Origin: a virus | Length of the DNA stretch: 64,000 nt | Direction: 5' to 3' (one strand) | Virus record (IMG/VR): IMGVR_UViG_3300045988_099661 | Location: 1,698-65,697 of that record | Part shown: positions 1 through 64,000 of the stretch, in pieces | How positions within the stretch are numbered: position 1 is the first letter of the stretch | How the letters are laid out: every line of letters begins with the position of its first letter | Notes under the pieces: model-generated | Databases searched by the model: none | What the model was told of the DNA's origin: nothing | The model's input: the letters and a program-made list of their open reading frames with translations, nothing else | Translations under genes and position numbers: made by a program

Positions 1-3000
1 AAGCAAATCGCGCATCTCTGGGTGCTTTGTGAGATACTTGCCCAGCGCCTCTGCTGCTTTCGGATTGCTTTCCGCAAACTTTTCAGCAATGGCATTGTAA
101 GCGTTCTCGCGCTCGCCCAGTTCCTTGGATTCATTGACAAGAATGTTATCGGTAATTACACGCTCAACATCTTCGTCGTCCTTAGATTTAACAGGTTTAG
201 AAGTTTCTTCTTCGCCGCTGTGGTCGCCAAATAAACTTTCGAGAATATCTATGTCGCCTATGCCTTGGTCAATACCGCTTTTTTCCCACACGCTAAGCTT
301 ATATTCTTTCTTCTTCGGCTTTTCTACTTGCTCAGCCTCGCCGTTTTCCCCTTCACCTTTGTCGTCGCCGGTTTTTGCTTTGACAGGTTCTTCAGATTGT
401 TTGTTTTGTACTGGATTTTCGGAGCCTTTGTCGTCACCTTTGCTCCCCGTCCCGTTCTTATCAGTTTCATTGGTTTTGCCTCCGTTGTTGTCATCGCCAC
501 CTTTGTCAGCAGCAGCGGTATTCTCCGCTTCCCCTGCGCCGTCTTTGGCAATAGACTCTTTAGCCGCTTCTGCGCTATCAAAATCATGCCATTCGTCTAT
601 ACCTTTGCCCATTTTACGTACCTTCTTTGCTTTTTCGTTCAGAAGGTATTTTACACCGCCGTCGGCAGATTTGTAAATAGGCAAGCCATACATCGTACCA
701 TCATGCTTCTTGTCGCCGAGCGCTTCGTCAGCGGGAGCCGTTTCTCTTTTTTTGTTTACGAGCGCATCAACTTCTGAATCATCAAGCGGTTGTTGCGGTC
801 TTGACTCTTGTGCAGTCTGAGCCTTCTTGCCCTTTACCGCCTTTGCGGGAGCTTTATCTTCTCCCTCGCCTAGAGCTGCGCGTCTTGCCCTGTCTATAAG
901 TGCAAACTGTTCAATCTTTTTCAGCTCTCTAAGCTGTGCCCTCGCTTCCTCATCGCCGTTCATAGCGCGAGTACCCAAGCCATCGTACTCGCTGTTGTTC
1001 AACGCTGCTTTTGCAGTCCTGTTCTTGTCGAAAGCGCCATCGCGGATAATGCCAGTTGCCGGGTCTACATGCTTATCTTTTATGCTTTTCGGGACAGTAT
1101 TGTTGATAGCAATAGCTTCCGCTCTAGCCCAATTGTCGCCGCGCAGTTTGCCACGCTCTTCGTCGGCTCTACGAGCGACTTCCTTTTTTACGCCTCTTGG
1201 AATCTTGATTTTCAAGCTCTCGGCAGCGCTTATAAGGTCTTGTATGTTATCACCGCCAGCGATACCGGCGTAGCGAGCCGCGTCTTCATCTGTAAGCTTG
1301 ATTGCACCTTCACCTTTATTCTTGGCAATACGGTCTACGGTCTTACGCAGATTCATAATATGGTCATCGAATGAAGGAGCGGCGGTAGTTTGCTGAGGCT
1401 GCACCGGCTGCTGAACTTGCACTGGCGGTTGCTGGGGCTGCACTTGCGGCTGTTGAACAGTAGGAATTTCACCGCCGTTAACAACGTCATCAACAGCAGA
1501 ATTGACATTATCTGTCGCTGTCTGAATCTGTTCCTCGGGTGTGGTGGCAGGAGTGACAGGCTGTTGAGTTTGCGGCGGTTCTGCCTCGTTTTGCTTGCCA
1601 TAGCCAAGCTCAATAGCCTTAGCGATAATATCTTTGTCAGAACCTTCACCGAGAATTGTATCAACCGCGTTGTACTCATCTCCAGCAGCAGCATCATTCT
1701 CAAGGTACTGTTGCAGGAAGGATTTAGCCTGCCGCGCAGTAGGAATGCCCATATCGCCTGCGTTTGAACCAGTTTTCCCCATTCTGGAAAGCACTTGGTC
1801 TGCATACTCGTTGATAGACGGTTCATCGCCTTTGCCCTGTTTGCGATTAAGTGCTTCTTCGCTGTAATTCAGTGAGCCTTCGCCTGCGTACCACGCCATA
1901 GCAGCGCCGCGTGCGCCGTACTTGTCGTAGTATTCACCGAGTTTATGACGTGCAACAATTTCTTGATTTTCTGGTGTCATGGGAGCGTCGGCAGATAAGC
2001 CAGCTTCTTGCGCCCACGCAGACCAGTTCTCTGGCATGATTTGATATTTACCGCTTGCCCCTGTACGTCCATTCACTGCGTTGTAATTGCCGCCACTTTC
2101 CTGCCCGCCGATAGCATTGATAAAGGCTTCGCGTTCGTTGTCCACGCTCGTCACATCTACGCCCGGAGCAGGAGTTGTGCCAGCGTCGCTAGGAGTAACA
2201 TTAGTGTTTGCGCTTCCCGGGCCATAACTATCGTACATATTAGCAACGCCCGCAGGTACGCCGCCTGTCAAGCCGCCGACCAAACCAGACAGCAGTATAT
2301 CGGGGTCAGTCAAGCTCCAATCTTGCCCGGATTCCATCTTCGGAATAATCTGCTGCCCCATTTCCTGCACAGAGTTGATGCCGCCGCCGACACCCATAGC
2401 CGTCGCTGCCTTTTTGAGCTTGCCTGCTTTTTTGCCACCAAGAATCTGAATCAGAGCATCCTGCATAGTGTCGGTGCCAGTAATAAACATCAAGTTGTCG
2501 GTGAGCACGCCTTTAGCTACCTGCTCTGCTTCCTGTTCGGTAACGCCCGGCACATAAGTGCCATTACGCTTAGCATTGTCAATATAATCAAGTTTGCCAC
2601 TGGTTACGCTTTCCAGCACTGCTTCTGGCAAAGCTTGTTTCTGGCCAAGTTCGAGGTTCGCAATAATCGGAGCCATATATTTGGGAGCATTGGCAGCTAC
2701 GGTCTCACCATACTTTCCAGAAATCTTACTAAGGAATGGAGCCAGCCTAGTAGCCATGGCAGAAGCGCTAACGTTCGCCGCAGCTTGTTCTCCGACAGTA
2801 GGAGCGCCGACCCTTGCGCTTAGTCCTAAACCAATAGCATAAGGAATAACGCTTGCTGCGGCGTTAGCAATAGACGCTGCGCTAAACGGGTCAGAATAAG
2901 AACGGGCCTGAGCATCCTCTACCTCTTTGCCAAATTCTTCGATTTTTTTGTTAGTTCGATTAGTAAAGGCACGTAAGCCACCATCGGCCTGCATCTGCTT

Positions 3001-3231
3001 ATCCCATTCTTCCTCTGTTAGATAGGCAGGTTTGCCCGCATAATTTAACAGGTTGCCGCCTGCTCTGATTACGCTGCCTGTCGCTCCTGCTACGCCGTGA
3101 TAAGCTGCGCTTAGGATTCCGTCGTCGTCGTTGTTTTTTTCCGGTTCTGGCGCGTAATCATCAAGCCACGAAAAATCATATACAGGCCGCTCGTTATTCA
3201 AATCCGGGAAGTTATATTTATTGTTAGCCAT
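1..3231 (-). CDS. Large virion-associated (internal/ejection-type) protein with a central lytic transglycosylase-like domain. The 3' end runs off the window (>=1077 aa).
   Basis: Not in the supplied ORF track because there is no stop codon in the window. I read every plus-strand triplet from 1 to 3231 in this frame and found no tta/cta/tca. The ATG at 3231-3229 is preceded by GGAGG. The motif AIGGQESGGNYNAVNGRTGASGKYQIMPENW (about nt 1790-2050) is an SLT/lysozyme-like signature. A Q/P-rich linker and an acidic C-terminal part follow. Confidence 0.8.
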   Translation of the reverse strand, partial: MANNKYNFPDLNNERPVYDFSWLDDYAPEPEKNNDDDGILSAAYHGVAGATGSVIRAGGNLLNYAGKPAYLTEEEWDKQMQADGGLRAFTNRTNKKIEEFGKEVEDAQARSYSDPFSAASIANAAASVIPYAIGLGLSARVGAPTVGEQAAANVSASAMATRLAPFLSKISGKYGETVAANAPKYMAPIIANLELGQKQALPEAVLESVTSGKLDYIDNAKRNGTYVPGVTEQEAEQVAKGVLTDNLMFITGTDTMQDALIQILGGKKAGKLKKAATAMGVGGGINSVQEMGQQIIPKMESGQDWSLTDPDILLSGLVGGLTGGVPAGVANMYDSYGPGSANTNVTPSDAGTTPAPGVDVTSVDNEREAFINAIGGQESGGNYNAVNGRTGASGKYQIMPENWSAWAQEAGLSADAPMTPENQEIVARHKLGEYYDKYGARGAAMAWYAGEGSLNYSEEALNRKQGKGDEPSINEYADQVLSRMGKTGSNAGDMGIPTARQAKSFLQQYLENDAAAGDEYNAVDTILGEGSDKDIIAKAIELGYGKQNEAEPPQTQQPVTPATTPEEQIQTATDNVNSAVDDVVNGGEIPTVQQPQVQPQQPPVQVQQPVQPQQTTAAPSFDDHIMNLRKTVDRIAKNKGEGAIKLTDEDAARYAGIAGGDNIQDLISAAESLKIKIPRGVKKEVARRADEERGKLRGDNWARAEAIAINNTVPKSIKDKHVDPATGIIRDGAFDKNRTAKAALNNSEYDGLGTRAMNGDEEARAQLRELKKIEQFALIDRARRAALGEGEDKAPAKAVKGKKAQTAQESRPQQPLDDSEVDALVNKKRETAPADEALGDKKHDGTMYGLPIYKSADGGVKYLLNEKAKKVRKMGKGIDEWHDFDSAEAAKESIAKDGAGEAENTAAADKGGDDNNGGKTNETDKNGTGSKGDDKGSENPVQNKQSEEPVKAKTGDDKGEGENGEAEQVEKPKKKEYKLSVWEKSGIDQGIGDIDILESLFGDHSGEEETSKPVKSKDDEDVERVITDNILVNESKELGERENAYNAIAEKFAESNPKAAEALGKYLTKHPEMRDLL

Positions 3232-3249
3232 CGTCCAGCCTCCGTTAGT

Positions 3250-4584
3250 TTATTTTATCCAGCCGCGGTCTTTTAAAGCTCTGTTTAAATAACCGCCATT
3301 TTCTCCAAGCACTCTTTGAGCAATCGCTGCAAGTTGTGCATCGCTATGTCTGCCGCCGTCAGCCTCTTTCATCTGATTCAACCAATCTTGCATCTGGTTG
3401 TAGTCGTTTACATTCGCAGGGACTTGACTAAGCTGCTGCCCACCGTTAAGCACGCTAGTCAAATAATTACGTGCCAAACGCAGCTGCCCTTGATTTGGAT
3501 AGGGAGTGTCAGGGTTTACTTTTACCCAAGCCTGCGCATCGGCAATAATTTCTTTCGCCGCCGCCATGCGCTGGTCGTTAGCTTTGTTTTGCTGAACACC
3601 AAATAAAGATTTCGCCGCTTGGTCGTAACTAATACCATTAGCTTTTGCGACCATACCAATCTTATAATTGTTCTGCCTTACAAAATCATTAAAGCTCAAA
3701 TCATGGTTAAACCTAGCTTGGTCTTTGCTCAACGCCGAAGCGTACGCCATGTCAGCAACTTTATACTGATGTTGCTTATCCATACGCTTATTAGTTTCAG
3801 CGACATTGTATTGGTCGTGCATCGTCGGCAGTCCGGCCATTGCAATTTTTGCTGCTTCCGGATTATACTTAGCCATTTGCGAACCAATCATCTGAGCACC
3901 AGTGTAATCTTTCGTCCCGATAGCATACTTATACTGCTCGAATAAATCGTTATACATGCCGTCATTATGCTCTTTGACCTTCGCATCAACCATTGGCGAA
4001 ATGTTATCCATAATCTGCCCAATCTGGTATTCCGTCCTGCCATTCTTTCGCAACTGCGCTTTTAGGAGGTTGTTAAGCATCTTCGGGTCGCTTACAGGCA
4101 CTTTGCTCAAGTCAAGATTCGCAAGATTGGTACTAATGGTGTTTGCTGTCTTCGATGCTATAATCTCATCGCCTGTTGGGTTTGGAGTTTTGCCGCCGTA
4201 TTTGTTTTTAACAAACTCCCATTTTTCCTTTTGAATGGCATCTTGCGGAGAAATTACGTTGTTAGCCGCATCTGCTGCTTGATTGCCGCCTGGAATACCA
4301 AACTGTGAATTTGCATTTGCGTAAGTTTGTTGCTCGCCAACAGTATTGCCCTGCAAGCCCTGCCCATAGACTCCCTGCAACGTATCATCGTTAGACGTAG
4401 GCGAAGTTGCGCCCACGCCATACAGGGCACTCAGCGCTTCCTGTTCGCCCTTTTCAATGCCACGACGGTTATAGTTCTCGCCCCAAATCGTGCCCAGAAC
4501 AGTACCGAGTGATTCACCAAGCTGTTCCTGCGGCGACGCGTAAGGGTTATAGCGCATCTTCATTCCATATCTGCCGTAACTCAT
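3250..4584 (-). CDS. Hypothetical late-operon (virion/internal) protein, 444 aa
   Basis: Long ORF tightly packed in the late operon. Its stop lies 19 nt upstream of the next start. No motif recognised. Confidence 0.7.
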   Translation of the reverse strand: MSYGRYGMKMRYNPYASPQEQLGESLGTVLGTIWGENYNRRGIEKGEQEALSALYGVGATSPTSNDDTLQGVYGQGLQGNTVGEQQTYANANSQFGIPGGNQAADAANNVISPQDAIQKEKWEFVKNKYGGKTPNPTGDEIIASKTANTISTNLANLDLSKVPVSDPKMLNNLLKAQLRKNGRTEYQIGQIMDNISPMVDAKVKEHNDGMYNDLFEQYKYAIGTKDYTGAQMIGSQMAKYNPEAAKIAMAGLPTMHDQYNVAETNKRMDKQHQYKVADMAYASALSKDQARFNHDLSFNDFVRQNNYKIGMVAKANGISYDQAAKSLFGVQQNKANDQRMAAAKEIIADAQAWVKVNPDTPYPNQGQLRLARNYLTSVLNGGQQLSQVPANVNDYNQMQDWLNQMKEADGGRHSDAQLAAIAQRVLGENGGYLNRALKDRGWIK

Positions 4585-5720
4585 GCTACTTCACCGCCCC
4601 ATTCATCAGTACCCGCCTTCGCTACAAAACCATTAGCATAATAAGTCGACGTCCCGTGTCTCGTCGTCTTGAAGTCGTAAACCTTTCGCTCGCCGTCAAA
4701 AGCGATTGCTTTGACCGTACCGACGTTTTTAAGATTATCTCCGACGCGCAACATACACACATCTCTAAAAGTGCCGTCAGCAAGCATTAGCGGCTGTGTG
4801 AGTGTGGTTCCTACGTTACGCAGGTTGCCGTCGTCGTCTTGACAAATAACCATGTAAATCTCGCTGTAATGCGGCTTCATGACTTCCGTGACTTCTTCGA
4901 CGTGCTTTCTATCACGTACATGGTCGTAGGCCATAACCTTGTCGCCAGCTTCGATGTCGCGAATAGCTTTCTGTTCGCCGTCAGCCATCTCGACAGGCGT
5001 TTCTTCCACGAAGCACCAAGCGTTAATCGCCGCTGACGCCGCGCCGTTGAACAGACCACCGAGGAAGCTGCCGCCGCCAGAGGTCGTGCTGGTTGTTGTG
5101 CCTTGACCGGACACCGCATTCAGAGCGCCAAGCGTACCGCCGCTATTTAAACCAAGGGACGCGTTCCAGAGGTTCAGAGCGGGCTGTTGAGCTGCTTCTT
5201 GTGCCGCAGCACTTGTAGAAATTTGGCTTCCGGCAAGCGATGCCTGTTGGCCATACAAGCCGTTCAGAACACCGATATTATTCTGGTACTGCTGCGCCAT
5301 AGTATCGGCAGCATTTTTAGAAATATCGTTCATAGCAGTATTAGTAACGCTGCTGTTCAAGATACCACGAGAGCCAAGGCTATTAAGCGTCTGCCCCATT
5401 GTGTTGTTAACGCCACTGGCGATGCTCGCTTCCATGTTCTTCTGATACTCCGCAGGAAGGATGCCTTGAGCAAGGTTAGCTACGCCCTGCTGCGCACTGC
5501 CGATTTGCTTATTAGCGTTGGACAACAACTGGTTATAATCAACTTGAATAGTGCCCAAGCTGTCTTTCAGCAAGCCTTGTGCTACGTTATTCAGCCACAA
5601 GGCGTTAGGTGCCACCGCTTCTGCATAATCGGCAGCCTGCTTCTGCAAGCGGATTTCCTGCTCTGTTGGTTTGTAAGACTGAACTGTTGTGCTGCCGCCT
5701 TTTTTACCCATTAAGCGCAC
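4581..5720 (-). CDS. Virion-module protein with a Gln/Asn/Gly-rich N-terminal part and a C-terminal Hint (intein-like autoprocessing) domain
   Basis: The last 144 aa begin CFVEETPVEMADGEQKAIRDIEAGDKVMAY, an intein block-A-like motif. They end YYANGFVAKAG, which is block-G-like but lacks the His-Asn. Confidence 0.7.
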   Translation of the reverse strand: MRLMGKKGGSTTVQSYKPTEQEIRLQKQAADYAEAVAPNALWLNNVAQGLLKDSLGTIQVDYNQLLSNANKQIGSAQQGVANLAQGILPAEYQKNMEASIASGVNNTMGQTLNSLGSRGILNSSVTNTAMNDISKNAADTMAQQYQNNIGVLNGLYGQQASLAGSQISTSAAAQEAAQQPALNLWNASLGLNSGGTLGALNAVSGQGTTTSTTSGGGSFLGGLFNGAASAAINAWCFVEETPVEMADGEQKAIRDIEAGDKVMAYDHVRDRKHVEEVTEVMKPHYSEIYMVICQDDDGNLRNVGTTLTQPLMLADGTFRDVCMLRVGDNLKNVGTVKAIAFDGERKVYDFKTTRHGTSTYYANGFVAKAGTDEWGGEVA

Positions 5721-6198
5721 CTTCTTCCTTTAGCTTTGCTTTCATTTCCTCAATCATCGGACTGGTGGCTTTAGCGTTCAAGTAATGCGTCACCCAGTAC
5801 GCAGGCTCACCTGTTTCTTTGTCAGTATGCTTATAGGTGATAATAATCAGCCTGCCGATGCTATCTTGACACCAGTAACGATACTGTCCGTTTACTTCTT
5901 CGCGTTCCAGTATTTCCCAGCCGAAGCCGCGAATATATGGCTCGATATGGCGAGTGCAGATTGTTGCGACGCAGTTGCAGCCAAAGGTTGCACCCACAAG
6001 CTCGGCGAAATCACGCCAGAACTTAGCATCGCCGCATACTTGATACACGATTACCATTTTGCCCTCTTCGTCCAGCTTCATAGTAGCAAAGCCACGCTCT
6101 GCTAAATAAAAAAGGCGGTAGCCCGGTAGGATTGCCGCCTTGTCATTTGTTTTCTTTTCGTAAATCTCTATCCATTCTTTAAGGCTCTTGCCCTTCAT
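5704..6198 (-). CDS. Hypothetical protein, 164 aa
   Basis: ORF in the late operon. It overlaps the downstream start by 17 nt. Confidence 0.65.
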   Translation of the reverse strand: MKGKSLKEWIEIYEKKTNDKAAILPGYRLFYLAERGFATMKLDEEGKMVIVYQVCGDAKFWRDFAELVGATFGCNCVATICTRHIEPYIRGFGWEILEREEVNGQYRYWCQDSIGRLIIITYKHTDKETGEPAYWVTHYLNAKATSPMIEEMKAKLKEEGALNG

Positions 6199-6228
6199 AT
6201 TGCATACCGCCTTTCGTTATTTTACGTA

Positions 6229-7614
6229 TTATTCGTCAACGCCGTACAGATTAAAATTCTTGATTCTGTGTGGAGATGAGCTGGTCACGACAATTTCAAA
6301 CGCTCGCAAAGAATTGTAAAAATGTTTGATTCTACGCTTAGATGCCAAACTATAATCGAAGCCACGGTTGGCAATCTGCACATGAATCTTGCCATCGTTG
6401 TCGCCCTCTCTGCCCTCAACAAACATATCGAGGTAGCGGGTGATAATTCTGTTCGGCGTGATAAACATCTTCGATACAATCTTTGACTTGATAAGAGCAT
6501 TGCCGTCATTGGTATATTCAGAGTTCATGCGACGCAGACCAGCATCCGTAGCAAGCATAATGCCGTTGCTCGTCTCCACAGCGTCGTTAATGTCGTCGTG
6601 GAATACATACTTATAAGCCGCACCGGTATCGTACTGATAAATATAAAAGGTCTTTTTATCTGCTTCGTTAGGACGAATCCATAGCTGTCTACGCGTCAGC
6701 ATATTCCATACCTTCGGCTTATGGCAATTCTCTTGCAGCAGACGGTTGATTTTATAAGCAACCTCCGTAGTATCGAAGTTGCCGTAGGTCGTCGTAGTTT
6801 GCAAGCTGCGCAGCCCTAAGTCCGTAGCGAATACAATCGTACCGCCCATCAGCGCAAACGCTTCTCTGTCGTCCTCTGCGTGCGTATCGCTCAAAACAGC
6901 ATCGCTGCTGAGGTCTGGAACTGTACCAGATACGCGATAGCCCCTGTCGTTGGTTTTGAACACGATTAGGTCGCCTGCGAGCGTCAGCACTGTTATAATA
7001 TCACCACCGTCACAAGCGCCGATTTGATACCATTGCGCTTGGCTAATCATATTAGTATCTTCCTTCCACGCTTCGCTTGATGTACAATCACCGGTCGAGC
7101 TATAACGGAAGTTATCGTCGCCGCGCTTAGATGTGCCAAGTCTCATGTCCTGCACCCAAAGATTGTCGCTCAAGAAGCTGCTCTCTACCGTTACGAGCGG
7201 ATTCTTGTAATCGTAATATTGCAGTTTGCCACCGCTAGCTACAATTATCTTATCGGAAAAACGACAGCACATAGGGCGTTCTCCGCCCGTCAGCTTGCCA
7301 AGAGATGTTGACTGCTCACCAACATACGCATAGTAGACATTTGCACTACCAGAGCCGTCCGCAGGAGGCTTGCCTGCGAGCAAAAAGCCGTCGGTCGATA
7401 AATCATACCAAATCTTGTCAATCGGCTCTCCTATGTCAATCAGAGGCTCTGAGTAGCCGTCTCTGGTACGCAAAACGCCCTGCTCAAACATATAATTTTC
7501 GAGCAGAGCGGCTTCGTTTTCCGCTATCATATTTTCCGGTACAGAAGCGTTCATGCCGCCTGTCAAATTGCTTAGGCTACACGATACGGCTTGTTGTTGT
7601 CTTTCTATGGGCAT
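6229..7614 (-). CDS. Hypothetical tail structural protein, 461 aa (possible nozzle/tubular-type)
   Basis: Assigned from size and position in the tail module. The sequence looks beta-rich. No specific motif recognised. Confidence 0.45.
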   Translation of the reverse strand: MPIERQQQAVSCSLSNLTGGMNASVPENMIAENEAALLENYMFEQGVLRTRDGYSEPLIDIGEPIDKIWYDLSTDGFLLAGKPPADGSGSANVYYAYVGEQSTSLGKLTGGERPMCCRFSDKIIVASGGKLQYYDYKNPLVTVESSFLSDNLWVQDMRLGTSKRGDDNFRYSSTGDCTSSEAWKEDTNMISQAQWYQIGACDGGDIITVLTLAGDLIVFKTNDRGYRVSGTVPDLSSDAVLSDTHAEDDREAFALMGGTIVFATDLGLRSLQTTTTYGNFDTTEVAYKINRLLQENCHKPKVWNMLTRRQLWIRPNEADKKTFYIYQYDTGAAYKYVFHDDINDAVETSNGIMLATDAGLRRMNSEYTNDGNALIKSKIVSKMFITPNRIITRYLDMFVEGREGDNDGKIHVQIANRGFDYSLASKRRIKHFYNSLRAFEIVVTSSSPHRIKNFNLYGVDE

Positions 7615-7811
7615 AGCGGTTCACTCCAGTCAAATTCTTCCCAGTGACACGGCCATCTTAAATCCTTGCGTATCGAACCAGTATATAAGCGATGATGCTT
7701 CCAAAACATCATACGTCTAAATTTCATGAATGTATGCCACCTTTTCATCAGCATATCGTCTGGACGGCGCTTCCGCTTCACCGAATACATTCTTGCCTTT
7801 TTGTATTTCAT
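7605..7811 (-). CDS. Small basic hypothetical protein, 68 aa
   Basis: ORF with a 10-nt overlap to the downstream gene. Confidence 0.45.
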   Translation of the reverse strand: MKYKKARMYSVKRKRRPDDMLMKRWHTFMKFRRMMFWKHHRLYTGSIRKDLRWPCHWEEFDWSEPLCP

Positions 7812-7857
7812 AGCGGTTCACCTCACTTTCGTGTGATTCCTAGCAATAGCTATCGCC

Positions 7858-8124
7858 TCACTCGCTTTTTAAGCAACGGTTAGAATTTTTTCTGTATACG
7901 TCCTCATACATCTCTTGCTTATCGCCGTTGTAGGTGTATTCGGCATAAATGCCATCACCGCTGACAGTAGTTGACAGCAATGCCTTATAGTTCTGCAAAG
8001 TCTTGCACGCCCATACAACAAAGACGTTTTCTAAGGTGATTTTTTGCTCACCAGATTCATTGTACCATTCTACTAATTTGTTTTTGCACACAGATTCAAA
8101 GTGCGCCATACCTGTAATAATCAT
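7858..8124 (-). CDS. Hypothetical protein, 88 aa
   Basis: ORF in the late operon. Confidence 0.55.
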   Translation of the reverse strand: MIITGMAHFESVCKNKLVEWYNESGEQKITLENVFVVWACKTLQNYKALLSTTVSGDGIYAEYTYNGDKQEMYEDVYRKNSNRCLKSE

Positions 8125-8173
8125 TTTCCATTCCTCCTTTTTACCACTCCAATTTCGGCAGTTCCGCCTTTTA

Positions 8174-8704
8174 TCATACTTCCATTGTCACAGTTTCTAC
8201 TTCTGCTGCCGCAGTTGCTGCCTCAACTTTTTCTTTCGCTTTACGATATGCAACATGCAGGAGATTGGAGCGTACTGCTACGGCAGCAATAATCATCTTT
8301 AAATCGTTGGCAGTAACCGCAGTATCCGCATTATCTGCCGTGGTCCACTCTATTGTAGCTCCTTCGCCTTGCAGTTCAAGCGCAATAATTGCCGCATTGA
8401 TTCTATCTCTTGCCTTCTCATCATAATCAAAAGAGTAGCCTTTGTACTCAATCGGTTCAACCTCTGCTTTATCACGTTGCATCTTTAAAGTTTCGATTCT
8501 GCGATTTTTAAAATACTCAATCGGTTCTTCCTCGTGTGTCACTTCGACCCCTAAGTCTTTAAGGGCATCTTCAGAGATAGACAGAGGGATAAAGATACCC
8601 TCTTTGCCTAATGCTTCTGAAAGTTCGTAAACATTAGAGTAAGTTTTGTCTTTGTATTTATATTTTGTCTGCATTTTGTTCCTCCTTTGCTTAATAATCT
8701 TCAA
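8174..8704 (-). CDS. Tail-fibre assembly/chaperone-like protein (DUF4376-like C-terminal pattern)
   Basis: The segment YKGYSFDYDEKARDRINAAIIAL...WTTADNADTAVTANDLKMIIAAVA resembles the DUF4376 pattern seen next to fibre genes. The gene sits two genes downstream of the fibre. Confidence 0.45.
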   Translation of the reverse strand: MKIIKQRRNKMQTKYKYKDKTYSNVYELSEALGKEGIFIPLSISEDALKDLGVEVTHEEEPIEYFKNRRIETLKMQRDKAEVEPIEYKGYSFDYDEKARDRINAAIIALELQGEGATIEWTTADNADTAVTANDLKMIIAAVAVRSNLLHVAYRKAKEKVEAATAAAEVETVTMEV

Positions 8705-9095
8705 CTGTAGGTTTCATGTCATTTATTGCTTTGCCCCATGAAAAAGTCACACCACTTGTATAATAGCAATTAAACAGCAATCTATAAGTTTTATTGGGTG
8801 TTACACCTACAATGGAATCAATATCTGCGGCATCGTCGACTTCACCCTCAGAGGTAGTATAAAACCAACCCTCACCCCAAACTTTATTGGTTGATGTATT
8901 CTTTATGTTAGCATAGTTGGATAAATCGGGGGCACCCTCACCCCCATCAATAGACGATGTTACTTTGATTCTCTTAATCCCCGGTGGAACAGTAAAAGAA
9001 ATTGTTTTATTATTTGCGTCATTCCAAGTCCAATACTTGCTACCATCTTCAACCTTTACCTCACCATTTTTCATCATCATTCTGTTTAAGCCCAT
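8691..9095 (-). CDS. Hypothetical fibre-associated protein, 134 aa
   Basis: ORF immediately downstream of the collagen-like fibre. Confidence 0.55.
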   Translation of the reverse strand: MGLNRMMMKNGEVKVEDGSKYWTWNDANNKTISFTVPPGIKRIKVTSSIDGGEGAPDLSNYANIKNTSTNKVWGEGWFYTTSEGEVDDAADIDSIVGVTPNKTYRLLFNCYYTSGVTFSWGKAINDMKPTVEDY

Positions 9096-9105
9096 ATTAC
9101 CACCT

Positions 9106-11730
9106 CTACGATAACTTATTAGCTTGCACGATGCTGGTCAGATTATTGCTGGCATCTTTTACCATCATAATGTTTAAAAGCAAACCGGAGCTTGTAATAG
9201 CTACATCAGATGCAGACCCTATATACTTAACAGTTCCACAGTTAGTGATAGTCAATGCATAGTCTGCATCCGCTGTAAAGTACGCACTAAATACAGAGAT
9301 TTGTGACTTATCAACTTTCATTGCCAAAGCACCTAAATCAAGTGTGAAATTATTAGTTGCCTTATACATCATTGCAGATATAATCGGCGTATCATTCGTA
9401 CCTGTTACGATGTATATAGGATACTTTTCGTAATATACCGACAAAAAGTTTAACGTCTGCGCTGCTGTCCAAGTGTTAGCCACCGACGTTTTAGCGTAAT
9501 CAGCAAGCGATTGATGCTGTGTCAAATAACCTGCATCGTTTGGCAGGTCAGATACTTTAGTAGGCACACTAGCAGCAACGGAATCAATAGCAGCTTTTAC
9601 AGCTTTATTCTGCACAGGGTTAGTACTTGTAGATGACAGCTCGCTATCCACCGCGACTATGCTGCCTGCGCCTTGCTCGCCTTTATCACCCTTTGGGCCT
9701 TGTGGAATAACAAAGTCAAGCACAGCCGCAGATGTAGTACCGCTGTTCGTTACCTTTGCTGCCGTACCTGCTGCACCTGTGGTAACAACACCGACTTTAA
9801 TAGTAGCTGCTGCACCTGCTGCGCCTGCTGCACCGTCGTTACCTTTTGGGCCTTGCAGACCTTGCAAGCCACGCTCCCCTTGCAAGCCTTGCGGCCCTCT
9901 CTCGCCTTGTGGGCCTGTTGCTCCTGTTGCGCCTTGGATGCCCTGTAAGCCCTGTGGGCCTGTATCTCCCTTATCGCCACGCGGAATAACAAAATCAAAT
10001 ACGGCTGCTGATGCTGTTCCACTATTAGATATAGTAACAGAAGTGCCAGCTGCACCTGTTTTTACAGTGCCTACTTTTATAGTTGCCGGTGTTCCAGTAT
10101 CACCTTTTGCACCTTGCTCACCTGTTTCGCCTTTCGGGCCGGTGTCACCTTTCAGACCTTGTTCGCCTTTGACACCCTGTTCGCCTTTTTCGCCACGCAA
10201 TCCTTGAGGACCTTGAGGACCAACATCGCCTTTGTCACCTTTTGCACCTTTTAGTCTGGCAAGCTGTTCTTCGGTAAAATCGTTATAGGTGAAGGCATCA
10301 CCTTTTTCACCTGTTTCGCCTTTGTCGCCTTTAGCTCCTTGCAAGCCTTGCGGCCCTCTATCGCCACGTTCACCTTTAGCACCTTGAATGTTACCGCAGT
10401 CAATCCATTCTGTGCCAGACCACGCATAGAGATTAACGCCGACCATGTAAGCGTCGCCGTCTTTGCCTGTAGGATGTGCAGCCATTAAAGCAGATAAACT
10501 ATCATATTTGCCTTTAATGGTAACGCCTGTACCTTGGTCTCCCTTTTCACCCTTTTCGCCCCTCAGACCTTGTGCGCCTTGCAAGCCTTGCGGCCCTCTA
10601 TCACCTGTTGCGCCTTTGTCACCTTTAGGGATGATAAAATCAAAAACGGCTGCTGATGCTGTGCCGCTGTTTGTAACGCTTGCGCTTGTACCTGCTGCGC
10701 CTGTCTCTACAGTGCCTATTCTTACAGTGGCAGGTGTGCCAGTATCGCCTTTAACACCTTGAATACCTTGCAACCCCTGTAGACCTCTCTCGCCACGCTC
10801 GCCTTGCAAACCTTGCAGACCTTTGTCGCCTTGTGGGCCTTTAAGACCTGCCAACTGCTCCTGCGTGAAATCCGCATAAGTGAAAGCGTCACCCTTGTCA
10901 CCTTTAGCTCCCTGTGGGCCTGTTGCTCCTCGTGGGCCTGTTTCACCACGCTCACCTTGCAAACCTCTGTCGCCCTGTGGGCCTTTTAAAGCAGCTAGCT
11001 GTGCCGCAGTGAAATCAGTGTATTTGAAAGCATCGCCTTTTTCGCCTTTAGCGCCTTGCAAGCCTTGCGGCCCTTGCTCGCCACGTTCACCTTTAGCACC
11101 TGTTGCACCAGTGTCGCCCTTAGCACCTTGCTCGCCCTTTTCGCCGCGTTCGCCTTTGACATTTACTGGGGTAGGATTTGCAAGACCTGCTTTATTCGTC
11201 CATGTCATTACGCCGTCTTGGCTCACGGACGGAATATAGACGTTTACAGACTCGCTATACTCTTTAGCCTTATCAGCATACCCCTTGGCGTTCTGTGCGC
11301 TCTCAGCGGCGTTGGCTTCGCTTGTGGCGGCCTTTTCGCGCAAGTCCTTTACCTCGCCTAGTACCTCGACTAAATAAGTCTCTGTGAGCCTTCCTTCTTC
11401 GCCCATACCACCGACAAACTCACTGCCACGCACTGTAAGCAGTTTATCGCTTGCCGTGCCTGTCACGTTCTCTGCGTTCTTCCTGCCTACGACAGAAATG
11501 GTGAACTCGCCCTCGGCAGAAGTACACTGGATAGGCACTAGGCACTTGTTATCCTCAATATAAATTTCGTAGGTGTTATTGTCGCGCTTGAACAAAGCCC
11601 ATTTATCCAGCTCTGCCCAATCGGAAGAAAAACTGAATATGCACTCTACGAAGTTCTTTGAGCCTTCGATTAAATAAGCGTCCGACGTTCGTGTCAGACG
11701 CTGTTGGTCAATTTCAAATTCTATTTGCAT
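9106..11730 (-). CDS. Collagen-like tail fibre, 874 aa
   Basis: Many G-X-Y runs ([31 protein letters not shown]...). Three repeated about 40-aa non-collagen modules ([37 protein letters not shown] and two variants). The motif DAFTYxDFTxEQLAxLKG occurs three times. The C-terminal part contains [18 protein letters not shown]. Confidence 0.85.
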
Positions 11731-11739
11731 GGTTTCACC

Positions 11740-12021
11740 TCACACATTCCAGTTGATGTCTGGCAATTCCAATACCAGTTGCGCATTAGTTGGCATATCT
11801 CGTTTGCCTTCATGAACGTCTTTGATTATTTGGTATACCGTACGATATACTCTGCTGCGCCATTTCTTTGCTGCTTTGCCTTCTGCGTCATAAATAACAT
11901 CTTCATCTCCGGCATAACTAACAGCGGTGAATATGCTGTAATACCCGCGTTCGCGTACAATCATGTTCATAAATTCTTCTGCTGCTTCGATTAGCCGCTT
12001 ATCAGCAACTGTCATTTCCAT
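11740..12021 (-). CDS. Hypothetical protein, 93 aa
   Basis: ORF between the PLP enzyme gene and the fibre gene. Confidence 0.55.
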   Translation of the reverse strand: MEMTVADKRLIEAAEEFMNMIVRERGYYSIFTAVSYAGDEDVIYDAEGKAAKKWRSRVYRTVYQIIKDVHEGKRDMPTNAQLVLELPDINWNV

Positions 12022-12022
12022 A

Positions 12023-12973
12023 TTAGCCCCCTATTCCAAACGGCGTTAACGCCCGCTTAATATCATCAATAATATCCGATGCTTCTTCAAGGCCTATACA
12101 CAACCGAATAGAGTCGTTGCTGTTGACGACCGCGGCTAAGGTGTTGTCTTGCCCGAAACTAAATGCGTTATCGATTAATTGCAGTGACTCAACGAATTGT
12201 TTGTGTTGCAAGCGCGTTCCGAATGTAAAATCAATCATTCCGCTTCTCGCGTCACTTCCTTTTATGTTGACACGCTTTTTTAAATATGCCAACACAGACA
12301 CGGTGTTACTTTTGATTTTTTCTAGCCGCAATGGAAGTGTCGCTATTCCTCTACGAATCAAATATGCGTTAATCGGCTGGATGCCGTACCCATATAACGC
12401 CACTTCATCATCCATTTCAGTATTACAGAGAAGCGCGCCGCCCAAAGAGTCACCATGTCCTCCAGCATATTTGCTCAAACTTTCGACAACAAAATCAGCG
12501 CCGTAATCAAACGGATTAGAATAGTAGGATGTTAGCATTGTGTTGTCGACCAGCACCTTACATCCTGCTTCTTTTGCTTTAGAGCAGATGCCAGCTATGT
12601 CATAAGCCTTACACTCGGGGTTGCTTAAAACATCAACAACCACCAGTGAGTTCGCGGAAAAATCACAGTCTTTGCCTAAGTCAACATACTCTGCGTTGTA
12701 TTTATTTAGCAAGCACCTAGATTCTTCGTGGATGTATTTATCTGCGATTATTTGCTTTTGATTGGTGCTCAAGACAAGATTTAGACACGCCATTGCGCTG
12801 CTCAAGCAGTAACAATAAGCGGCTTTGCGGCTGTATAAATCCAGTATTGTTGTTTCTAGCTCATCCCTATTAGGATTGTTGTAGCGCGTATAAACAAACC
12901 CCTCTCCCACTTCAAAGGCATTGTCTAACCATATCGCTCTTGAGTGCCTAACGCACTTTGTTGCATATTTCAT
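12023..12973 (-). CDS. PLP-dependent Cys/Met-metabolism family enzyme (cystathionine gamma-synthase/beta-lyase/gamma-lyase-like), short form of about 316 aa
   Basis: Motif blocks: YTRYNNPNRDELE (YxRxxNPT-like); VVDVLSNPECKAYDI; LVDNTM (PLP-N1 Asp); SLSKYAGGHGDSLGG (Schiff-base Lys motif S-x-x-K-Y-x-x-G-H-x-D); RLCIGLEEASDIIDDIKRAL (RLSVGIE..DLI.DL..AL). The ATG at 12973 is the likely start; the track starts 6 nt earlier at a TTG. Confidence 0.8.
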   Translation of the reverse strand: MKYATKCVRHSRAIWLDNAFEVGEGFVYTRYNNPNRDELETTILDLYSRKAAYCYCLSSAMACLNLVLSTNQKQIIADKYIHEESRCLLNKYNAEYVDLGKDCDFSANSLVVVDVLSNPECKAYDIAGICSKAKEAGCKVLVDNTMLTSYYSNPFDYGADFVVESLSKYAGGHGDSLGGALLCNTEMDDEVALYGYGIQPINAYLIRRGIATLPLRLEKIKSNTVSVLAYLKKRVNIKGSDARSGMIDFTFGTRLQHKQFVESLQLIDNAFSFGQDNTLAAVVNSNDSIRLCIGLEEASDIIDDIKRALTPFGIGG

Positions 12974-12983
12974 AAGCAAAATA

Positions 12984-15155
12984 TTACGATAGGCTATAAT
13001 CGGTGCTGCCGTTTTCTATAGCAACGAAAGCAGCAACGCCTGTCGATATTGCAAACGAACCGGAATTGTATGACGCAGAAATCAATATTACCTCATCTGA
13101 TTCTAATGTTACACTGGTCGGGTTGTTAGAACTATAGCTGCGCCTTTTATATGATGCCAAGACGATTCGTAATGTAACCTTAGTTTCGTAATCTACTGCG
13201 CTTGGCAACACAAAACGAAGATTTTGCCTCGTTTTCAGTTTTTCACTATAATTATCTCCTGATGTTTGCGGCAACGGTGTATATTCACTTTCTGCAATAA
13301 CATTCTCTTGATATATAATTTGCATTTTGTAAGCCCTTGCGGTTTTAGAGTAAGTTGTTTGGTGGGAACCAACGTGTCTGCTACCAGCAGCGAGTGAGGT
13401 TAATTCTGCGGCAATCACTCCTTCTGTAGCCGATTTCGGCACAGGCAATTCTTTGTCAAAATACGCTTCGATATTGTATTTGTCTATCGTTTTAATATTT
13501 TCGGTAGTAGTACCCACGTAATCTTCGTTGTACGGAATGGTCGTGCTCGAACCTTCGCCAAGTCGAGTGTAACACTCTACGCTAAAGCCGTTAACCGTAA
13601 CATTTGTCGCTCTGCAAATTATAAATACGTTGCTTTGCGCATAATTTGCTTCGTTGCACTGCAATTCTGTTGGAACACATACAACGCTTGGCGTATTCTT
13701 CCAAGGCGCGGCAAATGTCACTTTTTGGCCGTGGGCTGCAGTGCCGACACAAATTCTATGTAGCTGAGCGTATTGGTTATCATTTGCGTCATAAAACGTA
13801 ATGCCCCGTTCGTCAAACAAAGTGTAACCTCCGCTCGATTCACTACATCTCAATCCTTCTTGGCTGAGCCTTACTGCACCACCAACGACCGCTAAAGCTC
13901 CTGCAAGTTCCATATCTCCGGCATACAATTTGTCTACCGTTACAGCTCCGGCACTAATCTTATCACCGATAACACTTCCTGCCTGTATAGCATCAGAAGT
14001 TACACTGTCAGCGGCAAGTTTCTCGGCAGTTATAGCTCCTGCTTCAATTTTGTCAGCAGTCACTGCTCCTGCTCCGATTTTGGTAGACGTGATAGCGTTA
14101 GCCTGTATCTTTGCAGCAGTAACCGCATTATCCGCGATATTGTCAGCGTCAACCATTAAGGTTTTAACATCAGCCTGTGCTGTATCGCTCCATTCGCCGT
14201 CGCTTATATCGTCAACAAAGCAATAGCTTACAGTAATAGTTCCGCTAAAGAAGAAATATATGAACTCGCCGTTTTCAGTAGTATAGTAATCATCTTCGCC
14301 GTCAGAAGTAACGATATGAAGTTTATAATGAGTGTATCCTAGCGGCAATCCAGCCATTTTAATATTCACGCCATCAAGCGTAGCAGTCAGTATTGGTGCG
14401 GCAGGTTTCCCACCTATGGCCTTATTAAACTGATGTACCGCAGGCTCGCTATACTCGCCAAAGATGTTACGGACATAAAGATAAGCTGTGCCTGCGCGAA
14501 TGCCGGGGTTAGCTCTGCTCCACGTTTCACGTGTGCTGTCTAACCTTTTATCATTCCAAACGCCGGGGTTCTGGTCTAACCTAAGCTCAAAAAAATCCAC
14601 ATAGTTGTTATCCTCGAACAGCCATTTCCAAAGTGGGCCTTGCTCATCCCACGTCAGCACGAACTGTGTTGGTGGAGCAGGGATATATTGACTGCCTTTG
14701 ATTGTTATGTTGGCCATAGGAGCAGTGTCGAAGTCTGCTGCAACGCCTTTTGAATTCACTGCTATAACGCGAATATAGTACATTGCGCCAGCCGTCGCAC
14801 CTTGCATTACGTACTGCGTGCCATTCGCCTCGCCAGCCTTTTCCCATGAGCTGCCAGCGGCACGCGTATACCACACCTCGGCTTTAGCGTAATCGTTGAC
14901 GGGCGTCATGTCCCAGTTAATTTGAATGTTATTACTGCGCACTCCGTCAGTGATAGCGTGCAGCTCCAGCAATGTGATATTGGTTACGTGGTTTGGCTTC
15001 TTCGTCAGCTCTTCAAGTGCGCTGTCTATCTTCTCATCAGTAACTAATCCGTACTTCGCGAGATAATTTTTCAGCGCTGCAACGAAAGTTTTGCCGTCGC
15101 CGGAGACGGAATTGGGGATGTTGCGCAGTATGTTTTTAATATCTTCCGCATTCAC
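12984..15155 (-). CDS. Tail protein/host-specificity-type protein with an FN3-like domain and AVTxxKI repeats, 723 aa
   Basis: The segment IQINWDMTPVNDYAKAEVWYTRAAGSSWEKAGEANGTQYVMQGATAGAMYYIRVIAVN is FN3-like. The repeat run is AVTAAKIQANAITSTKIGAGAVTADKIEAGAITAEKLAADSVTSDAIQAGSV. Confidence 0.65.
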   Translation of the reverse strand: MNAEDIKNILRNIPNSVSGDGKTFVAALKNYLAKYGLVTDEKIDSALEELTKKPNHVTNITLLELHAITDGVRSNNIQINWDMTPVNDYAKAEVWYTRAAGSSWEKAGEANGTQYVMQGATAGAMYYIRVIAVNSKGVAADFDTAPMANITIKGSQYIPAPPTQFVLTWDEQGPLWKWLFEDNNYVDFFELRLDQNPGVWNDKRLDSTRETWSRANPGIRAGTAYLYVRNIFGEYSEPAVHQFNKAIGGKPAAPILTATLDGVNIKMAGLPLGYTHYKLHIVTSDGEDDYYTTENGEFIYFFFSGTITVSYCFVDDISDGEWSDTAQADVKTLMVDADNIADNAVTAAKIQANAITSTKIGAGAVTADKIEAGAITAEKLAADSVTSDAIQAGSVIGDKISAGAVTVDKLYAGDMELAGALAVVGGAVRLSQEGLRCSESSGGYTLFDERGITFYDANDNQYAQLHRICVGTAAHGQKVTFAAPWKNTPSVVCVPTELQCNEANYAQSNVFIICRATNVTVNGFSVECYTRLGEGSSTTIPYNEDYVGTTTENIKTIDKYNIEAYFDKELPVPKSATEGVIAAELTSLAAGSRHVGSHQTTYSKTARAYKMQIIYQENVIAESEYTPLPQTSGDNYSEKLKTRQNLRFVLPSAVDYETKVTLRIVLASYKRRSYSSNNPTSVTLESDEVILISASYNSGSFAISTGVAAFVAIENGSTDYSLS

Positions 15156-15165
15156 ATCTCATCAC

Positions 15166-15651
15166 CTACGCTTGTACTCCGAATGCACTGTTAACCATAT
15201 CCATGAGCGATGTGCTGAGGGATTGGTCTTGCGCCACGTTGAGCCTCTGCTGATTCAACAAGAGCAGCACCGTAGCGTTAACAATTACGTTATTGGTCAG
15301 TGCGTCGTTATATGGCATTTCTTCTCCGTCTACACCTGTAATATTTGGCGGCTTGAAGAAATACCGCAACGCCATTTTTCCTTTGTTGCTTTCGAGAAAT
15401 TTAATGGTTTTGCCAGTAACTCTAATGGGCGAAATGCCGCAGAATTTGATATAGTCGTCTGGCACCAAATCGCCGTCTGCTACCTCAATATCTTTAATCG
15501 CCAACGGGTTCTGGGCGGTCACAAAATATAAACCGATATAGTTAATAGCTTGGTTGATATAGCTTACAATATCGTCGTTGTCAAAATCACCAATCGCCTC
15601 TTTGTCATTGATACGGTTGCGAATATCTTGAATCACTGTACTTACTAGCAT
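15166..15651 (-). CDS. Putative neck/head-tail adaptor protein, 161 aa
   Basis: Sits between the capsid and tail genes. The N-terminal pattern (IQDIRNRINDK...DDIVSYINQAINYI) is shared with the upstream 189-aa ORF. Confidence 0.4.
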   Translation of the reverse strand: MLVSTVIQDIRNRINDKEAIGDFDNDDIVSYINQAINYIGLYFVTAQNPLAIKDIEVADGDLVPDDYIKFCGISPIRVTGKTIKFLESNKGKMALRYFFKPPNITGVDGEEMPYNDALTNNVIVNATVLLLLNQQRLNVAQDQSLSTSLMDMVNSAFGVQA

Positions 15652-15665
15652 TTGCGCCCTCCCTT

Positions 15666-16235
15666 CTATACCATAAACGGCATCTTGATACGAGCATGAG
15701 TATAACGCCTTGCAGGAACGATAGCCTCTACCGCCTGCTCAATAGCTTGCAGCATACCATCCTCGCCGTCTGTCAGCACAGAAAAAGCAAAGTTTCTGAT
15801 AAGCTGTTCAAAGACTGCGGGCAGGTCAATCTCGTCCTTCTCTGTTTCAATTTCCTCGATTTTCTTGCGGTATGTAATTGTAAAATCTGGTAAACCGGAA
15901 AAGATTTTGTTGCCCACAATTTTGTACTCGTCAAACACCGGCGGCTTCGTTGAAGCAACTACTCTAAGTGGGAAGCCATGCTCGCAATCGTTTACCCCTA
16001 CCAATGTCACGAAATCGAAGGGCAAGCTAACGCCGCTGTTAAGTTCTTCGGTACTAAGGTGGTATTCCTTAATCTTCTCCAAAAAGTCACTGTTACGAAG
16101 CGCGTAGGATGCGTTCAGATAGTCGATAACATCGTTGATAGCATTGATAATCTGGTAATCGGTATATTTGATTTCGTCAAAATCCACGGCCTTTAAGCGG
16201 ATTTTGCGGATAAGTTTAGAAACTTCAATCGGCAT
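15666..16235 (-). CDS. Putative neck/head-tail adaptor protein, 189 aa (paralogue-like of 15166-15651)
   Basis: The N-terminus LIRKIRLKAVDFDEIKYTDYQIINAINDVIDYL parallels that of the neighbouring ORF. Confidence 0.4.
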   Translation of the reverse strand: MPIEVSKLIRKIRLKAVDFDEIKYTDYQIINAINDVIDYLNASYALRNSDFLEKIKEYHLSTEELNSGVSLPFDFVTLVGVNDCEHGFPLRVVASTKPPVFDEYKIVGNKIFSGLPDFTITYRKKIEEIETEKDEIDLPAVFEQLIRNFAFSVLTDGEDGMLQAIEQAVEAIVPARRYTHARIKMPFMV

Positions 16236-16246
16236 GACTTCTCACC

Positions 16247-16573
16247 TCAATAATACTTCTTCGGGATAAGCGGAGCGAACTCTCTGTGAACCTCGAAGAA
16301 CTTCTGCATCAGCTTTGTATATTCGCCCATGTCGCCTGCTCGCTGCGCTTTCTGCGCCTCGATGAGCCAAGGGTCGTACATGAACATCTCGCAGGGAATA
16401 ACGCCCATAGAGCGGAACTCTGCACCGTTTCTGCCGAGGGTGCCTCTGCCGCCGCCCTCTTTTTCAATCATGCGTGCAACTTCTGCACCGACACTGTGGT
16501 CGTATTTGTTTACGACGTGAAAACGATTCTTCTCGTCGATAAAAGTATCTTGCTTTACAAGCACTGATAGCAC
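16247..16573 (-). CDS. Hypothetical head-module protein, 108 aa
   Basis: ORF just downstream of the tRNA pair. Confidence 0.55.
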   Translation of the reverse strand: MLSVLVKQDTFIDEKNRFHVVNKYDHSVGAEVARMIEKEGGGRGTLGRNGAEFRSMGVIPCEMFMYDPWLIEAQKAQRAGDMGEYTKLMQKFFEVHREFAPLIPKKYY

Positions 16574-16596
16574 CTCCGTTATTGTTTATTTTTAAC

Positions 16597-16670
16597 TGGA
16601 GCTGGGTACGAGACTCGAACTCGTATGAGACGCTTACAAAGCGACCATGTTGCCATTACATCAGCCCAGC
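16597..16670 (-). tRNA. tRNA-Thr (anticodon UGU), 74 nt with encoded CCA
   Basis: The reverse complement is GCTGGGCTGATGTAATGGCAACATGGTCGCTTTGTAAGCGTCTCATACGAGTTCGAGTCTCGTACCCAGCTCCA. It folds as a cloverleaf: T arm ACGAG/TTCGAGT/CTCGT and anticodon loop TTTGTAA. There is one U-U mismatch in the anticodon stem and a C7-A66 mismatch. Confidence 0.75.
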
Positions 16671-16676
16671 ATATTA

Positions 16677-16752
16677 TGGAGCTGACAGCAGGAATCGAAC
16701 CTGCAACCTTAGCTTTACGAAAGCTCTGCACTGCCTGTTGTGCTATGCCAGC
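16677..16752 (-). tRNA. tRNA-Thr (anticodon CGU), 76 nt with encoded CCA
   Basis: The reverse complement is GCTGGCATAGCACAACAGGCAGTGCAGAGCTTTCGTAAAGCTAAGGTTGCAGGTTCGATTCCTGCTGTCAGCTCCA. The acceptor stem is 7 bp, the T arm is GCAGG/TTCGATT/CCTGC and the anticodon loop is TTCGTAA. Confidence 0.85.
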
Positions 16753-16756
16753 ATAT

Positions 16757-16785
16757 AAGAAAACCCCTCGAAACCGAGGGGTTTA
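16757..16785 (-). terminator. Intrinsic terminator after the major capsid gene
   Basis: On the minus strand the stem CCCCTCG-GTTT-CGAGGGG is followed by TTTTCTT. Confidence 0.75.
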
Positions 16786-16811
16786 AAGTGGTCGAAATCG
16801 ACTAGGTTAGA

Positions 16812-18008
16812 CTAGCGCTTGATACCTAAGATAGCGCCGGAAGCACGAGGAGCGGTGATTTTCAGACCGAGCCAGGACTCAATACGCTTTGCGTCGGACG
16901 TACCAGTCTTAGGCAGGTCGAAGGTGCGAGTCTTTTGGAACCATTTCAACAGCATGTAGTCAGTATCCATGATGAAGATGCTGCTGTCCGGGAGCATACG
17001 GTGAGACTCTGCGGTCAGAGTACCGTAGTCGGTCTGGATAACGTCGGCTACCAGCTCCAGTTTGCGACCTTTGGTCATGTCGCGATTGATGGTCGTGGAA
17101 GCAGTCACCAACTGGCTGAATTTACGCTTCTTCGCAGGGGACATATAAGCCTTGGTCGGATTACCGCCACGGTTGTAAACCATTTCCATGACAGTATTTA
17201 AATCGTCCAGAGTATAGTCAGCAGCGCCGCCGAGGGAGATTACGTTATTCTTGATAATCTTTACAGCAGTGCCGGCAGCAGAAGGCTTAACCTGTTCGGC
17301 ATCAATTTTCTCGATAGCGCCCTTGAGGGTGTTATACAGAGTAAATTTTGTTGCCGGAGTAGTGTCGTCGAGACGGATGTAGTAAATCGTCTTGGTTTTT
17401 AAACCAGTCGGCATATTGGTTGCATCGAAGTACACGAAGTCACCGGTCTTCATGTCATGAGCTGCGCTGGCAGTAATTACGCCGTCGGTGGTGGAGACGG
17501 TAACATCCAGAGTCTCTTCCTTCATGAAGTACGGAATACCGCCCGTCATGGCCGGGTTTGTGCCGCTTTCCGCACGACTGATAGTGTTGGACACGATAGC
17601 ATACTCAATATCATGAGCATGTTCCTTCATGCGGTTAGTCATCAAGCGAGCCAGCTCGTCCTTTTCGCGATACACCTTGGATACCTTGCGCTGCGCTTCG
17701 GTAACTTTCAGAGTGTTTACGAAATACTGGTTGTGGTTCTGCAAACCCTGCAGAGAGCCGCCCTTTTCCGCAGTGTATTCCTCGTCTTCCAGATGGGCGT
17801 TTACTTTCGGGGGATTCAGATGCTCGCTCATCCACTCAAAGAACAGAGTCTCGGAGTTTTCAGAAGGCAGCATGGATAAGAATTTGGTTTCTTCGGGAGA
17901 GATGTTGGTGATAACTTCACTCATATCCTCCGCATGGCCAATAGCTTCCGTGGTATGAGATTGGGAAGCGGAAGGGCCAAGATTACGATTAATGTCTTTG
18001 ATTGCCAT
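16812..18008 (-). CDS. Major capsid protein, 398 aa
   Basis: Follows the scaffold gene and is itself followed by a terminator. The size is typical of HK97-fold capsid proteins. The gene order portal-scaffold-capsid supports the call. Confidence 0.8.
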   Translation of the reverse strand: MAIKDINRNLGPSASQSHTTEAIGHAEDMSEVITNISPEETKFLSMLPSENSETLFFEWMSEHLNPPKVNAHLEDEEYTAEKGGSLQGLQNHNQYFVNTLKVTEAQRKVSKVYREKDELARLMTNRMKEHAHDIEYAIVSNTISRAESGTNPAMTGGIPYFMKEETLDVTVSTTDGVITASAAHDMKTGDFVYFDATNMPTGLKTKTIYYIRLDDTTPATKFTLYNTLKGAIEKIDAEQVKPSAAGTAVKIIKNNVISLGGAADYTLDDLNTVMEMVYNRGGNPTKAYMSPAKKRKFSQLVTASTTINRDMTKGRKLELVADVIQTDYGTLTAESHRMLPDSSIFIMDTDYMLLKWFQKTRTFDLPKTGTSDAKRIESWLGLKITAPRASGAILGIKR

Positions 18009-18080
18009 TAAATTTTCACCTCATTGTTCAAAAAATTTATTAACAAAAATCTTTCGGCCTCGGGGAAAGCCTTGGGATTT

Positions 18081-19298
18081 TTATTTCTGGTTTTGCTTTA
18101 GGAAATCAGCCATCCATTGTACGCGTTCGCGTTGGCTGGCGTTACGCAAAGCTTGATAATCCGGGACGTATTTCTTCGTCATGGTTGCGCCGTCACCGGC
18201 TCGCTCGGTTACTGGAGGCCTAACTGCTCGCTTCGGAGTAGTAGACAGCTTATTTTTACGAGCGTAGTATTCCTTGCGGCTGCGCTCGTAATACATACGC
18301 AGTTTCACAGCCTGCGGCTCGGTAATAGTGCCTTTGTTAAGAGCATCAAAAATAGGAATAAGCTCAGACGCTTCTTTGTAAGGCAGCTCGTTGACGCGTT
18401 GCACCATAAACTTGTCAATAGCGTCGAAATTCGGCTCGGTTCGCTTTGCTTCATTTACGAACTCATTGATACCGCCGTATACCTCAGCTCGTTTCTGGCG
18501 AGCCGCGCTTTCTTCGGCATATTTATTTTGCAAAGTACGGACAATATCATCACGATGCCACTGCTTTGCCAGCTTATAGTTAATTACGCGCGGGTCGTCA
18601 TCATCCATAAGGCTGATATTCTCAAGCTCATCATTGCTCAAACCTGCATCTTGTGCGGCTCTCGCGCTGGCTTCCTGCTCCAGATTCATAAGGAACTGCT
18701 GCTGTTGCGCACGTTGCTGCTCCGGCGAAAGCTGCTGCTGCGCTAGAAGCTCTTGCTCTTGCTTCTTTTTGGCCTCAACCTGCGCATTGTACTGGGCTTG
18801 CGCCTGCTGGATTTTAATGCTTGCGACCTGCGCCTTATACTCGTCGGGCACACGACGCTCGTCGATGTTGCCTGCGCCGATAGCCGCGGTCAATTCTTCG
18901 AGCGAATACTTCTCGACAGGCTGCTGCATCTGCTCATAAGCTTGCTCTGCAATATTGGAAACAGTCTCTTCGCCTACATCTGGTTCACCAGTTTCACCTT
19001 CACTCGGCTCGTTGTCCGTTTCGTCAGTAGCAGAGTTGTCGTCTGGAACGAACTTCAAGGAGCGCTTGCCGTTAGAATCCTCTACAAGCTGATAGCGTCC
19101 AGTGTCGCCCTCAAAACGCATACCGCCCAAGTCGTTGCCGGATTCGCTGTCGCTGCTAGGCTCTCTGCTGGCTTCTACAGAGCTTTCTTCGCCTGCGCCA
19201 GTGTTTGTGCTAGCATCGTAAGTTTCGACGCTCTGAGAGTCCACAGGAGCCGCAGACGGGGCTTCGTTAGCAGTATTTGTTACGATACCTTCATCCAT
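18081..19298 (-). CDS. Scaffolding protein, 405 aa
   Basis: Acidic, disordered N-terminus and a Q/A/E-rich coiled coil (QQAQAQYNAQVEAKKKQEQELLAQQQLSPEQQRAQQQQ). Located between the portal and capsid genes. Confidence 0.7.
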   Translation of the reverse strand: MDEGIVTNTANEAPSAAPVDSQSVETYDASTNTGAGEESSVEASREPSSDSESGNDLGGMRFEGDTGRYQLVEDSNGKRSLKFVPDDNSATDETDNEPSEGETGEPDVGEETVSNIAEQAYEQMQQPVEKYSLEELTAAIGAGNIDERRVPDEYKAQVASIKIQQAQAQYNAQVEAKKKQEQELLAQQQLSPEQQRAQQQQFLMNLEQEASARAAQDAGLSNDELENISLMDDDDPRVINYKLAKQWHRDDIVRTLQNKYAEESAARQKRAEVYGGINEFVNEAKRTEPNFDAIDKFMVQRVNELPYKEASELIPIFDALNKGTITEPQAVKLRMYYERSRKEYYARKNKLSTTPKRAVRPPVTERAGDGATMTKKYVPDYQALRNASQRERVQWMADFLKQNQK

Positions 19299-19318
19299 GG
19301 TTTTTACCTCCTAAAAAA

Positions 19319-19606
19319 TTAGCTCTGGCCTGTAATTTCGGTCAGAGCTTTGTCTTTTTGCTTACCCATGTAGGCAGCATGTTCGAGCATTTCTACCAAC
19401 CGGCAGACCGCTCTATAATCACTGCGCTGCTGCTCAATATCGCCGCCAGAACGTGCTGCTTCCAGCATCTTTGCATCGGCCTCTTTCTTCATCGCAAACG
19501 CATATTTATAAACCGCCTCAGCGTCCTGCCCGTCAACAACAATCTGTTGCAGGACAGTAATGCGAGAAGCGATATTACGGATTTGTCTTTCGTTTCGTTT
19601 AATCAT
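19319..19606 (-). CDS. Hypothetical protein, 95 aa
   Basis: ORF between the portal and scaffold genes. Confidence 0.55.
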   Translation of the reverse strand: MIKRNERQIRNIASRITVLQQIVVDGQDAEAVYKYAFAMKKEADAKMLEAARSGGDIEQQRSDYRAVCRLVEMLEHAAYMGKQKDKALTEITGQS

Positions 19607-21839
19607 TTTTTATAAGCACCTCGTGTTCAGCAATCGCTCTCTCGGTAGTGTCAATACCCAGCTTCTCTTTGAGATATTCACGCTGCGCATCTGGCGGCAG
19701 GTTTTCAAGGCTGAGGTTAACGCGCGGAACAGAAGATTTAGCAATAGCAAGCTGCAAGCTGTTTTGCAGAGCTTCGGCCTGTGCCTGTGCTGCTGCCTGC
19801 TGTGCGGCCATAGCCTGTTGTTGCGCTTCCGGAGATTCTGGGTCAAGCAGATATTGAGAAACATCACGCAAGCCGAGCGCTTCGAGCAGTTTCACGACGA
19901 GGTTGTACCAGCTCTTTGCGTTGACGATGCCTTGGGAGGCAAGCTGCGGATAAATCTGGTTCAAGACAAGCATCAAATACTGAATCTGCGCTTCCCTTGT
20001 GCCTGCACCCTGCCCGACATTAACAATTAAATCATAGTCAATGTCCAAATCTTCCTTGCGAATAGAGAGAGTTTTGTTAGTCAATCGAATCATCTGCTCA
20101 TCTTCCAGATATTTCTGGTTCAGCAGAATGACAAACTTATAAATCGGGATGAAGAAACGTTCTGCGATAGAACGTGCAACCATCTTGTTGCGCTTCTCTG
20201 CCATCCCGAGGATTGAAGTAATGCCCGTCGCCGTTTGGTTTAGCGAGTTAGAATCAAGTCCTTGATTGTATCTTGTACTACCAGACTGACTTTCAATTTC
20301 ATTCTGCGCATAGTTGATAACGTCCATCGTCAGACCTGCAAGCGGCAAGCTCGGCGGCGTAAGCACAGCAGTTCCGGGGTCGCCCTGCGTCGGAATAATC
20401 TCATCACCTTCCAGCAGCGCATCCATATCCACCATACGCTCGTTGACGAAGACGCGAGGAGCATTGTTCTTTGCTACATTCGTGATAATCTGGCGCATCA
20501 CAGCAGTCTTCAAATCCTGTTGTTGCTCCAGCATGTCAGTAGAGCTGTCGCGATTGAATACGGCATTCGGGTCGTATTCCGCAGAGCAAATAAAGAACGG
20601 TGGGAAGCCATAATCGTTCTCGGAAATGCGGATTGGCTCATCTCCCACAGCGTGAACAATGACGTTTTCGTAGATGCCATCGTTGTTCCAGTCAACCTGC
20701 AAATATGCCTCGTAAAGCTCTACTTCTTTCGACGCGTTATCTTCGTCGCTCGGTCGCTTGAAGCTGTCCGCCCTGTCAACGTCATTAGAGCGGTCAAGCA
20801 TCGTGGAGCTGGTATCACCGGGGTCGTATTCTTCCAGTGCTTTGTCGATATTTTTATAAACGCCGTCCATTTCGCGCTGTTTCAGATAGCTGCCGCGCAC
20901 AATCTTACGGTGCGCAACAAACTTGCAGTCCTGCAAATTCGGAGCATCTGGCGTATAGCGCAGTTCGCTCGACGGCACATACTCAATAACAGGATGATTT
21001 GCAGTAACCTTGACTTCTTCGTAGGTACACTTCACAAAGTCATCCACGTCGTCCAGCTCGGTAAATTCTAAATTTTGGATTTTGCCTGTACCTGTGCCTT
21101 CCATCAGAGCTATAATCTGTTCCCAGTCTTGCAAACCTAGCAGAAACTCCATCTTTACGCGCTTTTCTTCGTGCTTCCACCAGACCTTCGCTACCGCGAA
21201 GTTCTCGCTTAACGCGCAGCGCAATGCAGCTTGGCAGAAGTGATACCAGTCATTCTTTTTTTCAAGCTGGTAGCGTACAAGCTCCTGCACCTTAGAAGCA
21301 ACTTCATCATCATCGACGTTTACGCCTTTGACAGAAAGCGGAGCATCTGCGCCGCAGAAAGCCTCCATCATGCCGGTCAGAATCCAGTTGCAGGAAGTCT
21401 TTACGTCCTTGGAAACCCAGCGAGAGGTCTGGGATAAGATAGGGAATTTCTTGTCATAATACTCTGCCGTGCCTTGATAAACATCACGGCGATGCAGGAT
21501 TCGCGGTTCCACGACCTCGGTATATTGCGTGTTAGCGATATTACGGCACTCTCGGAAAGACTTCATAATCTTTTCTTTCTGCGCCTCGGTAATACTATCC
21601 AGCGAAAGCGGCTCTTGGCTCGGCGTGCTGGACATTTTGAGCATCTCCAGAGGGTCTTGCGCACCCATAGCTGCCTGCGGATTCGGCATACCGGTTTGTG
21701 GCTGCTGCGGAAGCGCTCCGCCTGTCATGGTGCCAACCGCAGCCTTATTCATGCCAAAGTCCGGGTTAGTCGCCTGCCACGAGGAACGGTGAACCTCGCT
21801 GTCCGCAGCCTGCGCCAGCTTATCATTTAAATCAGCCAT
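19599..21839 (-). CDS. Portal protein, 746 aa
   Basis: Large ORF downstream of terL and upstream of scaffold/capsid. The C-terminal part is a Q/A-rich helix. Confidence 0.8.
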   Translation of the reverse strand: MADLNDKLAQAADSEVHRSSWQATNPDFGMNKAAVGTMTGGALPQQPQTGMPNPQAAMGAQDPLEMLKMSSTPSQEPLSLDSITEAQKEKIMKSFRECRNIANTQYTEVVEPRILHRRDVYQGTAEYYDKKFPILSQTSRWVSKDVKTSCNWILTGMMEAFCGADAPLSVKGVNVDDDEVASKVQELVRYQLEKKNDWYHFCQAALRCALSENFAVAKVWWKHEEKRVKMEFLLGLQDWEQIIALMEGTGTGKIQNLEFTELDDVDDFVKCTYEEVKVTANHPVIEYVPSSELRYTPDAPNLQDCKFVAHRKIVRGSYLKQREMDGVYKNIDKALEEYDPGDTSSTMLDRSNDVDRADSFKRPSDEDNASKEVELYEAYLQVDWNNDGIYENVIVHAVGDEPIRISENDYGFPPFFICSAEYDPNAVFNRDSSTDMLEQQQDLKTAVMRQIITNVAKNNAPRVFVNERMVDMDALLEGDEIIPTQGDPGTAVLTPPSLPLAGLTMDVINYAQNEIESQSGSTRYNQGLDSNSLNQTATGITSILGMAEKRNKMVARSIAERFFIPIYKFVILLNQKYLEDEQMIRLTNKTLSIRKEDLDIDYDLIVNVGQGAGTREAQIQYLMLVLNQIYPQLASQGIVNAKSWYNLVVKLLEALGLRDVSQYLLDPESPEAQQQAMAAQQAAAQAQAEALQNSLQLAIAKSSVPRVNLSLENLPPDAQREYLKEKLGIDTTERAIAEHEVLIKND

Positions 21840-21853
21840 GCAACATCACCGCC

Positions 21854-22135
21854 TTAGAAAAATTCCGTCAGCACGCAGTCGCCGCCAATAACGTATAAGT
21901 TATCAACGTTTGTCGTTGTCACCGGCAAAATAGTAGTCTTGCCAGCAGGAACAGCCATGCCCGTGGCCGCAGTAACGTCCTTGCCGCCGATATACACGGT
22001 GCTCTCGCCAGCCGTAATAGCGATTCCGTGGCGGCCTGTACGCTGCAATGCAGCGACCTCCGGACTTGCTGCCACAACAGCCTTTGTTGCCGACAGCTTC
22101 GTTGTCTTAATATCATCTACTGGATATAAAAGCAT
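21854..22135 (-). CDS. Hypothetical protein, 93 aa
   Basis: ORF between the DUF4406-like gene and the portal gene. Confidence 0.5.
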   Translation of the reverse strand: MLLYPVDDIKTTKLSATKAVVAASPEVAALQRTGRHGIAITAGESTVYIGGKDVTAATGMAVPAGKTTILPVTTTNVDNLYVIGGDCVLTEFF

Positions 22136-22138
22136 TGT

Positions 22139-22450
22139 TTATACCTCCGGATATTCGTCAATAATTTGAATGCCATACGCCACTGCACATTCACGTTCGA
22201 TTTTGCAACCACGAGCCTCGTCCCAGTCTGCTGTAAAGTAAGCAACATCAGCATCAGCCAACATTCGGATAGATTCAGCCATATACTTTAAAGGATGCGT
22301 ACCTTCTTCAAAATCAAAGAAAGTTTTCAGCATCTCAAATTCTTCGTTTGGGAATTTCTCTTTCATTAACTTGATTGCTTCTTTTCTTACTTCTACAATT
22401 TCTTCAAAAGTTTTCCCATTCATAGGGCAAGAAACGAATAGCTTTTTCAT
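22139..22450 (-). CDS. DUF4406 / nucleoside 2-deoxyribosyltransferase-like protein, about 103 aa
   Basis: MKKLFVSCPMNGK...ADVAYFTADWDEARGCKIERECAVAYGIQII matches the DUF4406 pattern. The start is moved to the ATG at 22450, which has GGAGGT 6 nt upstream. Confidence 0.5.
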   Translation of the reverse strand: MKKLFVSCPMNGKTFEEIVEVRKEAIKLMKEKFPNEEFEMLKTFFDFEEGTHPLKYMAESIRMLADADVAYFTADWDEARGCKIERECAVAYGIQIIDEYPEV

Positions 22451-22463
22451 GTTTGTACCTCCA

Positions 22464-23810
22464 TCACATCTTGCCATATTTACGCGTCAAACCAAGCTTC
22501 TTAGCACGCATAAAGGCATTTCGTCTCGTATTATTAACAGGAAAAGCAAAGGTCAGACACAATGCGTCCGCCAAGTCGGGTGAATAGCCTGTCTTATCCT
22601 TGATGCTCTCCTTCGATTCAAGCTTGATACGGTTTAAGCCGTCAAAACTGTACTCCGGCATCGAAAGCTCCTGTCTCAGCTCCGGCATGTACGGCAAATC
22701 GCCGCCCTGTTCGAGCCATTGTCGGCAGCTATCCCACATCTCTGCACGCTTATTGACGTAGCGAGTGTCTAGGATAGCCTTGCCGCCAAACGGAACCTCA
22801 ATGACCTGCTTATAGCCTAATTGCCGCAGGCGGTCAATAACACCTTCGCCACGGCCTGCATCAATGAACACAACGTCTGGCATCCAGTCGTCAATCTCTT
22901 GCGCTAACATACCGGCAAAAGTCATGTTGTCGACCTCTTTTCTTGTCTTTGGCTCCCAGACCTTTAGTCCCTGTCTGCGTATCATTACACTGCGGTCATC
23001 ACCGAAACGCGCAACGTCCACGCCCAGAATCTTCGGCAAGTCTTTATACTCAGCCTCAGACAGCTCCCTGCTCATTGCCTCGTTGATGGAATCGAGAGAA
23101 ATAAGCTTGTTGGAAGCATTTGCAGCAAAGTCGCAGTAAAGCTCTTGTCGAATCTCGGCAGGAGTCATCTCACGCTTCATCTCTTCCAGCTCTTCCGCCG
23201 GAATGATGCCAGTCTGGTCAACATCATACAAGCATGTGAACCAAGAATTATTCTTCTTCGCCTTCAAGTAAATGTCGTAGAACTGGTTCTGGCCTTTAGG
23301 AGTACCAATAAAAACAGCCCATCCACGACGGTCTGACAAGGCAGGTCTGATAACCTCACCCCACAGCTCCTTACGTATCTGGGCATATTCATCTATTACT
23401 ACACCGTCCCAGTACGTACCACGAAGGCCGTCTGGACGGTCAGCACCGATAATGTAAATTCTTGCGCCACGCACATTCGGGTGAAAGCTCGGCAGCTCTA
23501 CATAAAGCTCACTCTCGTTAATCTTGCGTCCCGGTATCGCCGCAGTATATCGCTTGAGATAATCCCACGCAATCATCTTGGCCTGCTTCAAGAACGGAGC
23601 AAGATAAGCATAGTTAGGAGCTTCGTATTTCGTCATGGTGACAGCTTTCTTGACGATGTGATTAATGCTGCCAACCGACTTGCCAAAACGTCTGTGAGCA
23701 ACGATTACAGAGAACCTGTACTGTTCTAGAGCTGGATGCAGTATATCTCTCCAGAATGGTCTTGGCACATAGTCTATCTCGATTACATTACTCGCTATTG
23801 CCATTGTCAT
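22464..23810 (-). CDS. terL: Terminase large subunit
   Basis: Walker A-like AHRRFGKS and Walker B VVIDEYAQ. Nuclease motifs GVDVARFGDD, FIDAGRGEG and SPDLADAL. Confidence 0.95.
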   Translation of the reverse strand: MTMAIASNVIEIDYVPRPFWRDILHPALEQYRFSVIVAHRRFGKSVGSINHIVKKAVTMTKYEAPNYAYLAPFLKQAKMIAWDYLKRYTAAIPGRKINESELYVELPSFHPNVRGARIYIIGADRPDGLRGTYWDGVVIDEYAQIRKELWGEVIRPALSDRRGWAVFIGTPKGQNQFYDIYLKAKKNNSWFTCLYDVDQTGIIPAEELEEMKREMTPAEIRQELYCDFAANASNKLISLDSINEAMSRELSEAEYKDLPKILGVDVARFGDDRSVMIRRQGLKVWEPKTRKEVDNMTFAGMLAQEIDDWMPDVVFIDAGRGEGVIDRLRQLGYKQVIEVPFGGKAILDTRYVNKRAEMWDSCRQWLEQGGDLPYMPELRQELSMPEYSFDGLNRIKLESKESIKDKTGYSPDLADALCLTFAFPVNNTRRNAFMRAKKLGLTRKYGKM

Positions 23811-24369
23811 CCTCCTCTACGAAGGAGAAACCAGCAGGCATCTCAATCTTATAACCGCTAGGCTGCGCAGCAGGCTCTTCCACGACCTCAGCAGGCTTCT
23901 CAGCAAGCTCTTTTGGCAGCTCGCTCTCCGTTGCGCTCGTGTTGATGGTATCACCCTTCCACGCAAACGCAATCGGCATACCGTTGTCGGCCGTGAGCTG
24001 CTTAGTACTCTTTTCCTCCCAGCCAGCATTGTTCTTCAAAGACAAAGCAATACCGGCAGGAGCTTTGGAATAAACCAGCTTGCCCTCAAGATAATCCTCA
24101 AGTCTTAAGCATCCGTCTGCTACGACAGCGCCGAAAGCTTCATCACGCTTATCAGCATACTCCAGCATCTGTCTACGCGTCTGGAACCCCAGATACCTTG
24201 CAAGACCGCTATATGTCGGCACCTTGAACTCCTTGATTTTCTCATTCCCGTCTCGGTCATAAGTGATTCTCAAGCAGTAATCAAAATACTCATCAATCTT
24301 TCGTTTCATGCTGTCCGGAGTGGGATATAACGCCGTTACATGCCCTCCAGCACAAAAAATATCACTCAT
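23788..24369 (-). CDS. terS: Terminase small subunit
   Basis: Contains PTYSGLARYLGFQTRRQMLEY, an HTH typical of small terminases. It overlaps the terL start by 23 nt. Confidence 0.75.
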   Translation of the reverse strand: MSDIFCAGGHVTALYPTPDSMKRKIDEYFDYCLRITYDRDGNEKIKEFKVPTYSGLARYLGFQTRRQMLEYADKRDEAFGAVVADGCLRLEDYLEGKLVYSKAPAGIALSLKNNAGWEEKSTKQLTADNGMPIAFAWKGDTINTSATESELPKELAEKPAEVVEEPAAQPSGYKIEMPAGFSFVEEDDNGNSE

Positions 24370-24466
24370 AGGCTTCCTCCTCCCTCCGTGTATAAATTAA
24401 AAGCCCTACGCCTAGCATACGGAGGTTGATATGCTAACCCTGACGGCATAGAGCTTTTAAAGCAAT

Positions 24467-24494
24467 AAAAAAGCACTGCAATTTCTTACAGTGC
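24467..24494 (-). terminator. Intrinsic terminator-like hairpin about 100 nt upstream of terS (possible antitermination target)
   Basis: On the minus strand GCACTG-N10-CAGTGC is followed by TTTTTT. A second minus-strand-specific hairpin at 24405-24458 needs G-U pairs that exist only in the minus-strand RNA. Confidence 0.55.
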
Positions 24495-24525
24495 AAAATA
24501 AACTTGTGTATGACCACCTCTAAGT

Positions 24526-24824
24526 CTAGGTACTTAAAAATTAGGGGTACCCGGTATAGGGGGGTATGTTTTATAGGGTAAATAGTTAGTGTGGTGTGTA
24601 GTATTGTTAATGCACTAGCACCTTGATATATATATCTAAGCTTTATTTTTAAGCTGACTAGATATAGGGTGTTGGATAAAGGCGACTCTAGGCTAGGTAC
24701 TTACACCAGGCAGGGTGGGGTATGGGTATACCCCTAAAATATAGGGTAAAATCTACGTCCGATAATACATCTTATGTTAAATTATGCCCTATTACCCTTG
24801 TTTTAGAGGGTATAACACCCTATA
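24526..24824. repeat. Cluster of TATAGGGT(A) boxes, a GGGTATACCC palindrome and CTAGGTACTTA direct repeats
   Basis: TATAGGG(T) boxes start at 24555, 24572, 24663 and 24740, with an inverted copy at 24816-24824. The palindrome is at 24724-24733. CTAGGTACTTA occurs at 24526 and 24693. No ORF >=60 aa lies in this stretch. Confidence 0.6.
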
Positions 24825-25024
24825 AAGCTATAAGAATATACCATTATAGCTATGATTGATATACCTATTAGCCTTTACTCAATCAACATTACCATAATCT
24901 ACATTACTCATATCGTTGCTTACATAATAATGATGTAAGCAACTTCTAACCATTACCATTTATAATGATACGGTTCTTTAAAGCCCTGCTTATCACTGTT
25001 ACCATTATACCACAACTTTGCACC

Positions 25025-25054
25025 TGCTTATCGTGCGGATAAGCAAAATTTTTT
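25025..25054 (+). terminator. Plus-strand terminator-like hairpin inside the ORF-free region
   Basis: TGCTTATC-GTGCG-GATAAGCA is followed by AAATTTTTT. A second TGCTTATC copy lies at 24986. Confidence 0.4.
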
Positions 25055-25098
25055 CGTTTTTCGTAGCTATCCGAAAAAATACAAATGTTGGAATATTC

Positions 25099-25106
25099 TG
25101 TATAAT
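25099..25106 (+). promoter_or_regulatory. Candidate extended -10 (TGTATAAT) for the plus-strand island
   Basis: TG lies immediately 5' of TATAAT. No good -35 is present. Confidence 0.3.
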
Positions 25107-25121
25107 ATAGTCAAGGAACCG

Positions 25122-25190
25122 CCCCGAATCCTAGAAAGGGCGAATCCCCGAAATTCCCCGAACCCTAGGACGGGAATTTCCGAACCCCAA
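25122..25190 (+). repeat. CCCCGAA / CCGAA short direct repeats in the island leader
   Basis: CCCCGAA occurs at 25122, 25146 and 25156. A TCCGAACCCC variant is at 25179-25188, and CCTAG(A/G)A elements are interspersed. Confidence 0.5.
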
Positions 25191-25606
25191 AAGAACCTTA
25201 AAAATTACATAGCAGGGCAAATTGAGTGCCTGAAAACTCAATCAGCTTTTTAGCACGCTTACCGTGTTAAGAGCCAGAGATGTACCGCACTACCTGGTTA
25301 ACGCTTGCAATTGCGTGAGTGGCGCCGGGATAGGGACAGAAGCGAGTACCTGCCGTAATGACGGCACGACGGATAGTATTTCGGAAATAGGGTAAATCCT
25401 ATTCCGCCTAGCAGGGAAAGTCACGTAGTTGAAATCATCAAGGGAGAAGGGTACGTTGACGGAAATCAATATTGTAGTGTGCCGTGATAAAAGCTGACAT
25501 GCAAATACATTTTCCACCACCTTTTGGAATGGGTGGGGAACAAAACGCTTGCCTACTGGCTTGTTTACGCAAGTTTATAGGCTGGCAGGCAGGCACGACG
25601 TTCCCT

Positions 25607-25625
25607 CCACCTTTAAACGCCCGAC
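25607..25625. repeat. Left arm of a perfect 19-bp inverted repeat (CCACCTTTAAACGCCCGAC)
   Basis: Exact reverse complement of 25918-25936. It contains an anti-SD CCACCTTT. Confidence 0.9.
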
Positions 25626-25651
25626 TTCATTATTTGAAGTAGGTGATTTTA

Positions 25652-25911
25652 TGAAAAGATGGACACAAGCTGACGAATACAAGTGGCGCTGCGAGCAGGC
25701 AGATTTGAGAAAAGGCGAAACTAAACGCCTGGACTCTAAAAAAGGCTATTACCGTGCCGAAAAGGGAAAAGCGGTAAAGCCCAAAGAGGAAAGCAAAGGC
25801 GTTGTACTTATCCGCAAGTACTATCGTTCCTCCATAACTACAGAATTTTCGCCTAGCGAAAAGACTGGCACGCTAACAGATAGAGAGTTCTTTAAAGCTC
25901 TCTACGCATAA
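25652..25911 (+). CDS. Small basic hypothetical protein, 86 aa
   Basis: The ATG at 25652 has AGGTGA 6 nt upstream. The track's longer version starts at a TTG inside the structured leader. Confidence 0.55.
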
Positions 25912-25917
25912 CAATTT

Positions 25918-25936
25918 GTCGGGCGTTTAAAGGTGG
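25918..25936. repeat. Right arm of the 19-bp inverted repeat (GTCGGGCGTTTAAAGGTGG)
   Basis: Exact reverse complement of 25607-25625. It contains the island's SD motif AAAGGTGG. Confidence 0.9.
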
Positions 25937-25971
25937 ATATACCCCAATGTTAAGAAAAGGCAGGTAGCAAA

Positions 25972-26199
25972 ATGGTAAAGAAAAGGTTGAAATTGAAGAG
26001 CGGGCTGGTGCTGGAAACACACTTGCACGGCTCCGCCGTGACACACGCTTACTTCATCGGTAGCAAACAACTTACACGCTTTGAACAAATAAGCGTGGTA
26101 AAGTTAGCAGAAAAGCACCGCTTACCAATCGCGCAATTCGCGCACTATGTCGGCTTTGACTTATCAAGTCGAAGCGTCTGCGCCAAATTGCTAATTTGA
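25972..26199 (+). CDS. Hypothetical protein, 75 aa
   Basis: ORF followed by a cassette-type stem-loop. Confidence 0.5.
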   Translation: MVKKRLKLKSGLVLETHLHGSAVTHAYFIGSKQLTRFEQISVVKLAEKHRLPIAQFAHYVGFDLSSRSVCAKLLI

Positions 26200-26288
26200 G
26201 CGCCTACGCAAGACGCCACCCGTTGACGTCTTGCCATGGTAGCTTAACAAAGTTGCCTAAAATTTTCAAAAAAAGGTGGTAAATGATT

Positions 26289-26426
26289 ATGGGAATTAAA
26301 AGCAAGCGTTACCGTGACGCAAAAATACAGGCGTTATGGGAACGCAACGTGAAGCAAGATGAAGATTGCATGGAAATCTTAACCATGCTTGCGCTTCTTG
26401 CCGTTCTCTTCATGGCGACGTTTTGA
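26289..26426 (+). CDS. Small hydrophobic-tailed peptide, 45 aa (not in the track)
   Basis: A conserved leader AAAGGTGGTAAATGATTATG precedes it. The C-terminus is LTMLALLAVLFMATF, and a stem-loop follows the stop. Confidence 0.4.
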   Translation: MGIKSKRYRDAKIQALWERNVKQDEDCMEILTMLALLAVLFMATF

Positions 26427-26558
26427 CGCTATGGCAAGCGTCCGACACAGTTCGGGCGTTTGTAGAGTGTGTCAAAAGACTACTCTACCGCTGTAAATGG
26501 TAGTATACGGCGGTATTACCCAACTATCAACCGACTAATCAAAAGGTGGAATTGTACT

Positions 26559-27998
26559 ATGGATATGGAAAATGCTAAAGATGTTGAACGCGAATGCGCT
26601 GAAAAGATGGTAAACACAGTATTTTGTGAAGTTTGCGGTAGTCTTATCCCCGTGAGCGAAGCTGTTGAAACATGCGACCATTACCACGTATGTCAAGATT
26701 GCGTTGAACGTGAATACGTTGAATGCAATTGCTGCGGTGAGCTGATTCCCCGTGACGACGCAAAAGAAGGCGCTGATGGTGAAATCTATTGCGAGAGCTG
26801 CTTCGACAACGACTTCTTCGTTTGCCCTCATTGTGGCAAAGTTGAATATATCGACGACGCCATCGCAGTATATGACGACGCTGACATGGATAGAGCTGAC
26901 TTTGCACTGTGGTGCAAGGAGTGCGCCACAGAAGACGCACACCGTTGCGACGACTGCGAGCGCTATTTCTGCTACAGACAAGACGTAAACGAGGATGACG
27001 CAGGGCATTGCCTCTGCGATACATGCTTCGATGAAGGGAATTACCGCCGCTGTGAAGACTGTAATGAAATCCTCTCAGAGGATGACCAATACTACAGCGA
27101 TATTGACGACTGCTGCTATTGCGAGCACTGCCTCCCAAAAGACGGCGGGGACGTCATCCACAACTACCACAGCGGTATTCGCCCGTTGAACTGGCATGGT
27201 GGTATCGGCAATATTCGCGACCGCCGTGACCATCTCTTCATGGGCTGGGAACTGGAAATTGACCGTGACGACTGGAGCAAGCAGACGGCATACGATGCAG
27301 AGTGCATTGTCAACGCCGCAGGTTACGACGTGGACGAATCCATCGTCTGCGAACAGGACGGTAGTTTGAACCACGGTTTCGAGCTTATCAGCTCTACCGC
27401 AACACTTGACTATCATCTGAACCATTACGGTATCGACGATTTGATGAAAGAGGCCGTTGAGCTGGGTTACACCAGCCACGACGCAGGAACTTGCGGCTTG
27501 CATGTACATGTTGACCGCACGTATTTCCTTGACGCTTTCGAGAACCCCGAAAACAATGCCTGCATTATCCTTGTGAACAATGCAGGCTGGCTTAAAAAAT
27601 TCAGCCGCCGTACCAATTACGAGTATTGCAAATTCCCGCAGGGCATTGAACCATTCCATCCGGAAGAGTTCAAACCTAATGTCCCGGACGTACTGGACAA
27701 AATCCCTGAGCGCGACGCTATGGAAGTGTTAGAGGATATGCGGCATACATACCGCAATCACTACCACGCGCTGAACTTCAGAGGTGGCTCTACTATCGAA
27801 TTCCGCTTCAATCGTGGTACGTTAAGCCCCGAAACTTTCAAGGCAACATTGCAACTTATCCAAATGTATGCTGATGCTATCAAGCACAGCCGTTTGGACA
27901 CAGCTTGCAAGATTAGCTTGAAATGGTTCTGTCGCGTAGCGAAACAACGCGGTTATACCGAGTTTCTCAGTTATCTGAAGCGTCACAACATCCAGTAA
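26559..27998 (+). CDS. Amidoligase-family (carboxylate-amine ligase-like) protein with an N-terminal array of five zinc-ribbon units, 479 aa
   Basis: C-terminal motif blocks: FMGWELEIDRDD, CEQDGSLNHGFELISS, GTCGLHVHVDR, GGSTIEFRFNRGTL. The N-terminal part has five CxxC-N(8-25)-CxxC units. The start is moved to the ATG at 26559, which sits behind the conserved leader AAAAGGTGGAATTGTACTATG. Confidence 0.65.
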   Translation: MDMENAKDVERECAEKMVNTVFCEVCGSLIPVSEAVETCDHYHVCQDCVEREYVECNCCGELIPRDDAKEGADGEIYCESCFDNDFFVCPHCGKVEYIDDAIAVYDDADMDRADFALWCKECATEDAHRCDDCERYFCYRQDVNEDDAGHCLCDTCFDEGNYRRCEDCNEILSEDDQYYSDIDDCCYCEHCLPKDGGDVIHNYHSGIRPLNWHGGIGNIRDRRDHLFMGWELEIDRDDWSKQTAYDAECIVNAAGYDVDESIVCEQDGSLNHGFELISSTATLDYHLNHYGIDDLMKEAVELGYTSHDAGTCGLHVHVDRTYFLDAFENPENNACIILVNNAGWLKKFSRRTNYEYCKFPQGIEPFHPEEFKPNVPDVLDKIPERDAMEVLEDMRHTYRNHYHALNFRGGSTIEFRFNRGTLSPETFKATLQLIQMYADAIKHSRLDTACKISLKWFCRVAKQRGYTEFLSYLKRHNIQ

Positions 27999-28090
27999 TT
28001 TAAGCGCAAACGCAGGGCATCACTTCGGTGGTGTCTTGCAGGGGTAGCTTAAAACTCCCAAATATTTCAAAAAAGGTGGAATGTATATGT
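27999..28090 (+). repeat. 92-bp cassette junction element, copy A (perfect repeat of 28985-29076)
   Basis: The sequence is TTTAAGCGCAAACGCAGGGCATCACTTCGGTGGTGTCTTGCAGGGGTAGCTTAAAACTCCCAAATATTTCAAAAAAGGTGGAATGTATATGT. It comprises a TTCG-tetraloop hairpin, a GGTAGCTTAA element, the SD and a double ATG. Confidence 0.95.
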
Positions 28091-28989
28091 GTATTATTGC
28101 GTACGCTAAACAAGGAATCGAAATCGAGGAGCATGTTATTCGCACAATGTTCGAGGGCAACCCCGACGGTGCGGGCATCATGTGGAAGCCGTTTGGCAGC
28201 ACAAACGTCGAAATTCGTAAGGGTTTCATGGATGTGGAAAGCTTACTGAAAGCCTGGAGAAAAATTCCCGTTGAATGTGAGAAGGCAATACACTGCCGTA
28301 TCGCGACTTCTGGCAAAATCTCAAAAGGCTGCTGCCATCCATTCCCCGTCCGTCCTAAAACAGACATGATGAAGAAGGCCGTTGATAAGTGCTACATGGC
28401 ATTGATGCATAACGGTGTTATTCGTCAGTGCACGCCTAAAAATGGCCTGAAGGCTATTTGCAGCGACACTATGGTGTTTGCGGCAAAATACCTCTATCCG
28501 TTGCAAAAGCAGATTGACAAAGAGTGCGTACAAGACTTGTTAGAGACTTTCGCCGCGTCTCGTCTGCTGATTATGCGCGCAAACGCTCCGACAATTATGT
28601 TAGGCGATTGGGTAGAAGACAAAGGAGTCTACTACTCCAACACGTCCTACAAAGATTGGGGTTACGGCTATTACCGCTGGCCTAAAAGCTGTCGCACGAG
28701 TCCTTCTGTAAGCTGGATTGCACTTGATATAGGCGATGACGAACCCCAAAAAGCCGCTGCCAGCGTTAAAGAGGCATTAGAGTGCAACAATATCCTTTTC
28801 GATATGGTAGACGACGGCGTAAGTGGTGAAGTGAGCTTTGAAGCCTACGATTTTCCTTATAGCACAACGAAGGTAGCAGGCTATAACATCATCGACCGCA
28901 TCGACGACGAGCAAGACGGTTACGACGACTTCGGGTATGAAGGATACGATGAAGGCGGCTATCTGCCTGTACGCTACCAAAAAGTTTAA
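28087..28989 (+). CDS. Class-II glutamine amidotransferase-like / Ntn Cys-nucleophile hydrolase, about 300 aa
   Basis: From the second ATG the protein starts MCIIAY, a Met-Cys nucleophile arrangement. Further blocks are NPDGAGIMW, HCRIATSGKISKGCCHPF and LMHNGVI. The C-terminal part is acidic and Tyr-rich. Confidence 0.75.
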   Translation: MCIIAYAKQGIEIEEHVIRTMFEGNPDGAGIMWKPFGSTNVEIRKGFMDVESLLKAWRKIPVECEKAIHCRIATSGKISKGCCHPFPVRPKTDMMKKAVDKCYMALMHNGVIRQCTPKNGLKAICSDTMVFAAKYLYPLQKQIDKECVQDLLETFAASRLLIMRANAPTIMLGDWVEDKGVYYSNTSYKDWGYGYYRWPKSCRTSPSVSWIALDIGDDEPQKAAASVKEALECNNILFDMVDDGVSGEVSFEAYDFPYSTTKVAGYNIIDRIDDEQDGYDDFGYEGYDEGGYLPVRYQKV

Positions 28990-29076
28990 GCGCAAACGCA
29001 GGGCATCACTTCGGTGGTGTCTTGCAGGGGTAGCTTAAAACTCCCAAATATTTCAAAAAAGGTGGAATGTATATGT
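28985..29076 (+). repeat. 92-bp cassette junction element, copy B
   Basis: Identical to 27999-28090 by direct comparison of the printed sequence. Confidence 0.95.
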
Positions 29077-29612
29077 CAAAAGAATGGTTAAAAGAATTCA
29101 GTGTATTGGTGAAAGCGCCGGGGCGCTATCATTGCACCAGGTGCGTTGTTAAAAGGCAAAAAGCTCCGACGCTTGAAAAAGCACAAGAGCTTGTAGCGAA
29201 CTACGGTGCATATCACCGTAAAAAGCGCGGCCTTGTCAGTGAGGAAGCCTTTTCGGTAATCAAGAACCCTGTAAAGTTTCGTGTAACCTATACATTCAGT
29301 TGGCCAGATGTCAACGCCACCCGAGAGAAAAGGCATGCTCTCACTGCTGTTCTTGAAGCAGCGAAATCACTTGTCGTTGTTGACCAGTGCTACGCTGGCA
29401 CTGACGTTTGCGACACCGATATATGTATATATCGCATCAATATCACCGGCGACGCTTGCATGAGGAGTTTTATCGAAAATCAACTACGCTTTTCCCAAAA
29501 AGAGAACGCTATCATCGACTACTGTATACAAGTAGAGCCGTATCTGGGTGACGATATTTGTAACCATTACATGATATTCAAAACTTTCAACGACAAGTTC
29601 TTCGTTGGTTAA
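29067..29612 (+). CDS. Hypothetical protein, 181 aa
   Basis: ORF behind a conserved leader. No motif recognised. Confidence 0.6.
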   Translation: MYMSKEWLKEFSVLVKAPGRYHCTRCVVKRQKAPTLEKAQELVANYGAYHRKKRGLVSEEAFSVIKNPVKFRVTYTFSWPDVNATREKRHALTAVLEAAKSLVVVDQCYAGTDVCDTDICIYRINITGDACMRSFIENQLRFSQKENAIIDYCIQVEPYLGDDICNHYMIFKTFNDKFFVG

Positions 29613-29702
29613 GTGCAAACCCAGCGTCCTACGCAGAGCTTAGGGCGTTGGAGGGGTAGCTTAACAACTCCCGAAAATATTTTTAAAAGGTGGTAATGTA
29701 TT

Positions 29703-30029
29703 ATGGATTTTAAACTAGTTAATTTGTGTGACCACGACGTAGTGATTAGAGACTGCAACAACAAATTTCACACGCTGCCAGCCTGCGAAGGTGAGCCAGC
29801 GCGAGTAAAAACCGACTATGCTCCAGTGTTTTATCTTGGGACAGTCGGTGTGAACCGCAAGGTGGGCAGTATAACCACATCCTTACCGCCAACCACGGAA
29901 GGCGTAATGTACGTAGTGAGCCGCATGGTAGCAGAAGCCAATAGGCATCGCAGAGACCTGCTGTTTCCAGGCGCCCAGTTCTACTCAGATGAAGGCGTTC
30001 GTTTCTGTGCAGGTTTAGAGATTCTGTAA
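29703..30029 (+). CDS. Hypothetical protein, 108 aa
   Basis: ORF behind a conserved leader. The N-terminus is MDFKLVNLCDHDVVI. Confidence 0.6.
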   Translation: MDFKLVNLCDHDVVIRDCNNKFHTLPACEGEPARVKTDYAPVFYLGTVGVNRKVGSITTSLPPTTEGVMYVVSRMVAEANRHRRDLLFPGAQFYSDEGVRFCAGLEIL

Positions 30030-30046
30030 GTACGGAGGAGTAAATT

Positions 30047-30301
30047 ATGCGTTCTCAAATAATCGAGCATCACTTTAGGCAAGTCATGAGCGAGTGTTAT
30101 AACCCTTGCAAGCCATCAGAGCCGATTTTAGAGCGAGAAGGCAGATACGTCGACCTCGCACGGCTTGATAACGGCAAAGGTTATCGGCTATATCACGGAA
30201 TTGTCGAAAAGAATATTTACGACTACGTTGACTATGCTGACGAAGCAGAAGCTCGCAACGACATGGACATGCTCATAAAAGCGTATCTGCAAAACAATTA
30301 G
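30047..30301 (+). CDS. Hypothetical protein, 84 aa
   Basis: ORF with GGAGGAG upstream. It is the only island gene coupled to its neighbour without the junction element. Confidence 0.55.
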   Translation: MRSQIIEHHFRQVMSECYNPCKPSEPILEREGRYVDLARLDNGKGYRLYHGIVEKNIYDYVDYADEAEARNDMDMLIKAYLQNN

Positions 30302-30394
30302 TTCAGTCTATTTGCAGGGCATCGGCAACTTGTCGGTGTCTTGCAGGAGTGATTGAACACTCAAACTTAATTTTTTTGAAAGGTGGTAATTGTA

Positions 30395-31012
30395 TTGGGT
30401 AACAGAGCTGTGATTTTAAACAAAAAGGATATGCTCGCAGACGGGAGAATCAACCCGAATCAAATTGGAGTGTACCTCCATTGGAACGGAGGCAGAACTT
30501 GCATTGAGGCTTTCTTGAAGTATTGCGAGTTGAAGCAGTACCGTACCCCGGATACCGACTGCTATGGATGGGCAAGGCTTTGCCAAGTTATCGGCAACTT
30601 CTTCGGCGGCGGCTTGAGTCTCGGCATCGACTGCGCAATGAATCTCGATTGCGCAAACTACGACAACGGCACTTATGTTATCGAAAATTGGGAAATTGTT
30701 GGCCGTTTGCATTTGGAGCATAGTGAATGCTACGCTGATTATAGCGTCAATGATATGCTCAAGGAAATCGACAAAAGAATGCCCGAAAGCGAGCGTCTAG
30801 GCGAAGGTTTTTTTGACGCAGAAGAAGTTGCTGCCGAAGAGCTGCAAGTTGGCGACACAGTTTTCGTGTTTGACACTGACAGCCATTGTTATAGTCCTCG
30901 CGTCGTGAATATTACTCCCGACAAGGTTTACTTTGATGGCGCCATGTCTGGCAGTATAGACCTCAAGCGAGGCCTCATGCCACAAATGGTTCGTCGCCTG
31001 CCAAAGAGCTAA
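30395..31012 (+). CDS. Hypothetical protein, about 205 aa
   Basis: The track's GTG start at 30383 lies inside the SD. The TTG at 30395 sits where the ATG sits in the other leaders. No motif recognised. Confidence 0.55.
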   Translation: MGNRAVILNKKDMLADGRINPNQIGVYLHWNGGRTCIEAFLKYCELKQYRTPDTDCYGWARLCQVIGNFFGGGLSLGIDCAMNLDCANYDNGTYVIENWEIVGRLHLEHSECYADYSVNDMLKEIDKRMPESERLGEGFFDAEEVAAEELQVGDTVFVFDTDSHCYSPRVVNITPDKVYFDGAMSGSIDLKRGLMPQMVRRLPKS

Positions 31013-31104
31013 TTTAATCTATTCACAGCCTGCGAGCTTCGGCTCGTCGGTTGTGGCAGTGATAAAATAAAACAATCATTGATATTATATATGAAAGGTG
31101 GTAA

Positions 31105-31290
31105 ATGATTATGAAAAACAAGAACAACAAGCGCTTCGGTCAGCTCATGAAGCTCATGCGCATGGTTAACCACGGAATTTTCGTCTACCCTACTGAACCC
31201 CAACAAGCACTCTACAACAGGCTGCACAAGATTTTATTGTTCGGCGTATACGGTATTACTGACCGCAAAATGGCAAAGGAGCGTGGATAA
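31105..31290 (+). CDS. Small basic hypothetical protein, 59-61 aa
   Basis: The conserved leader AAAGGTGGTAAATGATTATG precedes it. Confidence 0.5.
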   Translation: MIMKNKNNKRFGQLMKLMRMVNHGIFVYPTEPQQALYNRLHKILLFGVYGITDRKMAKERG

Positions 31291-31334
31291 TGCCAATTTA
31301 GGCAAGGTTAATGTTTATGTATGTCAATAACGAA

Positions 31335-31365
31335 AGCCCCGTGATTAATTTCACGGGGCTTTTTG
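31335..31365 (+). terminator. Intrinsic terminator closing the cassette array
   Basis: AGCCCCGTGA-TTAATT-TCACGGGGCT followed by TTTT. Confidence 0.8.
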
Positions 31366-31406
31366 CGTTTCCGAGTATTATTTTTTCATTTTTTATGATT
31401 TTTTAG

Positions 31407-31435
31407 TTGACATTTTGATATTGATATGGTATTAT
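31407..31435 (+). promoter_or_regulatory. Sigma-70-type promoter for 31488-31889
   Basis: TTGACA (31407-31412), a 17-nt spacer, then TATTAT (31430-31435). Confidence 0.6.
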
Positions 31436-31487
31436 TTTATCAGTTAAATGGTACATATTAGTACTCAGTAAAAAGGAGGAATTTTAT

Positions 31488-31889
31488 ATGAACAACACAG
31501 AAAAAAACACTCGATTAGGCGGTTTCAGAGAAGGTGCTGGACGCAAGAAGGAACTACCAAACGGTGCAAAGGTTACATCTTTTAAACTCACTGACGCTGA
31601 GCGTATCGCAGTAAAGAAGTTCATTGCCGAACTCCGTGGTGGCAACAACTCCAAAATGAAAGAAGCAGAAAAAGAGAAAAGTGCTTTTGAAATTATGCAG
31701 AGAGCAACCGAACCTTTAGCCATTGAACTGCGCAGAATCATCGACCTGTACGGCGGTCGTGGCAAAGGCTTTCGTAAAGCAGAAGAGATTGCAAAAGTGA
31801 TTGCTGTCGCCGCACCGAAAGACGCTATCCAATCATGGGAGAACGACAATCCACGTCAATACGACAAAAACGGTAAAGAGATTCGCTGA
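31488..31889 (+). CDS. Hypothetical protein with an N-terminal GGFREGAGRKK motif, 133 aa
   Basis: ORF with AAAGGAGG upstream. It has its own promoter and terminator. Confidence 0.6.
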   Translation: MNNTEKNTRLGGFREGAGRKKELPNGAKVTSFKLTDAERIAVKKFIAELRGGNNSKMKEAEKEKSAFEIMQRATEPLAIELRRIIDLYGGRGKGFRKAEEIAKVIAVAAPKDAIQSWENDNPRQYDKNGKEIR

Positions 31890-31896
31890 TACAAAA

Positions 31897-31921
31897 AGCC
31901 ACCCTTTCGGGTGGCTTTTTT
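31897..31921 (+). terminator. Intrinsic terminator
   Basis: AGCCACCC-TTTC-GGGTGGCT followed by TTTTT. Confidence 0.85.
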
Positions 31922-31956
31922 CACTCTCAATCTCAACAAAACAACGAACAGAAAAC

Positions 31957-32029
31957 AAGGCAGGATGAATGTGCAAAAACATTTAAAGGTGGTAAATGTA
32001 TTATGAAGTTCAATGCCTGCCTTGCCGGT
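31957..32029 (+). promoter_or_regulatory. Orphan copy of the island leader followed by only an 11-codon ORF (cassette remnant)
   Basis: TTTAAAGGTGGTAAATGTATTATG is followed by AAGTTCAATGCCTGCCTTGCCGGTTTATTATAG. A 9-bp inverted repeat CAAGGCAGG/CCTGCCTTG flanks the SD. Confidence 0.5.
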
Positions 32030-32065
32030 TTATTATAGCACAGTTAGACCAGCTACGCAACAGCA

Positions 32066-32104
32066 AAAGCCCTTAGCAAAATATAAATGCTAGGGGCTTT
32101 TTTG
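32066..32104. terminator. Bidirectional terminator between the island and the late-activator gene
   Basis: AAAGCCCTTAGCA...TGCTAGGGGCTTT with an A-run on one side and a T-run on the other. Confidence 0.7.
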
Positions 32105-32108
32105 CTGT

Positions 32109-32702
32109 CTAAAAAACTTTTATTAAGCCAAGCTGAATCGCGCACTCTCTGGCATATCCAATGCCAATATCACGCAGTCGGTAATATTTATCCTCGCTAA
32201 TGGCAAGCTCGGTCTGCGTCCGGCGCATCGGTTCGTTCTCAAAGAACCTGCGGCGTAGTACCTCACTCACCAGCTCGTCCTCGTCATCAGAGAAGAAGAA
32301 TAGCGTCTGCTCTACAACAGCCAGCCACTTCTCGGGCTGTGCTATGACTTCTTCATCGAGCCTCTCAGCGTTAATAATTACCTTTGCTAGTGGTTGGTAG
32401 TGCTTCATTGCAATCGTCGCCGTTGGGTCGGATATGAAGGCGTGAGTGCTACTTCCGCCGCCGGTCTTGCCACCGCTCTGGTAATAACCCTGCTCCTCGC
32501 GACAGGTCTCCACCTCGCGTTTAATGCGGTCGTAGTAGTAAAACATTTTTTCCACCAAGCCAAAGCCTCTCTGCGGCTTGCGAGTCGCACGCCATTTCCT
32601 TCGTGCACTCTGATTCAGAATCTCTGATGATACAGGAAAGTCGACAACAACGCTGTCGGTCTTCGCTTTTTTCTCTTCGCTATCAAGCATTTCTAAGGTC
32701 AT
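32109..32702 (-). CDS. RinA/ArpU-like late-gene transcriptional activator (sigma-region-4-like HTH), 197 aa
   Basis: The pattern STHAFISDPTATIAM...PEKWLAVVEQTL...RRRFFENEPMRRTQTELAISEDKYYRLRDIGIGYARECAIQLGL resembles this family. It is the last gene of the early/middle leftward operon. Confidence 0.55.
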   Translation of the reverse strand: MTLEMLDSEEKKAKTDSVVVDFPVSSEILNQSARRKWRATRKPQRGFGLVEKMFYYYDRIKREVETCREEQGYYQSGGKTGGGSSTHAFISDPTATIAMKHYQPLAKVIINAERLDEEVIAQPEKWLAVVEQTLFFFSDDEDELVSEVLRRRFFENEPMRRTQTELAISEDKYYRLRDIGIGYARECAIQLGLIKVF

Positions 32703-33192
32703 GGTTAAGCTCCTTCCAGTTGCTCGGCTTCCCGATAAGAACTTCCACCCCTTCTTCTCCCTTTGTTGCTTTAGTTATATACTTTCTGAGCACTGTTGTG
32801 CCTATAACTTGTGCTTTTCTTTTCCAGAGCACGCCTGTCAGCGCGTCCATGAAAAGCTTCAAAATGCGTTCGACGCTCGGTTCGCGTAGCGGCAGGATTT
32901 CGCCGTGGCGAATCTGCTCCCAGCGATAGCTTCTCGGTTTAAGCTTGCCCAGCCCGACACGTATGACGAGAACCACATAGTACGCCGCGTCCTCGTCGTA
33001 TTCCCAGCCGTATTCCAGCATCGCCATTTTGGTGGCGAATGCAGCGCGAGCTTTCCAGCCGTCTTTGGCTACAATATCATGCTCGCCCTCTGCTAATTGG
33101 CCACGGCTTTTAGAAGCGCCTCGCGTGAGCGCTCTGCCCGGAATAGTATATTCCATGCGCGGGCTTACAATGCGCTTGCTAAAGTTTGGCAT
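32683..33192 (-). CDS. Hypothetical protein, 169 aa (weak RusA-like pattern)
   Basis: PSVERILKLFMDALTGVLWKRKAQVI loosely resembles the RusA core, but the acidic residues are not all present. Confidence 0.3.
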   Translation of the reverse strand: MPNFSKRIVSPRMEYTIPGRALTRGASKSRGQLAEGEHDIVAKDGWKARAAFATKMAMLEYGWEYDEDAAYYVVLVIRVGLGKLKPRSYRWEQIRHGEILPLREPSVERILKLFMDALTGVLWKRKAQVIGTTVLRKYITKATKGEEGVEVLIGKPSNWKELNHDLRNA

Positions 33193-33206
33193 ATCACTTC
33201 ACCGCC

Positions 33207-33647
33207 TTAAAATGGAATTTCTTCGGGGTCGATTTCGTACCCGAACGACGACATACTTTTGCCGCCGTTGCCACCGCTTGCCTGCTGAGTAAAGCCGCCT
33301 TGAGCGGCATTGTTACCACCGGCAGAGCCGCCATTTCTGCTGTCGACAAACTCGAAGCGGTCAAGTAGTACGTCTGTGGTATATTTCTTAGTGCCGTCTT
33401 TGGCAGTATAGCTGCCGGTGTTGATACGTCCTTCCAGCAGAATCTTGCTGCCTTTGGCGAGATAATTGCCAATGGTTTCAGCGGTCTTGCCCCACGCTAC
33501 GCAAGGAATAAAATCGGCCTCTTTGGGCTGGTCTTTACGGAACGGTCTGTCAATAGCAACGGTAAACTTGCAGTACACCTTGCCATTCTGAGTGTAATTT
33601 ACCTCCGGTTCTCTAGTTAAACGACCTAAACCTACAAAATGATTCAT
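33207..33647 (-). CDS. ssb: Single-stranded DNA-binding protein
   Basis: OB-fold N-terminus (MNHFVGLGRLTREPEVNYTQNGKVYCKFTVAIDR), a Gly-rich linker and an acidic tail DPEEIPF. Confidence 0.95.
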   Translation of the reverse strand: MNHFVGLGRLTREPEVNYTQNGKVYCKFTVAIDRPFRKDQPKEADFIPCVAWGKTAETIGNYLAKGSKILLEGRINTGSYTAKDGTKKYTTDVLLDRFEFVDSRNGGSAGGNNAAQGGFTQQASGGNGGKSMSSFGYEIDPEEIPF

Positions 33648-33678
33648 GTTTATATTCCCCTTTCGTTATCATGAAAAA

Positions 33679-34302
33679 TTATAAAGCAGTAGTTATGTGT
33701 ACATCCTTCTCGTTGACACCATTCTCCTTGGCAGTCTTAGCCATTTCGATACGGTATTCCTGCGGAGTTAAGAAGTACAGTTCGTTGTCCAAACGGAACT
33801 CACACTCCCCCTCTTTAGGAGCTGTGCGGATAGGCTCGACTTCAATGCGATGAAAAACCTTCCGCCACTTGCAGTCCTTGACATACTTGCCTTGCTCACA
33901 ACATGTACAAGCTTTAAGTGCAAGGTCTAAGAGGTCGTACAAGTCCTCGGTTTCAACGGTAATGTTAGGCTCTCCATCTCTAGCTCTAACTGGCACGCTA
34001 GTGCAGAGCTTCAAATCCGTTTGCTTTCTGCGGCGCTTGAGGCTCTCAAGTTGTTTGCGGTCAAGATAGGCAATACGCTCCTCGATGATGTTCTGACAGT
34101 ATGTCGCAACACACTTGAGCTTTCTGTGCCACGCCTTGTCCTTGGTGCTTTCAGCGGCTTTGTCAGCTTCTCCGGCGAGGATTCCTATTTTTAACCAGCT
34201 AAGGTATTCTTCCTTGCTCATGTATTTCTCCTTATTCAAGTCTGCCCCTTCTTTCTTTTGTTTTAACTCAGTTTTTGCTTTCTTCGGTATCTTCATCGTC
34301 AT
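33679..34302 (-). CDS. Hypothetical protein, 207 aa
   Basis: ORF with one Cys cluster (CTCCEQGKYVKDC). Confidence 0.6.
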   Translation of the reverse strand: MTMKIPKKAKTELKQKKEGADLNKEKYMSKEEYLSWLKIGILAGEADKAAESTKDKAWHRKLKCVATYCQNIIEERIAYLDRKQLESLKRRRKQTDLKLCTSVPVRARDGEPNITVETEDLYDLLDLALKACTCCEQGKYVKDCKWRKVFHRIEVEPIRTAPKEGECEFRLDNELYFLTPQEYRIEMAKTAKENGVNEKDVHITTAL

Positions 34303-34407
34303 CTTCTATGACAAAGAACGTGTCAATCACGACATAGAAAATACCAAACGTCAAGCAACTTCCAAGGCCAGCACCCATGGCAAAAACCACCAACAACTCC
34401 CAATCCA

Positions 34408-34899
34408 TTAACGCTCCACCTCCATTTGTTGTCTATGCTTATGAATCATGAACAATTCAATTATGGAATATACGGCTATGTCTTTGAGCGATTCCTCGAC
34501 CTTAGAAGCGTTAATATCATTACCCATCACATGCGCAACATGCTTCCGCTCGTAGGCTTTAGCTTCTTCATACATGAGCTTGTATCTATCTTCATTACTC
34601 AGAAATGAACATTTGTGCATAGCTGCGCCAAGTTCAAAATTTTGCAGAGGCTCGCAGCCGCTTTCACTTCCATATTGCATGTTCTTTTTCACAAACAGCT
34701 CTTTCAATTCATCGAAGGTGCTGCAAACGAATTTGATAAATTCTTCTCTCGGCAGCCCATCATGTATAGGGTTGCAAACATCGTTTATAGGTTTACAGAC
34801 TTCATCTAAACAAACACCTTGCTTATTCATCTCTTCATCAATCCTTTCTGCGCCTGTTTCTGTTTCAGCAGCGCCAACACATTTTCTTTGCCTTTGCAC
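34408..34899 (-). CDS. DUF1599/MazG-like all-alpha nucleotide-pyrophosphohydrolase-like protein
   Basis: The pattern is ELFVKKNMQYGSES...YEEAKAYERKHVAHVMG...EESLKDIAVYSIIELFMI. The start is uncertain; an internal ATG at aa 24 is possible. Confidence 0.35.
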   Translation of the reverse strand: MQRQRKCVGAAETETGAERIDEEMNKQGVCLDEVCKPINDVCNPIHDGLPREEFIKFVCSTFDELKELFVKKNMQYGSESGCEPLQNFELGAAMHKCSFLSNEDRYKLMYEEAKAYERKHVAHVMGNDINASKVEESLKDIAVYSIIELFMIHKHRQQMEVER

Positions 34900-34954
34900 G
34901 GGCGGTAGATATTGCCGCCCTGCATCTTGGTTTCATGAAAAATCTTTCTAGCCA

Positions 34955-35476
34955 TTACTTATCCTCCTTCACTTTTGGTATCTTCTCGATGACCTTATCA
35001 ATCACAGTCTCAATGGTCTCGCCCGTAATCTGCAGATTGTGCGGAGTAACATACTGGGCCGCCACCATTCGATAGACAGTGGTTTCGCTAGGAATAGCCA
35101 CCCACAAGCAAACCATAACTACCGCTAAAGCACCCCGTTGCCGCACCTTTGCGGTTACACATTCAAGGTTATCTGTGGCTTTTTTAAGCTCCTCCACACC
35201 TTTACTGTGTTTATTGGCGAGTCCCTGTACTTGCAATTCGTACCCCTCATGCTCTTCATGCGGGGCTGGATAAAATTCAAGTAAACGCTTATACTTCTGA
35301 AGCTGATAACCAAGTTCTTCTACTGAAACTCGCCGAGCCGAAACCTCGGCTTTAGCTTCGTTAATGGCTACTGAGCATGTCACTACAATTATCGCAGCAG
35401 CTATCAGAAGTACAAACGACATTTTAGCTAAATATGCTAAATAAAAAATCCATGGGCTAATAATTGGTTCGTTCAT
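34955..35476 (-). CDS. Membrane protein with a coiled-coil region, about 173 aa
   Basis: The start is moved to the ATG at 35476, which has GGAAGGAG upstream. There is an N-terminal TM segment and a second TM segment near the C-terminus. Confidence 0.55.
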   Translation of the reverse strand: MNEPIISPWIFYLAYLAKMSFVLLIAAAIIVVTCSVAINEAKAEVSARRVSVEELGYQLQKYKRLLEFYPAPHEEHEGYELQVQGLANKHSKGVEELKKATDNLECVTAKVRQRGALAVVMVCLWVAIPSETTVYRMVAAQYVTPHNLQITGETIETVIDKVIEKIPKVKEDK

Positions 35477-35580
35477 TTTTCCACTCCTTCCATTCTTTAT
35501 GTAGAGCCGTAACAACGCTCACCCATGTCCAAACCGCTAACGGCAATATGAATAAAGTCAATAGCCATTCAATTAAATTA

Positions 35581-36117
35581 TTAGGCATTCTTTTCCGCCT
35601 CCTTTCTGATTCGGATGCGAGTATTAGCCGTAGCCTTTATCTCGCCTAAGTTTAAATAATAGCCAGTGACAACAACCTCAGTTCGCGGTTGCTCACTGTA
35701 TGCCTTGCAGATGTGCAAATCGTAAACCTGCTTATCATCTGGATAAACCACGCTATTCATAGCATCCAGATACAGCTTCGATATATTATCAGTATCGGGC
35801 TTTGTCAGCGGCACAATGTCGCCGTGTAATCCGGCTTCGTTAAACCATCTTTGCGCACTTTTTGGTGCTTTCCGATAACTGATAATCTCGACCTTGATAG
35901 GCATGTCGGACGACGGGAACGTCCAGCCCTGCTTCTCCATAGCCTGTTGCGCCGCGAGTCGGACAACAGCTTTTTCGTTGCGACTCTCTTTTGTGTCGTA
36001 GGCTTTTACATGGCCGCCGATGGTCGTAAACCTCGGTCGCCCTTGACCTACGGGGTCGCCTAAAACCGTGAATTTCAATATCTTCTTCCCGCAGCTCATT
36101 GGCTCCTTAAAGTTCAC
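35581..36117 (-). CDS. rusA: RusA-family Holliday junction resolvase
   Basis: GDPVGQGRPRFT...KAY and PLTKPDTDNISKLYLDAMNSVVYPDDKQVYDLHICKAY form the canonical RusA core. Confidence 0.85.
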   Translation of the reverse strand: MNFKEPMSCGKKILKFTVLGDPVGQGRPRFTTIGGHVKAYDTKESRNEKAVVRLAAQQAMEKQGWTFPSSDMPIKVEIISYRKAPKSAQRWFNEAGLHGDIVPLTKPDTDNISKLYLDAMNSVVYPDDKQVYDLHICKAYSEQPRTEVVVTGYYLNLGEIKATANTRIRIRKEAEKNA

Positions 36118-36445
36118 TGCTTTCGCCCTCCTTCAACTTTTTACGTTGTTCTTTAACTGCATTTAGGAAGTCTCTCTGGAACTCGCAGTCGCCATCAAAT
36201 TTGACCGCGCCATGCTCTTCCTTGTGCATCTCCATTAGCTCAAAGTTCCATTCCAAATCTCGCTCCATCTGCGCCAGCATCCAATCCGGCAACCGAGGAA
36301 GATTAGTCACCAATTCGCTTTGGATAGCTGCCAATGCCTGTGTAGGGATTCTGTGTACGGCGTAGCGAAATGCGTACAGCAGGACAATTAATTTTTCTTC
36401 TGTCATTTTTTTACTCCAAATTTTCAACTTTGACAATTTCAACAC
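36107..36445 (-). CDS. Hypothetical protein, 112 aa
   Basis: ORF in the early operon. Confidence 0.55.
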   Translation of the reverse strand: MLKLSKLKIWSKKMTEEKLIVLLYAFRYAVHRIPTQALAAIQSELVTNLPRLPDWMLAQMERDLEWNFELMEMHKEEHGAVKFDGDCEFQRDFLNAVKEQRKKLKEGESSEL

Positions 36446-36767
36446 CTACAAGGTATTGCTGTAAAACTTCCGCATCATAGCAGCATAACACTACTTTGCC
36501 ATTGCTGTTAAAGACGCGAATTTCTTCAACATCGCCAAACTCATCGTCTATGTCAATTTCTAAATCTCCTTTGACACAAATGTAAGCGTCGTCTATAAAA
36601 TCCGGCACATCATTGGTAAAAGATTGCAGAATTTCATTACCAAAAATACTGCCATTTATATACATAACGTATTCTACGACTATTTGGTCTTCGCCGAACA
36701 AATACGTTCCGCGAATTACATATCTAACTCTGTTACTTAAAGCTTCTATATCGTAATATTTAATCAT
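36411..36767 (-). CDS. Hypothetical protein, 118 aa
   Basis: ORF in the early operon. Confidence 0.55.
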   Translation of the reverse strand: MIKYYDIEALSNRVRYVIRGTYLFGEDQIVVEYVMYINGSIFGNEILQSFTNDVPDFIDDAYICVKGDLEIDIDDEFGDVEEIRVFNSNGKVVLCCYDAEVLQQYLVGVEIVKVENLE

Positions 36768-36777
36768 TTTTTCCTCC

Positions 36778-36924
36778 TTAAATATTCATCGGGTCGCAAT
36801 GGTCACATTCCATTTCGTCACCACCGCCGTAATAGCGGCACAGTTCGCAGCAATATTGCCGCTCCCATTCGTCGCAGAGATTGTCACAATTATCGCAAGG
36901 ATAATATTCATCATCGTCAATCAT
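36778..36924 (-). CDS. Acidic Cys-rich mini-protein, 48 aa (not in the track)
   Basis: The protein is MIDDDEYYPCDNCDNLCDEWERQYCCELCRYYGGGDEMECDHCDPMNI. GAGGTG lies upstream, and the start overlaps the upstream stop (ATGATTGA). Confidence 0.45.
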   Translation of the reverse strand: MIDDDEYYPCDNCDNLCDEWERQYCCELCRYYGGGDEMECDHCDPMNI

Positions 36925-37087
36925 TGCTGCACCTCTCAACATTCCACCTATCAGGCCAATTTGTCAATTCGCATAAGGGAGCGGTATCATTAACACTGCG
37001 AAAGATACATCCTCTGCAGTACTTCCGCTTGCTACACATTTCTTTTATGAGTTGAACCGCTTCTTTGAGTTTTTGTTTTTCACTCAT
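36917..37087 (-). CDS. Small Cys-containing protein, 56 aa (not in the track)
   Basis: The protein is MSEKQKLKEAVQLIKEMCSKRKYCRGCIFRSVNDTAPLCELTNWPDRWNVERCSND. GAGGTGAAG lies upstream. Confidence 0.45.
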   Translation of the reverse strand: MSEKQKLKEAVQLIKEMCSKRKYCRGCIFRSVNDTAPLCELTNWPDRWNVERCSND

Positions 37088-37175
37088 ATCTTCACCTCGT
37101 TTTTATAAAAAGCGGCGGCGTGGGATTTCTTGGGAACCTACTGCCATTCGGCAACCTAGCCGCCGCACCCTAGGG

Positions 37176-37337
37176 CTAGTTAACTCTCTTTTTAATTTTT
37201 CTGCCACAGTAAGGGCAGTATTTATAGTCATCATCACGGTCAAGAAAAACCGCACCACACTCATGGCACTCATATAAAGTTATTGGGAAATTATATTCAG
37301 GATAACAATATGTTCCCGTCACCGTTGTTTTATTCAT
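37176..37337 (-). CDS. Zinc-ribbon mini-protein, 53 aa (short member of the CGRKI family; not in the track)
   Basis: The protein is [53 protein letters not shown]. It overlaps the upstream stop by 8 nt. Confidence 0.55.
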   Translation of the reverse strand: MNKTTVTGTYCYPEYNFPITLYECHECGAVFLDRDDDYKYCPYCGRKIKKRVN

Positions 37338-37524
37338 ATTCCTCGTCTCCTAAATGCAACCTACTATCTTCGACAATCCAACCAATCTTTCTGCCGCAAT
37401 GAGGGCAATATTGATAATTTTCATCGCGGTCAATAAATCTAGCGCCGCATTCGTCACACGCATATTCCATCATCGGATAGTCGTATACAGAGCAACTTAC
37501 TTCTGACACCCTTGTTTCTTCCAT
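37330..37524 (-). CDS. Zinc-ribbon mini-protein, 64 aa (short member of the CGRKI family)
   Basis: YACDECGARFIDRDENYQYCPHCGRKIGW. Confidence 0.65.
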   Translation of the reverse strand: MEETRVSEVSCSVYDYPMMEYACDECGARFIDRDENYQYCPHCGRKIGWIVEDSRLHLGDEEYE

Positions 37525-37528
37525 TTTC

Positions 37529-37747
37529 TCACCTCCTCGGCCATTTTTTGACGGCTTCCGGGTGCTTTGCTTTCATTCTTTGCACAAACAATTTTTTTAA
37601 ACTGCACCACGCATATCTATTTCTTCTAAAAACAACATTTACGGCACGTCTAATCATTACTAAGCGTGGCAAGAATTCACTTCCTGGCGGTTTCAATTGT
37701 TTGTAGTCGTTTAGCTTATTGCCAATGGTTCTTTTCATAATTTTCAC
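37529..37747 (-). CDS. Small basic hypothetical protein, 72 aa
   Basis: ORF with GAGGTGAAAATT upstream. Confidence 0.5.
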   Translation of the reverse strand: MKIMKRTIGNKLNDYKQLKPPGSEFLPRLVMIRRAVNVVFRRNRYAWCSLKKLFVQRMKAKHPEAVKKWPRR

Positions 37748-37801
37748 CTCAACTTTTTCAAGGGACTTTTTGTCCCCAACTACAGCTTTTTCAAGGGAGT
37801 T

Positions 37802-37999
37802 TCAGAAGGGAAAAGTGCAACATGTTGCAAAAATCTCTTTTATAATCCCCATCTGCCAACGCCAATCATCCGTATAGTACTGCCTGCGAGGCTTTGTTAC
37901 CTTGATTTGGTCGGTCACTAAATAGACGCGGTTGCTACGCCTACAGCTAATAACTGTTGTTTTCGTCCTTCCTTCTGTTTTCATCGCTCTCTCACCCAC
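37802..37999 (-). CDS. Hypothetical protein, 65 aa
   Basis: ORF that overlaps the upstream gene by 19 nt. Confidence 0.4.
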   Translation of the reverse strand: MGERAMKTEGRTKTTVISCRRSNRVYLVTDQIKVTKPRRQYYTDDWRWQMGIIKEIFATCCTFPF

Positions 38000-38481
38000 T
38001 TTTTGGCAAACAGTCGCAGGTAATGAATATATCCGTTATCACTCAACGGCTTAACATCTTTACGCACTTTAGGCTTTAAAACTGTCGAGATGGGGCAACC
38101 ATCCACGATTAACCCTGCACCTTTTTCCTTGCATGTAGCCTTGATTTCGTCTATATGTTTGCTGTAAAGCTCCTGCGGAATAAAATAATACAACCCTTTA
38201 ACGTCTGGGTGGTCGTGATACTTATTTTTCTTTTGGTCTGCTCTAAAATCAGAAATACTGATTTTAACTTCGACCTCATAAAGATAATAGCTTTTAGTGA
38301 TGTACAAGAAGTCTGCTTCATAGTACCATTTGTATCGGTCTTGCCGTTCTCCGCCGTCCCACACCTTCCAGTACTGGTCCATTATGATATTCGGACCGCA
38401 ATCTAAGCCGCGCTCAATGCCGTATAAGCGCCCTAAACGTGAGCTAAGACTATCTTCTGTATGTTTATCGCCATAATTCAT
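37981..38481 (-). CDS. PD-(D/E)XK nuclease-fold protein, 166 aa
   Basis: EADFLYIT...LYEVEVKISISDFRAD gives a D...E-x-K arrangement. Confidence 0.45.
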   Translation of the reverse strand: MNYGDKHTEDSLSSRLGRLYGIERGLDCGPNIIMDQYWKVWDGGERQDRYKWYYEADFLYITKSYYLYEVEVKISISDFRADQKKNKYHDHPDVKGLYYFIPQELYSKHIDEIKATCKEKGAGLIVDGCPISTVLKPKVRKDVKPLSDNGYIHYLRLFAKKWVRER

Positions 38482-38491
38482 TTAAAGCCTC

Positions 38492-38902
38492 CTACAGCTT
38501 ATACTCCACTCCTAATTCAGCAGCCACTTTAGGCAAGGCAGCTTCCGCTTCTTCGCACGTGCGGTAAGCCCAGCCTTTGTCAAGTAAAGCATACTCATTC
38601 GGAAAACCGCCCCACCAAAACGAGCGAACAACCCACTTACCGCCCAAAAGCTCAAAGGTAAAATAAACATCGCCTTTCTTCGGCTTCCACGGTAGCTTCA
38701 CAATTTCGTCAGTGCCCTTCACCAAGGCAGCAAAGGCTACCTTAGCAGATACGTCTGATATTTCAATACCGCTGTTATGCGTCAATTTCAATCCGTCATC
38801 AGTGAATTGATAAGTCAATTCGTTATCACCTTTGACTTTAAATGCCTCGCCCAGCTCCACGCCGAGCATTTGGGCGATTTGCGGGATTAAATTTTTAGCC
38901 AT
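38492..38902 (-). CDS. Hypothetical protein, about 136 aa
   Basis: The start is moved to the ATG at 38902, which has GGAGGT upstream. Confidence 0.55.
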   Translation of the reverse strand: MAKNLIPQIAQMLGVELGEAFKVKGDNELTYQFTDDGLKLTHNSGIEISDVSAKVAFAALVKGTDEIVKLPWKPKKGDVYFTFELLGGKWVVRSFWWGGFPNEYALLDKGWAYRTCEEAEAALPKVAAELGVEYKL

Positions 38903-38917
38903 TATTTTTACCTCCAC

Positions 38918-39124
38918 TCAACAATGATAAACTTTTTCTAATCCCTTATCGGTAACAACCGTAATGCTAATAGGGAAACCCGACTGATCAACCGTAATCG
39001 GCTTAAATCTCATGCCTTTAATAGCCAAATTCGTTTTATGGTTTTGTTCACACTGTTTACATGCAAATTTTTCAGCATAGTCTGTGTGACAAAATTCACA
39101 TGTATAAAGTTTTTTCTCTTTCAT
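38918..39124 (-). CDS. Zinc-ribbon protein, 68 aa
   Basis: YTCEFCHTDYAEKFACKQCEQNH. Confidence 0.55.
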   Translation of the reverse strand: MKEKKLYTCEFCHTDYAEKFACKQCEQNHKTNLAIKGMRFKPITVDQSGFPISITVVTDKGLEKVYHC

Positions 39125-39160
39125 TTTTCCTTTGCAACCTCCACGCCCAACATATCGGCT

Positions 39161-39394
39161 TTATTCAATTTCTTCTACTTCGGTGTATTCGACTTCATCA
39201 TCGCATGCAATGCTAACGATAGCATCATCTGTATCGCATACCCCAATTAATTTGTCATATCCACCATTGCCGACAAGACCTATAGGCCCAGAGCACTCTT
39301 CGTAAGCCTTTTCAATGGCTTCTTTTTTGTTTTTTGCTTCTAATTCTACCGAGATAAAAGCGGTTACTTTACCGGTAACAATATATTTTTTCAT
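39161..39394 (-). CDS. Hypothetical acidic protein, 77 aa
   Basis: ORF in the early operon. Confidence 0.5.
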
Positions 39395-39933
39395 TTTTCT
39401 TCTCCTTCATTTTGCTTTGACAAAGAAGCCATTTTCTCAAAAAACTCAATGGCAGCCATGTACTGAGCGTAATATTTTTTATTAGGCTTTTTGCCTTCTT
39501 CGCCGTAGATGCTTTCTACACGTTTTTTAAACTCTTCTAACGTGCCACCTTTATAATTGTTCCAGCAGCCACAAACAACATTATCATCTTCCACGCAATA
39601 GGTGGTAGTCGCGTTCCTCCTACCTATGCGGACAATTTGATAATATGTTTTGCCGAGGTCTGCTCCGCTGAGGTATGCTCCGCCGAGGTCTGCTCCGCTG
39701 AGGTCTGCTCCGCTGAGGTCTGCTTCGCAGAGGTTTGCTCCGTTGAGGTTTGCTCCGTTGAGGTTTGCTCCGCTGAGGTCTGCTCCGCTGAGGCCTGCGC
39801 CTCTGAGGTCTGCGCCTCTGAGGTCTGCGTTGCAGAGGTTTGCTCTTTCCCCACCATTCTCACATCTCAGCCATTTACCATGGCTTACGATAATCTCGTT
39901 CAGTTTTTCTTGTGTAATTTTCATTATTTCCAC
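39391..39933 (-). CDS. Pentapeptide-repeat protein, 180 aa
   Basis: The repeat run is [62 protein letters not shown]. Confidence 0.9.
39652..39845 (-). repeat. 15-bp tandem DNA repeats encoding the pentapeptide units
   Basis: GAGGTCTGCTCCGCT and variants are iterated on the plus strand, in frame with the CDS. Confidence 0.9.
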
Positions 39934-40298
39934 TCCTTAATCTTGCGTCCGCAATAAGGGCAATAGTTATACAAATCATACGCTTGCACATTAGTTTTAC
40001 AACGAGAGCAACGATAAATGCTAATACCTGGTTCATCACCATGACCTACATATTGCATTGCACTATTTTCATCATTAGCTTTAAAGCCTTGCGCCGCATT
40101 GATTTTGCTGGATAGTTCGTTCATGTCTTCTATCGCTCCTTCTCGAGAATCATATCTGTTGTATTCCATCTCTTTTCCGTCGACACAAATATAAGCAATA
40201 TAAACGTCCTTGTCTGAACCAAATTTACAACGTTGTAACCGCAAACTGTTAACACAGTTGAAATTTTCCCACAGTCTGTTATTAACCTTAATAAGCAT
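39924..40298 (-). CDS. Protein with a C-terminal CGRKI-type zinc ribbon, 124 aa
   Basis: [31 protein letters not shown]. Confidence 0.65.
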
Positions 40299-40646
40299 TT
40301 ACTCCCGCCTCTCAATCTTTCTGCCACACCAACAGCAGTGTGACTGTCCAGCATAATAAAATATTCCGCCGCACTTTTTGCAGCGACAAGTTGGGAACGC
40401 CTCTTGATAATATCCCGCATACACAATCGCCGTTGTACGGTCAAGCTCATGCTTTAAAGCTGTTAATACGACCTTTTTCTTTTTTATTCGGGAGATAACC
40501 CATTCTTTATCGCCATCCGTCAAACGGCCACGTTGAAGCGCAAACTTCGACTTCGAGATTGTCCCTTTGGTCTCTAAAATCTGTTCACGTAACATCTTTT
40601 CACGTTGCGGCAGGCTATCCCACCATTGGTTTCGTTCTGGAGTCAT
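40299..40646 (-). CDS. CGRKI-family zinc-ribbon protein, long form 1 (115 aa)
   Basis: The N-terminus is MTPERNQWWDSLPQREKMLREQI. The C-terminal part is ALKHELDRT...CRCKKCGGIFYYAGQSHCCWCGRKIE. Confidence 0.7.
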   Translation of the reverse strand: MTPERNQWWDSLPQREKMLREQILETKGTISKSKFALQRGRLTDGDKEWVISRIKKKKVVLTALKHELDRTTAIVYAGYYQEAFPTCRCKKCGGIFYYAGQSHCCWCGRKIERRE

Positions 40647-41296
40647 TTGCTATTCCTCCTTTCACTACCCATGTACAAACGGTATCCTTCGGTGCCGCGC
40701 AAGCGCCAAATCTGCTGTCTGCGTATTTTTTTCTTGTTGACAATCAGCTCGCGGATGGCTGGCGTGGTTATAACCTCGTCCCTAGCGCCGTACCGCAGCC
40801 CTTTGCAATACATTTTGTACTCGTGCCTGTCTTTTTGCTTACGGTTCATCTTCCCCGACCTCCCAATCATAAGGACGTCTTGTGAGCTTACAAGAGTCAT
40901 AGAGAGAACTATCAAAAAAATACATCCTTCGTTACATCTTCGCTTTAGGCATCCAAGCTTTATGGATTTAGCGGCTTCTACAAGTTCGTCACCTTGCGTC
41001 ATGCCCAACCGCTCAGCCCAGCGTTTCCATTTTGGGTTCTCGTCGTCCTCGTAGCTCAAGGACTCCACAACACCCGCAGCTTTAAGCAGCTTTATAACTG
41101 CCAGCACGTCGCTGATTTCTTCTTGCAGGTTGGCTTTCGCTTTCTGCTCGCTAACCGGCGTGAGATTGCTGCTCATCCCTGCCGCACGGATGAGCTTCAA
41201 GGCTGCCTGTGACAACTCGGCGGCTTCTTCGGCCAACTGCTCCAGTAAAGTACGCTCACTCAAAACACTTAAAATGTATTCTTGATATTTATTCAT
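40643..41296 (-). CDS. MazG-like NTP pyrophosphohydrolase domain with an odd 100-aa C-terminal extension
   Basis: EQLAEEAAELSQAALKLIRA...LQEEISDVLAVIKLLK...KWKRWAERL is MazG-like. The start is moved to the ATG at 41296, which has AAGGAG upstream. An in-frame internal ATG with GGGAGG lies at about 40849. Confidence 0.5.
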   Translation of the reverse strand: MNKYQEYILSVLSERTLLEQLAEEAAELSQAALKLIRAAGMSSNLTPVSEQKAKANLQEEISDVLAVIKLLKAAGVVESLSYEDDENPKWKRWAERLGMTQGDELVEAAKSIKLGCLKRRCNEGCIFLIVLSMTLVSSQDVLMIGRSGKMNRKQKDRHEYKMYCKGLRYGARDEVITTPAIRELIVNKKKIRRQQIWRLRGTEGYRLYMGSERRNSK

Positions 41297-41637
41297 GCTT
41301 TCCACTCCTTTATCTTGCGTCCGCACCAAGGGCAGTACCTCTGGCCAATATATTTAATTCCGCAACTGCACTTTTCACACCGATAAATCGGTGAAATTCC
41401 TTCGTAGAACCCTGTGTACATCATATTTGTACGGTCAAGCTCACTCTTGATAGCACGGATATGAGCTGTGTAATAATTAATACGTTTTAAAGCGGTTTTT
41501 TTAACCACAACGCTCCATGTGGTACTCGCATGAAGCTTTTCTTCGCTTCTTTCATTCTTCAAACGCGAAATTTCTCTACGCAAATATTTTTGTGTTTCCG
41601 GCAGGCTATCCCACCAGCTCTGACGCTTTAATGTCAT
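41293..41637 (-). CDS. CGRKI-family zinc-ribbon protein, long form 2 (114 aa)
   Basis: The N-terminus is MTLKRQSWWDSLPETQKYLRREI. The C-terminal part is AIKSELDRT...YRCEKCSCGIKYIGQRYCPWCGRKIKE. Confidence 0.7.
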   Translation of the reverse strand: MTLKRQSWWDSLPETQKYLRREISRLKNERSEEKLHASTTWSVVVKKTALKRINYYTAHIRAIKSELDRTNMMYTGFYEGISPIYRCEKCSCGIKYIGQRYCPWCGRKIKEWKA

Positions 41638-41786
41638 TTGTTTTCCCCCTTTGCTTCCTTACAGGTCAGCCACGCCGCTTCATCAGCGCGCTCTTTCGCC
41701 AAGCGCACGGCGCACTCTTTCGCTTGCAGCGCGCCGTCTGCATAAACTGTTATCTTTGCGATAACTTCTACCTCATAAGCTTTCAT
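41634..41786 (-). CDS. Small hypothetical protein, about 50 aa
   Basis: The internal ATG at 41786 avoids a 52-nt overlap with the upstream gene. The full track ORF is 41634-41852. Confidence 0.4.
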   Translation of the reverse strand: MKAYEVEVIAKITVYADGALQAKECAVRLAKERADEAAWLTCKEAKGENK

Positions 41787-41800
41787 TCTCTCCAGCCCCT

Positions 41801-42145
41801 CTACTGACCGTAATGCCCACCCCAGCGCAGTTTTCTGCCACAGACAGCACAATGGTTGTCATATTGTTGTACGAATTGGCAACAGTTGCTGCAATAAAAC
41901 TCACCTGTTGCGCTTTTCTTTACCTTTGCAACCTTTCCGCGTTCCAGCTCGTGCTTCATGGCGCGGATAGTCGCGTTTTCAGCATTGATTCTTTTCTTGA
42001 TTTCATCCTTAGCGTAACCGTCAACGTACTTCAAGAGGATTTTCCCTAACTTGATGCTGCTGCGGAACGCGCGTATATTGATACGCAGGTACCTTTCACG
42101 GTTCGGGAGTGTTTCTTCCCATTCTTGTCTCTTCTTACTCGTCAT
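41801..42145 (-). CDS. CGRKI-family zinc-ribbon protein, long form 3 (114 aa)
   Basis: The N-terminus is MTSKKRQEWEETLPNRERYLRINI. The C-terminal part is AMKHELERG...FYCSNCCQFVQQYDNHCAVCGRKLR. Confidence 0.7.
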   Translation of the reverse strand: MTSKKRQEWEETLPNRERYLRINIRAFRSSIKLGKILLKYVDGYAKDEIKKRINAENATIRAMKHELERGKVAKVKKSATGEFYCSNCCQFVQQYDNHCAVCGRKLRWGGHYGQ

Positions 42146-42324
42146 TGTTTACCACCCTCCTTAACCACTAAAGCACGTTCTTCGTTTGTTAAGTCAAACA
42201 TTTTTACTACGCCGTGCCACAATTTATATTTCAGAACTTCACGCCGCATCAGCTGGCGTGCTTGCTTAACGCAGTAGCGGTAATATTTCAACCGCTGGCG
42301 TTTACGTCTATTCATTACAGACAA
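42142..42324 (-). CDS. Small basic hypothetical protein, 60 aa
   Basis: ORF with 4-nt overlaps on both sides. Confidence 0.5.
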   Translation of the reverse strand: MSVMNRRKRQRLKYYRYCVKQARQLMRREVLKYKLWHGVVKMFDLTNEERALVVKEGGKQ

Positions 42325-42593
42325 CCTCCGCAGCAGCCCCGAGGGACATTGGCGTTAACCAGTTCTTCCAGCTCAGCAACATCCCCCTTTAACTCATCGG
42401 GGAGTTTGCTTGCATTTACAATCCACGGGCCTTCCTCAACCTCTTCTTCCCAATCGGGGCCGAATCCACAGCGCCCACCAGAAATTAATGCTCTTCGGAT
42501 AGAATATTGCTTGCCATTTTTTTCGACAATTAACTCACCACTGCAAAGGTTTGGCCATTTGCCGTCATAAGATATAAACTTCACTCTCTTCAA
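42315..42593 (-). CDS. Hypothetical protein, 92 aa
   Basis: ORF ending in the Cys-rich sequence PRGCCGGCL. Confidence 0.55.
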   Translation of the reverse strand: MKRVKFISYDGKWPNLCSGELIVEKNGKQYSIRRALISGGRCGFGPDWEEEVEEGPWIVNASKLPDELKGDVAELEELVNANVPRGCCGGCL

Positions 42594-42804
42594 CCTCCTC
42601 TAACCCGCAAACGAACTCCAAAAAAGCATCAGCAGCATAACGCCTGTCAAAAACGGAATCCCAATCACCAGAATAATTATCAAGATTCCAACCATAGTAG
42701 CCAGCATGTTGCGAACCAACTCCTTCATTCTCCGTCGCCCTCCTTCCAGAACTTCTCTCCATTTCATCTGCTTCTACGATTTTAATAAATTTTATTAAAA
42801 TCAT
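42565..42804 (-). CDS. Hypothetical protein, about 79 aa
   Basis: The start is moved to the ATG that overlaps the upstream stop (ATGA). Confidence 0.45.
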   Translation of the reverse strand: MILIKFIKIVEADEMERSSGRRATENEGVGSQHAGYYGWNLDNYSGDWDSVFDRRYAADAFLEFVCGLEEVEESEVYIL

Positions 42805-43007
42805 TTTTGCAGCTTTTTGTCGTAATAACCGTCGTCTCTGCCGAGCATCGTCGCTCCGCAGCATCCGCACCTCATAACGTGCAGGTTTCCACGCTTTTCG
42901 CGTATTGTGTAGGCGTGTACTAGCTTCTCGATTCGGCTACCGCACTTGCGGCAGTAGGGGTGGTTGTGTTGGTCAAACATCACACTCTCAATTTTCATAT
43001 CGTTCAC
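42801..43007 (-). CDS. Zinc-ribbon protein, 68 aa
   Basis: YCRKCGSRIEKL...MRCGCCG. Confidence 0.55.
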   Translation of the reverse strand: MNDMKIESVMFDQHNHPYCRKCGSRIEKLVHAYTIREKRGNLHVMRCGCCGATMLGRDDGYYDKKLQK

Positions 43008-43109
43008 TCCTTAGATTGTATATGCCGCTCAGACGAGCGGAATGTGGGCTAGATTCGTTTTTATATGTACCGCAGGTAACTTTATACTCGTAACTCTCTA
43101 AAATTGAAT

Positions 43110-43700
43110 CTAGCCGCCCTGGCGTGCGTCTGGGAGGAATTTGCCCATTACGGTTCCGATACTCGTCAGCTCGTTTGCCTTTTTCCTCGGTTTCGGCTTT
43201 GATGCTCCGAGGATTCCGACAGGGTTTTTCCCTAGGGCGTATTCGTTCTTAGCTTGCTTTTTGCTTCTTGCGCAGGCGTCTTCGTAGAACCTGCGCATCT
43301 GCGCTCTTACCGCTGGCATATCAGCCGCCAGCACTCTTTGCAACTCGTTCCAGCCGAAGCTGTTGACCGCCTGCGCTATTTCTGGTCTGCTAAACTGCGG
43401 CTGCTTCCCCCACGGTGTTGACTGCATAAAGCGCTGGATTTCTCCCCACGCCTCGTCCCAATCCTTGACTCTCAGGTCTTCGTTTACTGCATCATTGAGC
43501 AGTTCGCACTGCCCTAGCAGCTCTGCTACGCTAGGCAAGAATTTGCACTCTCTGATGCTCTTCTTGACCGCCAGCATCAACAATGTCGGCGGCACATCTG
43601 CCAACATCAAGCGATATATTGCTATCTGTTGTGCGTCATTCGCTCGCCCATACGCCCCAAACAGCAGCGTCAAAGTCTCGCTTAGCGTCACTTTCTGCAC
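43110..43700 (-). CDS. Replication accessory protein (G39P-like helicase-loader pattern), 196 aa
   Basis: Lies directly after the replisome-organiser gene. The N-terminus LFGAYGRANDAQQIAIYRLMLADVPPTLLMLAVKKSIRECKFLPSVAELL resembles SPP1 G39P-type proteins. Confidence 0.4.
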   Translation of the reverse strand: MQKVTLSETLTLLFGAYGRANDAQQIAIYRLMLADVPPTLLMLAVKKSIRECKFLPSVAELLGQCELLNDAVNEDLRVKDWDEAWGEIQRFMQSTPWGKQPQFSRPEIAQAVNSFGWNELQRVLAADMPAVRAQMRRFYEDACARSKKQAKNEYALGKNPVGILGASKPKPRKKANELTSIGTVMGKFLPDARQGG

Positions 43701-44610
43701 CCCCCTGTGCTAAAATCTCGTCAACCTCCGCAGCTACTTCTTTCAAGTCCCTGTTGCCGCGGCCGCCACCTCCGCTCTGCGCCTGCTTAGACCTCCGCGG
43801 CCTGTCGTTGCCGCTGTGGATATTCTTGCAACACCCCTCGACATACGCTAAGGTGCGCTTGCCTTGCTCTAACGAGCGCTGCATCGCCTCCAACACCACA
43901 GGCTCGCTGTAGTCAGCAATCATGGCTTGAATCTTCTCGGCGATATACCCCGTCAAGGCCCCCATGTTGGAATTCCAAAACCTAAAAGGGTTATCGGTCT
44001 TGTCAACAACGACAAGAGAATGTTCGCTGAGCGAATCACGGTAGTTACTAGATAAACCTACGGTAGCAGTATTCTGGTTCTTGTTCTTCTCTAACTCTAT
44101 CTCTTTCTCTTTCTCTTCTCTATCTCTACGTAACGCAGGTGTAACAACATCGTAACTATCGCGTAACATTGTTACGCTTTCACCTGCTTTTTTACGGTTT
44201 CGCATATCCCGCATACGGCTTGCTGCCGCGGTTTCGGAGCCAATCGCCTCTGCTGCTTTCGGCAGAGAAACGTCGCTCTCGCATTCAGACTCTACCAGCA
44301 AATTGTGTTTGCGCAAAAACGCCACCGTGACCGATACATTCTCTTCGTCCTCGTCAATGTCCAAAGCCAAGTTCTCTATGAACTCGCTCTCCGGGCAGTC
44401 ATAAGCTATATGCCCTTCGTTTTTCAACGACAACAACATCATCTTGAGGTAAATAACCGTGTAAGTGTCGCCGCCAGCAATCTTACGCAGCTTCTTGATT
44501 TCAACTTGGCGAAAAAAGTCCTCTTTCAGTTTAAGCCACCAGTATCTTTTGCCCAAAATAGCAGCCCCCTTCTTATTGCTTGCTTTCTGTATCCTTAGAA
44601 CAGATGTCAT
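43636..44610 (-). CDS. Phage replisome organiser (N-terminal organiser domain plus a DnaD-like C-terminal part)
   Basis: KRYWWLKLKEDFFRQVEIKKLRKIAGGDTYTVIYLKMMLLSLKNEGHIAYD is the replisome-organiser N-domain pattern. The true start may be the TTG at 44556, which has GAAGGGGG upstream. Confidence 0.7.
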   Translation of the reverse strand: MTSVLRIQKASNKKGAAILGKRYWWLKLKEDFFRQVEIKKLRKIAGGDTYTVIYLKMMLLSLKNEGHIAYDCPESEFIENLALDIDEDEENVSVTVAFLRKHNLLVESECESDVSLPKAAEAIGSETAAASRMRDMRNRKKAGESVTMLRDSYDVVTPALRRDREEKEKEIELEKNKNQNTATVGLSSNYRDSLSEHSLVVVDKTDNPFRFWNSNMGALTGYIAEKIQAMIADYSEPVVLEAMQRSLEQGKRTLAYVEGCCKNIHSGNDRPRRSKQAQSGGGGRGNRDLKEVAAEVDEILAQGGAESDAKRDFDAAVWGVWASE

Positions 44611-44920
44611 CTCCTATGAAGGTTGCTCCGTTAAGGTAAGCAGTCTTCCCATGAGTCTCTGCCAACTCGTTAGTCAGAAGAAACGTCAGCACCTCTGCTA
44701 CGGTGTTCATCGGCTCGTCGAGGTCTAAGGAGAGGTATTCAACAAACTCTTCCTGTTTGCAGTCGTATTTGAGATAACCATCATTCTTACCCGCCAAGAG
44801 CATCATCTTGATGTAAATAACGAGATATTTATCTCCATAAGGGAGTCTCAACATTTTTTTGACTTTAAGCTGTTTAAAGAAGTCAGGGTGCAACACGAGA
44901 TGCATTTTTTCGTCTTTCAT
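44573..44920 (-). CDS. Second, short replisome-organiser N-domain paralogue, about 115 aa
   Basis: MHLVLHPDFFKQLKVKKMLRLPYGDKYLVIYIKMMLLAGKNDGYLKYD. The start is moved to the ATG at 44920, which has GGAGGT upstream. Confidence 0.6.
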   Translation of the reverse strand: MKDEKMHLVLHPDFFKQLKVKKMLRLPYGDKYLVIYIKMMLLAGKNDGYLKYDCKQEEFVEYLSLDLDEPMNTVAEVLTFLLTNELAETHGKTAYLNGATFIGDDICSKDTESKQ

Positions 44921-44922
44921 GT

Positions 44923-45189
44923 TTATACCTCCATTCGTTTTGCTAAGATTTTGCTCATGATACTTTCGTAATCCATATCGATTTCTTTCATGAGCTTTAA
45001 ACATTCGGCAGCTCTTTTATGGTCACGCATTACATCAATCGCAGCCGATAGAACACAGAAACATTTTTCAGCTTCATCGTCCGTGATTTCGCCATCGGTT
45101 TTAGCGTTGACCACAGCAGCGCCAGTAATAGTAATAATTTCACCCCATGTAAGTTTGGGGGTTTCGTTGTAAGTTGTGTCAATAATCAT
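44923..45189 (-). CDS. Hypothetical protein, 88 aa
   Basis: ORF in the early operon. Confidence 0.55.
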   Translation of the reverse strand: MIIDTTYNETPKLTWGEIITITGAAVVNAKTDGEITDDEAEKCFCVLSAAIDVMRDHKRAAECLKLMKEIDMDYESIMSKILAKRMEV

Positions 45190-45268
45190 TCGCGTCCTCC
45201 TAAAGCTATAGTCTGAATCTGAGTGGGCTTACGCTGGCAATCCCACTCAGACCAGGGTTACAAAAGGC

Positions 45269-46210
45269 TTATTTGCCTTCTACGGCAGCCTCAATTTCAT
45301 CTGCGGTGAACATTGCATCCGCAGGCGTTTCAACCGCTCCTGCGGCTTCCTGCGTGCTCTCGGGGAGCTGTTCTAACGGCGATGCCTCAATAATCGGAGT
45401 GTCTTCGTCGTCGAGTGTACCCTGTGCAATCTGCTCTGCCATTTTTAAGGTGTCGGCAGTAGCAGTACGATAGTCGATAGACATAACGCCCCAGCGGCCA
45501 ATCAGCTCGCGCAGGATAGTTTTGCGTGCCATAGCGTCGAAGTTGCTACTCCAAACCGGGTTCATGTATTTACCTTTGCGGTGCTTCTGTTCGTGTCTTC
45601 TGATTTTAGGCACAGACCAGTAAATGTACTTCTCCATGCCGTTCACGGTGCGGAAGAAGCCGCAGTAACCGATAACCGGTGTTTCCTCGCGAGTATCTTC
45701 GTCCTCGATAAATTCAAGCTCAATATCCTCGGTCAAAGGATTCCAGCGTTTCAGCTCGCCATCGCGAATATCGACAACATTGAGCTTAGTGTAGATGCCG
45801 GTACGCATCGCCATTTGGTACATGCCCTTATAGCCGAGCATGAAGCTCGCTTCCATGCGATACTTGCCATCTTCTTGTTTGTTTTTAAAAGGCACGATGT
45901 AGGCATATCCTAAAGCCGGGTCGACAGGCAAATCGTAGGTTGCCGCTTTCAGACCTGCTTGAATAACGCTCATGGGAGCATTCGTGAAGGCTTCGCGCAT
46001 CTGCGGTGAAGCATTGATAAGACTTACAATGGAGCCTACAAACTGCGGCGCTCTTTTGCCGAGCAGCTCATGAAAACGATTCTTCATACCGCTGCTGTCC
46101 ATCATCTCATTCATGATGGTTGCTAATGATTTGTTAGCAACCTGTTGTTGTGCCTGTACCTGTCCTTCCTGCTGTTTCTTGGCCAGCAGACCGCCTTTTA
46201 CTGTTGCCAT
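45269..46210 (-). CDS. recT: RecT-family single-strand annealing recombinase
   Basis: SVIQAGLKAATYDLPVDPALGYAYIVPFKN...MLGYKGMYQMAMRTG. It is paired with the exonuclease gene upstream. Confidence 0.9.
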   Translation of the reverse strand: MATVKGGLLAKKQQEGQVQAQQQVANKSLATIMNEMMDSSGMKNRFHELLGKRAPQFVGSIVSLINASPQMREAFTNAPMSVIQAGLKAATYDLPVDPALGYAYIVPFKNKQEDGKYRMEASFMLGYKGMYQMAMRTGIYTKLNVVDIRDGELKRWNPLTEDIELEFIEDEDTREETPVIGYCGFFRTVNGMEKYIYWSVPKIRRHEQKHRKGKYMNPVWSSNFDAMARKTILRELIGRWGVMSIDYRTATADTLKMAEQIAQGTLDDEDTPIIEASPLEQLPESTQEAAGAVETPADAMFTADEIEAAVEGK

Positions 46211-46211
46211 A

Positions 46212-47213
46212 TTATTCTTCTCCTTCTGCTTCCTTAGCTCTGCGTTTCTTGGCTGCTTTCGTCAAAGCAACACGGAGCTGTCTATACTGTCCAGTTCTAG
46301 TATAGGTTTTCACGAGGTCTGGATAATCCACCGCGAAAGCCTTTGAATCAAAGGTGTTGCGTGTGCTTACACCATAGCTGACTTTATAATCGCCACATTC
46401 GCCTGTCTCGAAATTTCCAAGCTCAAGGCGAAGCTTATTCTTCTTTTCGTCAATGAAGCCTTGAAGCTGTTTAATCTGCGCTTCCATCTCTTTGATGGTG
46501 TTGCATACCGCTTCCCACTCGCCACCCATCTGCATGGGTTCCTTTTCGCCACCGGGATAGATTTTCTCAATGAGCTTCTTGCAGTTATCAGAAGCATCTA
46601 CCTCGGGGATAGCTTTTGTGACTACGAAGTCGTTCCAGAATTTGCCTTCCTCTTCGATGAGTATGGCAATGTCTTCGTCGTTACGAGCCACTTCGCGGAC
46701 TACCGCTTTCTGTCCGCCAAGCAAGCAGACCACGTAGCACTTATCATAGCCGCCTACGGCCATGTAATGTTGGATTTGGCAGTAGTATGAGTCGGGGAGC
46801 TTGTCATCTGCCCACTCATCTTTATTGAATGCCGACGTAGTTTTGATTTCCGCGATGGCGTTCTCACCAACCACGAGGCGGTCAATGTCGGCGAACATGA
46901 AGGGGTACTCGTTGTTACGGACCATGCCGCAACGGCGAAGCTTCTTGCCTGTCTTGGCCTCAAACCAATCTGCAATGACGGGTTCCATTCTCGTACCCCA
47001 GTCCATGCGCTCAGCCTGCTCTTCCGTCAGCTCCTGCTCACCTGCCTGTCCTGTCTTTTCCATCCAGAGCTGGAAGCGGTTCTTCCACGGATTGACGCCG
47101 ACTATCACGCCAGCGTCACTACCGCCGATACCATTTTTTCTTAATTCAAGCCACTTCTCGCGGCCGCCCTCCGCCTGCATCTCGGCGGACGTCATAAGCA
47201 TTGTTACACTCAT
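46212..47213 (-). CDS. YqaJ/lambda-Exo-like recombination exonuclease
   Basis: RKNGIGGSDAGVIVGVNPWKNRFQLWMEKTG, plus PD-(D/E)XK-type blocks (FADIDRLV...AIAEIKT). Confidence 0.9.
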   Translation of the reverse strand: MSVTMLMTSAEMQAEGGREKWLELRKNGIGGSDAGVIVGVNPWKNRFQLWMEKTGQAGEQELTEEQAERMDWGTRMEPVIADWFEAKTGKKLRRCGMVRNNEYPFMFADIDRLVVGENAIAEIKTTSAFNKDEWADDKLPDSYYCQIQHYMAVGGYDKCYVVCLLGGQKAVVREVARNDEDIAILIEEEGKFWNDFVVTKAIPEVDASDNCKKLIEKIYPGGEKEPMQMGGEWEAVCNTIKEMEAQIKQLQGFIDEKKNKLRLELGNFETGECGDYKVSYGVSTRNTFDSKAFAVDYPDLVKTYTRTGQYRQLRVALTKAAKKRRAKEAEGEE

Positions 47214-47614
47214 TTCTTACCTCCGATAATTTTACCGAGCAACGTAAGCAACATCGCTTCGTCTTTACTCAAGCCCTGCTCTATGGCTTTATTATAAAGT
47301 TTGCACTCGTCTTGCGAATCGCAATGCTCGCAATCATCGCAGCCATCGCAGCCATCATCTTTACAATTATCACGGTCATTGTCGTCATCGTCTGTGCGCT
47401 TGACAAAATTCTTATCCTCAAAGCTCTGAGCCAAGATACCAAGCATAGCTTGGCGTTGGTCTGCGCCTTTAAGCATAGGTCTTTCCTCCAAAGCTCTCGC
47501 GACGGCCTCACTAATAGCAAGCCACGCAGAAATCATTTCAATTACGTTGCCATGAATCATTGTGTGCAGATTTCCTGCGGTATCAACTACTGCTTTCAAA
47601 ACTTCTTTTTGCAT
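47210..47614 (-). CDS. Hypothetical protein with an Asp/Cys-rich segment, about 134 aa
   Basis: The start is moved to the ATG at 47614, which has GGAGGT upstream. The Asp/Cys-rich segment is DDDDNDRDNCKDDGCDGCDDCEHCDSQDECK. Confidence 0.55.
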   Translation of the reverse strand: MQKEVLKAVVDTAGNLHTMIHGNVIEMISAWLAISEAVARALEERPMLKGADQRQAMLGILAQSFEDKNFVKRTDDDDNDRDNCKDDGCDGCDDCEHCDSQDECKLYNKAIEQGLSKDEAMLLTLLGKIIGGKK

Positions 47615-47634
47615 TTGATTTACCTCCAAATCTC

Positions 47635-48000
47635 TTAAACCCCAAACTTTTTGAATGACTTGATTGCATAACAAGCCATTCCTGTATTCAGCCCGAAACA
47701 GTTTCCTGCTTTGGTCAATGTCAAGCCGCACACTTTTATCAAAATGTAGATTGCACGGCCTGTGTCGGTATAGGCGCTAACGCCTTTTACGACACGCTTA
47801 TGGTCCTCCCTTTTCTTATAAGGAAGAATGCCCATCTTCGTCATCGCCTTGTCCGGCGACAATTCAAGGATTATCGCCAAACAAAGCGCATACCAGTTAA
47901 ACCTGTCAGCACTTTCCTTTCTTTCAATGGCGGCGGACGGCATTTCAATTTTCTGAGCACGCCCGACTAATGTACGCGGAGTTCTCATCCTCACAGTCAT
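47635..48000 (-). CDS. Hypothetical protein, 121 aa (possible DnaA-C-like HTH)
   Basis: RAIYILIKVCGLTLTKAGNCFGLNTGMACYAIKSF resembles the DnaA domain IV HTH only loosely. Confidence 0.3.
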   Translation of the reverse strand: MTVRMRTPRTLVGRAQKIEMPSAAIERKESADRFNWYALCLAIILELSPDKAMTKMGILPYKKREDHKRVVKGVSAYTDTGRAIYILIKVCGLTLTKAGNCFGLNTGMACYAIKSFKKFGV

Positions 48001-48299
48001 TTTGCATCTCTCCTCGTCGTTTCGATAACCACGATTTCTCCAGGATACAAATACTTGCGTCCGCTGCCAACGGCGAAACCGTTGTTGGCTCTCAACTCAC
48101 CCATCCACTCATCGAATGGTCGAGAGCCGTCGTAATACCGCTCGCCGATACTCCAGAGAGTTTCGCCTTCCTTAACGACGTGTCGTACAGTGCGCGTCGC
48201 CTGCTCGTTTCGAGCTGCAAGATTGTAGTCGAAGTCGAAGCTGCTAAACAAGAAGCCCATCAGTAGGACGGCTAAAATTTTTGTGAGCATTCCCTTCAC
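47997..48299 (-). CDS. Membrane-anchored LysM-like domain protein, 100 aa
   Basis: N-terminal TM segment, then VVKEGETLWSIGERYY...LYPGEIVVI. Confidence 0.55.
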   Translation of the reverse strand: MKGMLTKILAVLLMGFLFSSFDFDYNLAARNEQATRTVRHVVKEGETLWSIGERYYDGSRPFDEWMGELRANNGFAVGSGRKYLYPGEIVVIETTRRDAK

Positions 48300-48321
48300 T
48301 CCCTTCTTTCCTTATATGTGT

Positions 48322-48573
48322 TTATGTTGTAACCAACGCTTTGAGCGCGGCATGAAACGCGTTAGGCGTGGTTCTCTTCTTTTTCCCCGCTTTTTCTTTC
48401 GCCGTGAAGAGCGCTTTAATCTGTTCGTCCACAACTTCCGGGACTAACAGATATTTCTTGCCGCTCTTGCCGAACGGGATTTTCCCCGTCAGCATCAGCT
48501 TACGCACCAGCTTTTCACTGATGCTGCGGCTCTCGGCGTACTCCTTGATGCCCATTAACAACATTGCTCTCAC
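48322..48573 (-). CDS. Excisionase-type/MerR-like HTH DNA-binding protein, 83 aa
   Basis: MGIKEYAESRSISEKLVRKLMLTGKIPFGKSGKKYLLVPEVVDEQI. Confidence 0.5.
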   Translation of the reverse strand: MRAMLLMGIKEYAESRSISEKLVRKLMLTGKIPFGKSGKKYLLVPEVVDEQIKALFTAKEKAGKKKRTTPNAFHAALKALVTT

Positions 48574-48586
48574 GCTCCTTTCTTCT

Positions 48587-48808
48587 TTATGAATTTTCTT
48601 CTGAGTTGGAAACTACTAAATAATTATCCAGTATCAGTTTTACCAACTTTAATGTTTTCTTAGCTTCAAATCTGCTCATGCCTTCGAGATTCCCTATTAT
48701 CTTCTCGGCGGCTTGAGCAATTTCTTTTTGCGTCGGTCCATCTAGATGATTGAATTTTGCACAACGGAGCAAGTCGAAAATTGCTTCATTAACATTCATC
48801 ACTCTCAC
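48587..48808 (-). CDS. Hypothetical protein, 73 aa
   Basis: ORF in the early operon. Confidence 0.5.
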   Translation of the reverse strand: MRVMNVNEAIFDLLRCAKFNHLDGPTQKEIAQAAEKIIGNLEGMSRFEAKKTLKLVKLILDNYLVVSNSEENS

Positions 48809-49578
48809 GCTCCTTTTGATAAAAGCTTGTTGACGAAATACGCCTGCCCTTTGCCAGTCACTTTAACCGTCTTGCTGACGGTTACATGGCCATCGCTATG
48901 CGTAACCGCCGTTTCCTTGATGCGGAACAGGCCTAACTCCATAGCTCTCTGCGTCGGGCTGTTATAATCAGCACCTTGGCGTTTAATCAAATAGCCGTTA
49001 TTACGCAGCCACTCAAACATGCGCTTCTGGCCCATGTCATGCCCGTTCTGTTTGATGAGCTTTGCCAAATCACCAATCAAGATGGTTTGGTCGCTCGCGG
49101 AAACCGCATCAGCGAAGATTTCTTTTGGCTTCATACGCTGCGTGTCGCTCTCCAACTCTGCAATACGTGCGTCGCGCTCTTTAATGGTAGCTTGCGCTAC
49201 GAGCACAGCTTTCGCCATCAGCTCCGCATCGCTCATCTTCTCACTACCAGCGATGTAGCCGCCAGTCTTGCGGATAGCGGGCAGAACTTCCGCTGTCACC
49301 CAGCGCTTAAACTCCTTTGCCTTCGGCATCTTGCTAGAGAGGATAAGAGAGTAAAGACCGCTTTCGTTAATGATAGCTACTTCACGGTTTTGACCTGACA
49401 GAACGATTCGTTCAGCCAGCTTGTCCTCGTCATCAACGTGGTCTCTAATCGCTTTAGGTGTGTTGCTGTACCCCAAAATCTCCGCCACATCTTTGCCCAC
49501 AAACCAAGGCTCGCCGCCTTGCTCTACCACTCGAACCTTGCCGAATGCAGGGTTCTCGAAAATCTTTAGTTCGTCCAT
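48805..49578 (-). CDS. Antirepressor (Bro-N + KilAC/ANT domains)
   Basis: The Bro-N part is IFENPAFGKVRVVEQGGEPWFVGKDVAEILGYSNTPKAIRDHVDDEDK. The KilAC-like part is IGDLAKLIKQNGHDMGQKRMFEWLRNNGYLIKR...PTQRAMELGLF. Confidence 0.9.
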   Translation of the reverse strand: MDELKIFENPAFGKVRVVEQGGEPWFVGKDVAEILGYSNTPKAIRDHVDDEDKLAERIVLSGQNREVAIINESGLYSLILSSKMPKAKEFKRWVTAEVLPAIRKTGGYIAGSEKMSDAELMAKAVLVAQATIKERDARIAELESDTQRMKPKEIFADAVSASDQTILIGDLAKLIKQNGHDMGQKRMFEWLRNNGYLIKRQGADYNSPTQRAMELGLFRIKETAVTHSDGHVTVSKTVKVTGKGQAYFVNKLLSKGA

Positions 49579-49639
49579 TGCATTACCTTCTTTCTTAATC
49601 CTCTGTGCTATAATTGCTATATAGAAAAGAGGTGATTTT

Positions 49640-49963
49640 ATGTTATCTGAATTTGATTACAAACTACTCGGCTGGCTTTCAGTTAATCGTGTCACCATCA
49701 CAACGCTTCTTCAAAATTATGGTGACGGTGATATAACACGTCGTCGTTACGACAGATTAATGAAAGCAAGCCTAATCCGTTTAAGTGATAGCTTTATTGT
49801 TCTTACGCCGCTTGGCAAAACAGAACTCGAAGATTACAATCAACGCGAGTCAGCCGAAAAAACGTCCGAAGAACGAGCTTCTGCTGCTATTCTTTGCGCT
49901 ATTGCCAGTGCTATCGCCGCAGTTGCCAGTGCTATTTGCGCTATTGCTACTTTGTTCAAGTAG
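49640..49963 (+). CDS. Winged-helix-like protein with a C-terminal hydrophobic tail, 107 aa
   Basis: An extended -10 TGCTATAAT lies at 49606-49614 and GAGGTG is upstream of the start. The gene is divergent from the antirepressor gene. Confidence 0.5.
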   Translation: MLSEFDYKLLGWLSVNRVTITTLLQNYGDGDITRRRYDRLMKASLIRLSDSFIVLTPLGKTELEDYNQRESAEKTSEERASAAILCAIASAIAAVASAICAIATLFK

Positions 49964-50263
49964 CTTCTTTTCTGCTGCCCTATCAACCATGTTGTTCACA
50001 ATAGTAGCGACTCTTTGCAATTCGCCATCTGCCACAGGGACATACCTAACAGGCATCTGCTCAATAGCTGCTGCTGCCAATGTTTCTATCGCTTTTGCAA
50101 ATTCCTTGAATTCTTTCAACGTGCAGCCTTGCATCTGCTGGAAAACAAACGCTAAAAGCTTTTGGTCTACATTGAAGTTTTTTGCTTTCATGCCAATCAT
50201 GAAGTTCTTGTCAACTTCTTTAAATTTCTCATAAGATTCAACTAGCTCTTGCATTTCATTCAT
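49850..50263 (-). CDS. Hypothetical protein, 137 aa (3' part doubtful)
   Basis: The N-terminal about 100 aa look protein-like. The last about 35 aa are low-complexity and antisense to the 3' end of 49640-49963. Confidence 0.45.
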   Translation of the reverse strand: MNEMQELVESYEKFKEVDKNFMIGMKAKNFNVDQKLLAFVFQQMQGCTLKEFKEFAKAIETLAAAAIEQMPVRYVPVADGELQRVATIVNNMVDRAAEKKLLEQSSNSANSTGNCGDSTGNSAKNSSRSSFFGRFFG

Positions 50264-50492
50264 CGCTTTCCTCTCCTTTCAGCAGTTCGTCGTTTTTCTT
50301 GTATTCAAACAAGTCTCCTATGCCGCACTGTAAGTAACTGCATAACCTATCTAGTGTATCCAGCGATATAGCTGCGTTGCGGTCATAGTATAAATTGGTG
50401 AGCGTTGTTCTGGATATTCCAGTGTTTTTTGCTACGTCGGTTATCTTTAACCGCTTCGCTCCAAGTATCATAGAAAATTTATTGTCTATCAC
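50256..50492 (-). CDS. XRE/YozG-like HTH regulator, about 78 aa
   Basis: KRLKITDVAKNTGISRTTLTNLYYDRNAAISLDTLDRLCSYLQCGIGDLFEY. The GTG at 50492 has GAAGGAG 9 nt upstream; the track ORF extends to 50570 through the operator region. Confidence 0.7.
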   Translation of the reverse strand: MIDNKFSMILGAKRLKITDVAKNTGISRTTLTNLYYDRNAAISLDTLDRLCSYLQCGIGDLFEYKKNDELLKGEESDE

Positions 50493-50520
50493 ACTGTACA
50501 ACTCCTTCTTCACTCCTCTC

Positions 50521-50610
50521 TTTTGTTCAATGTACTGTGCATTTTGTATTTTGTATTGTACAATATTCAAATTGTATTGTCAATAGCTTTTTTGTTCAAT
50601 ATGCTGTACA
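50521..50610. promoter_or_regulatory. Second divergent switch: face-to-face promoters and two operator-like repeat types
   Basis: Minus strand: TTGACA (reverse complement of 50578-50583), 17 nt, TACAAT (reverse complement of 50555-50560). Plus strand: TTGTCA (50577-50582), 17 nt, TATGCT (50600-50605). Direct repeats TTTTGTTCAAT(G/A)T(A/G)CTGT(G/A)CA lie at 50521 and 50590. TTGTATTGT(A)CAAT boxes include the palindrome ATTGTACAAT. Confidence 0.6.
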
Positions 50611-50632
50611 ATTTAAAAGGAGGTGTTTTATT

Positions 50633-51133
50633 ATGTTGTTAGTAAACCTTAATGTGCTTCTTGCTGAAAGAAATCTTCGGATTAGTAAAGTATCAAAAGA
50701 TACTGGCATATCTCGCACTACGTTAACCGCTTTGTGCAATAATCTCAGCCAAGGCATTCAGTTTGAAACTCTGAATACGCTGTGCTCCTATTTGAGCATA
50801 TCCCCAATACAGTTTTTTACGTATCTTCCGCTTGACTATACTCTTTACATCGAGCGCCAAAACGCAAATTGCAGTATTGCGAATTTCTCTATCACTGCCA
50901 ACAAGCGGACAACAGACTGCGCTGCTTTCATTGACATTGAAGCTGATGCCGCCACAAGTTCCCTGTATATCACTCTTTCGCCATCGAGCGAGCCTGATGA
51001 CAATTCGGCGTTTCTACAAAAGTTCATCGAACAGTTACCGCCAATAGTCAAAGACTCCATTGAGGACAAAATCTGCAATATTATAGGTGAAGATTATGAG
51101 AATTACTCACTTACCTTCATTTGGGACATCTAG
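50633..51133 (+). CDS. XRE/YozG-like HTH fused to an about 100-aa unknown C-terminal domain, 166 aa
   Basis: The ATG at 50633 has AAAGGAGGTG upstream. The HTH is NLRISKVSKDTGISRTTLTALCNNLSQGIQFETLNTLCSYLSISPIQFF. The gene is embedded antisense in the leftward early operon. Confidence 0.7.
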   Translation: MLLVNLNVLLAERNLRISKVSKDTGISRTTLTALCNNLSQGIQFETLNTLCSYLSISPIQFFTYLPLDYTLYIERQNANCSIANFSITANKRTTDCAAFIDIEADAATSSLYITLSPSSEPDDNSAFLQKFIEQLPPIVKDSIEDKICNIIGEDYENYSLTFIWDI

Positions 51134-51307
51134 CAGTTCCTCAATCGTGCAGCCAAGGATTTTGGCCAACGCTGGCAATTTATCTGCTCTCGGGAGGAAT
51201 AAACCGCCCTCCCATTTTGCGATTGTGCTTCTATCCACCCCGCAAGCTTTAGCTACATCTTCTTGTAGAAGCCCTTTAGCTTTGCGAAATTTCTCTAATT
51301 GGGACAT
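51107..51307 (-). CDS. Cro-like XRE HTH regulator, 66 aa
   Basis: KGLLQEDVAKACGVDRSTIAKWEGGLFLPRADKLPALAKILGCTIEELL. It is divergent from the CI-like gene. Confidence 0.8.
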   Translation of the reverse strand: MSQLEKFRKAKGLLQEDVAKACGVDRSTIAKWEGGLFLPRADKLPALAKILGCTIEELLDVPNEGK

Positions 51308-51331
51308 AAACGAACATCACCTCACATTTCT

Positions 51332-51429
51332 GTGCGTTAATCGCACTTGATATTGATATTATAGTGCGATTAAGTCACCTTGTCAAGCACTTTTTTTGAT
51401 TGACGTGTGCGCTGGTGTCACATTATAAT
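51332..51429. promoter_or_regulatory. Primary immunity switch: divergent consensus promoters with three GTGCG...CAC operators
   Basis: Minus strand: TTGACA (reverse complement of 51381-51386), 17 nt, TATAAT (reverse complement of 51358-51363). Plus strand: TTGACG (51400-51405), 17-18 nt, TTATAAT (51423-51429). Operators: GTGCGTTAATCGCAC (51332-51346, a palindrome), GTGCGATTAAGTCAC (51364-51378, in the minus-promoter spacer) and GTGTGCGCTGGTGTCAC (51405-51421, in the plus-promoter spacer). Confidence 0.75.
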
Positions 51430-51454
51430 ATAGGTAATTAGGGAGGTGCGTTAA

Positions 51455-51892
51455 ATGACAATAGGTGGAGCTTTAAAAACGCTTAGAAAAGCTCATGGCT
51501 TTACACAAGCGGAAGTCGCTTCTGCGCTGAACTTGTCTAGGACGAGCTACACAAAATATGAGAATGACGTTCATATGCCAAACGCAGAGCAAATTCAACT
51601 AATAGCGAATCTGTTTGGAGTGTCGCCAGCAGAGATATTGACACCAATCCAATCCGACGGTACCAAAACCATAAAACTTCCAAAACTAACAAAACCTACG
51701 CTAAGAAGCGACCATGAGAAGCTTCTTGGCGTTTACGATAGCCTTGATGAGCAGTCGAAAACTCAGCTTATGTCTGTTGCTTACTTGCTTATGTCCCAAA
51801 GCCTCAAGGCACAAGGCATTGATGTGCAAGAGATGGTAGAGCAGCAGCTCCATAAAATTAAAGATGAAGGAGGCGAAAACAATGACGACTGA
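51455..51892 (+). CDS. CI-like XRE HTH repressor, 145 aa
   Basis: LRKAHGFTQAEVASALNLSRTSYTKYENDVHMPNAEQIQLIANLFGVSPAEIL. It is on the same strand as, and upstream of, the integrase gene. Confidence 0.8.
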   Translation: MTIGGALKTLRKAHGFTQAEVASALNLSRTSYTKYENDVHMPNAEQIQLIANLFGVSPAEILTPIQSDGTKTIKLPKLTKPTLRSDHEKLLGVYDSLDEQSKTQLMSVAYLLMSQSLKAQGIDVQEMVEQQLHKIKDEGGENNDD

Positions 51893-52013
51893 CGAAGAAC
51901 TGCATCAAAAGGCTATTGCTCACGAATTGTTTTGTGAACTGTCCTCGAAATCAAGAATGGTAGCTATCGGTATTTTACGGCTACTGTTGGTCGAGGAAAC
52001 GCGCCCTTTTTGA
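51882..52013 (+). CDS. Small ORF coupled to the repressor, 43 aa (not in the track)
   Basis: The ATG overlaps the repressor's 3' end and GGAGG lies 9 nt upstream. The protein is MTTDEELHQKAIAHELFCELSSKSRMVAIGILRLLLVEETRPF. Confidence 0.35.
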   Translation: MTTDEELHQKAIAHELFCELSSKSRMVAIGILRLLLVEETRPF

Positions 52014-52190
52014 CTGTCTACTCACCCGACGGTAGCCGACGTGAGCAAAAGCCAAATGATGACAATCCGCAATAAAAAAAGACCGCGCTCCGTAGTGGAG
52101 AACGGTCGAAACTTTTTAGTTGTTGAAGAGAACTGCTATGAATACACGTGTCCGCCTCAAACTGACCAGAGGTCGAACCAAATGGCAGAA

Positions 52191-52225
52191 AAACAAAAAG
52201 ACCTCCGTGTACCGGAGGTCTTTTT
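52191..52225. terminator. Bidirectional intrinsic terminator between the repressor operon and int
   Basis: GACCTCCG-TGTAC-CGGAGGTC flanked by an A-run and TTTTT. Confidence 0.8.
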
Positions 52226-52365
52226 GCACTAGCAAATTCAGAAAGGAAGGGTAAATGAACCGTAAAACGGAACACTCTAGAAGTAAACCGAACTTCTAAT
52301 ATCATTATAGCAGAAATGTTTTCGACTTAACAAGTGAGTGTTTTGTAAAGAAAGGGTGAAAATCT

Positions 52366-53508
52366 ATGCCTAAATACGGAGAGGGTTCTGTTTATTTTGA
52401 AACCTCAAGGAACAAATGGCACGCTTCCGTCGTCGACCAGCAAGGGCGCAGGACGCACAAAAGGTTTAACACGAAAGAAGAAGCGAACGCTTGGCGCTTG
52501 AGCACGACGGCGAAATATATCAAAGGCGATTATGTTGCGAAGAGCAACATAACTCTCGGCACATGGGTTTTGCAGTACCTCGGCGTGTTCGCCAAGCCTA
52601 AAGTGAGAGAAAAGACATTCCTGGACTACGCCAATACCGCTGCGCATATCAACGAAGAATTGGCGGATGTAGAACTGCAAAAGCTAACGCCCCTAGCGGT
52701 TCAAGCCTATATTAACACCGCAGAAATGACAGAGGGCATGAAGGATAGAGTGGTAAAGCTGCTTTGCCGTGCGTCTAAAAAAGCTATTGCGACAGGGCTT
52801 ATAGAGAAAGACTTCATGGCAGGCGTGGAAGTGCTCAAGCCAGAACCTAAAGAGGTCGAGATATTCTCTCCCGAAGAGCTGAGTATAATCATGAAAACCA
52901 TTGACAGCGACGCAAGACTTCGTAGGCATCATCTGCTCGTTTCCGTTGCTATCGCTTCCGGCTGTCGCATGGGAGAGATATTAGCCCTAACACCGCAGGA
53001 TTTAGACGGAGATGCCATAAAAATCAACAAGAGTTTAGTAGAGGTCAAGGGCGTAGCAAAGCTTCAGCCGCCAAAGACGAGGGCAGGGTATAGGCGAATC
53101 CCTTTGCCGAAGAATATAATGGCGGAGCTTTATCAAGCAGCATATGCTCTCGAAAGCGGTGAAATCATTAAGAATGCCAACGGCAAGCCATGCCTGTCTA
53201 CAAACATTGACAAGTCGTGGAAGCGAATTTTAAATAAGGCTGGAATTCCATACAGGAAATTCCATTGCCTGCGCCATACTCATGCGTCAATGCTGCTTGC
53301 TGCCGGTGTGCCTATATTGGAAGTTTCCAAGCGTCTTGGGCACTCTCGCCCTAGCCACACATTGAATCTCTACGGGCACGCCATCCCCGGCTACGACAGC
53401 CAGATGCCTTCACTTGTAGAAAAAGTTTTCAACATAGGAAATTGCAACAAAGAAACCATTTCTGCCGTATCTTGTCCCGTTTTACCCCAGACTACCCAAA
53501 AAAGTTGA
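52366..53508 (+). CDS. int: Tyrosine recombinase/integrase
   Basis: The C-terminal catalytic region reads RMGEILAL...HCLRHTHASMLLAAGVPILEVSKRLGHSRPSHTLNLYGH (R..H-x-x-R..Y). Confidence 0.95.
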   Translation: MPKYGEGSVYFETSRNKWHASVVDQQGRRTHKRFNTKEEANAWRLSTTAKYIKGDYVAKSNITLGTWVLQYLGVFAKPKVREKTFLDYANTAAHINEELADVELQKLTPLAVQAYINTAEMTEGMKDRVVKLLCRASKKAIATGLIEKDFMAGVEVLKPEPKEVEIFSPEELSIIMKTIDSDARLRRHHLLVSVAIASGCRMGEILALTPQDLDGDAIKINKSLVEVKGVAKLQPPKTRAGYRRIPLPKNIMAELYQAAYALESGEIIKNANGKPCLSTNIDKSWKRILNKAGIPYRKFHCLRHTHASMLLAAGVPILEVSKRLGHSRPSHTLNLYGHAIPGYDSQMPSLVEKVFNIGNCNKETISAVSCPVLPQTTQKS

Positions 53509-53542
53509 ACCAAACTGCAACCAAAACGCTACCTACTGATTA
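53505..53542. promoter_or_regulatory. Arm-type repeat set, int-proximal (TTGAACCA + TGCAACCAAA), plus a 12-mer copy of the core (ACCTACTGATTA)
   Basis: TTGAACCAAACTGCAACCAAAA lies at 53505-53526. ACCTACTGATTA at 53531-53542 repeats 53624-53635. Confidence 0.55.
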
Positions 53543-53594
53543 ATTTTTGGACAAAAGAAAACGCCCAGAAATACCATTCCAGGCGGGTTTTCAA

Positions 53595-53640
53595 TGGAGC
53601 TACTGACAAGGTTTGAACTTGCGACCTACTGATTACGAAT
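53595..53640 (-). other. attP core: 3' 46 nt of a tRNA-Thr(CGU) (anticodon loop to CCA), not a complete tRNA
   Basis: The reverse complement is ATTCGTAATCAGTAGGTCGCAAGTTCAAACCTTGTCAGTAGCTCCA. It contains the loop TTCGTAA, the T arm GCAAG/TTCAAAC/CTTGT, the acceptor 3' strand and CCA. The sequence 5' of it cannot form the D arm or the anticodon 5' stem. Confidence 0.8.
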
Positions 53641-53769
53641 AAGATGTAATAAATACTTCCTATTCAGCAAAACCCCTATGCATCAAGGCTTTCAAGGTTT
53701 TTGAGAGCCTTGATTTATTTGTCTTACTTTCCCTAATTTACCCCAATTTGTCTTATTTTTTCATACTGG

Positions 53770-53825
53770 TTGCAACCAAACTTGAACCACTAAGCAGCCT
53801 AGTTTGTGTATTTACTAGGCTGCTT
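53770..53825. promoter_or_regulatory. Arm-type repeat set, distal (TGCAACCAAA + TTGAACCA), followed by an 11-bp-stem hairpin
   Basis: TTGCAACCAAACTTGAACCA lies at 53770-53789. The hairpin is AAGCAGCCTAG...CTAGGCTGCTT at 53792-53825. Confidence 0.5.
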
Positions 53826-53845
53826 TTATAGTGGTTTATTTACTT

Positions 53846-54301
53846 TTATTCTTTTGCCCTCATACCTGCTATCCACAGGTCAAGAACCTTGCTTTCCGCA
53901 GCGTCGGGGTCGCACATGTACGCCTTGGCCATCCTCACATAGTTACTTACGTCACTGCCAAGAATTTCTACAAAATCGCTATGTAACATATTCATGACAT
54001 AATAGAAGTCGCCTTTGCATTCGATGCCGTTCTGCCCAGCAAGCTGGCTGGTCTGCTCATACGTCCAATGACCACCGTGCGTGCCGTCTACGTTCTTCAT
54101 CTTAGAGACTGCCATCTTAGCCAGTTCTTCGTCAAAATGAGGACCGTAGGCGATTTTGTGCAGCTCATAAGCTGTGTTCCAGAAAATATCCGGGCAATGC
54201 CAGCGTAACTTTTCCAGTGCCTCGCAAGCCACCTCTTCCATCTTGAGTATCTTCGCTTCGTCATGCTCGACGTGCTGCCAATACTTTTTTAGCTTGTGCA
54301 T
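53846..54301 (-). CDS. Hypothetical protein adjacent to attP, 151 aa (moron position)
   Basis: ORF with GGAGGTAAG upstream. It is the last gene before att. No motif recognised. Confidence 0.6.
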   Translation of the reverse strand: MHKLKKYWQHVEHDEAKILKMEEVACEALEKLRWHCPDIFWNTAYELHKIAYGPHFDEELAKMAVSKMKNVDGTHGGHWTYEQTSQLAGQNGIECKGDFYYVMNMLHSDFVEILGSDVSNYVRMAKAYMCDPDAAESKVLDLWIAGMRAKE

Positions 54302-54666
54302 GATACTTACCTCCTACGCCAGACGAACAACGCTCAAGGAAGCGTTGCTGATAGTGCCTGCCGCCGTAGCCTGCACCTGCAGCTCCGAGTTGTTGTTAAT
54401 TACGCAACAACTCGGCAGAACGCGAATCAGCGTAGCAAAGGAAATATTATAAGTATCGCCTGTTGCATCTGCGGTGCAGCTCCCACATAAGGATTCGGTG
54501 TGTATTGTTGTCCGTACATTGTTATCACCTCACACTTATATTTTGCGATATTTTTGTGAAATCGTTCTATCAACATTCCCTCATCATTCAGACATTTATT
54601 TTGTATTTGACGCATAAAAAATAAGCCCCTTAAGCATACGATACAACGTCGTATACTCAAGGGGCT

Positions 54667-54912
54667 TCATTTTATCCTAGATTTCAAAACACGTAAAACA
54701 GACTCATATGCAGCAGCAATATCACGCTCAACAGTCTTGTCGGAAATATTCATTTCCATACCAATCTGGTAATTCATAAGCCCATCGACAAATCGCTTCT
54801 CGCAGATAACGTGTTGCCGAGGGCTGACTTTTGCTTCGTGCAGAACGGCGTAAAACTCTTCTCGCGTCGAATTATGCAGCCAGTCCCTTGCACGCTTTTT
54901 GAAATCATCCAT
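54667..54912 (-). CDS. Stand-alone sigma-70 region-4-like HTH protein, 81 aa
   Basis: VSPRQHVICEKRFVDGLMNYQIGMEMNISDKTVERDIAAAYESVLRVL parallels the ECF sigma r4 pattern (LsprqrevfxLrxxeGlsxxEIAxxLgiSxgTVksrl). Confidence 0.55.
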   Translation of the reverse strand: MDDFKKRARDWLHNSTREEFYAVLHEAKVSPRQHVICEKRFVDGLMNYQIGMEMNISDKTVERDIAAAYESVLRVLKSRIK

Positions 54913-54913
54913 A

Positions 54914-55351
54914 TTATGTTGCGATTGCCACCGCTAAAGCGCCGCCTAGCAATACCCATGCTATGTTGCGCTGTGTCTTAATTATCCGTTGCTGCCTTTT
55001 TACCTCTTTCTCGTACAGTTCTAGTGAGTCGTTGGCAGTCTGCAATAGCAGTTCGCTGCTGCTCGATTGTTGCTTCAATGCTGTCAGCTCTGCTTGCAGC
55101 TTCTCGGTTTGCAGCCTCGCTTCGTTCAATGCTGCTTGCGACTTCGCCAGCTCTGCTTTCAGCACTCTGCAATCCCTCGCTAATTTGATGTTGCTGCTCG
55201 CGAGCTGCTCCAATCTCGTGTCTAACAGTGTCAGCTCCGACTCCGTTATCGTGTACTCTGCTTCCTGCGAAGAAGTAGACGCCTGCACAGATAACGGCAG
55301 CGCCAGCAATAAGCATAATCCAATGGCTTTTAATAAATTCTTTAGTTTCAT
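54914..55351 (-). CDS. Secreted/membrane coiled-coil protein of the lysis cassette (signal peptide, coiled coil, C-terminal TM), 145 aa
   Basis: MKLKNLLKAIGLCLLLALPLSVQAS..., heptad-like LEQLASSNIKLARDCRVLKAELAKSQAALNEARLQTEKLQAELTALKQQ, and the C-terminus IAWVLLGGALAVAIAT. The stop abuts the next start. The alternative-frame ORF 54978-55355 overlaps it entirely. Confidence 0.55.
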   Translation of the reverse strand: MKLKNLLKAIGLCLLLALPLSVQASTSSQEAEYTITESELTLLDTRLEQLASSNIKLARDCRVLKAELAKSQAALNEARLQTEKLQAELTALKQQSSSSELLLQTANDSLELYEKEVKRQQRIIKTQRNIAWVLLGGALAVAIAT

Positions 55352-55408
55352 TCATTGTTTACCTCATGAGATATAGCTGGGGACAAATTGTCCCCAACTA
55401 CTAGTAAA

Positions 55409-55519
55409 TTATAAACCGAAATAGTGATGCAGTGCTCCTAACGCAAAGCCCAGCACAAGTCCAGCCAGAAATTTTTTATCAGTGACATACTCTACAAATT
55501 TGTCAAGTTTCTCCATCAT
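55409..55519 (-). CDS. Small single-TM peptide, 36 aa (not in the track)
   Basis: The protein is MMEKLDKFVEYVTDKKFLAGLVLGFALGALHHYFGL. GAGGTGAATAGACG lies upstream, directly after the endolysin gene. Confidence 0.4.
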   Translation of the reverse strand: MMEKLDKFVEYVTDKKFLAGLVLGFALGALHHYFGL

Positions 55520-55539
55520 CGTCTATTCACCTCACTTTC

Positions 55540-56064
55540 TCAATGCAGTCTATACCATTCAGCGTTGCCGCGAATGGTCTGCATCTTTTCATAAAGCTTT
55601 CTACCAGGACAAGCAGTCGCCATAAGGTCTCTGTGCCCTACCACGACGTTTTTTGCCGCCGTCAGGTTGTAGATATTGCACAGCTCGCCAATGAGCGCAG
55701 AGAGGCTGTTAAGCTGCTCTGGCGTGGGGCGTGCAATCTCGAAGTTACCACACACATGGATGCCGATTGTATCTCGGTTGCGTCCGTAAGCGTGCGCTCC
55801 CACGGCCCATCTAGGTCTGCCTCGCTCGATTGTGCCGTCCTTGCGGATGACATAATGGTAGCCGATGCCAGCCCAGCCTTGCGCCTTATGAGAGGCGTGA
55901 ATCTCCGCCGCCGACAGGTCATCGTCCGTCGGATTGCCTGTATGATGCACCACAATCATATTGGTGCTCTGACGCTCATTTAAGCCGTCAAAATCAAGGT
56001 GTGTTTCTTTAACAATTACCTTCGCCGTTTTCATCACGCTCCTTGTCGTCTTTTTTGTCCTCAA
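55540..56064 (-). CDS. Endolysin: N-acetylmuramoyl-L-alanine amidase (Amidase_2/PGRP type), 174 aa, with no recognisable wall-binding domain
   Basis: MIVVHHTGNPTDDDLSAAEIHASHKAQGWAGIGYHYVIRKDGTIERGRPRWAVGAHAYGRNRDTIGIHVCGNFE. Confidence 0.9.
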   Translation of the reverse strand: MRTKKTTRSVMKTAKVIVKETHLDFDGLNERQSTNMIVVHHTGNPTDDDLSAAEIHASHKAQGWAGIGYHYVIRKDGTIERGRPRWAVGAHAYGRNRDTIGIHVCGNFEIARPTPEQLNSLSALIGELCNIYNLTAAKNVVVGHRDLMATACPGRKLYEKMQTIRGNAEWYRLH

Positions 56065-56356
56065 ATTTGTCGGGAACGCCGTTGCCGTTTACGTCGACAA
56101 AGCAGCCTGCAATGAAGGTCACAAAACCTATCATAGCAGGACCAATCATCTCTTGGATTACCGCCAGCAAGTCGCCCATCACAATCTTGCCGTAGTAGGC
56201 CTGCCAGCACCACGCACCGTAGTATGTCAGCACCAGCAGTACAACTAAAGCAAAATAGGACACTATCATCCATTTGATAGGCGACTGCATATCATTAATC
56301 CTGTTCTTGGCTATATCTAAATATTTCCCGACATAGCCTTTAATCTTGTTCCACAT
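56009..56356 (-). CDS. Holin-like membrane protein, 115 aa
   Basis: Two hydrophobic segments (WMIVSYFALVVLLVLTYYGAWCW and MIGPAMIGFVTFIAGCFV) and a charged C-terminus. It overlaps the endolysin start. Confidence 0.6.
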   Translation of the reverse strand: MWNKIKGYVGKYLDIAKNRINDMQSPIKWMIVSYFALVVLLVLTYYGAWCWQAYYGKIVMGDLLAVIQEMIGPAMIGFVTFIAGCFVDVNGNGVPDKFEDKKDDKERDENGEGNC

Positions 56357-56359
56357 AAG

Positions 56360-56647
56360 CTATTCACCGCCTTTACTGCCGCCGCAGTGACAGCATTTAC
56401 GCAGTTCGTCCAGCTCTTCTTTAAGCTCTTTGTAGCGGTGCCAAAGGCTGTCAAGCTGCTGGTCTACCTTGCCCTGCTCGATACGCATTTCGTTGATAAG
56501 CCCTGCCAGTTCCTTTAGCGCATTTGTATTGTTATCAATGCTTTGGTGCAAGGATTGACTATCCTGCCTGTGCATATATACAACGATACATACCGCTGCC
56601 AGCGCAGGGCCGCTCACAATCATACTAAGAACCTCTTCTAATCCCAT
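56360..56647 (-). CDS. Lysis-associated membrane/coiled-coil protein, 95 aa
   Basis: N-terminal TM segment (MIVSGPALAAVCIVVYM), then a coiled coil. The architecture is XhlA-like. Confidence 0.45.
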   Translation of the reverse strand: MGLEEVLSMIVSGPALAAVCIVVYMHRQDSQSLHQSIDNNTNALKELAGLINEMRIEQGKVDQQLDSLWHRYKELKEELDELRKCCHCGGSKGGE

Positions 56648-56663
56648 AGTTACCTCTTATAGA

Positions 56664-56720
56664 AAAAATTAAAGTATAGTTACGGAATTTCGACCATTTT
56701 CCGCAACTATACTTTTTTAT
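56664..56720 (-). terminator. Strong intrinsic terminator between the giant gene and the lysis cassette
   Basis: The long stem AAAGTATAGTTACGG...CCGCAACTATACTTT is followed on the minus strand by AATTTTTTC. Confidence 0.7.
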
Positions 56721-56755
56721 ATTTACCGTGACGGTTGCCACGGCTCCCCGACTAA

Positions 56756-59700
56756 TTAGTCATCATCAAGCAGCGGATTGCCCGCAAACTCTTTCTTTTG
56801 TTTTTTGTTCAAGGTTTGCTTCATGCGCTCGCTAGTGCTCATCTGCATATCTTTGACAGCCTTTCTAAGCTGTGAGCCTGTAACGCCAGCCTTACGCAGC
56901 TTAGTGAGTTCCTCGTCCGTCAGTTTGATGCCATCGGCGCGTTTCCTTGCAGCTTCCATGAGCAGTTTCTGGCGAGCGTCTTTGCTTCTCTGCTTATCTG
57001 TGTAGAGCGCAGAGGTCATATCTGCTTCCACGCTTTGCCCAACAGGTCTAAAGCCCATAGATTTAAGGTATCGTTCTGTGCCTTTATACTTGTAAGACAC
57101 CTGCCCCTTGCTGTTAGTGCTATAACCTCTCACTGCTTCGGCAATATTGCCAAGAGCAGGGTTTAAAGCCTTTGTCGCTTTAATATAATCGCCGGACGCA
57201 GCACTGTTAATGCCGTTCCACGCCACGCTTCCAGCAGGGCCAAGAGCATAGCCCAGCAGCGAATCGCTATCCGGGAACATTCCGCCCATGCCCACGCGAC
57301 GTGAAATGTCAATTCCGAGGTTCGAGAAAATGCCATAGATAATTGTTCTAGTCACTGGGGTGTCTCCCATGTGTTTAAACAATTCCTCTTTCAAAACAGT
57401 TGACGGTTTATAGCCTAACCATTTTTCGAGAAGTTCGTCCAGCCAGTCGCCGCCCGGTAAGCCAGCGAAGCCTGCCATCAGAAAATACGTTGCCCAGAAA
57501 CGAGCCTTTTGCGCTTTCGTGCCTTTGCCGAAGTATGGGATAAGTGAACGCATCAGCTCCCATTCTTTCATGGGGTATTTTTGGAACAGCAGAGCCAAAT
57601 CGCCGAACACCGTGCCGCTAATCATCTGGTTTACGCCCGGAGCATCAGCAGCGCCGTAGTCGAAGTTGGCTTCGCGGTTTATCTTTTTCGCGTAAGCAAT
57701 AGCCTGTTTATGCGTCATGCCTTCGTCGATGGCTTGATAATAAGCGCCGAGAGTGGTTACTTTTCTCGTAATCTCGTCTGCTTTCTTGAAAAGGAACATG
57801 CCTTTTTCGCCAGCCGCATTGACGTAATCCTTAATCTGCTGGAATGAGCTTTCTTTTCGTCCCTCAATAGCATTTCTGCGTTTGGAGAAACCGCTCGGAG
57901 TATCAAGTCCAATGTTATAAGGTACGCCTGCTTCGGCAAGGATTTTTCTATCCGTCATGTTCATGCGTTTTGCCGCCTGCATACCAGTACCGGTATAACT
58001 GCCAATCAAACCATAAGTATTTACGAGCTGTGTTACACCTACGAGAGCGGATGAAATATTGAGGCAGCCAAGCAGGTTCTTACTCAAAAAGCCATTGATT
58101 CTGCTCGCCAACGCAACACCGAGTCTATCGCCGTACTCTGCGTTAACATGCTTTACAATCCAGTCATTTTTAGCAAGTGTAGTGTTTATAACTTGCTCCA
58201 GATAATTCGGCGTGCCATTGTTGTAGCGCATATAGCGTTTAATGATATTAGCCATGGCTTCTTTACCGCCATACTCTTTGTCGAATCGTCCGAAGGTTCT
58301 CTCAAACAGCTTAGTTGCCTTGCTCTTGGCTGGCTGCAACGCGCAGTAACGGGACGACGACAGCAAGTATCTGTCAATCGTCGTAATAACGTCGGAGTTA
58401 TAGCCTACCCTGCCTTTTCTATGTGCAAGGTTGCCGAAGAATCTGTTACGAGCCGTGCGGCTCACAGCTCCCTCCAGCACCTTGCGTGCTTCGGGCACGC
58501 TCATTTTTGCATTGTCTACGAGCGCTCGTTGCAAGCGGATATATTCAGCGTCGCTGACAACCAGCGAGCCTTTGCCGCCTTTTGCGTCCTCGCCGCCACC
58601 AAGTACATTGTTAGCGTCGAACAGTTTCGGCGCAATCTGGAAGTCGATTTTGTCACCGCCGTTCTTTTGTAGCATCTCCGCAACCTTATAGGCTTCTTTT
58701 AATGTTTTGCCGCTGCCGACAGGGACAAGTCCCTCTTCCGTCCTGGCCAGCACCATCCACTGCTCGTAAAGGTGCGGCAAGTAGCCGGTAATCTTACCGA
58801 TTGGCGGCACTGTGCGTTTCACCTTTGCTTCAAAATACGTTGCGCCATCTTCTCCGCCGATGTGCTTCTGCACAATGTTTGTAACCTGCGCATAAGGGCT
58901 GTTTTGCAATTCTTTGAGCTGCTCTGCGGTGAGCTGTTCTTTCGCTGCGCTAGTATAAACCTTCGGCTTGTCATAGCGCACTTCATACTCGCCGCCAGAA
59001 GCGACGTTGACTTCTTTAAGCAGCTTCCATTTTGTAAATTCTTCACCGTTAGCCTGCCATTTGACTGCAACTTGAATGTTCTCCAAGAACGGCTCTTTTG
59101 CGAGCTTCTTGAGTTCGTTGCCACTGACGGTTTCGTGAATATGTTCCAGCCCCCTGTGAGCGTCGTTGACAGCCTCCCAGACGTTGCGGATAAGCTGACG
59201 GGTACGAGAATATGCGTTGCGTACATTTTTGTTGTAGCCAGCGTCCTTGAGCTGTTGCAAAGTGTATTCTTTTTGCTCCATCTCGCCTGTCATCATAAGT
59301 TCGACAAAGTTATTCATATCCTCTGCTGATTTCAGCTCGGTGATAGAAGTTTGGAACTGCTTGCGCCATCTAGCACGAAGTTTCTCCTGTGTCTCCTGTG
59401 CCTTGCTATAAATCTTGTAGAAGCTGTTGAAAACTGGGTTCTTCTCCGCTAAACGGCTTGGACTACGCACGAGCATGTCGGCAATCCCGGCAGCCTTGTC
59501 TTTCGCGGCCTGTGCCATAGTCTTATGCTTAACAGTGATTTCGCCAGCCTCTGCTCCTGCTTTGTCGGCAAATTTATTCGCTTCTTCAAGCACCGCTTTC
59601 AAGTCGTCCGGCAAGGCTTTGCCGTTTACTTCGTCGACTGGAGTAAGCTTAAAGTGCATCTCGCCGTTGGGCTGCTCTTCGGGAGAATAAGAATCATCCG

Positions 59701-62700
59701 TTTCTATATACGGATTTTTTTCATAATCCTTGACACCTTGCAGCATATCGTTTATACTGATGCTATCGAACCCCTCACGGTCTGCCCGATAAGGAGCAAC
59801 TTTTGCTCCGTTGGCAGAGTGGGGGGTTCTTTCTATTACTACGTCGTAAAGATTGACGTTAGTAGGGTCTAGAGTAATATCTCCGTTTTGTTCCTCGGCC
59901 ACCAATCTTACAGTGTAAATTTTCCCATTAACCCTAACAGGGACATAGAACCGATGATAAGCTCTTACTTTGGGCTTGTCATCGGTTTTTCTATTCGGGA
60001 CGCTTTCGATAAGAACAGAATTTTTAATAAGGTCGCCAATATTAGCGATGCTATTATCACGCACCTTGTATTCTCTTGGGCGCATGTTTTTGTCACTAGA
60101 GTATGTAAGGTGATTTACATCTTTCGGCAATATTGACATAACAGCCTTCTTGTCAGCTGTATTGAAAGAATCATCTTGTTCAATCAATTGTTTGATGTAT
60201 GGTTTTAACTCTTTAGCATTGCGAATATCCTTAGGCAGCAAATTATCTATGCTAACCACATTGACCATTTTATTTAAATCCACATCTTTATTAAGCGCAA
60301 GGGCTTTAATTTCGCCAACACCCATTGCTTCTTCTCCTGTTCGGTTGAACATCTTGCCGCTTCTCGTCGCAAGGTAAATGCCGTGCGGAGTGTGCAAGCC
60401 GATTTTATCCAACATCTGCGCCAGCAGTTTTTGTACCTTCCAAAGAATTTTCTTGGCGATATTATTGATTGTCAGCGGAGCTTTTGCAGTTTCTTTGTCA
60501 TACTTGACGAAAGCTGCATACTGGTCAGCGATAAGCTCCTCGCAACGGTCATTGAGTGTCTGTTCAGAGAGCTTATTGAACGCCTCTTCGCCCATCTCTC
60601 GCTTCAAGCGCCACTTATAATAACGCATGAGGTCTTCACGTTCTTTGCTTGTCAACAGTACATTGAAAACAAAGTGCATGGTTTCATGGTCGAGAGTGCC
60701 ATCCTTGACCGCCTCAGTCAAACGAATCATATCCACGATGCCGCCGTTACGCAGCTCTCTGTTATAAAAGCCTTGAATCTCGAAGCCGGAGCCTTTGATG
60801 TTAGCAGCATTCAACATGCGTCGTTTTTGCTCATCGCTCATCTTCGCCAGCACCGCTGCCTGCGAAGTGTTAGTGTCAAGCCAAAGGTTTCTGCCGTTCC
60901 ACAAAGTCGCCACATACACACCGTCAGCCACTTCTATAACTTCCTTAGCATGTACTGCTTCCTCAAAAGCCTTTTTAAATCTACCCTTGTTCTGCGGAGT
61001 AAGAATCTCTTTGCGCTTCGCCGCATCTTCTGCGGCTGCGGCGTTTTCTTTCGCTGCTCTTTCATCAGCCTTTTCCTGTTCGTTTAATCTCTCGGCGGCT
61101 GCCTTAAAGCGAATGTCGCCAGAAGCGTTTGCTGCATTGCTAAACTCAATCAGTGCTTCTTTTCTCGACAGGCTATCTTTAGCTTTGCCCCCGGTGCTTT
61201 CCTCGTCGGTAGCATAGTTCACTGTTCTTACGCCTTCTGTTCCGCTGAGGACGACCTGCATGAAGCCGCTTTGAAAAGCAATGTCCAATGCGCGAGCGTC
61301 AGTACCGAGCGCGATGTTTTCTGCTGTCTTGGAGCGAGTGGCAATCTTGTCATAGAAAGCTGTTTGCTCCATAATGGAATTGGTTGCAAGGTATCTGAAC
61401 ATAGCGTTCGACTTGCTGCCATAGCGATAAATGCGTCCCTCAATCTGGATAGCGGCAGTAGGTCTTACGGGCATACCTAAATTAATCAGCACGCGAGGAT
61501 GTACGCCAGTTGTGTCGTGTAAAGAGATGCCTTCCTGCCCCGCAGAAGATGTTACCATGATTAAGTCAACGCCGCTGTTGTCATCGTTAAATTCTTTGAC
61601 AGCACGTGCTCTATCGGCTTTCTTCTCTTGTCCGTTGATATAACGAGCCTTGTCGCCAAAAGCGTTCCTGATAATTGTCACAGGGTTAGACTCTTGAGAA
61701 ATTTCAAACTCCACAAGCTCCGGATGCTCCTTTTGGAACAACTCGTAAGCCTGCTTTTGCTCAGTAGTCAGTTCTTTAAGTACGCTTTTAGACAATACAA
61801 ACGGTTTGGTATTCGCGCTGCTGATTCTGTCGTGGAACAATACAACCTTTTTGCCGCGAGAGATATAAGATTTAATCATATCCACGGCAGCTTTAGCTTT
61901 GATGGATTCCAGCACATAAGACTGCGCATTGGAGTCGAAGCTTTTTCTGAACATATCGCCTAAGTTTACGTTGACACGCATTCCATCAATCACTATGTTG
62001 CCGTACGTTCTATCAATCATATCGTAACCATCCTCAATCTTTTTGATGGTTCCGTCATCATCGACTTTAATAAACTGACGGTTATAGTCTTTGTCGATTT
62101 CCAGACGGCGGCTAATCATCGCTCCGCTATTGACCAACATGTCATGGAATTTGATTTCGTTGATAGAGTTATCCGCAATCAATCCGTTGGTATCTCGGCG
62201 AGGTTTAATTTTACCCGTAGAAGTCACGATAAAGCCAAACACTCTCGTCAAGAAACCGCCTGCGCTGCCGCCGTATTTGGAGTCGGCGTAGTCGAACAGC
62301 AAGCCTTCTCCATAGAATGCGTTCTGCGGATAAGCAAAAGGCGTTGCAGATAAAAGCAATACCTTGGAGTCACGGCTTTCCATAAGCTTATCGTACTTAG
62401 GCTTCTCTTTCTTTCTTGCCTCAAAAATCTTGGCAGTAAGTGCTTTGTTCTCAGCAGTAAGCCTAGCAAGTTTCTCTTTCTGTTTCTTGAGCTGCGGAAC
62501 AGATTCAATAACCGCCGGAGGTGTGTCGTCTAAAACGTTTTCGAGCTTCTTGATTTCTTCGTCGTTGGCTTTACGTTTCGTAAAAAGGTCTTGGTACTTT
62601 ATGCGGATATAGCCGTCAAAACCATCTGCTTTATGTCCGAACAAGCCACGCAAAGCCAACGCCGCAATGCCTTTATCCTCAAGTGTACCAATGTCGCTAC

Positions 62701-63946
62701 GTCCCGAGCCGCTAATGATATGGTGCGCTTCGTCGCAAAGAATCAAATCCCAATTTTTACCTTGGATTTCTTTGTTGCTTGTCAGAGCAGCATAGGTGAT
62801 GATATTGGGCACGGCTTTAACGGGTTTGCCGTTAGTAATACGTGCCATATTGTCGATTTGCAAAAGACTGCTGCCAGTCTTTGCCCAAGCGTTACCAATC
62901 TCTGCGCTTGGCACGACGATAAGAATATTCTTTTTCCCTTGCAGCAAAAAACGCTTGATAGCTCCTAAGCCAACAAGCGTTTTACCAGTACCTGTACCAT
63001 TTGCCACAAGGATGCCTACTTTATTTTTACCGAAAAAGCGGTCTTCTACCGCCAGCACATCCTGCTGCTGTTCGGGCAATAAAACAGGTAGCGTCTCGGC
63101 GATATTCGCCTTATCCGCTACCTTGATTGGTACTCCATCTTTAATTTCTCTTTGCTTTGCTAATCGTTCGTTAGCTTCATCAGCGGTGTTTTTGCTCTCA
63201 TTCGGCGAAGATACAGCGTTAGAAGCCCCTTCTCCACGTTTGTCAGATACGGATTGTCCGCTTCCATCAGCGCCACTGCTTCTTCCACCGTCAAGATTTC
63301 TGGCGCCGCGTTCCGCAGAATCGGAAACTTCTGAGCTGCCTTGCTGATTGCCTCGTGTTCCGCCAGCAACGGGCCTACTTCCGTGAACATCCTCGCTGCC
63401 GTCTCCGCTTGGCTCTCTACGCCCCTGCTCACGAACGCCTGCGCTTGCTTCTGAATTTTCGCCTTGGCTCTGTACCTTGCTTCCGCCGACGGCAGAGACA
63501 GGCTCTCCTTCCACGCCGTTTTCAGCCCTGCGTCCACTATTGCTTTCAGTAGCGGTTCCGGTAGTTCGTATAGGCTCATTGTTTCCACCTCCGTTAATCT
63601 CTTTTAGTAATTCTATCACGTTAGCATCGTTTTGTCTAGGGTAATACTTGAGACCTGCAAACGCAGCGTCAATGTAGTCTTTAATTCCTTCCAACAACGC
63701 AGGCTGGCGTTGTTGAAGCATCTTTTTGAAAGCAGAAGGAGTAATATTTTTGTCTACCGCCGCGCCTGCATAGAATAATGCCTGCCTACGTTTATCGGCC
63801 TCTGCTCCCTTGGACTCCAATTTTACATTATCGGGCAATTTCAATAAGAAAGTATGAGCAGCTCTGAGCATTTCTTGCGCAAAGCGCAGCATACGAGAGC
63901 CGGATTCACTGGCTCTCGCTGCTGCGCTTTCTAATAATTGTTTCAT
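56756..63946 (-). CDS. Giant polyvalent virion-type protein: disordered G/S/E-rich region, SF2 (SNF2/DEAH-type) helicase, HExxH segment and a large alpha-helical C-terminal region. >=2396 aa; 5' boundary unresolved.
   Basis: Helicase motif I is LVANGTGTGKT (about 62975-63003) and motif II is LILCDEAHH (about 62722-62736). Motifs V/VI are SSAGQEGISLHD and QIEGRIYRYGS (about 61418-61450). HETMH lies at aa 1087-1091 (60674-60688). The same frame has no stop from 63947 to 64000 and the SD before the ATG at 63946 is poor, so the ORF may start beyond the window. Confidence 0.8.
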   Translation of the reverse strand: MKQLLESAAARASESGSRMLRFAQEMLRAAHTFLLKLPDNVKLESKGAEADKRRQALFYAGAAVDKNITPSAFKKMLQQRQPALLEGIKDYIDAAFAGLKYYPRQNDANVIELLKEINGGGNNEPIRTTGTATESNSGRRAENGVEGEPVSAVGGSKVQSQGENSEASAGVREQGRREPSGDGSEDVHGSRPVAGGTRGNQQGSSEVSDSAERGARNLDGGRSSGADGSGQSVSDKRGEGASNAVSSPNESKNTADEANERLAKQREIKDGVPIKVADKANIAETLPVLLPEQQQDVLAVEDRFFGKNKVGILVANGTGTGKTLVGLGAIKRFLLQGKKNILIVVPSAEIGNAWAKTGSSLLQIDNMARITNGKPVKAVPNIITYAALTSNKEIQGKNWDLILCDEAHHIISGSGRSDIGTLEDKGIAALALRGLFGHKADGFDGYIRIKYQDLFTKRKANDEEIKKLENVLDDTPPAVIESVPQLKKQKEKLARLTAENKALTAKIFEARKKEKPKYDKLMESRDSKVLLLSATPFAYPQNAFYGEGLLFDYADSKYGGSAGGFLTRVFGFIVTSTGKIKPRRDTNGLIADNSINEIKFHDMLVNSGAMISRRLEIDKDYNRQFIKVDDDGTIKKIEDGYDMIDRTYGNIVIDGMRVNVNLGDMFRKSFDSNAQSYVLESIKAKAAVDMIKSYISRGKKVVLFHDRISSANTKPFVLSKSVLKELTTEQKQAYELFQKEHPELVEFEISQESNPVTIIRNAFGDKARYINGQEKKADRARAVKEFNDDNSGVDLIMVTSSAGQEGISLHDTTGVHPRVLINLGMPVRPTAAIQIEGRIYRYGSKSNAMFRYLATNSIMEQTAFYDKIATRSKTAENIALGTDARALDIAFQSGFMQVVLSGTEGVRTVNYATDEESTGGKAKDSLSRKEALIEFSNAANASGDIRFKAAAERLNEQEKADERAAKENAAAAEDAAKRKEILTPQNKGRFKKAFEEAVHAKEVIEVADGVYVATLWNGRNLWLDTNTSQAAVLAKMSDEQKRRMLNAANIKGSGFEIQGFYNRELRNGGIVDMIRLTEAVKDGTLDHETMHFVFNVLLTSKEREDLMRYYKWRLKREMGEEAFNKLSEQTLNDRCEELIADQYAAFVKYDKETAKAPLTINNIAKKILWKVQKLLAQMLDKIGLHTPHGIYLATRSGKMFNRTGEEAMGVGEIKALALNKDVDLNKMVNVVSIDNLLPKDIRNAKELKPYIKQLIEQDDSFNTADKKAVMSILPKDVNHLTYSSDKNMRPREYKVRDNSIANIGDLIKNSVLIESVPNRKTDDKPKVRAYHRFYVPVRVNGKIYTVRLVAEEQNGDITLDPTNVNLYDVVIERTPHSANGAKVAPYRADREGFDSISINDMLQGVKDYEKNPYIETDDSYSPEEQPNGEMHFKLTPVDEVNGKALPDDLKAVLEEANKFADKAGAEAGEITVKHKTMAQAAKDKAAGIADMLVRSPSRLAEKNPVFNSFYKIYSKAQETQEKLRARWRKQFQTSITELKSAEDMNNFVELMMTGEMEQKEYTLQQLKDAGYNKNVRNAYSRTRQLIRNVWEAVNDAHRGLEHIHETVSGNELKKLAKEPFLENIQVAVKWQANGEEFTKWKLLKEVNVASGGEYEVRYDKPKVYTSAAKEQLTAEQLKELQNSPYAQVTNIVQKHIGGEDGATYFEAKVKRTVPPIGKITGYLPHLYEQWMVLARTEEGLVPVGSGKTLKEAYKVAEMLQKNGGDKIDFQIAPKLFDANNVLGGGEDAKGGKGSLVVSDAEYIRLQRALVDNAKMSVPEARKVLEGAVSRTARNRFFGNLAHRKGRVGYNSDVITTIDRYLLSSSRYCALQPAKSKATKLFERTFGRFDKEYGGKEAMANIIKRYMRYNNGTPNYLEQVINTTLAKNDWIVKHVNAEYGDRLGVALASRINGFLSKNLLGCLNISSALVGVTQLVNTYGLIGSYTGTGMQAAKRMNMTDRKILAEAGVPYNIGLDTPSGFSKRRNAIEGRKESSFQQIKDYVNAAGEKGMFLFKKADEITRKVTTLGAYYQAIDEGMTHKQAIAYAKKINREANFDYGAADAPGVNQMISGTVFGDLALLFQKYPMKEWELMRSLIPYFGKGTKAQKARFWATYFLMAGFAGLPGGDWLDELLEKWLGYKPSTVLKEELFKHMGDTPVTRTIIYGIFSNLGIDISRRVGMGGMFPDSDSLLGYALGPAGSVAWNGINSAASGDYIKATKALNPALGNIAEAVRGYSTNSKGQVSYKYKGTERYLKSMGFRPVGQSVEADMTSALYTDKQRSKDARQKLLMEAARKRADGIKLTDEELTKLRKAGVTGSQLRKAVKDMQMSTSERMKQTLNKKQKKEFAGNPLLDDD

Positions 63947-64000
63947 TCGTCCTGCCCAGGCTCTAAACAGCTCTTTCCCTCTGCCGATTTGGTCAAGAAC

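Follow-up and report, generated by a model that had tools for sequence, protein, structure and literature searches.

The window, that is, the whole 64,000-nucleotide stretch of viral DNA analyzed in this work, contains a 7-kb accessory block carried by the prophage of a gut bacterium; the presumed host is a Negativicute, and the window includes roughly 10 kb of host DNA. As proposed in the initial annotation, this island lies on the strand opposite to its surroundings (the plus strand, to which all features below belong unless stated otherwise), between the small terminase and late activator genes. The small terminase (GP3_package; 23788 to 24369, minus strand; PF16677 at 8.5e-13) bounds the island region on the left, and on the right the boundary is a putative late activator (32109 to 32702, minus strand) with a weak match to phrog_248 "transcriptional activator" (E = 0.0015). 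Related phages were retrieved using this putative activator as the query.

A terminator scan located a terminator-like hairpin followed by a T-run (25025 to 25045) just 5' of the island promoter; this hairpin is conserved with compensatory changes across six aligned loci. The same number of loci share an invariant TATAAT at 25101 to 25106, the -10 box of the presumed sole island promoter, in a conserved context (ATAATATAG-CAAG), from which the transcription start is predicted. At the other end, an intrinsic terminator read from the sequence (GCCCCGUGA...UCACGGGGC followed by UUUUU; 31336 to 31364) ends the long transcript, and relatives carry its equivalent. Between 25.1 and 31.3 kb, the island begins with a single conserved promoter candidate and finishes with a single terminator, and promoter scans found nothing comparable to 25101 to 25106 at the gene junctions. 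Because the -10 box is conserved, the junctions are not enriched in promoters, and the junction hairpins described below lack T-runs, we consider this interval to be one transcription unit.

Small core genes open every island among the relatives compared. Here they are genes B (86 amino acids; 25651 to 25911), which comes first in all relatives, I (75 amino acids; 25972 to 26199), and C (45 to 47 amino acids, with a hydrophobic C-terminus; 26283 to 26426); domain and profile searches of the three found no RNA-binding domain. Gene D (26559 to 27998), with 821 homologues, combines a CxxC-rich N-terminal part with an Amidoligase_2-like C-terminal part (phrog_16683 at 1e-34; PF12224 at E = 1.8e-4 and 21.9 bits, against a cutoff of 22 bits). 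Gene E (28087 to 28989) matches phrog_25883 at 6e-6 and, weakly, the GlmS N-domain. Its product begins with MCII, as does every homologue, resembles N-terminal-Cys (Ntn) glutamine-amidotransferase-like proteins, and may function as one. Gene F (179 amino acids; 29073 to 29612) belongs to a variable cassette family. The core gene G (108 amino acids; 29703 to 30029) is a candidate Crn4-like ring nuclease, based on matches to PADLOC Unk_01 ("sometimes fused to CARF"; 1.4e-13) and to Crn4b (PDB entry 9r7b; E = 5.6e-4). It is followed, across an ordinary 17-nt GGAGG junction (30030 to 30046), by an 84-amino-acid open reading frame (ORF; 30047 to 30301). Core gene H (205 amino acids; 30395 to 31012) has no match in the PDB, and a 61-amino-acid ORF (31105 to 31290) is the final cassette of the long transcript. 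Gene A (133 amino acids; 31488 to 31889) is driven separately by a strong sigma-70-type promoter (TTGACA-17-TATTAT with TG, 11 of 12 matches; 31407 to 31435) and has a GGAGG Shine-Dalgarno sequence (SD) and its own terminator (31897 to 31921); in two related loci (L004 and L005), short paralogues of gene A are present as module-flanked cassettes. Several of the cassettes resemble counter-defence genes.

Neighboring genes of the island are separated at almost all boundaries by a module of ∼100 nt, in agreement with the earlier proposal that one composite element precedes almost every gene. Its core is a bipartite hairpin composed of a lower stem, P0 (7 to 10 bp), an internal loop, and an upper stem, P1 (11 to 15 bp), closed by an apical loop of 4 to 6 nt. 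The 5' strand of P0 lies on or beside the upstream stop codon. In 52 of 65 copies, this codon sits at -3 to +2 relative to the first P0 pair, and the distance never exceeds 13 nt. The two stems form a single hairpin of 19 to 27 bp in 60 of 68 copies (mode, 22 to 24 bp), with stabilities of -20 to -44 kcal/mol; the internal loop is mostly symmetric, with 1 to 5 nt per side and sometimes a 1-nt bulge beside it. In an alternative fold, the 3' strand of P0 instead pairs downstream as a small hairpin, P2. These hairpins are followed by an unstructured A/U-rich spacer and an invariant SD/leader, AAAGGUGGAAUG, whose conservation extends beyond what an SD requires. The initial annotation had divided the element into four parts; a conserved composite element is indeed present, but not the two independent hairpins or the double start. 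The short GGTAGCTTAA hairpin is real, in the form of P2, but is not independent, as the motif is chiefly the 3' strand of P0, with its partner, TTAAG(Y)GC, at or beside the upstream stop codon and the variable P1 enclosed between them. The supposed second start, AATG, was rejected because it lies only 1 to 2 nt after the SD (GGTGG) in an inconsistent frame; the real start is 8 to 9 nt further on.

A covariance model built from the junctions (R1) detected six full modules in the window (26192 to 31116), beginning at 26192, 27996, 28982, 29605, 30298, and 31009 (E = 3e-14 to 6e-11), in addition to weak matches at 26459, 31432, and 31917. Together with one variant and one orphan leader, these are confined to the plus-strand island; outside it, R1 returned nothing better than E = 0.68 across the whole window, host DNA included. 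In keeping with this, the leader motif AAAGGTGGWA occurs eight times in the 64-kb window, always on the plus strand between 26272 and 31994, against a chance expectation of 0.3. Module 1 (26192 to 26294; 78 bits, E = 2.6e-13) comprises P0 (26196-26204:26238-26247), P1 (26208-26218:26224-26234), P2 (26238-26245, GGUAGCUU, with 26250-26257, AAGUUGCC), an SD (26272 to 26279), and a start at 26289 with an in-frame ATG at 26283. Module 2 (27996 to 28094; 82.7 bits) opens with the stop codon TAA (27996 to 27998) and contains P0 (27999-28007:28044-28053), P1 with a UUCG loop (28012-28023:28028-28039), P2 (28041-28045:28054-28058), an SD (28072 to 28079), and a start at 28087; the P2 coordinates of modules 1 and 2 were counted from the sequence. 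Module 3 (28982 to 29080; SD, 29058 to 29065; start, 29073) shares 92 nt with module 2 at 100% identity (27999 to 28090 and 28985 to 29076); the repeat families described in the initial annotation were recovered here. In module 4 (29605 to 29708; 78 bits), the stop codon TAA lies inside P0 (29608-29614:29659-29665), followed by P1 (29620-29634:29638-29653), an SD (29686 to 29693), and a start at 29703. Module 5 (30298 to 30400; 72 bits) has P0 at 30301-30308:30351-30358, P1 at 30311-30327:30331-30348, an SD at 30379 to 30386, and a TTG start at 30395. In module 6 (31009 to 31116; 66.5 bits), P0 is degenerate, P1 (31023-31037:31042-31056) has a UUCG loop, and P2 (31057-31063:31075-31081) precedes an SD (31094 to 31101) and a start at 31105 or 31111.

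Of the further copies proposed earlier, the one ending at 26559 was correct for the leader (26542 to 26561) but not for the hairpin part, as the upstream structure is different. This variant junction before gene D (26427 to 26558) has three hairpins and a CCAC-type stretch that is predicted to pair with the SD, and its R1 score is only 20 bits; RNAalifold analysis of six loci gave 33 pairs, 9 of which show compensatory changes. The orphan copy at the far edge of the island was confirmed as a leader (AAAGGTGGTAAATGTATTATG; 31985 to 32005) within an inverted repeat (31957 to 31964 and 32016 to 32023), and all close relatives have one at the same island end.

The suggestion that the first hairpin differs between copies yet always pairs, through covariation preserving an RNA structure, was substantiated, and all five versions listed at the time are present. 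Shared ancestry and gene conversion among copies inflate the covariation counts given here, and alignments A3 and A5, having been fitted to the structure of the model, are biased towards pairing; read in this light, P1 was 99.5% paired in 39 distinct copies, compared to 31 to 44% for slid controls, and 9 of 10 P1 pairs showed compensatory changes (0 of 500 shuffles reached the observed values), while P0 was 83.5% paired. For 29 further copies from more distant phages, which were left out of model building, pairing was 99.7% for P1 and 92.6% for P0 (slid controls, 30 to 42%), with compensatory changes at 16 of 17 pairs. P1 alone is represented by 50 distinct arm pairs in 21 sequence clusters, with a few invariant positions (A-U at the third pair and C-G/A-U near the loop). 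Among the 39 close-relative copies, P2 was found in 38 (9.9 expected in shuffles), beginning 2 to 4 nt after P1; it was also found in 17 of 19 copies in a second set (3.8 expected), and the two sets contain 17 and 15 different arm sequences, respectively. All three stems are therefore maintained by many different sequences, with compensatory changes in P0 and P1. Because P1 contains 40 G-U pairs versus 1 A-C pair, the structure is placed on the sense strand, most simply in the mRNA.

The covariance model retrieved about 70 distinct copies from 11 related phage islands, every match on the gene strand and inside an island, and none elsewhere. Among these relatives, gene order is conserved while single ORFs are inserted, deleted, or replaced, and homology always breaks within the interval from a stop codon to about +8 of the following ORF, at points scattered across the module rather than at a single position. 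Differences in island content therefore begin and end inside junction modules, and the island genes do behave as cassettes split by a conserved element. The same hairpin and leader stand ahead of unrelated ORFs (E followed by F in one case and by O in another), identical modules are found within one genome, and locus L023 contains an "empty" tandem pair of modules. The phage encodes its own short-homology recombination system, consisting of RecT (45269 to 46210, minus strand; PF03837 at 1e-30) and a YqaJ exonuclease (46212 to 47213, minus strand; PF09588 at 2e-39), which may have a role in cassette exchange.

Upstream of the first gene, the island transcript has a structured 5' leader of ∼540 nt (25108 to 25650) with blocks conserved in relatives, two tandem hairpins with GAAUCCUAGAA-type loops (∼25120 to 25175), and no Rfam match; the fold of 25108 to 25975 has a z-score of -6.85. 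It contains an "anti-leader," UUUUCCACCACCUUUU (25510 to 25540), which is complementary to the leader AAAAGGUGG, invariant in six close loci, and locally paired with a decoy leader, GGAAUGGGUGGGGAA; loci L025 and L029 have it, and L021, L023, and L027 do not. What was previously read as a degenerate module copy at 25918 to 25948 is instead the 3' arm (25918 to 25937, containing the leader-type AAAGGTGG) of a long-range helix of 20 bp flanking gene B on both sides, its 5' arm (25606 to 25625) being a perfect complement. This helix belongs to the minimum-free-energy (MFE) fold and is predicted to sequester the SD, and compensatory changes maintain its pairing in five loci (CCACC/GGUGG versus CCAGC/GCUGG, and AAACG/CGUUU versus AAUCG/CGAUU versus AAGCG/CGCUU).

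The module has no Rfam family and no match in the literature. It is new, yet related to known kinds of element: the processing sites of T7 and SP82, the T4 PeSLs, and the SAS/ESAS of mycobacteriophages. The RNase III sites of T7 and SP82 have the same bipartite hairpin layout as P0 plus P1 (SP82 sites are cited in PMC4838370). We tentatively favor, at a little short of an even chance, an intercistronic mRNA "punctuation" module in which a standard translation leader adjoins what is probably a processing (RNase III-type) or stability site, with DNA-level homology serving exchange. The P0-P1 hairpin would be a recognition site for a double-strand-specific RNase III-type endoribonuclease, or at least a barrier to exonucleases, and the long transcript would be split at the modules into cistron-sized units. 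Cleavage on the 3' side of the internal loop would leave the upstream mRNA with a 3' end capped by P1, while the downstream mRNA would start 0 to 4 nt before P2, a putative 5' stabilizer, and continue into a ribosome-binding site that is strong and unstructured. An ORF with a module on either side could then be expressed independently of its neighbors. As DNA, the modules would provide ∼90 nt of homology flanking every ORF, so that homologous recombination, probably aided by RecT/YqaJ, could insert, delete, or replace ORF-sized cassettes.

A less likely competitor is a translational-coupling switch that senses termination, in which P0 (1:2) and P2 (2:3) alternate with each other, like the pairings of erm-type attenuators. 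On reaching the segment 1 stop codon, a ribosome would melt P0, whereupon the SD-like segment 2 (GGAG/GGGG/GGUG) would capture the C-rich segment 3 that otherwise masks the real SD; cistron n+1 would therefore be translated only while cistron n is translated, and no cleavage would occur. The stop codon is indeed always within the ∼13-nt reach of the ribosome, P0 and P2 use a common strand, segment 3 (ACC, CCC, CAC, or CCAC) pairs with GGUGG in a number of MFE folds, and the gene D junction and gene B helix also have predicted SD sequestration. However, a partition-function model with the ribosome footprint masked raised mean SD accessibility only from 0.38 to 0.49, a small and inconsistent effect that was absent or reversed at many junctions; moreover, the 3:4 pairing is only 3 to 5 bp over a 12- to 20-nt loop, and the invariance of the SD places it outside the reach of covariation. 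It is improbable that the hairpin stays uncut and serves as a passive stabilizer and insulator, blocking 3'-to-5' exonucleases like the REP hairpins of the malEFG operon and keeping the upstream coding sequence off the next ribosome-binding site. Stable hairpins directly 3' of each ORF and the open spacer ahead of the SD would suit such a role, which nevertheless leaves unexplained the conserved bipartite geometry and total length, P2, and the semiconserved internal-loop and P1 positions. Less probable again is an operator, through which a protein (e.g., one of the small basic core products B, I, and C) or the CCACCUUU anti-leader would bind the hairpin and/or leader and repress or activate all cassettes together. 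The over-conserved leader, the anti-leader and decoy conserved in the 5' untranslated region (UTR), the invariant P1 positions, and the small genes that open every island are consistent with this idea, but the three loci that lack the anti-leader still have modules, L027 has GGAGG leaders with the same hairpin type, and B, I, and C have no detected RNA-binding domain.

Explanations at the level of DNA or transcription initiation fare worse. One-orientation, promoterless ORFs separated by structured repeats, with pairing conserved rather than sequence, flanks resembling GTTAAGY...RCTTAAC, and cassettes that vary at the modules, recall a site that folds in single-stranded DNA, whether a recombinase target (integron attC) or a miniature mobile element (REP/Correia). 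We consider this very unlikely: there is no integron integrase (the sole tyrosine recombinase reaches 31 bits, where the cutoff is 265), a scan of ∼40 window proteins (the island and ∼30 other phage ORFs of at least 100 amino acids) detected neither HUH nor transposase domains, the order of the core-like motifs is opposite to that of attC R''/R', and no copies occur beyond the islands. The G-U excess and the stop-codon anchoring also fit RNA better, and the breakpoints do not share one position. The initial annotation had likened the junctions to T4 PeSLs, and the shuffling of genes at the elements does work like that system, with a similar layout (stem-loop, AT-rich stretch, SD, and start) and elements at indel breakpoints (PMC4122927). 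That each junction ends one transcript and starts the next, as in a true promoter-terminator cassette, is hardly credible, since T-runs are lacking after all of the module hairpins. The weak junction promoters suggested earlier also failed to materialize: a sigma-70-like match occurs in 4 of 68 modules, compared to 8.4 ± 2.9 in shuffles, and the proposed -35 hexamer (TTGCAG/TTGGAG) is the 3' arm of P1, changing along with P1 rather than being conserved in relatives.

With related phages swapping genes exactly at the modules, the block resembles a plug-and-play array, of natural origin, in which each cassette is an expression unit. Two observations run counter to a simple processing site: the junction between gene G and the 84-amino-acid ORF works without a module, and the gene D junction uses a different structure. 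In addition, a processing site would not need a base at the stop codon, yet the stop is anchored, which suggests some form of interaction with ribosomes that are terminating. The invariance of the leader beyond the SD and the anti-leader of the 5' UTR hint at additional translational control.

Accessory genes of this prophage are separated by copies of a single ∼100-nt junction module, six of them complete (26192 to 31116), in which a bipartite hairpin, an alternative hairpin, and an A/U-rich spacer precede a leader carrying the Shine-Dalgarno (SD) sequence. The surrounding prophage is temperate, with its genes transcribed on the minus strand: CI- and Cro-type regulators (50.2 to 51.9 kb), an antirepressor, recombination and replication genes (RecT/YqaJ, a replisome organiser, RusA, and SSB), the small and large terminase for packaging, and a tyrosine integrase at 52.4 kb (52366 to 53508) for integration. 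A putative late activator (32109 to 32702; weak phrog_248 match) and the GP3_package small terminase (23788 to 24369) are 7.7 kb apart, an interval that includes the eleven plus-strand ORFs of the accessory island. Within the 64 kb, the leader motif AAAGGTGGWA occurs eight times, always on the plus strand and only from 26272 to 31994, against a chance expectation of 0.3. A repeat finder recovered the repeat families described in the initial annotation, including a 92-nt, 100% identical stretch ahead of genes E and F.

The layout of the module was read from an alignment of 38 junctions. Its lower stem, P0, pairs TTAAG(Y)GC, located at or just after the upstream stop codon, with RCTTAA over 7 to 10 bp, and encloses a variable upper stem, P1, of 11 to 15 bp. 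Together these form one bipartite hairpin of 19 to 27 bp (mode, 22 to 24) spanning ∼59 nt in 60 of 68 distinct copies, with a mostly symmetric internal loop of 1 to 5 nt per side and an apical loop of 4 to 6 nt. Anchoring to the preceding gene is strict: measured from the first P0 pair, the first base of the stop codon falls at −3 to +2 in 52 of 65 copies, and no copy has it more than 13 nt upstream. As an alternative to this stem, the 3′ strand of P0 can form a hairpin with downstream sequence (P2), which begins 2 to 4 nt past P1 in the 39 close-relative copies. P2 was found in 38/39 and 17/19 copies, where shuffles gave 9.9 and 3.8; its arms take 17 and 15 different sequences, respectively. 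The GGTAGCTTAA hairpin proposed earlier contains RCTTAA and is mainly the P0 partner strand; as a short hairpin it survives as P2, an alternative pairing of that strand. After the hairpins come the A/U-rich spacer and AAAGGUGGAAUG, with the start codon 8 to 9 nt past the SD. A double start had also been suggested and is rejected, because the AUG within AAAGGUGGAAUG is too close to the SD and its frame varies.

Pairing is conserved while the arms vary, as the initial annotation had anticipated, in both close and distant copies. In alignment A3, with 39 distinct copies taken from the window and its close relatives, P1 is 99.5% paired and P0 83.5%, with compensatory changes at 9/10 P1 pairs and 5/7 P0 pairs; none of 500 shuffles matched the observed values, and slid controls were 31 to 44% paired. 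The P0 value is depressed by plain MAFFT, which shifts the TTAAGTCAC class by one column in A3, and P0 holds by per-sequence folds and in an independent set (A5). That set comprises 29 copies from more distant islands, outside the training of the covariance model R1, in which P1 is 99.7% and P0 92.6% paired, compensatory changes are seen at 16/17 pairs, and slid controls are 30 to 42% paired; model-fitted alignments such as these lean towards the structure. In all, the P1 arm pairs come in 50 distinct versions, which form 21 clusters, and the P0 arm pairs in 44. The copies are related and homogenised within genomes (in the window, module 2 is identical to module 3, and the distant relative L023 has four near-identical P1 stems), and cell counts therefore overstate the number of independent events. 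P1 contains 40 G-U pairs versus 1 A-C pair, which implies selection for a sense-strand structure, most simply one in the mRNA. Matches to R1 are confined to the islands, with none in the remaining prophage or in the ∼10 kb of host DNA in the window. A search against Rfam 15 returned only two tRNAs in the window, and in 24300 to 32150 there was no E value below 0.1 and no hit near a gathering score. With ∼70 distinct copies and three strongly covarying helices, two of which exclude each other, the module represents a new RNA motif family, absent from Rfam and the searched literature. Every ORF would receive from it a standard insulated junction, the natural counterpart of the RiboJ, Csy4, or RNase III insulators of synthetic biology.

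For the identification of related islands, the activator protein was used as a query and retrieved eight IMG/VR contigs (70 to 74% identity) besides the window's own phage. Full analysis of five of these eight (and of L009, which duplicates L008) showed the island in the identical place and orientation, with 8 to 11 leader copies; L003 ends one leader into the island, and L006 ends ahead of it. Protein H as a query added two viral contigs and one genome record, a metagenome-assembled genome (MAG) titled uncultured Phascolarctobacterium sp., which was the single match in the genome collection. The host is presumed to be Phascolarctobacterium, a naming drawn solely from that one MAG title. Homologues of protein D (37 to 71% identity) lie in islands at the matching position in five further contigs, all with an SU10-type capsid and portal; a GP3_package terminase flanks each island, and the four contigs that reach past the island have RusA on its other flank, accompanied by SSB in three of them. 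A D homologue of 30% identity in a different context lacks modules. The island had no BLASTN match in the cultured-phage and plasmid collections. With protein D as the query, TBLASTN gave only remote homologues (≤28% identity), spread over six records of the phage collection, of which four are cultured phages. When viral contigs were scanned for exact occurrences of the GGTAGCTTAA motif, only the window's own phage (contig L001) was retrieved. The end of this near-identical contig (IMGVR_UViG_3300045988_118546) falls exactly inside the 92-nt duplicated module. Since assemblies break at module repeats, short-read assemblies may underreport or misjoin island content.

The most distant island examined (L027, 3177 to 16910; 37% identity in D) is 13 kb long and has 29 genes, with the hairpin at only four junctions. 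At least one of its junctions, before gene D, has a GGAGG leader in place of GGUGG, and for this reason the hairpin seems to be older than the particular leader sequence.

A single conserved −10 box, TATAAT (25101 to 25106), is preceded by a terminator (25025 to 25045) and followed by a 540-nt structured leader; an intrinsic terminator at 31336 to 31364 closes the module-bearing stretch. Beyond it, gene A has its own terminator (31897 to 31921) and its own strong promoter at 31407, the only strong promoter within the island. The junctions had been proposed to act as weak promoters, which the counts do not support: at a threshold of at least 9/12 bases, a sigma-70-like match is present in 4 of 68 modules, compared with 8.4 ± 2.9 in composition-matched shuffles. 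The supposed −35 hexamer, TTGCAG/TTGGAG, is the 3′ arm of P1 and varies together with it. Nor are the modules intrinsic terminators. Every module has an A-rich tract where a T-run would follow the hairpin, and no junction has a terminator-like plus-strand site, the true ones being only those at 31336 to 31364 and 31897 to 31921.

Several further elements were observed along the island transcript. At its very start (25120 to 25175), two small hairpins stand in tandem, and their GAAUCCUAGAA-type loops are nearly identical. The pair is conserved in L007, L008, and L010, has no Rfam match, and could be a protein-binding site. In the 5′ untranslated region (UTR; 25510 to 25540), UUUUCCACCACCUUUU is the exact complement of the cassette leader AAAAGGUGG and is paired here with a decoy leader. 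This anti-leader is invariant in close relatives and present in L025 and L029, and its absence from L021, L023, and L027 led us to drop it as a universal feature. Around gene B, a perfect 20-bp long-range complementarity (25606 to 25625 with 25918 to 25937) shows several compensatory changes across five related phages; a leader-type SD sits inside its 3′ arm, making the helix a further candidate site for double-stranded RNA processing or for masking of the SD. Ahead of the amidoligase gene D, the junction (26427 to 26558) has a conserved element of its own, ∼110 nt long, with three hairpins, 9 compensatory pairs, and a CCAC stretch predicted to pair with the SD; in relatives, gene callers set spurious ORFs of 39 to 47 amino acids there.

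Comparison of the islands shows that core gene order is kept (B, I, C, D, E, ..., G, ..., H, and then A), while single ORFs between core genes are gained, lost, or swapped (F, M, O, P, L, a second F, short A paralogues, and singletons). The expectation that gene content varies at the junctions is borne out, as all cassette-change breakpoints in five pairwise comparisons fall between the stop codon and approximately +8 of the next ORF. Unrelated ORFs follow the same hairpin and leader type (E is followed by F in some islands and by O in others), and P1 variants are mosaic across positions and genomes. Two complete modules stand in tandem without an intervening ORF in L023 (13012 to 13246); this looks like an “empty slot,” as expected from ORF loss via recombination between flanking modules. 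The phage encodes RecT and YqaJ, and recombineering practice suggests that systems of this type can recombine homologies of module length. The island offers a tractable model of how a phage RecT system, acting with short repeated regulatory sequences, can promote the exchange of gene-sized segments in temperate phages. At the island's far edge, an orphan leader (31985 to 32005) is enclosed by an 8-bp inverted repeat (AAGGCAGG / CCTGCCTT; 31957 to 32023), and all close relatives have an orphan leader behind the terminator of gene A; the orphan may be the distal homology arm of the array. In L010 (reverse complement, 7633 to 8142), a 169-amino-acid ORF (LGGFRDLSGKTFGRLTVL...) is inserted immediately after the TTG start that the leader provides for gene H; it takes over the first two codons of H, which restarts with a 4-nt overlap. 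By eye, the N terminus of this ORF resembles a homing endonuclease.

The conserved core of every island is the D/E gene pair (26559 to 28989). Protein D is amidoligase-like, with an N-terminal region rich in CxxC motifs, and has 821 homologues in the protein collection, none informatively named. Protein E begins with MCII, in the manner of Ntn amidotransferases, and is Ntn-type amidotransferase-like. Sequence searches of the PDB with D, E, and H gave no matches. The core gene G (29703 to 30029; 108 amino acids) matches PADLOC Unk_01, “sometimes fused to CARF” (1.4e-13), and Crn4b (PDB entry 9r7b; E value, 5.6e-4), a solved ring nuclease of the Crn4 type described in PMC12830947. Judged from these similarities, G is a candidate phage ring nuclease against cyclic-oligoadenylate signalling defences. 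As at least one core cassette is Crn4-like, the islands probably hold counterdefence genes, and a counterdefence role for the island is plausible. The rule “any ORF between two modules” could then serve to mine uncultured gut phages for new antidefence genes.

One of the closest known systems is the RNase III processing signal of polycistronic phage mRNAs. When T7 or SP82 transcripts are processed at such sites, a 3′ hairpin is left on the upstream message. Both these signals (R0.3 to R18.5 in T7) and the modules are repeated, mutually related intercistronic hairpins within the transcripts of one phage, placed between a stop codon and the following ribosome-binding site and built of a lower stem, an internal loop, and an upper stem with about two helical turns in total; the 60 of 68 copies with 19 to 27 bp and a mostly symmetric internal loop of 1 to 5 nt per side have this geometry. 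For SP82, a Bacillus phage, the early mRNA signals are those of Panganiban and Whiteley (1983), as cited in PMC4838370. The modules differ in their covarying alternative 5′ hairpin P2, invariant leader, and strict stop-codon anchoring, in their restriction to the accessory island of a temperate phage, where they mark cassette-exchange boundaries, and in that cleavage here is a prediction only.

The initial annotation had likened the island to the cassette shuffling of T4-type phages. There, the elements concerned are PeSLs and PmSLs; PeSLs are defined by a sigma-70 early promoter plus a terminator-type stem-loop, and homologous recombination between copies is the proposed mechanism (PMC2839356, PMC4122927). 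The analogy holds in how the elements work: in both cases, the small accessory ORFs of a hyperplastic region are separated by composite repeats made up of a stem-loop, an AT-rich stretch, an SD, and a start, indels and replacements between related phages coincide with the elements, and the modules carry an SD and start at their 3′ end and sit at such breakpoints. Membership fails, as the modules have neither a sigma-70-type promoter per element nor a terminator-type stem-loop with a T-run; their hairpin is ∼60 nt, bipartite, and strongly covarying, and the phage is temperate. As a model of gene exchange, the island extends the PeSL idea beyond T4-like phages. Cluster K mycobacteriophages carry the start-associated SAS, 13-bp GGGATAGGAGCCC located 3 to 8 bp upstream of start codons, and upstream of it, with a 4- to 13-bp spacer, the ESAS, a sequence-conserved 17-bp imperfect inverted repeat; a translational role is suspected (PMC3203893). 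The modules likewise have a conserved asymmetric SD-containing motif a few bases before the starts of a gene subset in one orientation, with an inverted repeat and variable spacer ahead of many copies. The motif here, AAAGGTGGAAUG, is unrelated in sequence to the SAS and alike only in its logic of position and orientation; the arms vary freely, unlike those of the ESAS, with pairing alone conserved; and the hairpin extends back to the upstream stop codon in copies clustered in one island. Correia repeat-enclosed elements of Neisseria (PMC2649163) and REP/BIME elements are intergenic palindromes whose transcribed hairpins are bound or cleaved by RNase III or stabilise upstream mRNA. Both kinds are scattered genome-wide and can carry promoters, whereas the module occurs in one phage island, always on the coding strand and with a fixed leader. 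Assignment to either family of dispersed repeats was rejected, the modules being confined to islands and without matches in the phage and plasmid collections.

What the analysis shows is a sense-strand structure of three helices, two of which exclude each other, together with stop-codon anchoring, a fixed leader, cassette boundaries at the modules, and a module-bearing stretch that has a single conserved promoter candidate ahead of it and a single terminator behind it. Our preferred reading, tentative and short of an even chance, is that the bipartite hairpin serves as a signal for RNase III-type processing or for stability, comparable to the ones separating T7/SP82 cistrons. If the internal loop were cut on its 3′ side, the upstream message would end in P1, and P2 would come to lie within 4 nt of the new 5′ end. 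In Bacillus subtilis, 5′ stabilisers need a hairpin within such a distance of the 5′ end. The processing model by itself covers all three helices. A passive stabiliser and an operator for a protein or the anti-leader are less likely, as is a true PeSL. Less likely too is a DNA site of the attC type. In integron arrays, promoterless ORFs in one orientation follow one upstream promoter, and attC palindromes are conserved in structure and not in sequence; the island shares this layout, and its imperfect palindromes are conserved by structure on one strand. There is no IntI, however: the only tyrosine recombinase (52366 to 53508) scores 31 bits on TIGR02249 (cutoff, 265) and lies 20 kb away. Under the core rule of R″ (RYYYAAC) at the 5′ end and R′ (GTTRRRY) at the 3′ end, the order here is reversed, (G)TTAAGY ... 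RCTTAA(C). Membership among integron attC sites was rejected on these two grounds. attC sites fold as single-stranded DNA with strand-specific extrahelical bases; the pairing in the module is strand-specific by its G-U excess, for which RNA is the simpler explanation and folding at the DNA level a less likely one. G-U-rich pairing and stop anchoring fit RNA, and breakpoints do not fall at a single nucleotide.

The main rival, which we regard as unlikely, is a coupling switch that senses translation termination through alternating 1:2, 2:3, and 3:4 pairings. Stop-codon anchoring of P0 speaks for such a switch, but thermodynamic modelling gives only a small, inconsistent rise in SD accessibility, from 0.38 to 0.49. 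Processing and coupling are not exclusive. A broader proposal, to which we assign a lower probability again, is that a stop-codon-anchored three-helix riboregulator (P0/P1 versus P2) at every cistron senses upstream translation and sets the translation and/or cleavage of the next cassette; the 5′-UTR anti-leader could gate all identical leaders, and the island would be an RNA-programmed, integron-like array. If so, any captured ORF would be wired automatically into a hierarchical expression chain for counterdefence genes.

Outside the island, the late-gene region of the prophage contains two tRNA-Thr genes on the minus strand (16597 to 16752; anticodons UGU and CGU). The noncoding 0.7 kb upstream of the small terminase gene holds two conserved copies of the direct repeat AAGTCTAGGTACTTA (24522 to 24536 and 24689 to 24703) and a conserved block, GTCCGATAATATATCTTATGTTAAAT, at 24770 to 24795; these repeats and the block are candidates for late-promoter or activator sites or for a pac region.

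Follow-up and report, generated by a model that had tools for sequence, protein, structure and literature searches.

What might two adjacent genes, carried by a temperate gut-type phage in an island oriented against its immediate neighbours, do for the elements that maintain them? The window (the whole stretch of DNA analysed, 64,000 nt) contains both ORFs as originally predicted. Gene A (26559..27998, + strand) specifies a 479-aa zinc-finger-array amidoligase, an assignment based on the ORF, its SD, its homologues and an AF2 model, and gene B (28087..28989, + strand) specifies a 300-aa Cys1 Ntn amidohydrolase of the class-II GATase fold, based on the ORF, its SD, an AF2 model and Foldseek. 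The literature searched gave no experimental function for an amidoligase/GATase pair, only annotations and a 2009 prediction, in agreement with the earlier view that none had been established.

A ligase with a zinc-finger array and its Cys1 partner

The ATG of gene A at 26559 is preceded at a distance of ~10 nt by the SD sequence AAAGGTGG, and its homologues, of which 832 were found, share the start position. Megablast gave no match to the locus in 50,697 GenBank phages, and tblastn hits were few and distant, with only six records for A and 24 for B.

Foldseek and invariant residues, along with a borderline Pfam match, identify the C-terminal part of A (27171..27998, + strand; residues ~205-479) as an Amidoligase_2 / glutamine-synthetase-like domain. 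The Amidoligase_2 model (PF12224) covers residues 258-435 and scores 21.9 bits (E=1.8e-4), just under its cut-off of 22; homologues sharing 30-45% identity reach 25-37 bits with the same model, and PHROG 2443 ('amidoligase enzyme') matches A at 2.5e-8. When the AF2 model (pLDDT 90.4) was compared with known structures using Foldseek, GS, YbdK/GCS2, GmaS, Dop and PafA were retrieved at probabilities of 0.92-1.0. The top match was GS (8fbp, E=6e-6), followed by YbdK (1r8g/1tt4, 1e-5) and GmaS (4e-5), each at probability 1.0, with Dop at 2.8e-3 and PafA at 4.7e-3; the TM-scores are low (~0.25-0.35) because the core alone superposes. Together, the PHROG match, the scores of the homologues and the structural matches bear out the proposed placement of A within the carboxylate-amine ligase superfamily. 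The four blocks on which that placement was first made are all present, FMGWELEID at residues 227-235, CEQDGSLNHGFELIS at 264-278, GTCGLHVHVD at 310-319 and GGSTIEFRFNRGTL at 409-422, and the invariant residues across 45 homologues are E231, E233, D267, S269, E275, H315, H317, R320, R350, R351, N406, E414 and R416. Judged from the sequence, the conserved residues expected to serve metal, ATP and acyl-phosphate (the ExE strand, HxH, ExR and R350/R351) are intact. By eye, GWELE, GLHVHV and TIEFR of A match GIELE, GQHVHV and TVEVR of E. coli YbdK; hhalign of the catalytic domain against YbdK aligned the TIEFR block alone, at E=0.013. Searches of PDB sequences, with single sequences and with profiles, found no significant enzyme match for either protein (LIM domains only for A, sub-threshold 1te5/PurF motifs for B), and the fold assignments of both A and B therefore rest on predicted structures.

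The N-terminal part of A carries five tandem CxxC-x16-26-CxxC predicted zinc units (26625..27131, + strand; residues 23-191), recognized by their motifs and by comparison with shuffled sequences. The CxxC pairs lie at residues 23/45, 56/78, 89/119, 130/153 and 165/188, with 7-8 residues between units, and this N-terminal stretch of 195 residues holds 11 overlapping CxxC motifs; 2000 shuffles of it gave 3.6 on average and never more than 9. The array cysteines are invariant or nearly so across 45 homologues, and the number of units varies between 3 and 7. These had been described as a zinc-ribbon array. The five tandem CxxC...CxxC units stand, but they resemble LIM fingers more than classical zinc ribbons: a profile of the A family matched the LIM domains of CRP1, CRP2 and PINCH among PDB sequences at 1e-4, and Foldseek of the A model found LMO2 at 5e-3. 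The Pfam LIM model (PF00412) gives no match to A of the window, while some homologues do match it. In common with eukaryotic LIM proteins (CRP1, PINCH, LMO2/4), the array has CxxC-x16-23-CxxC knuckles, the second of which is preceded by an aromatic residue. A LIM domain, however, pairs two fingers through a 2-residue linker and uses C2HC plus C4/C2HD ligands, whereas the array of A has an even 7-8 residue spacing, an odd count of five units and predicted ligands that are all Cys. These features rule out a canonical LIM domain, and the array is best called LIM-like.

The most likely role of the fingers is to hold a macromolecule, either the target or a partner. Nucleic acids are frequent ligands of zinc-finger arrays, and the target could be imagined to be DNA or RNA; A would then join an amino acid or amide to a base that is carboxylated or aminated, B would do the trimming or provide nitrogen, and the modified genome would evade restriction. 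This general property of such arrays, together with the restriction-modification cargo that the module adjoins at some Clostridia loci, is consistent with nucleic-acid modification, but the fingers match LIM domains most closely, and LIM domains are modules that bind proteins. In addition, enzymes of base hypermodification (such as a kinase, glycosylase-like transferases or DpdA) were not found among the island ORFs scanned, nor are they conserved in the flanks of related loci, and we regard this reading as very improbable.

Gene B was predicted to start at its second ATG, giving a protein that begins Met-Cys. The true start is 28087, because the homologues all begin MC (40/40 of those aligned, and 118 of the 120 relatives listed) and because the spacing of the SD fits: AAGGTGG lies 7 nt before this ATG and just 1 nt before the ATG at 28081. 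Among the best 150 representatives of the B clade, the match begins at residue 1 in almost all. The motifs cited for B are all present (MCIIAY, residues 1-6; NPDGAG, 25-30; HCRIATSG, 69-76; HPF, 84-86; LMHNGVI, 106-112), with their key residues invariant, and the full set of invariant positions in 40 homologues is C2, N25, G28-G30, H69, R71, A73, T74, G76, H84-F86, H108-G110, S126, D127, S184 and N185. These residues, and an alignment to GlmS, delimit a GATase-II-like catalytic domain (28087..28656, + strand; residues 1-190). In the hhalign comparison with E. coli GlmS (E=2.3e-4), Cys1, R71, T74, N109/G110 and D127 correspond to Cys1, R73, T76, N98/G99 and D123 of GlmS, and on this alignment B keeps every glutamine-binding and catalytic residue of the enzyme. 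The AF2 model of B (pLDDT 86) matched GFAT-1 (3.4e-8), the GlmS glutaminase domain 1xff (5.6e-6; TM 0.52 on target), EgtC (2.8e-4) and PurF (8.6e-4) in Foldseek at probability 1.0, which, with the conserved GlmS residues, puts B where it had been placed, in the Ntn/GATase-II fold.

Database models capture B poorly. A Pfam scan of B of the window gave no match, GATase_4 was matched by just 5/40 relatives, and weakly, and the NCBIfam GlmS model, for which the cut-off is 381 bits, gave 15. Comparison of profiles by hhalign linked B to canonical GATase_6/7 partners at 9e-5. By these measures B belongs to a divergent clade without a Pfam model, and this partner clade comprises 12,117 clusters at 50% identity. 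The catalytic domain is followed by a small alpha/beta domain (28699..28911, + strand; residues ~205-275), delimited by high pLDDT and a strand-helix-strands topology, and then by an acidic Tyr/Gly-rich disordered tail. The small domain is variable in sequence, yet is present in most relatives, and its only Foldseek match was a weak, ACT-like one (0.015). The possibility that it is a degenerate GGACT was rejected, since on comparison it was not GGACT-like.

Pairing and genomic context

Across 161 related loci, drawn from viral contigs and bacterial genomes, a Cys1 GATase-II gene of either the B type or the canonical GATase_6/7 type lies directly downstream of the ligase and on the same strand in 147, with a median gap of -3 nt, and A/B is thus an obligate two-gene module. 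The co-conservation of the two genes that was expected is therefore found, as is the expected presence of amidoligase/GATase neighbourhoods on mobile elements, with contexts ranging from phages and prophage-like contigs to serine-recombinase elements. No third gene was conserved with A/B across the lineages of these loci; the other island genes are common only to close phage relatives, and DUF960 and a serine recombinase accompany Clostridia-type loci only.

Genes that are adjacent, and that often overlap by a few bases, are arranged as the subunits of one complex would be, and with just two genes conserved a self-contained two-step reaction is parsimonious. Both features would suit a two-subunit glutamine-dependent amidotransferase, in which B releases ammonia from free glutamine and A uses ATP to activate, and then amidates, a carboxylate on a target that its zinc fingers hold. 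In its archetypal form, GS-fold chemistry couples ammonia to an acyl-phosphate; GS heads the structural matches of A, and all the residues by which GlmS binds free L-glutamine are kept in B. MurT/GatD, GlmS, PurF and AsnB likewise couple a glutaminase to an ATP-dependent carboxylate-activating enzyme, but MurT has a Mur-ligase fold and GatD is of class I, while GlmS and PurF carry GATase and synthase in one chain, unlike A and B, which are separate genes. A class-II GATase domain that supplies ammonia normally forms a single polypeptide with its synthase, and no A-B fusion protein was seen among the 240 relatives listed. The cyclotransferase associations described below would also be hard to explain if B merely supplied ammonia, and an amidotransferase is, in our estimation, possible but unlikely.

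The island of the window that holds A/B is on the + strand (~25.5-31.9 kb) and is flanked on one side by the terminase (22464-23810, - strand) and on the other by replication genes (from 32109, - strand), and the signs of both GC skew and AT skew flip at the island. The original prediction had the island running against all flanking phage operons. It does lie between the - strand terminase and replication genes, but it is not the sole + strand block, as that strand also carries the integrase and the repressor (50.5-53.5 kb). Between A and B is an intergenic cassette (28000..28086, + strand) comprising a hairpin with a TTCG loop, a GGTAGCTTAA box, an A-tract and an SD. It is one of four copies within the island, and is probably a promoter or processing cassette. 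A standard scan of the island for sigma-70 promoters and terminators found sites no more numerous than in shuffled sequence.

Two genes downstream of A/B, in the same island, is a gene for a Crn4b-like ring nuclease, which is likely to be an anti-CRISPR protein. Its presence supports the reading of the region as an anti-defence island, and with it the suggestion that A/B is counter-defence cargo. PADLOC and NCBIfam returned nothing for A or B, and a paper on plasmid leading regions makes no mention of either family. More widely, the module is found in early or accessory islands and on recombinase-borne elements, beside defence and anti-defence genes and not metabolic ones. Amidoligase and GATase genes have been read in phage papers as auxiliary metabolic genes (PMC10580990; PMC10945688), in which case small gamma-glutamyl compounds would rewire host nitrogen, glutamate/glutamine or polyamine metabolism and there would be no macromolecular target. 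The structural relatives GmaS, YbdK and EgtC do act on small molecules, as this reading would have it, but the neighbours of the module are of the wrong kind, and an enzyme acting on small molecules would not usually keep a 3-7 unit array across hundreds of homologues. A purely metabolic role is accordingly judged improbable.

Links to gamma-glutamyl chemistry

Clues to the chemistry come from relatives of B. In phage C75C1, a B-type domain is fused to GGACT/AIG2 (PF06094, 2.7e-21) and is encoded close downstream of an Amidoligase_2 gene, and such GATase-GGACT fusions form a family of at least 252 clusters. The N-terminal HMM of B matches all 120 fusions listed from residue 1 (2e-19 to 1e-3); 109 of the 120 have the MC start, and a C-terminal CxxC...CxxC unit is present in 40. 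The component that bears the zinc-finger unit varies from element to element. One fusion gene, on a TARA phage contig, lies ~1 kb downstream of an Amidoligase_2 gene, and in Xanthomonas phage DES1 the gene order is GGACT, amidoligase-like, B-type GATase and RimK-like ATP-grasp. Phage-ZRK32 encodes a GATase, an amidoligase, an ATP-grasp enzyme and a GGCT (PMC10945688). The window itself has neither a GATase-GGACT fusion nor a stand-alone GGACT such as that of DES1. EgtC, one of the best structural matches of B, is itself a gamma-glutamyl hydrolase. Because the partner domain is recurrently fused to gamma-glutamylamine cyclotransferase, the chemistry can be narrowed to the hypothesis of a gamma-glutamyl-amine bond, and these fusions, along with the mobile zinc-finger unit, favour formation and cleavage of a gamma-glutamyl-amine over plain amidation, neither being proven. 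The suggestion that the pair writes and erases a gamma-glutamyl bond thus gains indirect support from the fusions, while the biochemical function itself is something we infer.

The best explanation, held tentatively and with somewhat less than even confidence, is that A and B form an obligate module of two enzymes through which an amide (isopeptide-type) bond, a gamma-Glu adduct, is formed and cleaved, and which is establishment or counter-defence cargo. By analogy with the GS/GCS2 superfamily, A would be an ATP-dependent carboxylate-amine ligase that turns a carboxylate into an acyl-phosphate for coupling to an amine; in this case glutamate would be attached, through its gamma-carboxyl, to an amine of some molecule of the host or of the element. 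After removal of Met1, Cys1 of B would be the Ntn nucleophile, and B would remove or process the adduct made by A. Since the Arg and Asp for the alpha-carboxylate and alpha-amino groups are kept, B should hydrolyse gamma-glutamyl amides, whether glutamine or a gamma-glutamyl-amine. The chemistry would resemble that of PafA/Dop, EgtA/EgtC and GmaS/NMG synthase, and phages and other mobile elements would carry the pair to establish themselves or to counter host defences. In this scheme the folds, the intact catalytic residues, the obligate pairing and the fusions to cyclotransferase are observed, whereas we infer which carboxylate and which amine are joined, what the zinc fingers do and what biological purpose the pair serves. 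Several points count against it. The glutamine-binding residues of B suit free glutamine equally well, in which case the pair would be an amidotransferase. A writer and an eraser that are co-transcribed and translationally coupled look futile, unless B acts at a different step. The relatives that provide the GGACT links are only ~27% identical to B, and B of the window has a different C-terminal domain.

A bolder form of this explanation is macromolecule-directed (post-translational) gamma-glutamylation by mobile elements, in which the array docks a host protein, A glutamylates and so disables it, and B tunes or recycles the mark. The docked protein may be, e.g., an immune or DNA-processing factor. 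We consider this form speculative and decidedly unlikely.

Known systems and significance

Iyer, Abhiman, Burroughs and Aravind, in Mol Biosyst in 2009, reportedly predicted systems on phages and plasmids that combine an amidoligase with a GATase-like thiol peptidase or AIG2, a study that PMC10580990 cites. A/B matches the amidoligase/GATase-like thiol peptidase system predicted then and described in Pfam PF12224. The ligase family, the Cys1 class-II GATase-like gene immediately downstream and the location on mobile elements are the same, and the AIG2/GGACT association is borne out here in relatives, but A/B differs in its five LIM-like fingers and in its divergent partner clade with an extra C-terminal domain. 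LUZ24-like phages, DES1 and ZRK32 have ATP-grasp, COOH-NH2_lig and GGCT genes beside the pair, which are absent from the window.

Pupylation by PafA/Dop has, like the proposed activity of A/B, a GS-like ligase, a gamma-glutamyl-lysine isopeptide and a dedicated amidase that removes it, a likeness at the level of fold only. Dop is a paralogue of its ligase, whereas B has the GATase-II fold and is not a PafA paralogue. Pupylation proper was ruled out, as no Pup-like small tag ORF is conserved beside A/B across lineages and the partner is not a Dop-type paralogue. The EgtA/EgtC (ergothioneine), GmaS/N-methylglutamate synthase and PuuA/PuuD pathways use a ligase of the GS/GCS2 fold followed by GATase-type cleavage of a gamma-glutamyl amide, and EgtC and GmaS are direct structural matches of B and A, respectively. 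Unlike A/B, these are small-molecule systems with intervening enzymes, have no zinc-finger arrays and are not on mobile elements; PuuD, moreover, is a class-I and not a class-II GATase.

The amidoligase/GATase pair is, then, a long-standing and widely annotated prediction. What is new is the very large, Pfam-less partner clade, the frequent fusions to cyclotransferase and the zinc-finger unit on varying components. The pair is among the most widespread enzyme pairs of mobile elements without a demonstrated function, and the window holds a compact, two-gene version in which the zinc-finger array could be the handle for finding targets. If the target is a small molecule, a 15-year-old annotation would be settled; if it is a host macromolecule, mobile elements would have a new enzymatic route for manipulating cells. 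Should post-translational gamma-glutamylation prove true, it would represent a new class of anti-defence or establishment enzyme, common to gut phages and SCC-like recombinase elements.

The predicted ligase and its partner

Gene A (26559–27998, + strand; 479 aa) encodes the ligase and starts about 10 nt downstream of the Shine–Dalgarno (SD) sequence AAAGGTGG, at the position equivalent to the start of its homologues. A longer, GTG-started gene from 26469 is unlikely, since the homologue starts fit 26559. The motifs quoted in the original prediction for A and its downstream neighbour, gene B, all occur in these ORFs, and the placement of A in the amidoligase family was borne out. The Pfam Amidoligase_2 model gives A 21.9 bits, 0.1 under its curated cut-off; homologues at 30–45% identity to A score 25–37 bits, and the PHROG 'amidoligase enzyme' matches A at 2.5e-8. 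An AF2 model of A (45-sequence alignment, pLDDT 90.4) was matched by Foldseek, at a probability of about 1, to glutamine synthetase (6e-6), YbdK/GCS2 (1e-5) and gamma-glutamylmethylamide synthetase (4e-5), and more weakly to Dop and PafA; the TM-scores are low because the catalytic core alone superposes. Residues E231, E233, D267, S269, E275, H315, H317, R320, R350, R351, N406, E414 and R416 are invariant across 45 homologues. They lie within the GWELE, GLHVHV and TIEFR blocks of A, which mirror GIELE, GQHVHV and TVEVR of E. coli YbdK, the TIEFR block being the sole one aligned by hhalign (E=0.013). Together, the family scores, fold matches and invariant catalytic-block residues predict that A belongs to the carboxylate-amine ligase superfamily and is catalytically intact.

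Within the first 190 residues of A are five CxxC-x16-26-CxxC units (CxxC pairs at 23/45, 56/78, 89/119, 130/153 and 165/188), with 7–8 residues between units. Overlapping CxxC motifs number 11, compared with 3.6 on average and at most 9 in shuffled sequences. The cysteines are invariant or nearly so in the 45 homologues, and homologues carry three to seven units, most commonly four. The array had been described as zinc ribbons; the count of five stands, and the type is LIM-like. LIM domains of CRP1, CRP2 and PINCH match the A-family profile at about 1e-4, and LMO2 is among the fold-search matches of A, but the fingers are not canonical LIM domains, since their spacing is even, their ligands are all Cys and their number is odd.

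Gene B (28087–28989, + strand; 300 aa) is best read from its second ATG, as had been proposed: the SD AAGGTGG precedes ATG 28087 by 7 nt, against a single nucleotide for the upstream ATG at 28081, and all 40 aligned homologues begin with Met-Cys. In a Pfam search B matched no model. Its AF2 model (pLDDT 86) matches, at a probability of 1, the human GFAT-1 and E. coli GlmS glutaminase domains (3e-8 and 6e-6), EgtC, which is a gamma-glutamyl hydrolase (3e-4), and PurF (9e-4), in agreement with the class-II GATase/Ntn fold originally assigned. Profile alignment to the E. coli GlmS sequence (E=2.3e-4) pairs C2 with Cys1, R71 with Arg73, T74 with Thr76, N109-G110 with Asn98-Gly99 and D127 with Asp123, and these residues of B are all invariant in its family. 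In GlmS and PurF they serve as the nucleophile, form the oxyanion hole and bind the free alpha-carboxylate and alpha-amino groups of glutamine. Since they are kept, the substrate of B should be glutamine or a gamma-glutamyl amide, not ordinary peptides. In the model, residues about 205–275 form a separate small alpha/beta domain, followed by an acidic, Tyr/Gly-rich disordered tail. The B-type clade comprises 12,117 representatives at 50% identity (E<=1e-3; 2,180 at E<=1e-30), lacks a dedicated Pfam model, and precomputed annotation shows its members without any domain.

A conserved gene pair and its distribution

Relatives of A were collected from 161 loci, 81 viral and 80 from bacterial genomes. 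Directly downstream of the ligase, 61 carry a B-family gene and about 80 more a canonical Cys1 GATase (MCGLFG..RGTDATGIAY; Pfam GATase_6/7/4 above threshold). By single-linkage clustering both partner types form one family, present in 147 of the 161 loci at a median gap of -3 nt. Nine loci end just downstream of the ligase gene, and in most other apparent negatives the GATase gene is fragmented or was missed by a crude filter; it is truly missing only from L039/L042, L081 and L146. No third gene conserved with the pair across lineages was found among the 161 loci. The two genes are thus an obligate module, and the co-occurrence sought in the original prediction is extensive. In five loci (L013, L017, L020, L040 and L047) the order is ligase, GATase and then a second ligase paralogue, an arrangement that points to two ligations, either in succession or as alternatives.

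Among bacterial genomes, A has its closest match on a contig of a Phascolarctobacterium MAG, and the other matches come from gut Clostridia. There, a core of DUF960, zinc-finger ligase, GATase, DUF1643, a 97-aa ORF and a large serine recombinase (locus L064, 2283–10697; also L049, L054, L055, L059, L066 and others) is similar to the ccr complex found in staphylococcal SCC elements. DUF960 occurs in 41 loci, in most of them immediately upstream of the ligase, and in 35 a small resolvase follows at a distance of about 1 kb. One locus, L064, carries MmeI-type restriction-modification and SIR2_2 cargo before the core.

Iyer et al. are said to have predicted this amidoligase–GATase system in 2009, and the Pfam description of PF12224 reportedly gives the same neighbourhood, with a GATase-like thiol peptidase or AIG2 cyclotransferase. 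The pair has been annotated in LUZ24-like, PaP3, tf and OM43 phages and Phage-ZRK32, and reported for phiEco32 and Marvin, all of these annotations deriving from Iyer et al. 2009. In BFVD, phage proteins with the architecture of A are named 'Amidoligase enzyme' or 'LIM domain containing protein'. Given these annotations, the module is a member of the system predicted in 2009 and not a discovery; the finding itself is real and the family assignments were correct. As had been stated, no experimental function of the pair was found in the literature searched. The module differs from the described forms in the five-unit LIM-like array of its ligase and in B, which belongs to a divergent clade missed by Pfam and has an extra domain. 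The zinc-finger ligase is almost absent from sequenced isolate phages, a single sequenced phage record (an unannotated faecal phage fragment) covering >80% of A, and is abundant in metagenomes (832 clusters for A).

The island in a temperate phage

The phage encodes an SU10-type capsid and portal, RecT/YqaJ and a Firmicutes-type replisome organiser, and is temperate, as judged from a CI-like HTH repressor (50537–51133) and a tyrosine integrase (52366–53508). These two form a second + strand block, so that the A/B island, which does lie on the + strand as described, is not the sole block set against the bulk of transcription. On the - strand are a 2396-aa polyvalent protein (56756–63946) with a ResIII/SNF2-type helicase and an LPD3 domain, as is usual for the large multi-domain proteins that phages and conjugative elements encode, and an 874-aa protein (9106–11730) with seven collagen triple-helix repeat stretches (7.8e-48), presumably a tail fibre. 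The 723-aa protein adjoining the latter has an H-type lectin domain.

Four copies of a cassette of about 85 nt (26195–26290, 28000–28086, 28986–29066 and 29612–29702, + strand) each precede an island gene, and consist of a TTCG-loop hairpin, an exact GGTAGCTTAA box, an A-tract and the SD AAGGTGG. The copy ahead of B and that ahead of ORF 29067 differ very little. Similar promoter/stem-loop cassettes flank the mobile genes of T4-type phages. A 47-aa ORF with a hydrophobic C-terminus (26283–26426, + strand) is situated between one cassette copy and A, with which it may share a transcript.

Two genes downstream of B, a 108-aa ORF (29703–30029, + strand) matches the ring nuclease Crn4b (PDB 9r7b, 5.6e-4) and PADLOC Unk_01, 'sometimes fused to CARF' (1.4e-13), and keeps the catalytic His (LVNLCDHDV). 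Phage homologues of Crn4b have been proposed as anti-CRISPRs (PMC12830947), and the ORF probably specifies an anti-type-III-CRISPR or anti-cOA enzyme. Its presence in the island supports the earlier view that this region is accessory or counter-defence cargo.

A proposed gamma-glutamyl-amine chemistry

Phage C75C1 encodes a B-type domain fused to a gamma-glutamylamine cyclotransferase (GGACT/AIG2, 2.7e-21), close downstream of an Amidoligase_2 gene, and on a TARA phage contig one such fusion gene follows an Amidoligase_2 gene at a distance of about 1 kb. The fusion family comprises at least 252 clusters; among the 120 members listed, all are matched by the B N-terminal HMM from residue 1 and 109 start MC. 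In Xanthomonas phage DES1 the genes run GGACT, amidoligase-like, B-type GATase and RimK-like ATP-grasp. Since GGACT enzymes free the amine from a gamma-glutamyl-amine, a B-type domain fused to one is expected to act on the same kind of bond, and EgtC, a close structural match of B, removes a gamma-glutamyl group. A C-terminal CxxC...CxxC unit in the style of the A fingers is present in 40 of the 120 listed fusions, which argues that the zinc finger is part of the system and moves between its components. In marine phage contigs this unit has the form CxxC...YYCxxC (proteins P0288, P0306 and P0355; locus L166, 3076–5897).

The best explanation, held tentatively, is that A would make a gamma-glutamyl-amine bond and B would cleave or process it, a reading favoured by the GGACT fusions, the DES1 gene order, the EgtC match and the mobile zinc finger. 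Its main rival, that A and B are the two subunits of a glutamine-dependent amidotransferase, would explain the tight coupling of the genes and the preserved glutamine site of B, but is rather unlikely and does not account for the GGACT fusions. A purely metabolic role is improbable and nucleic-acid modification more improbable still, each fitting the data less well than either of these readings. The gamma-glutamyl-amine hypothesis for the pair is now specific enough for a direct test.
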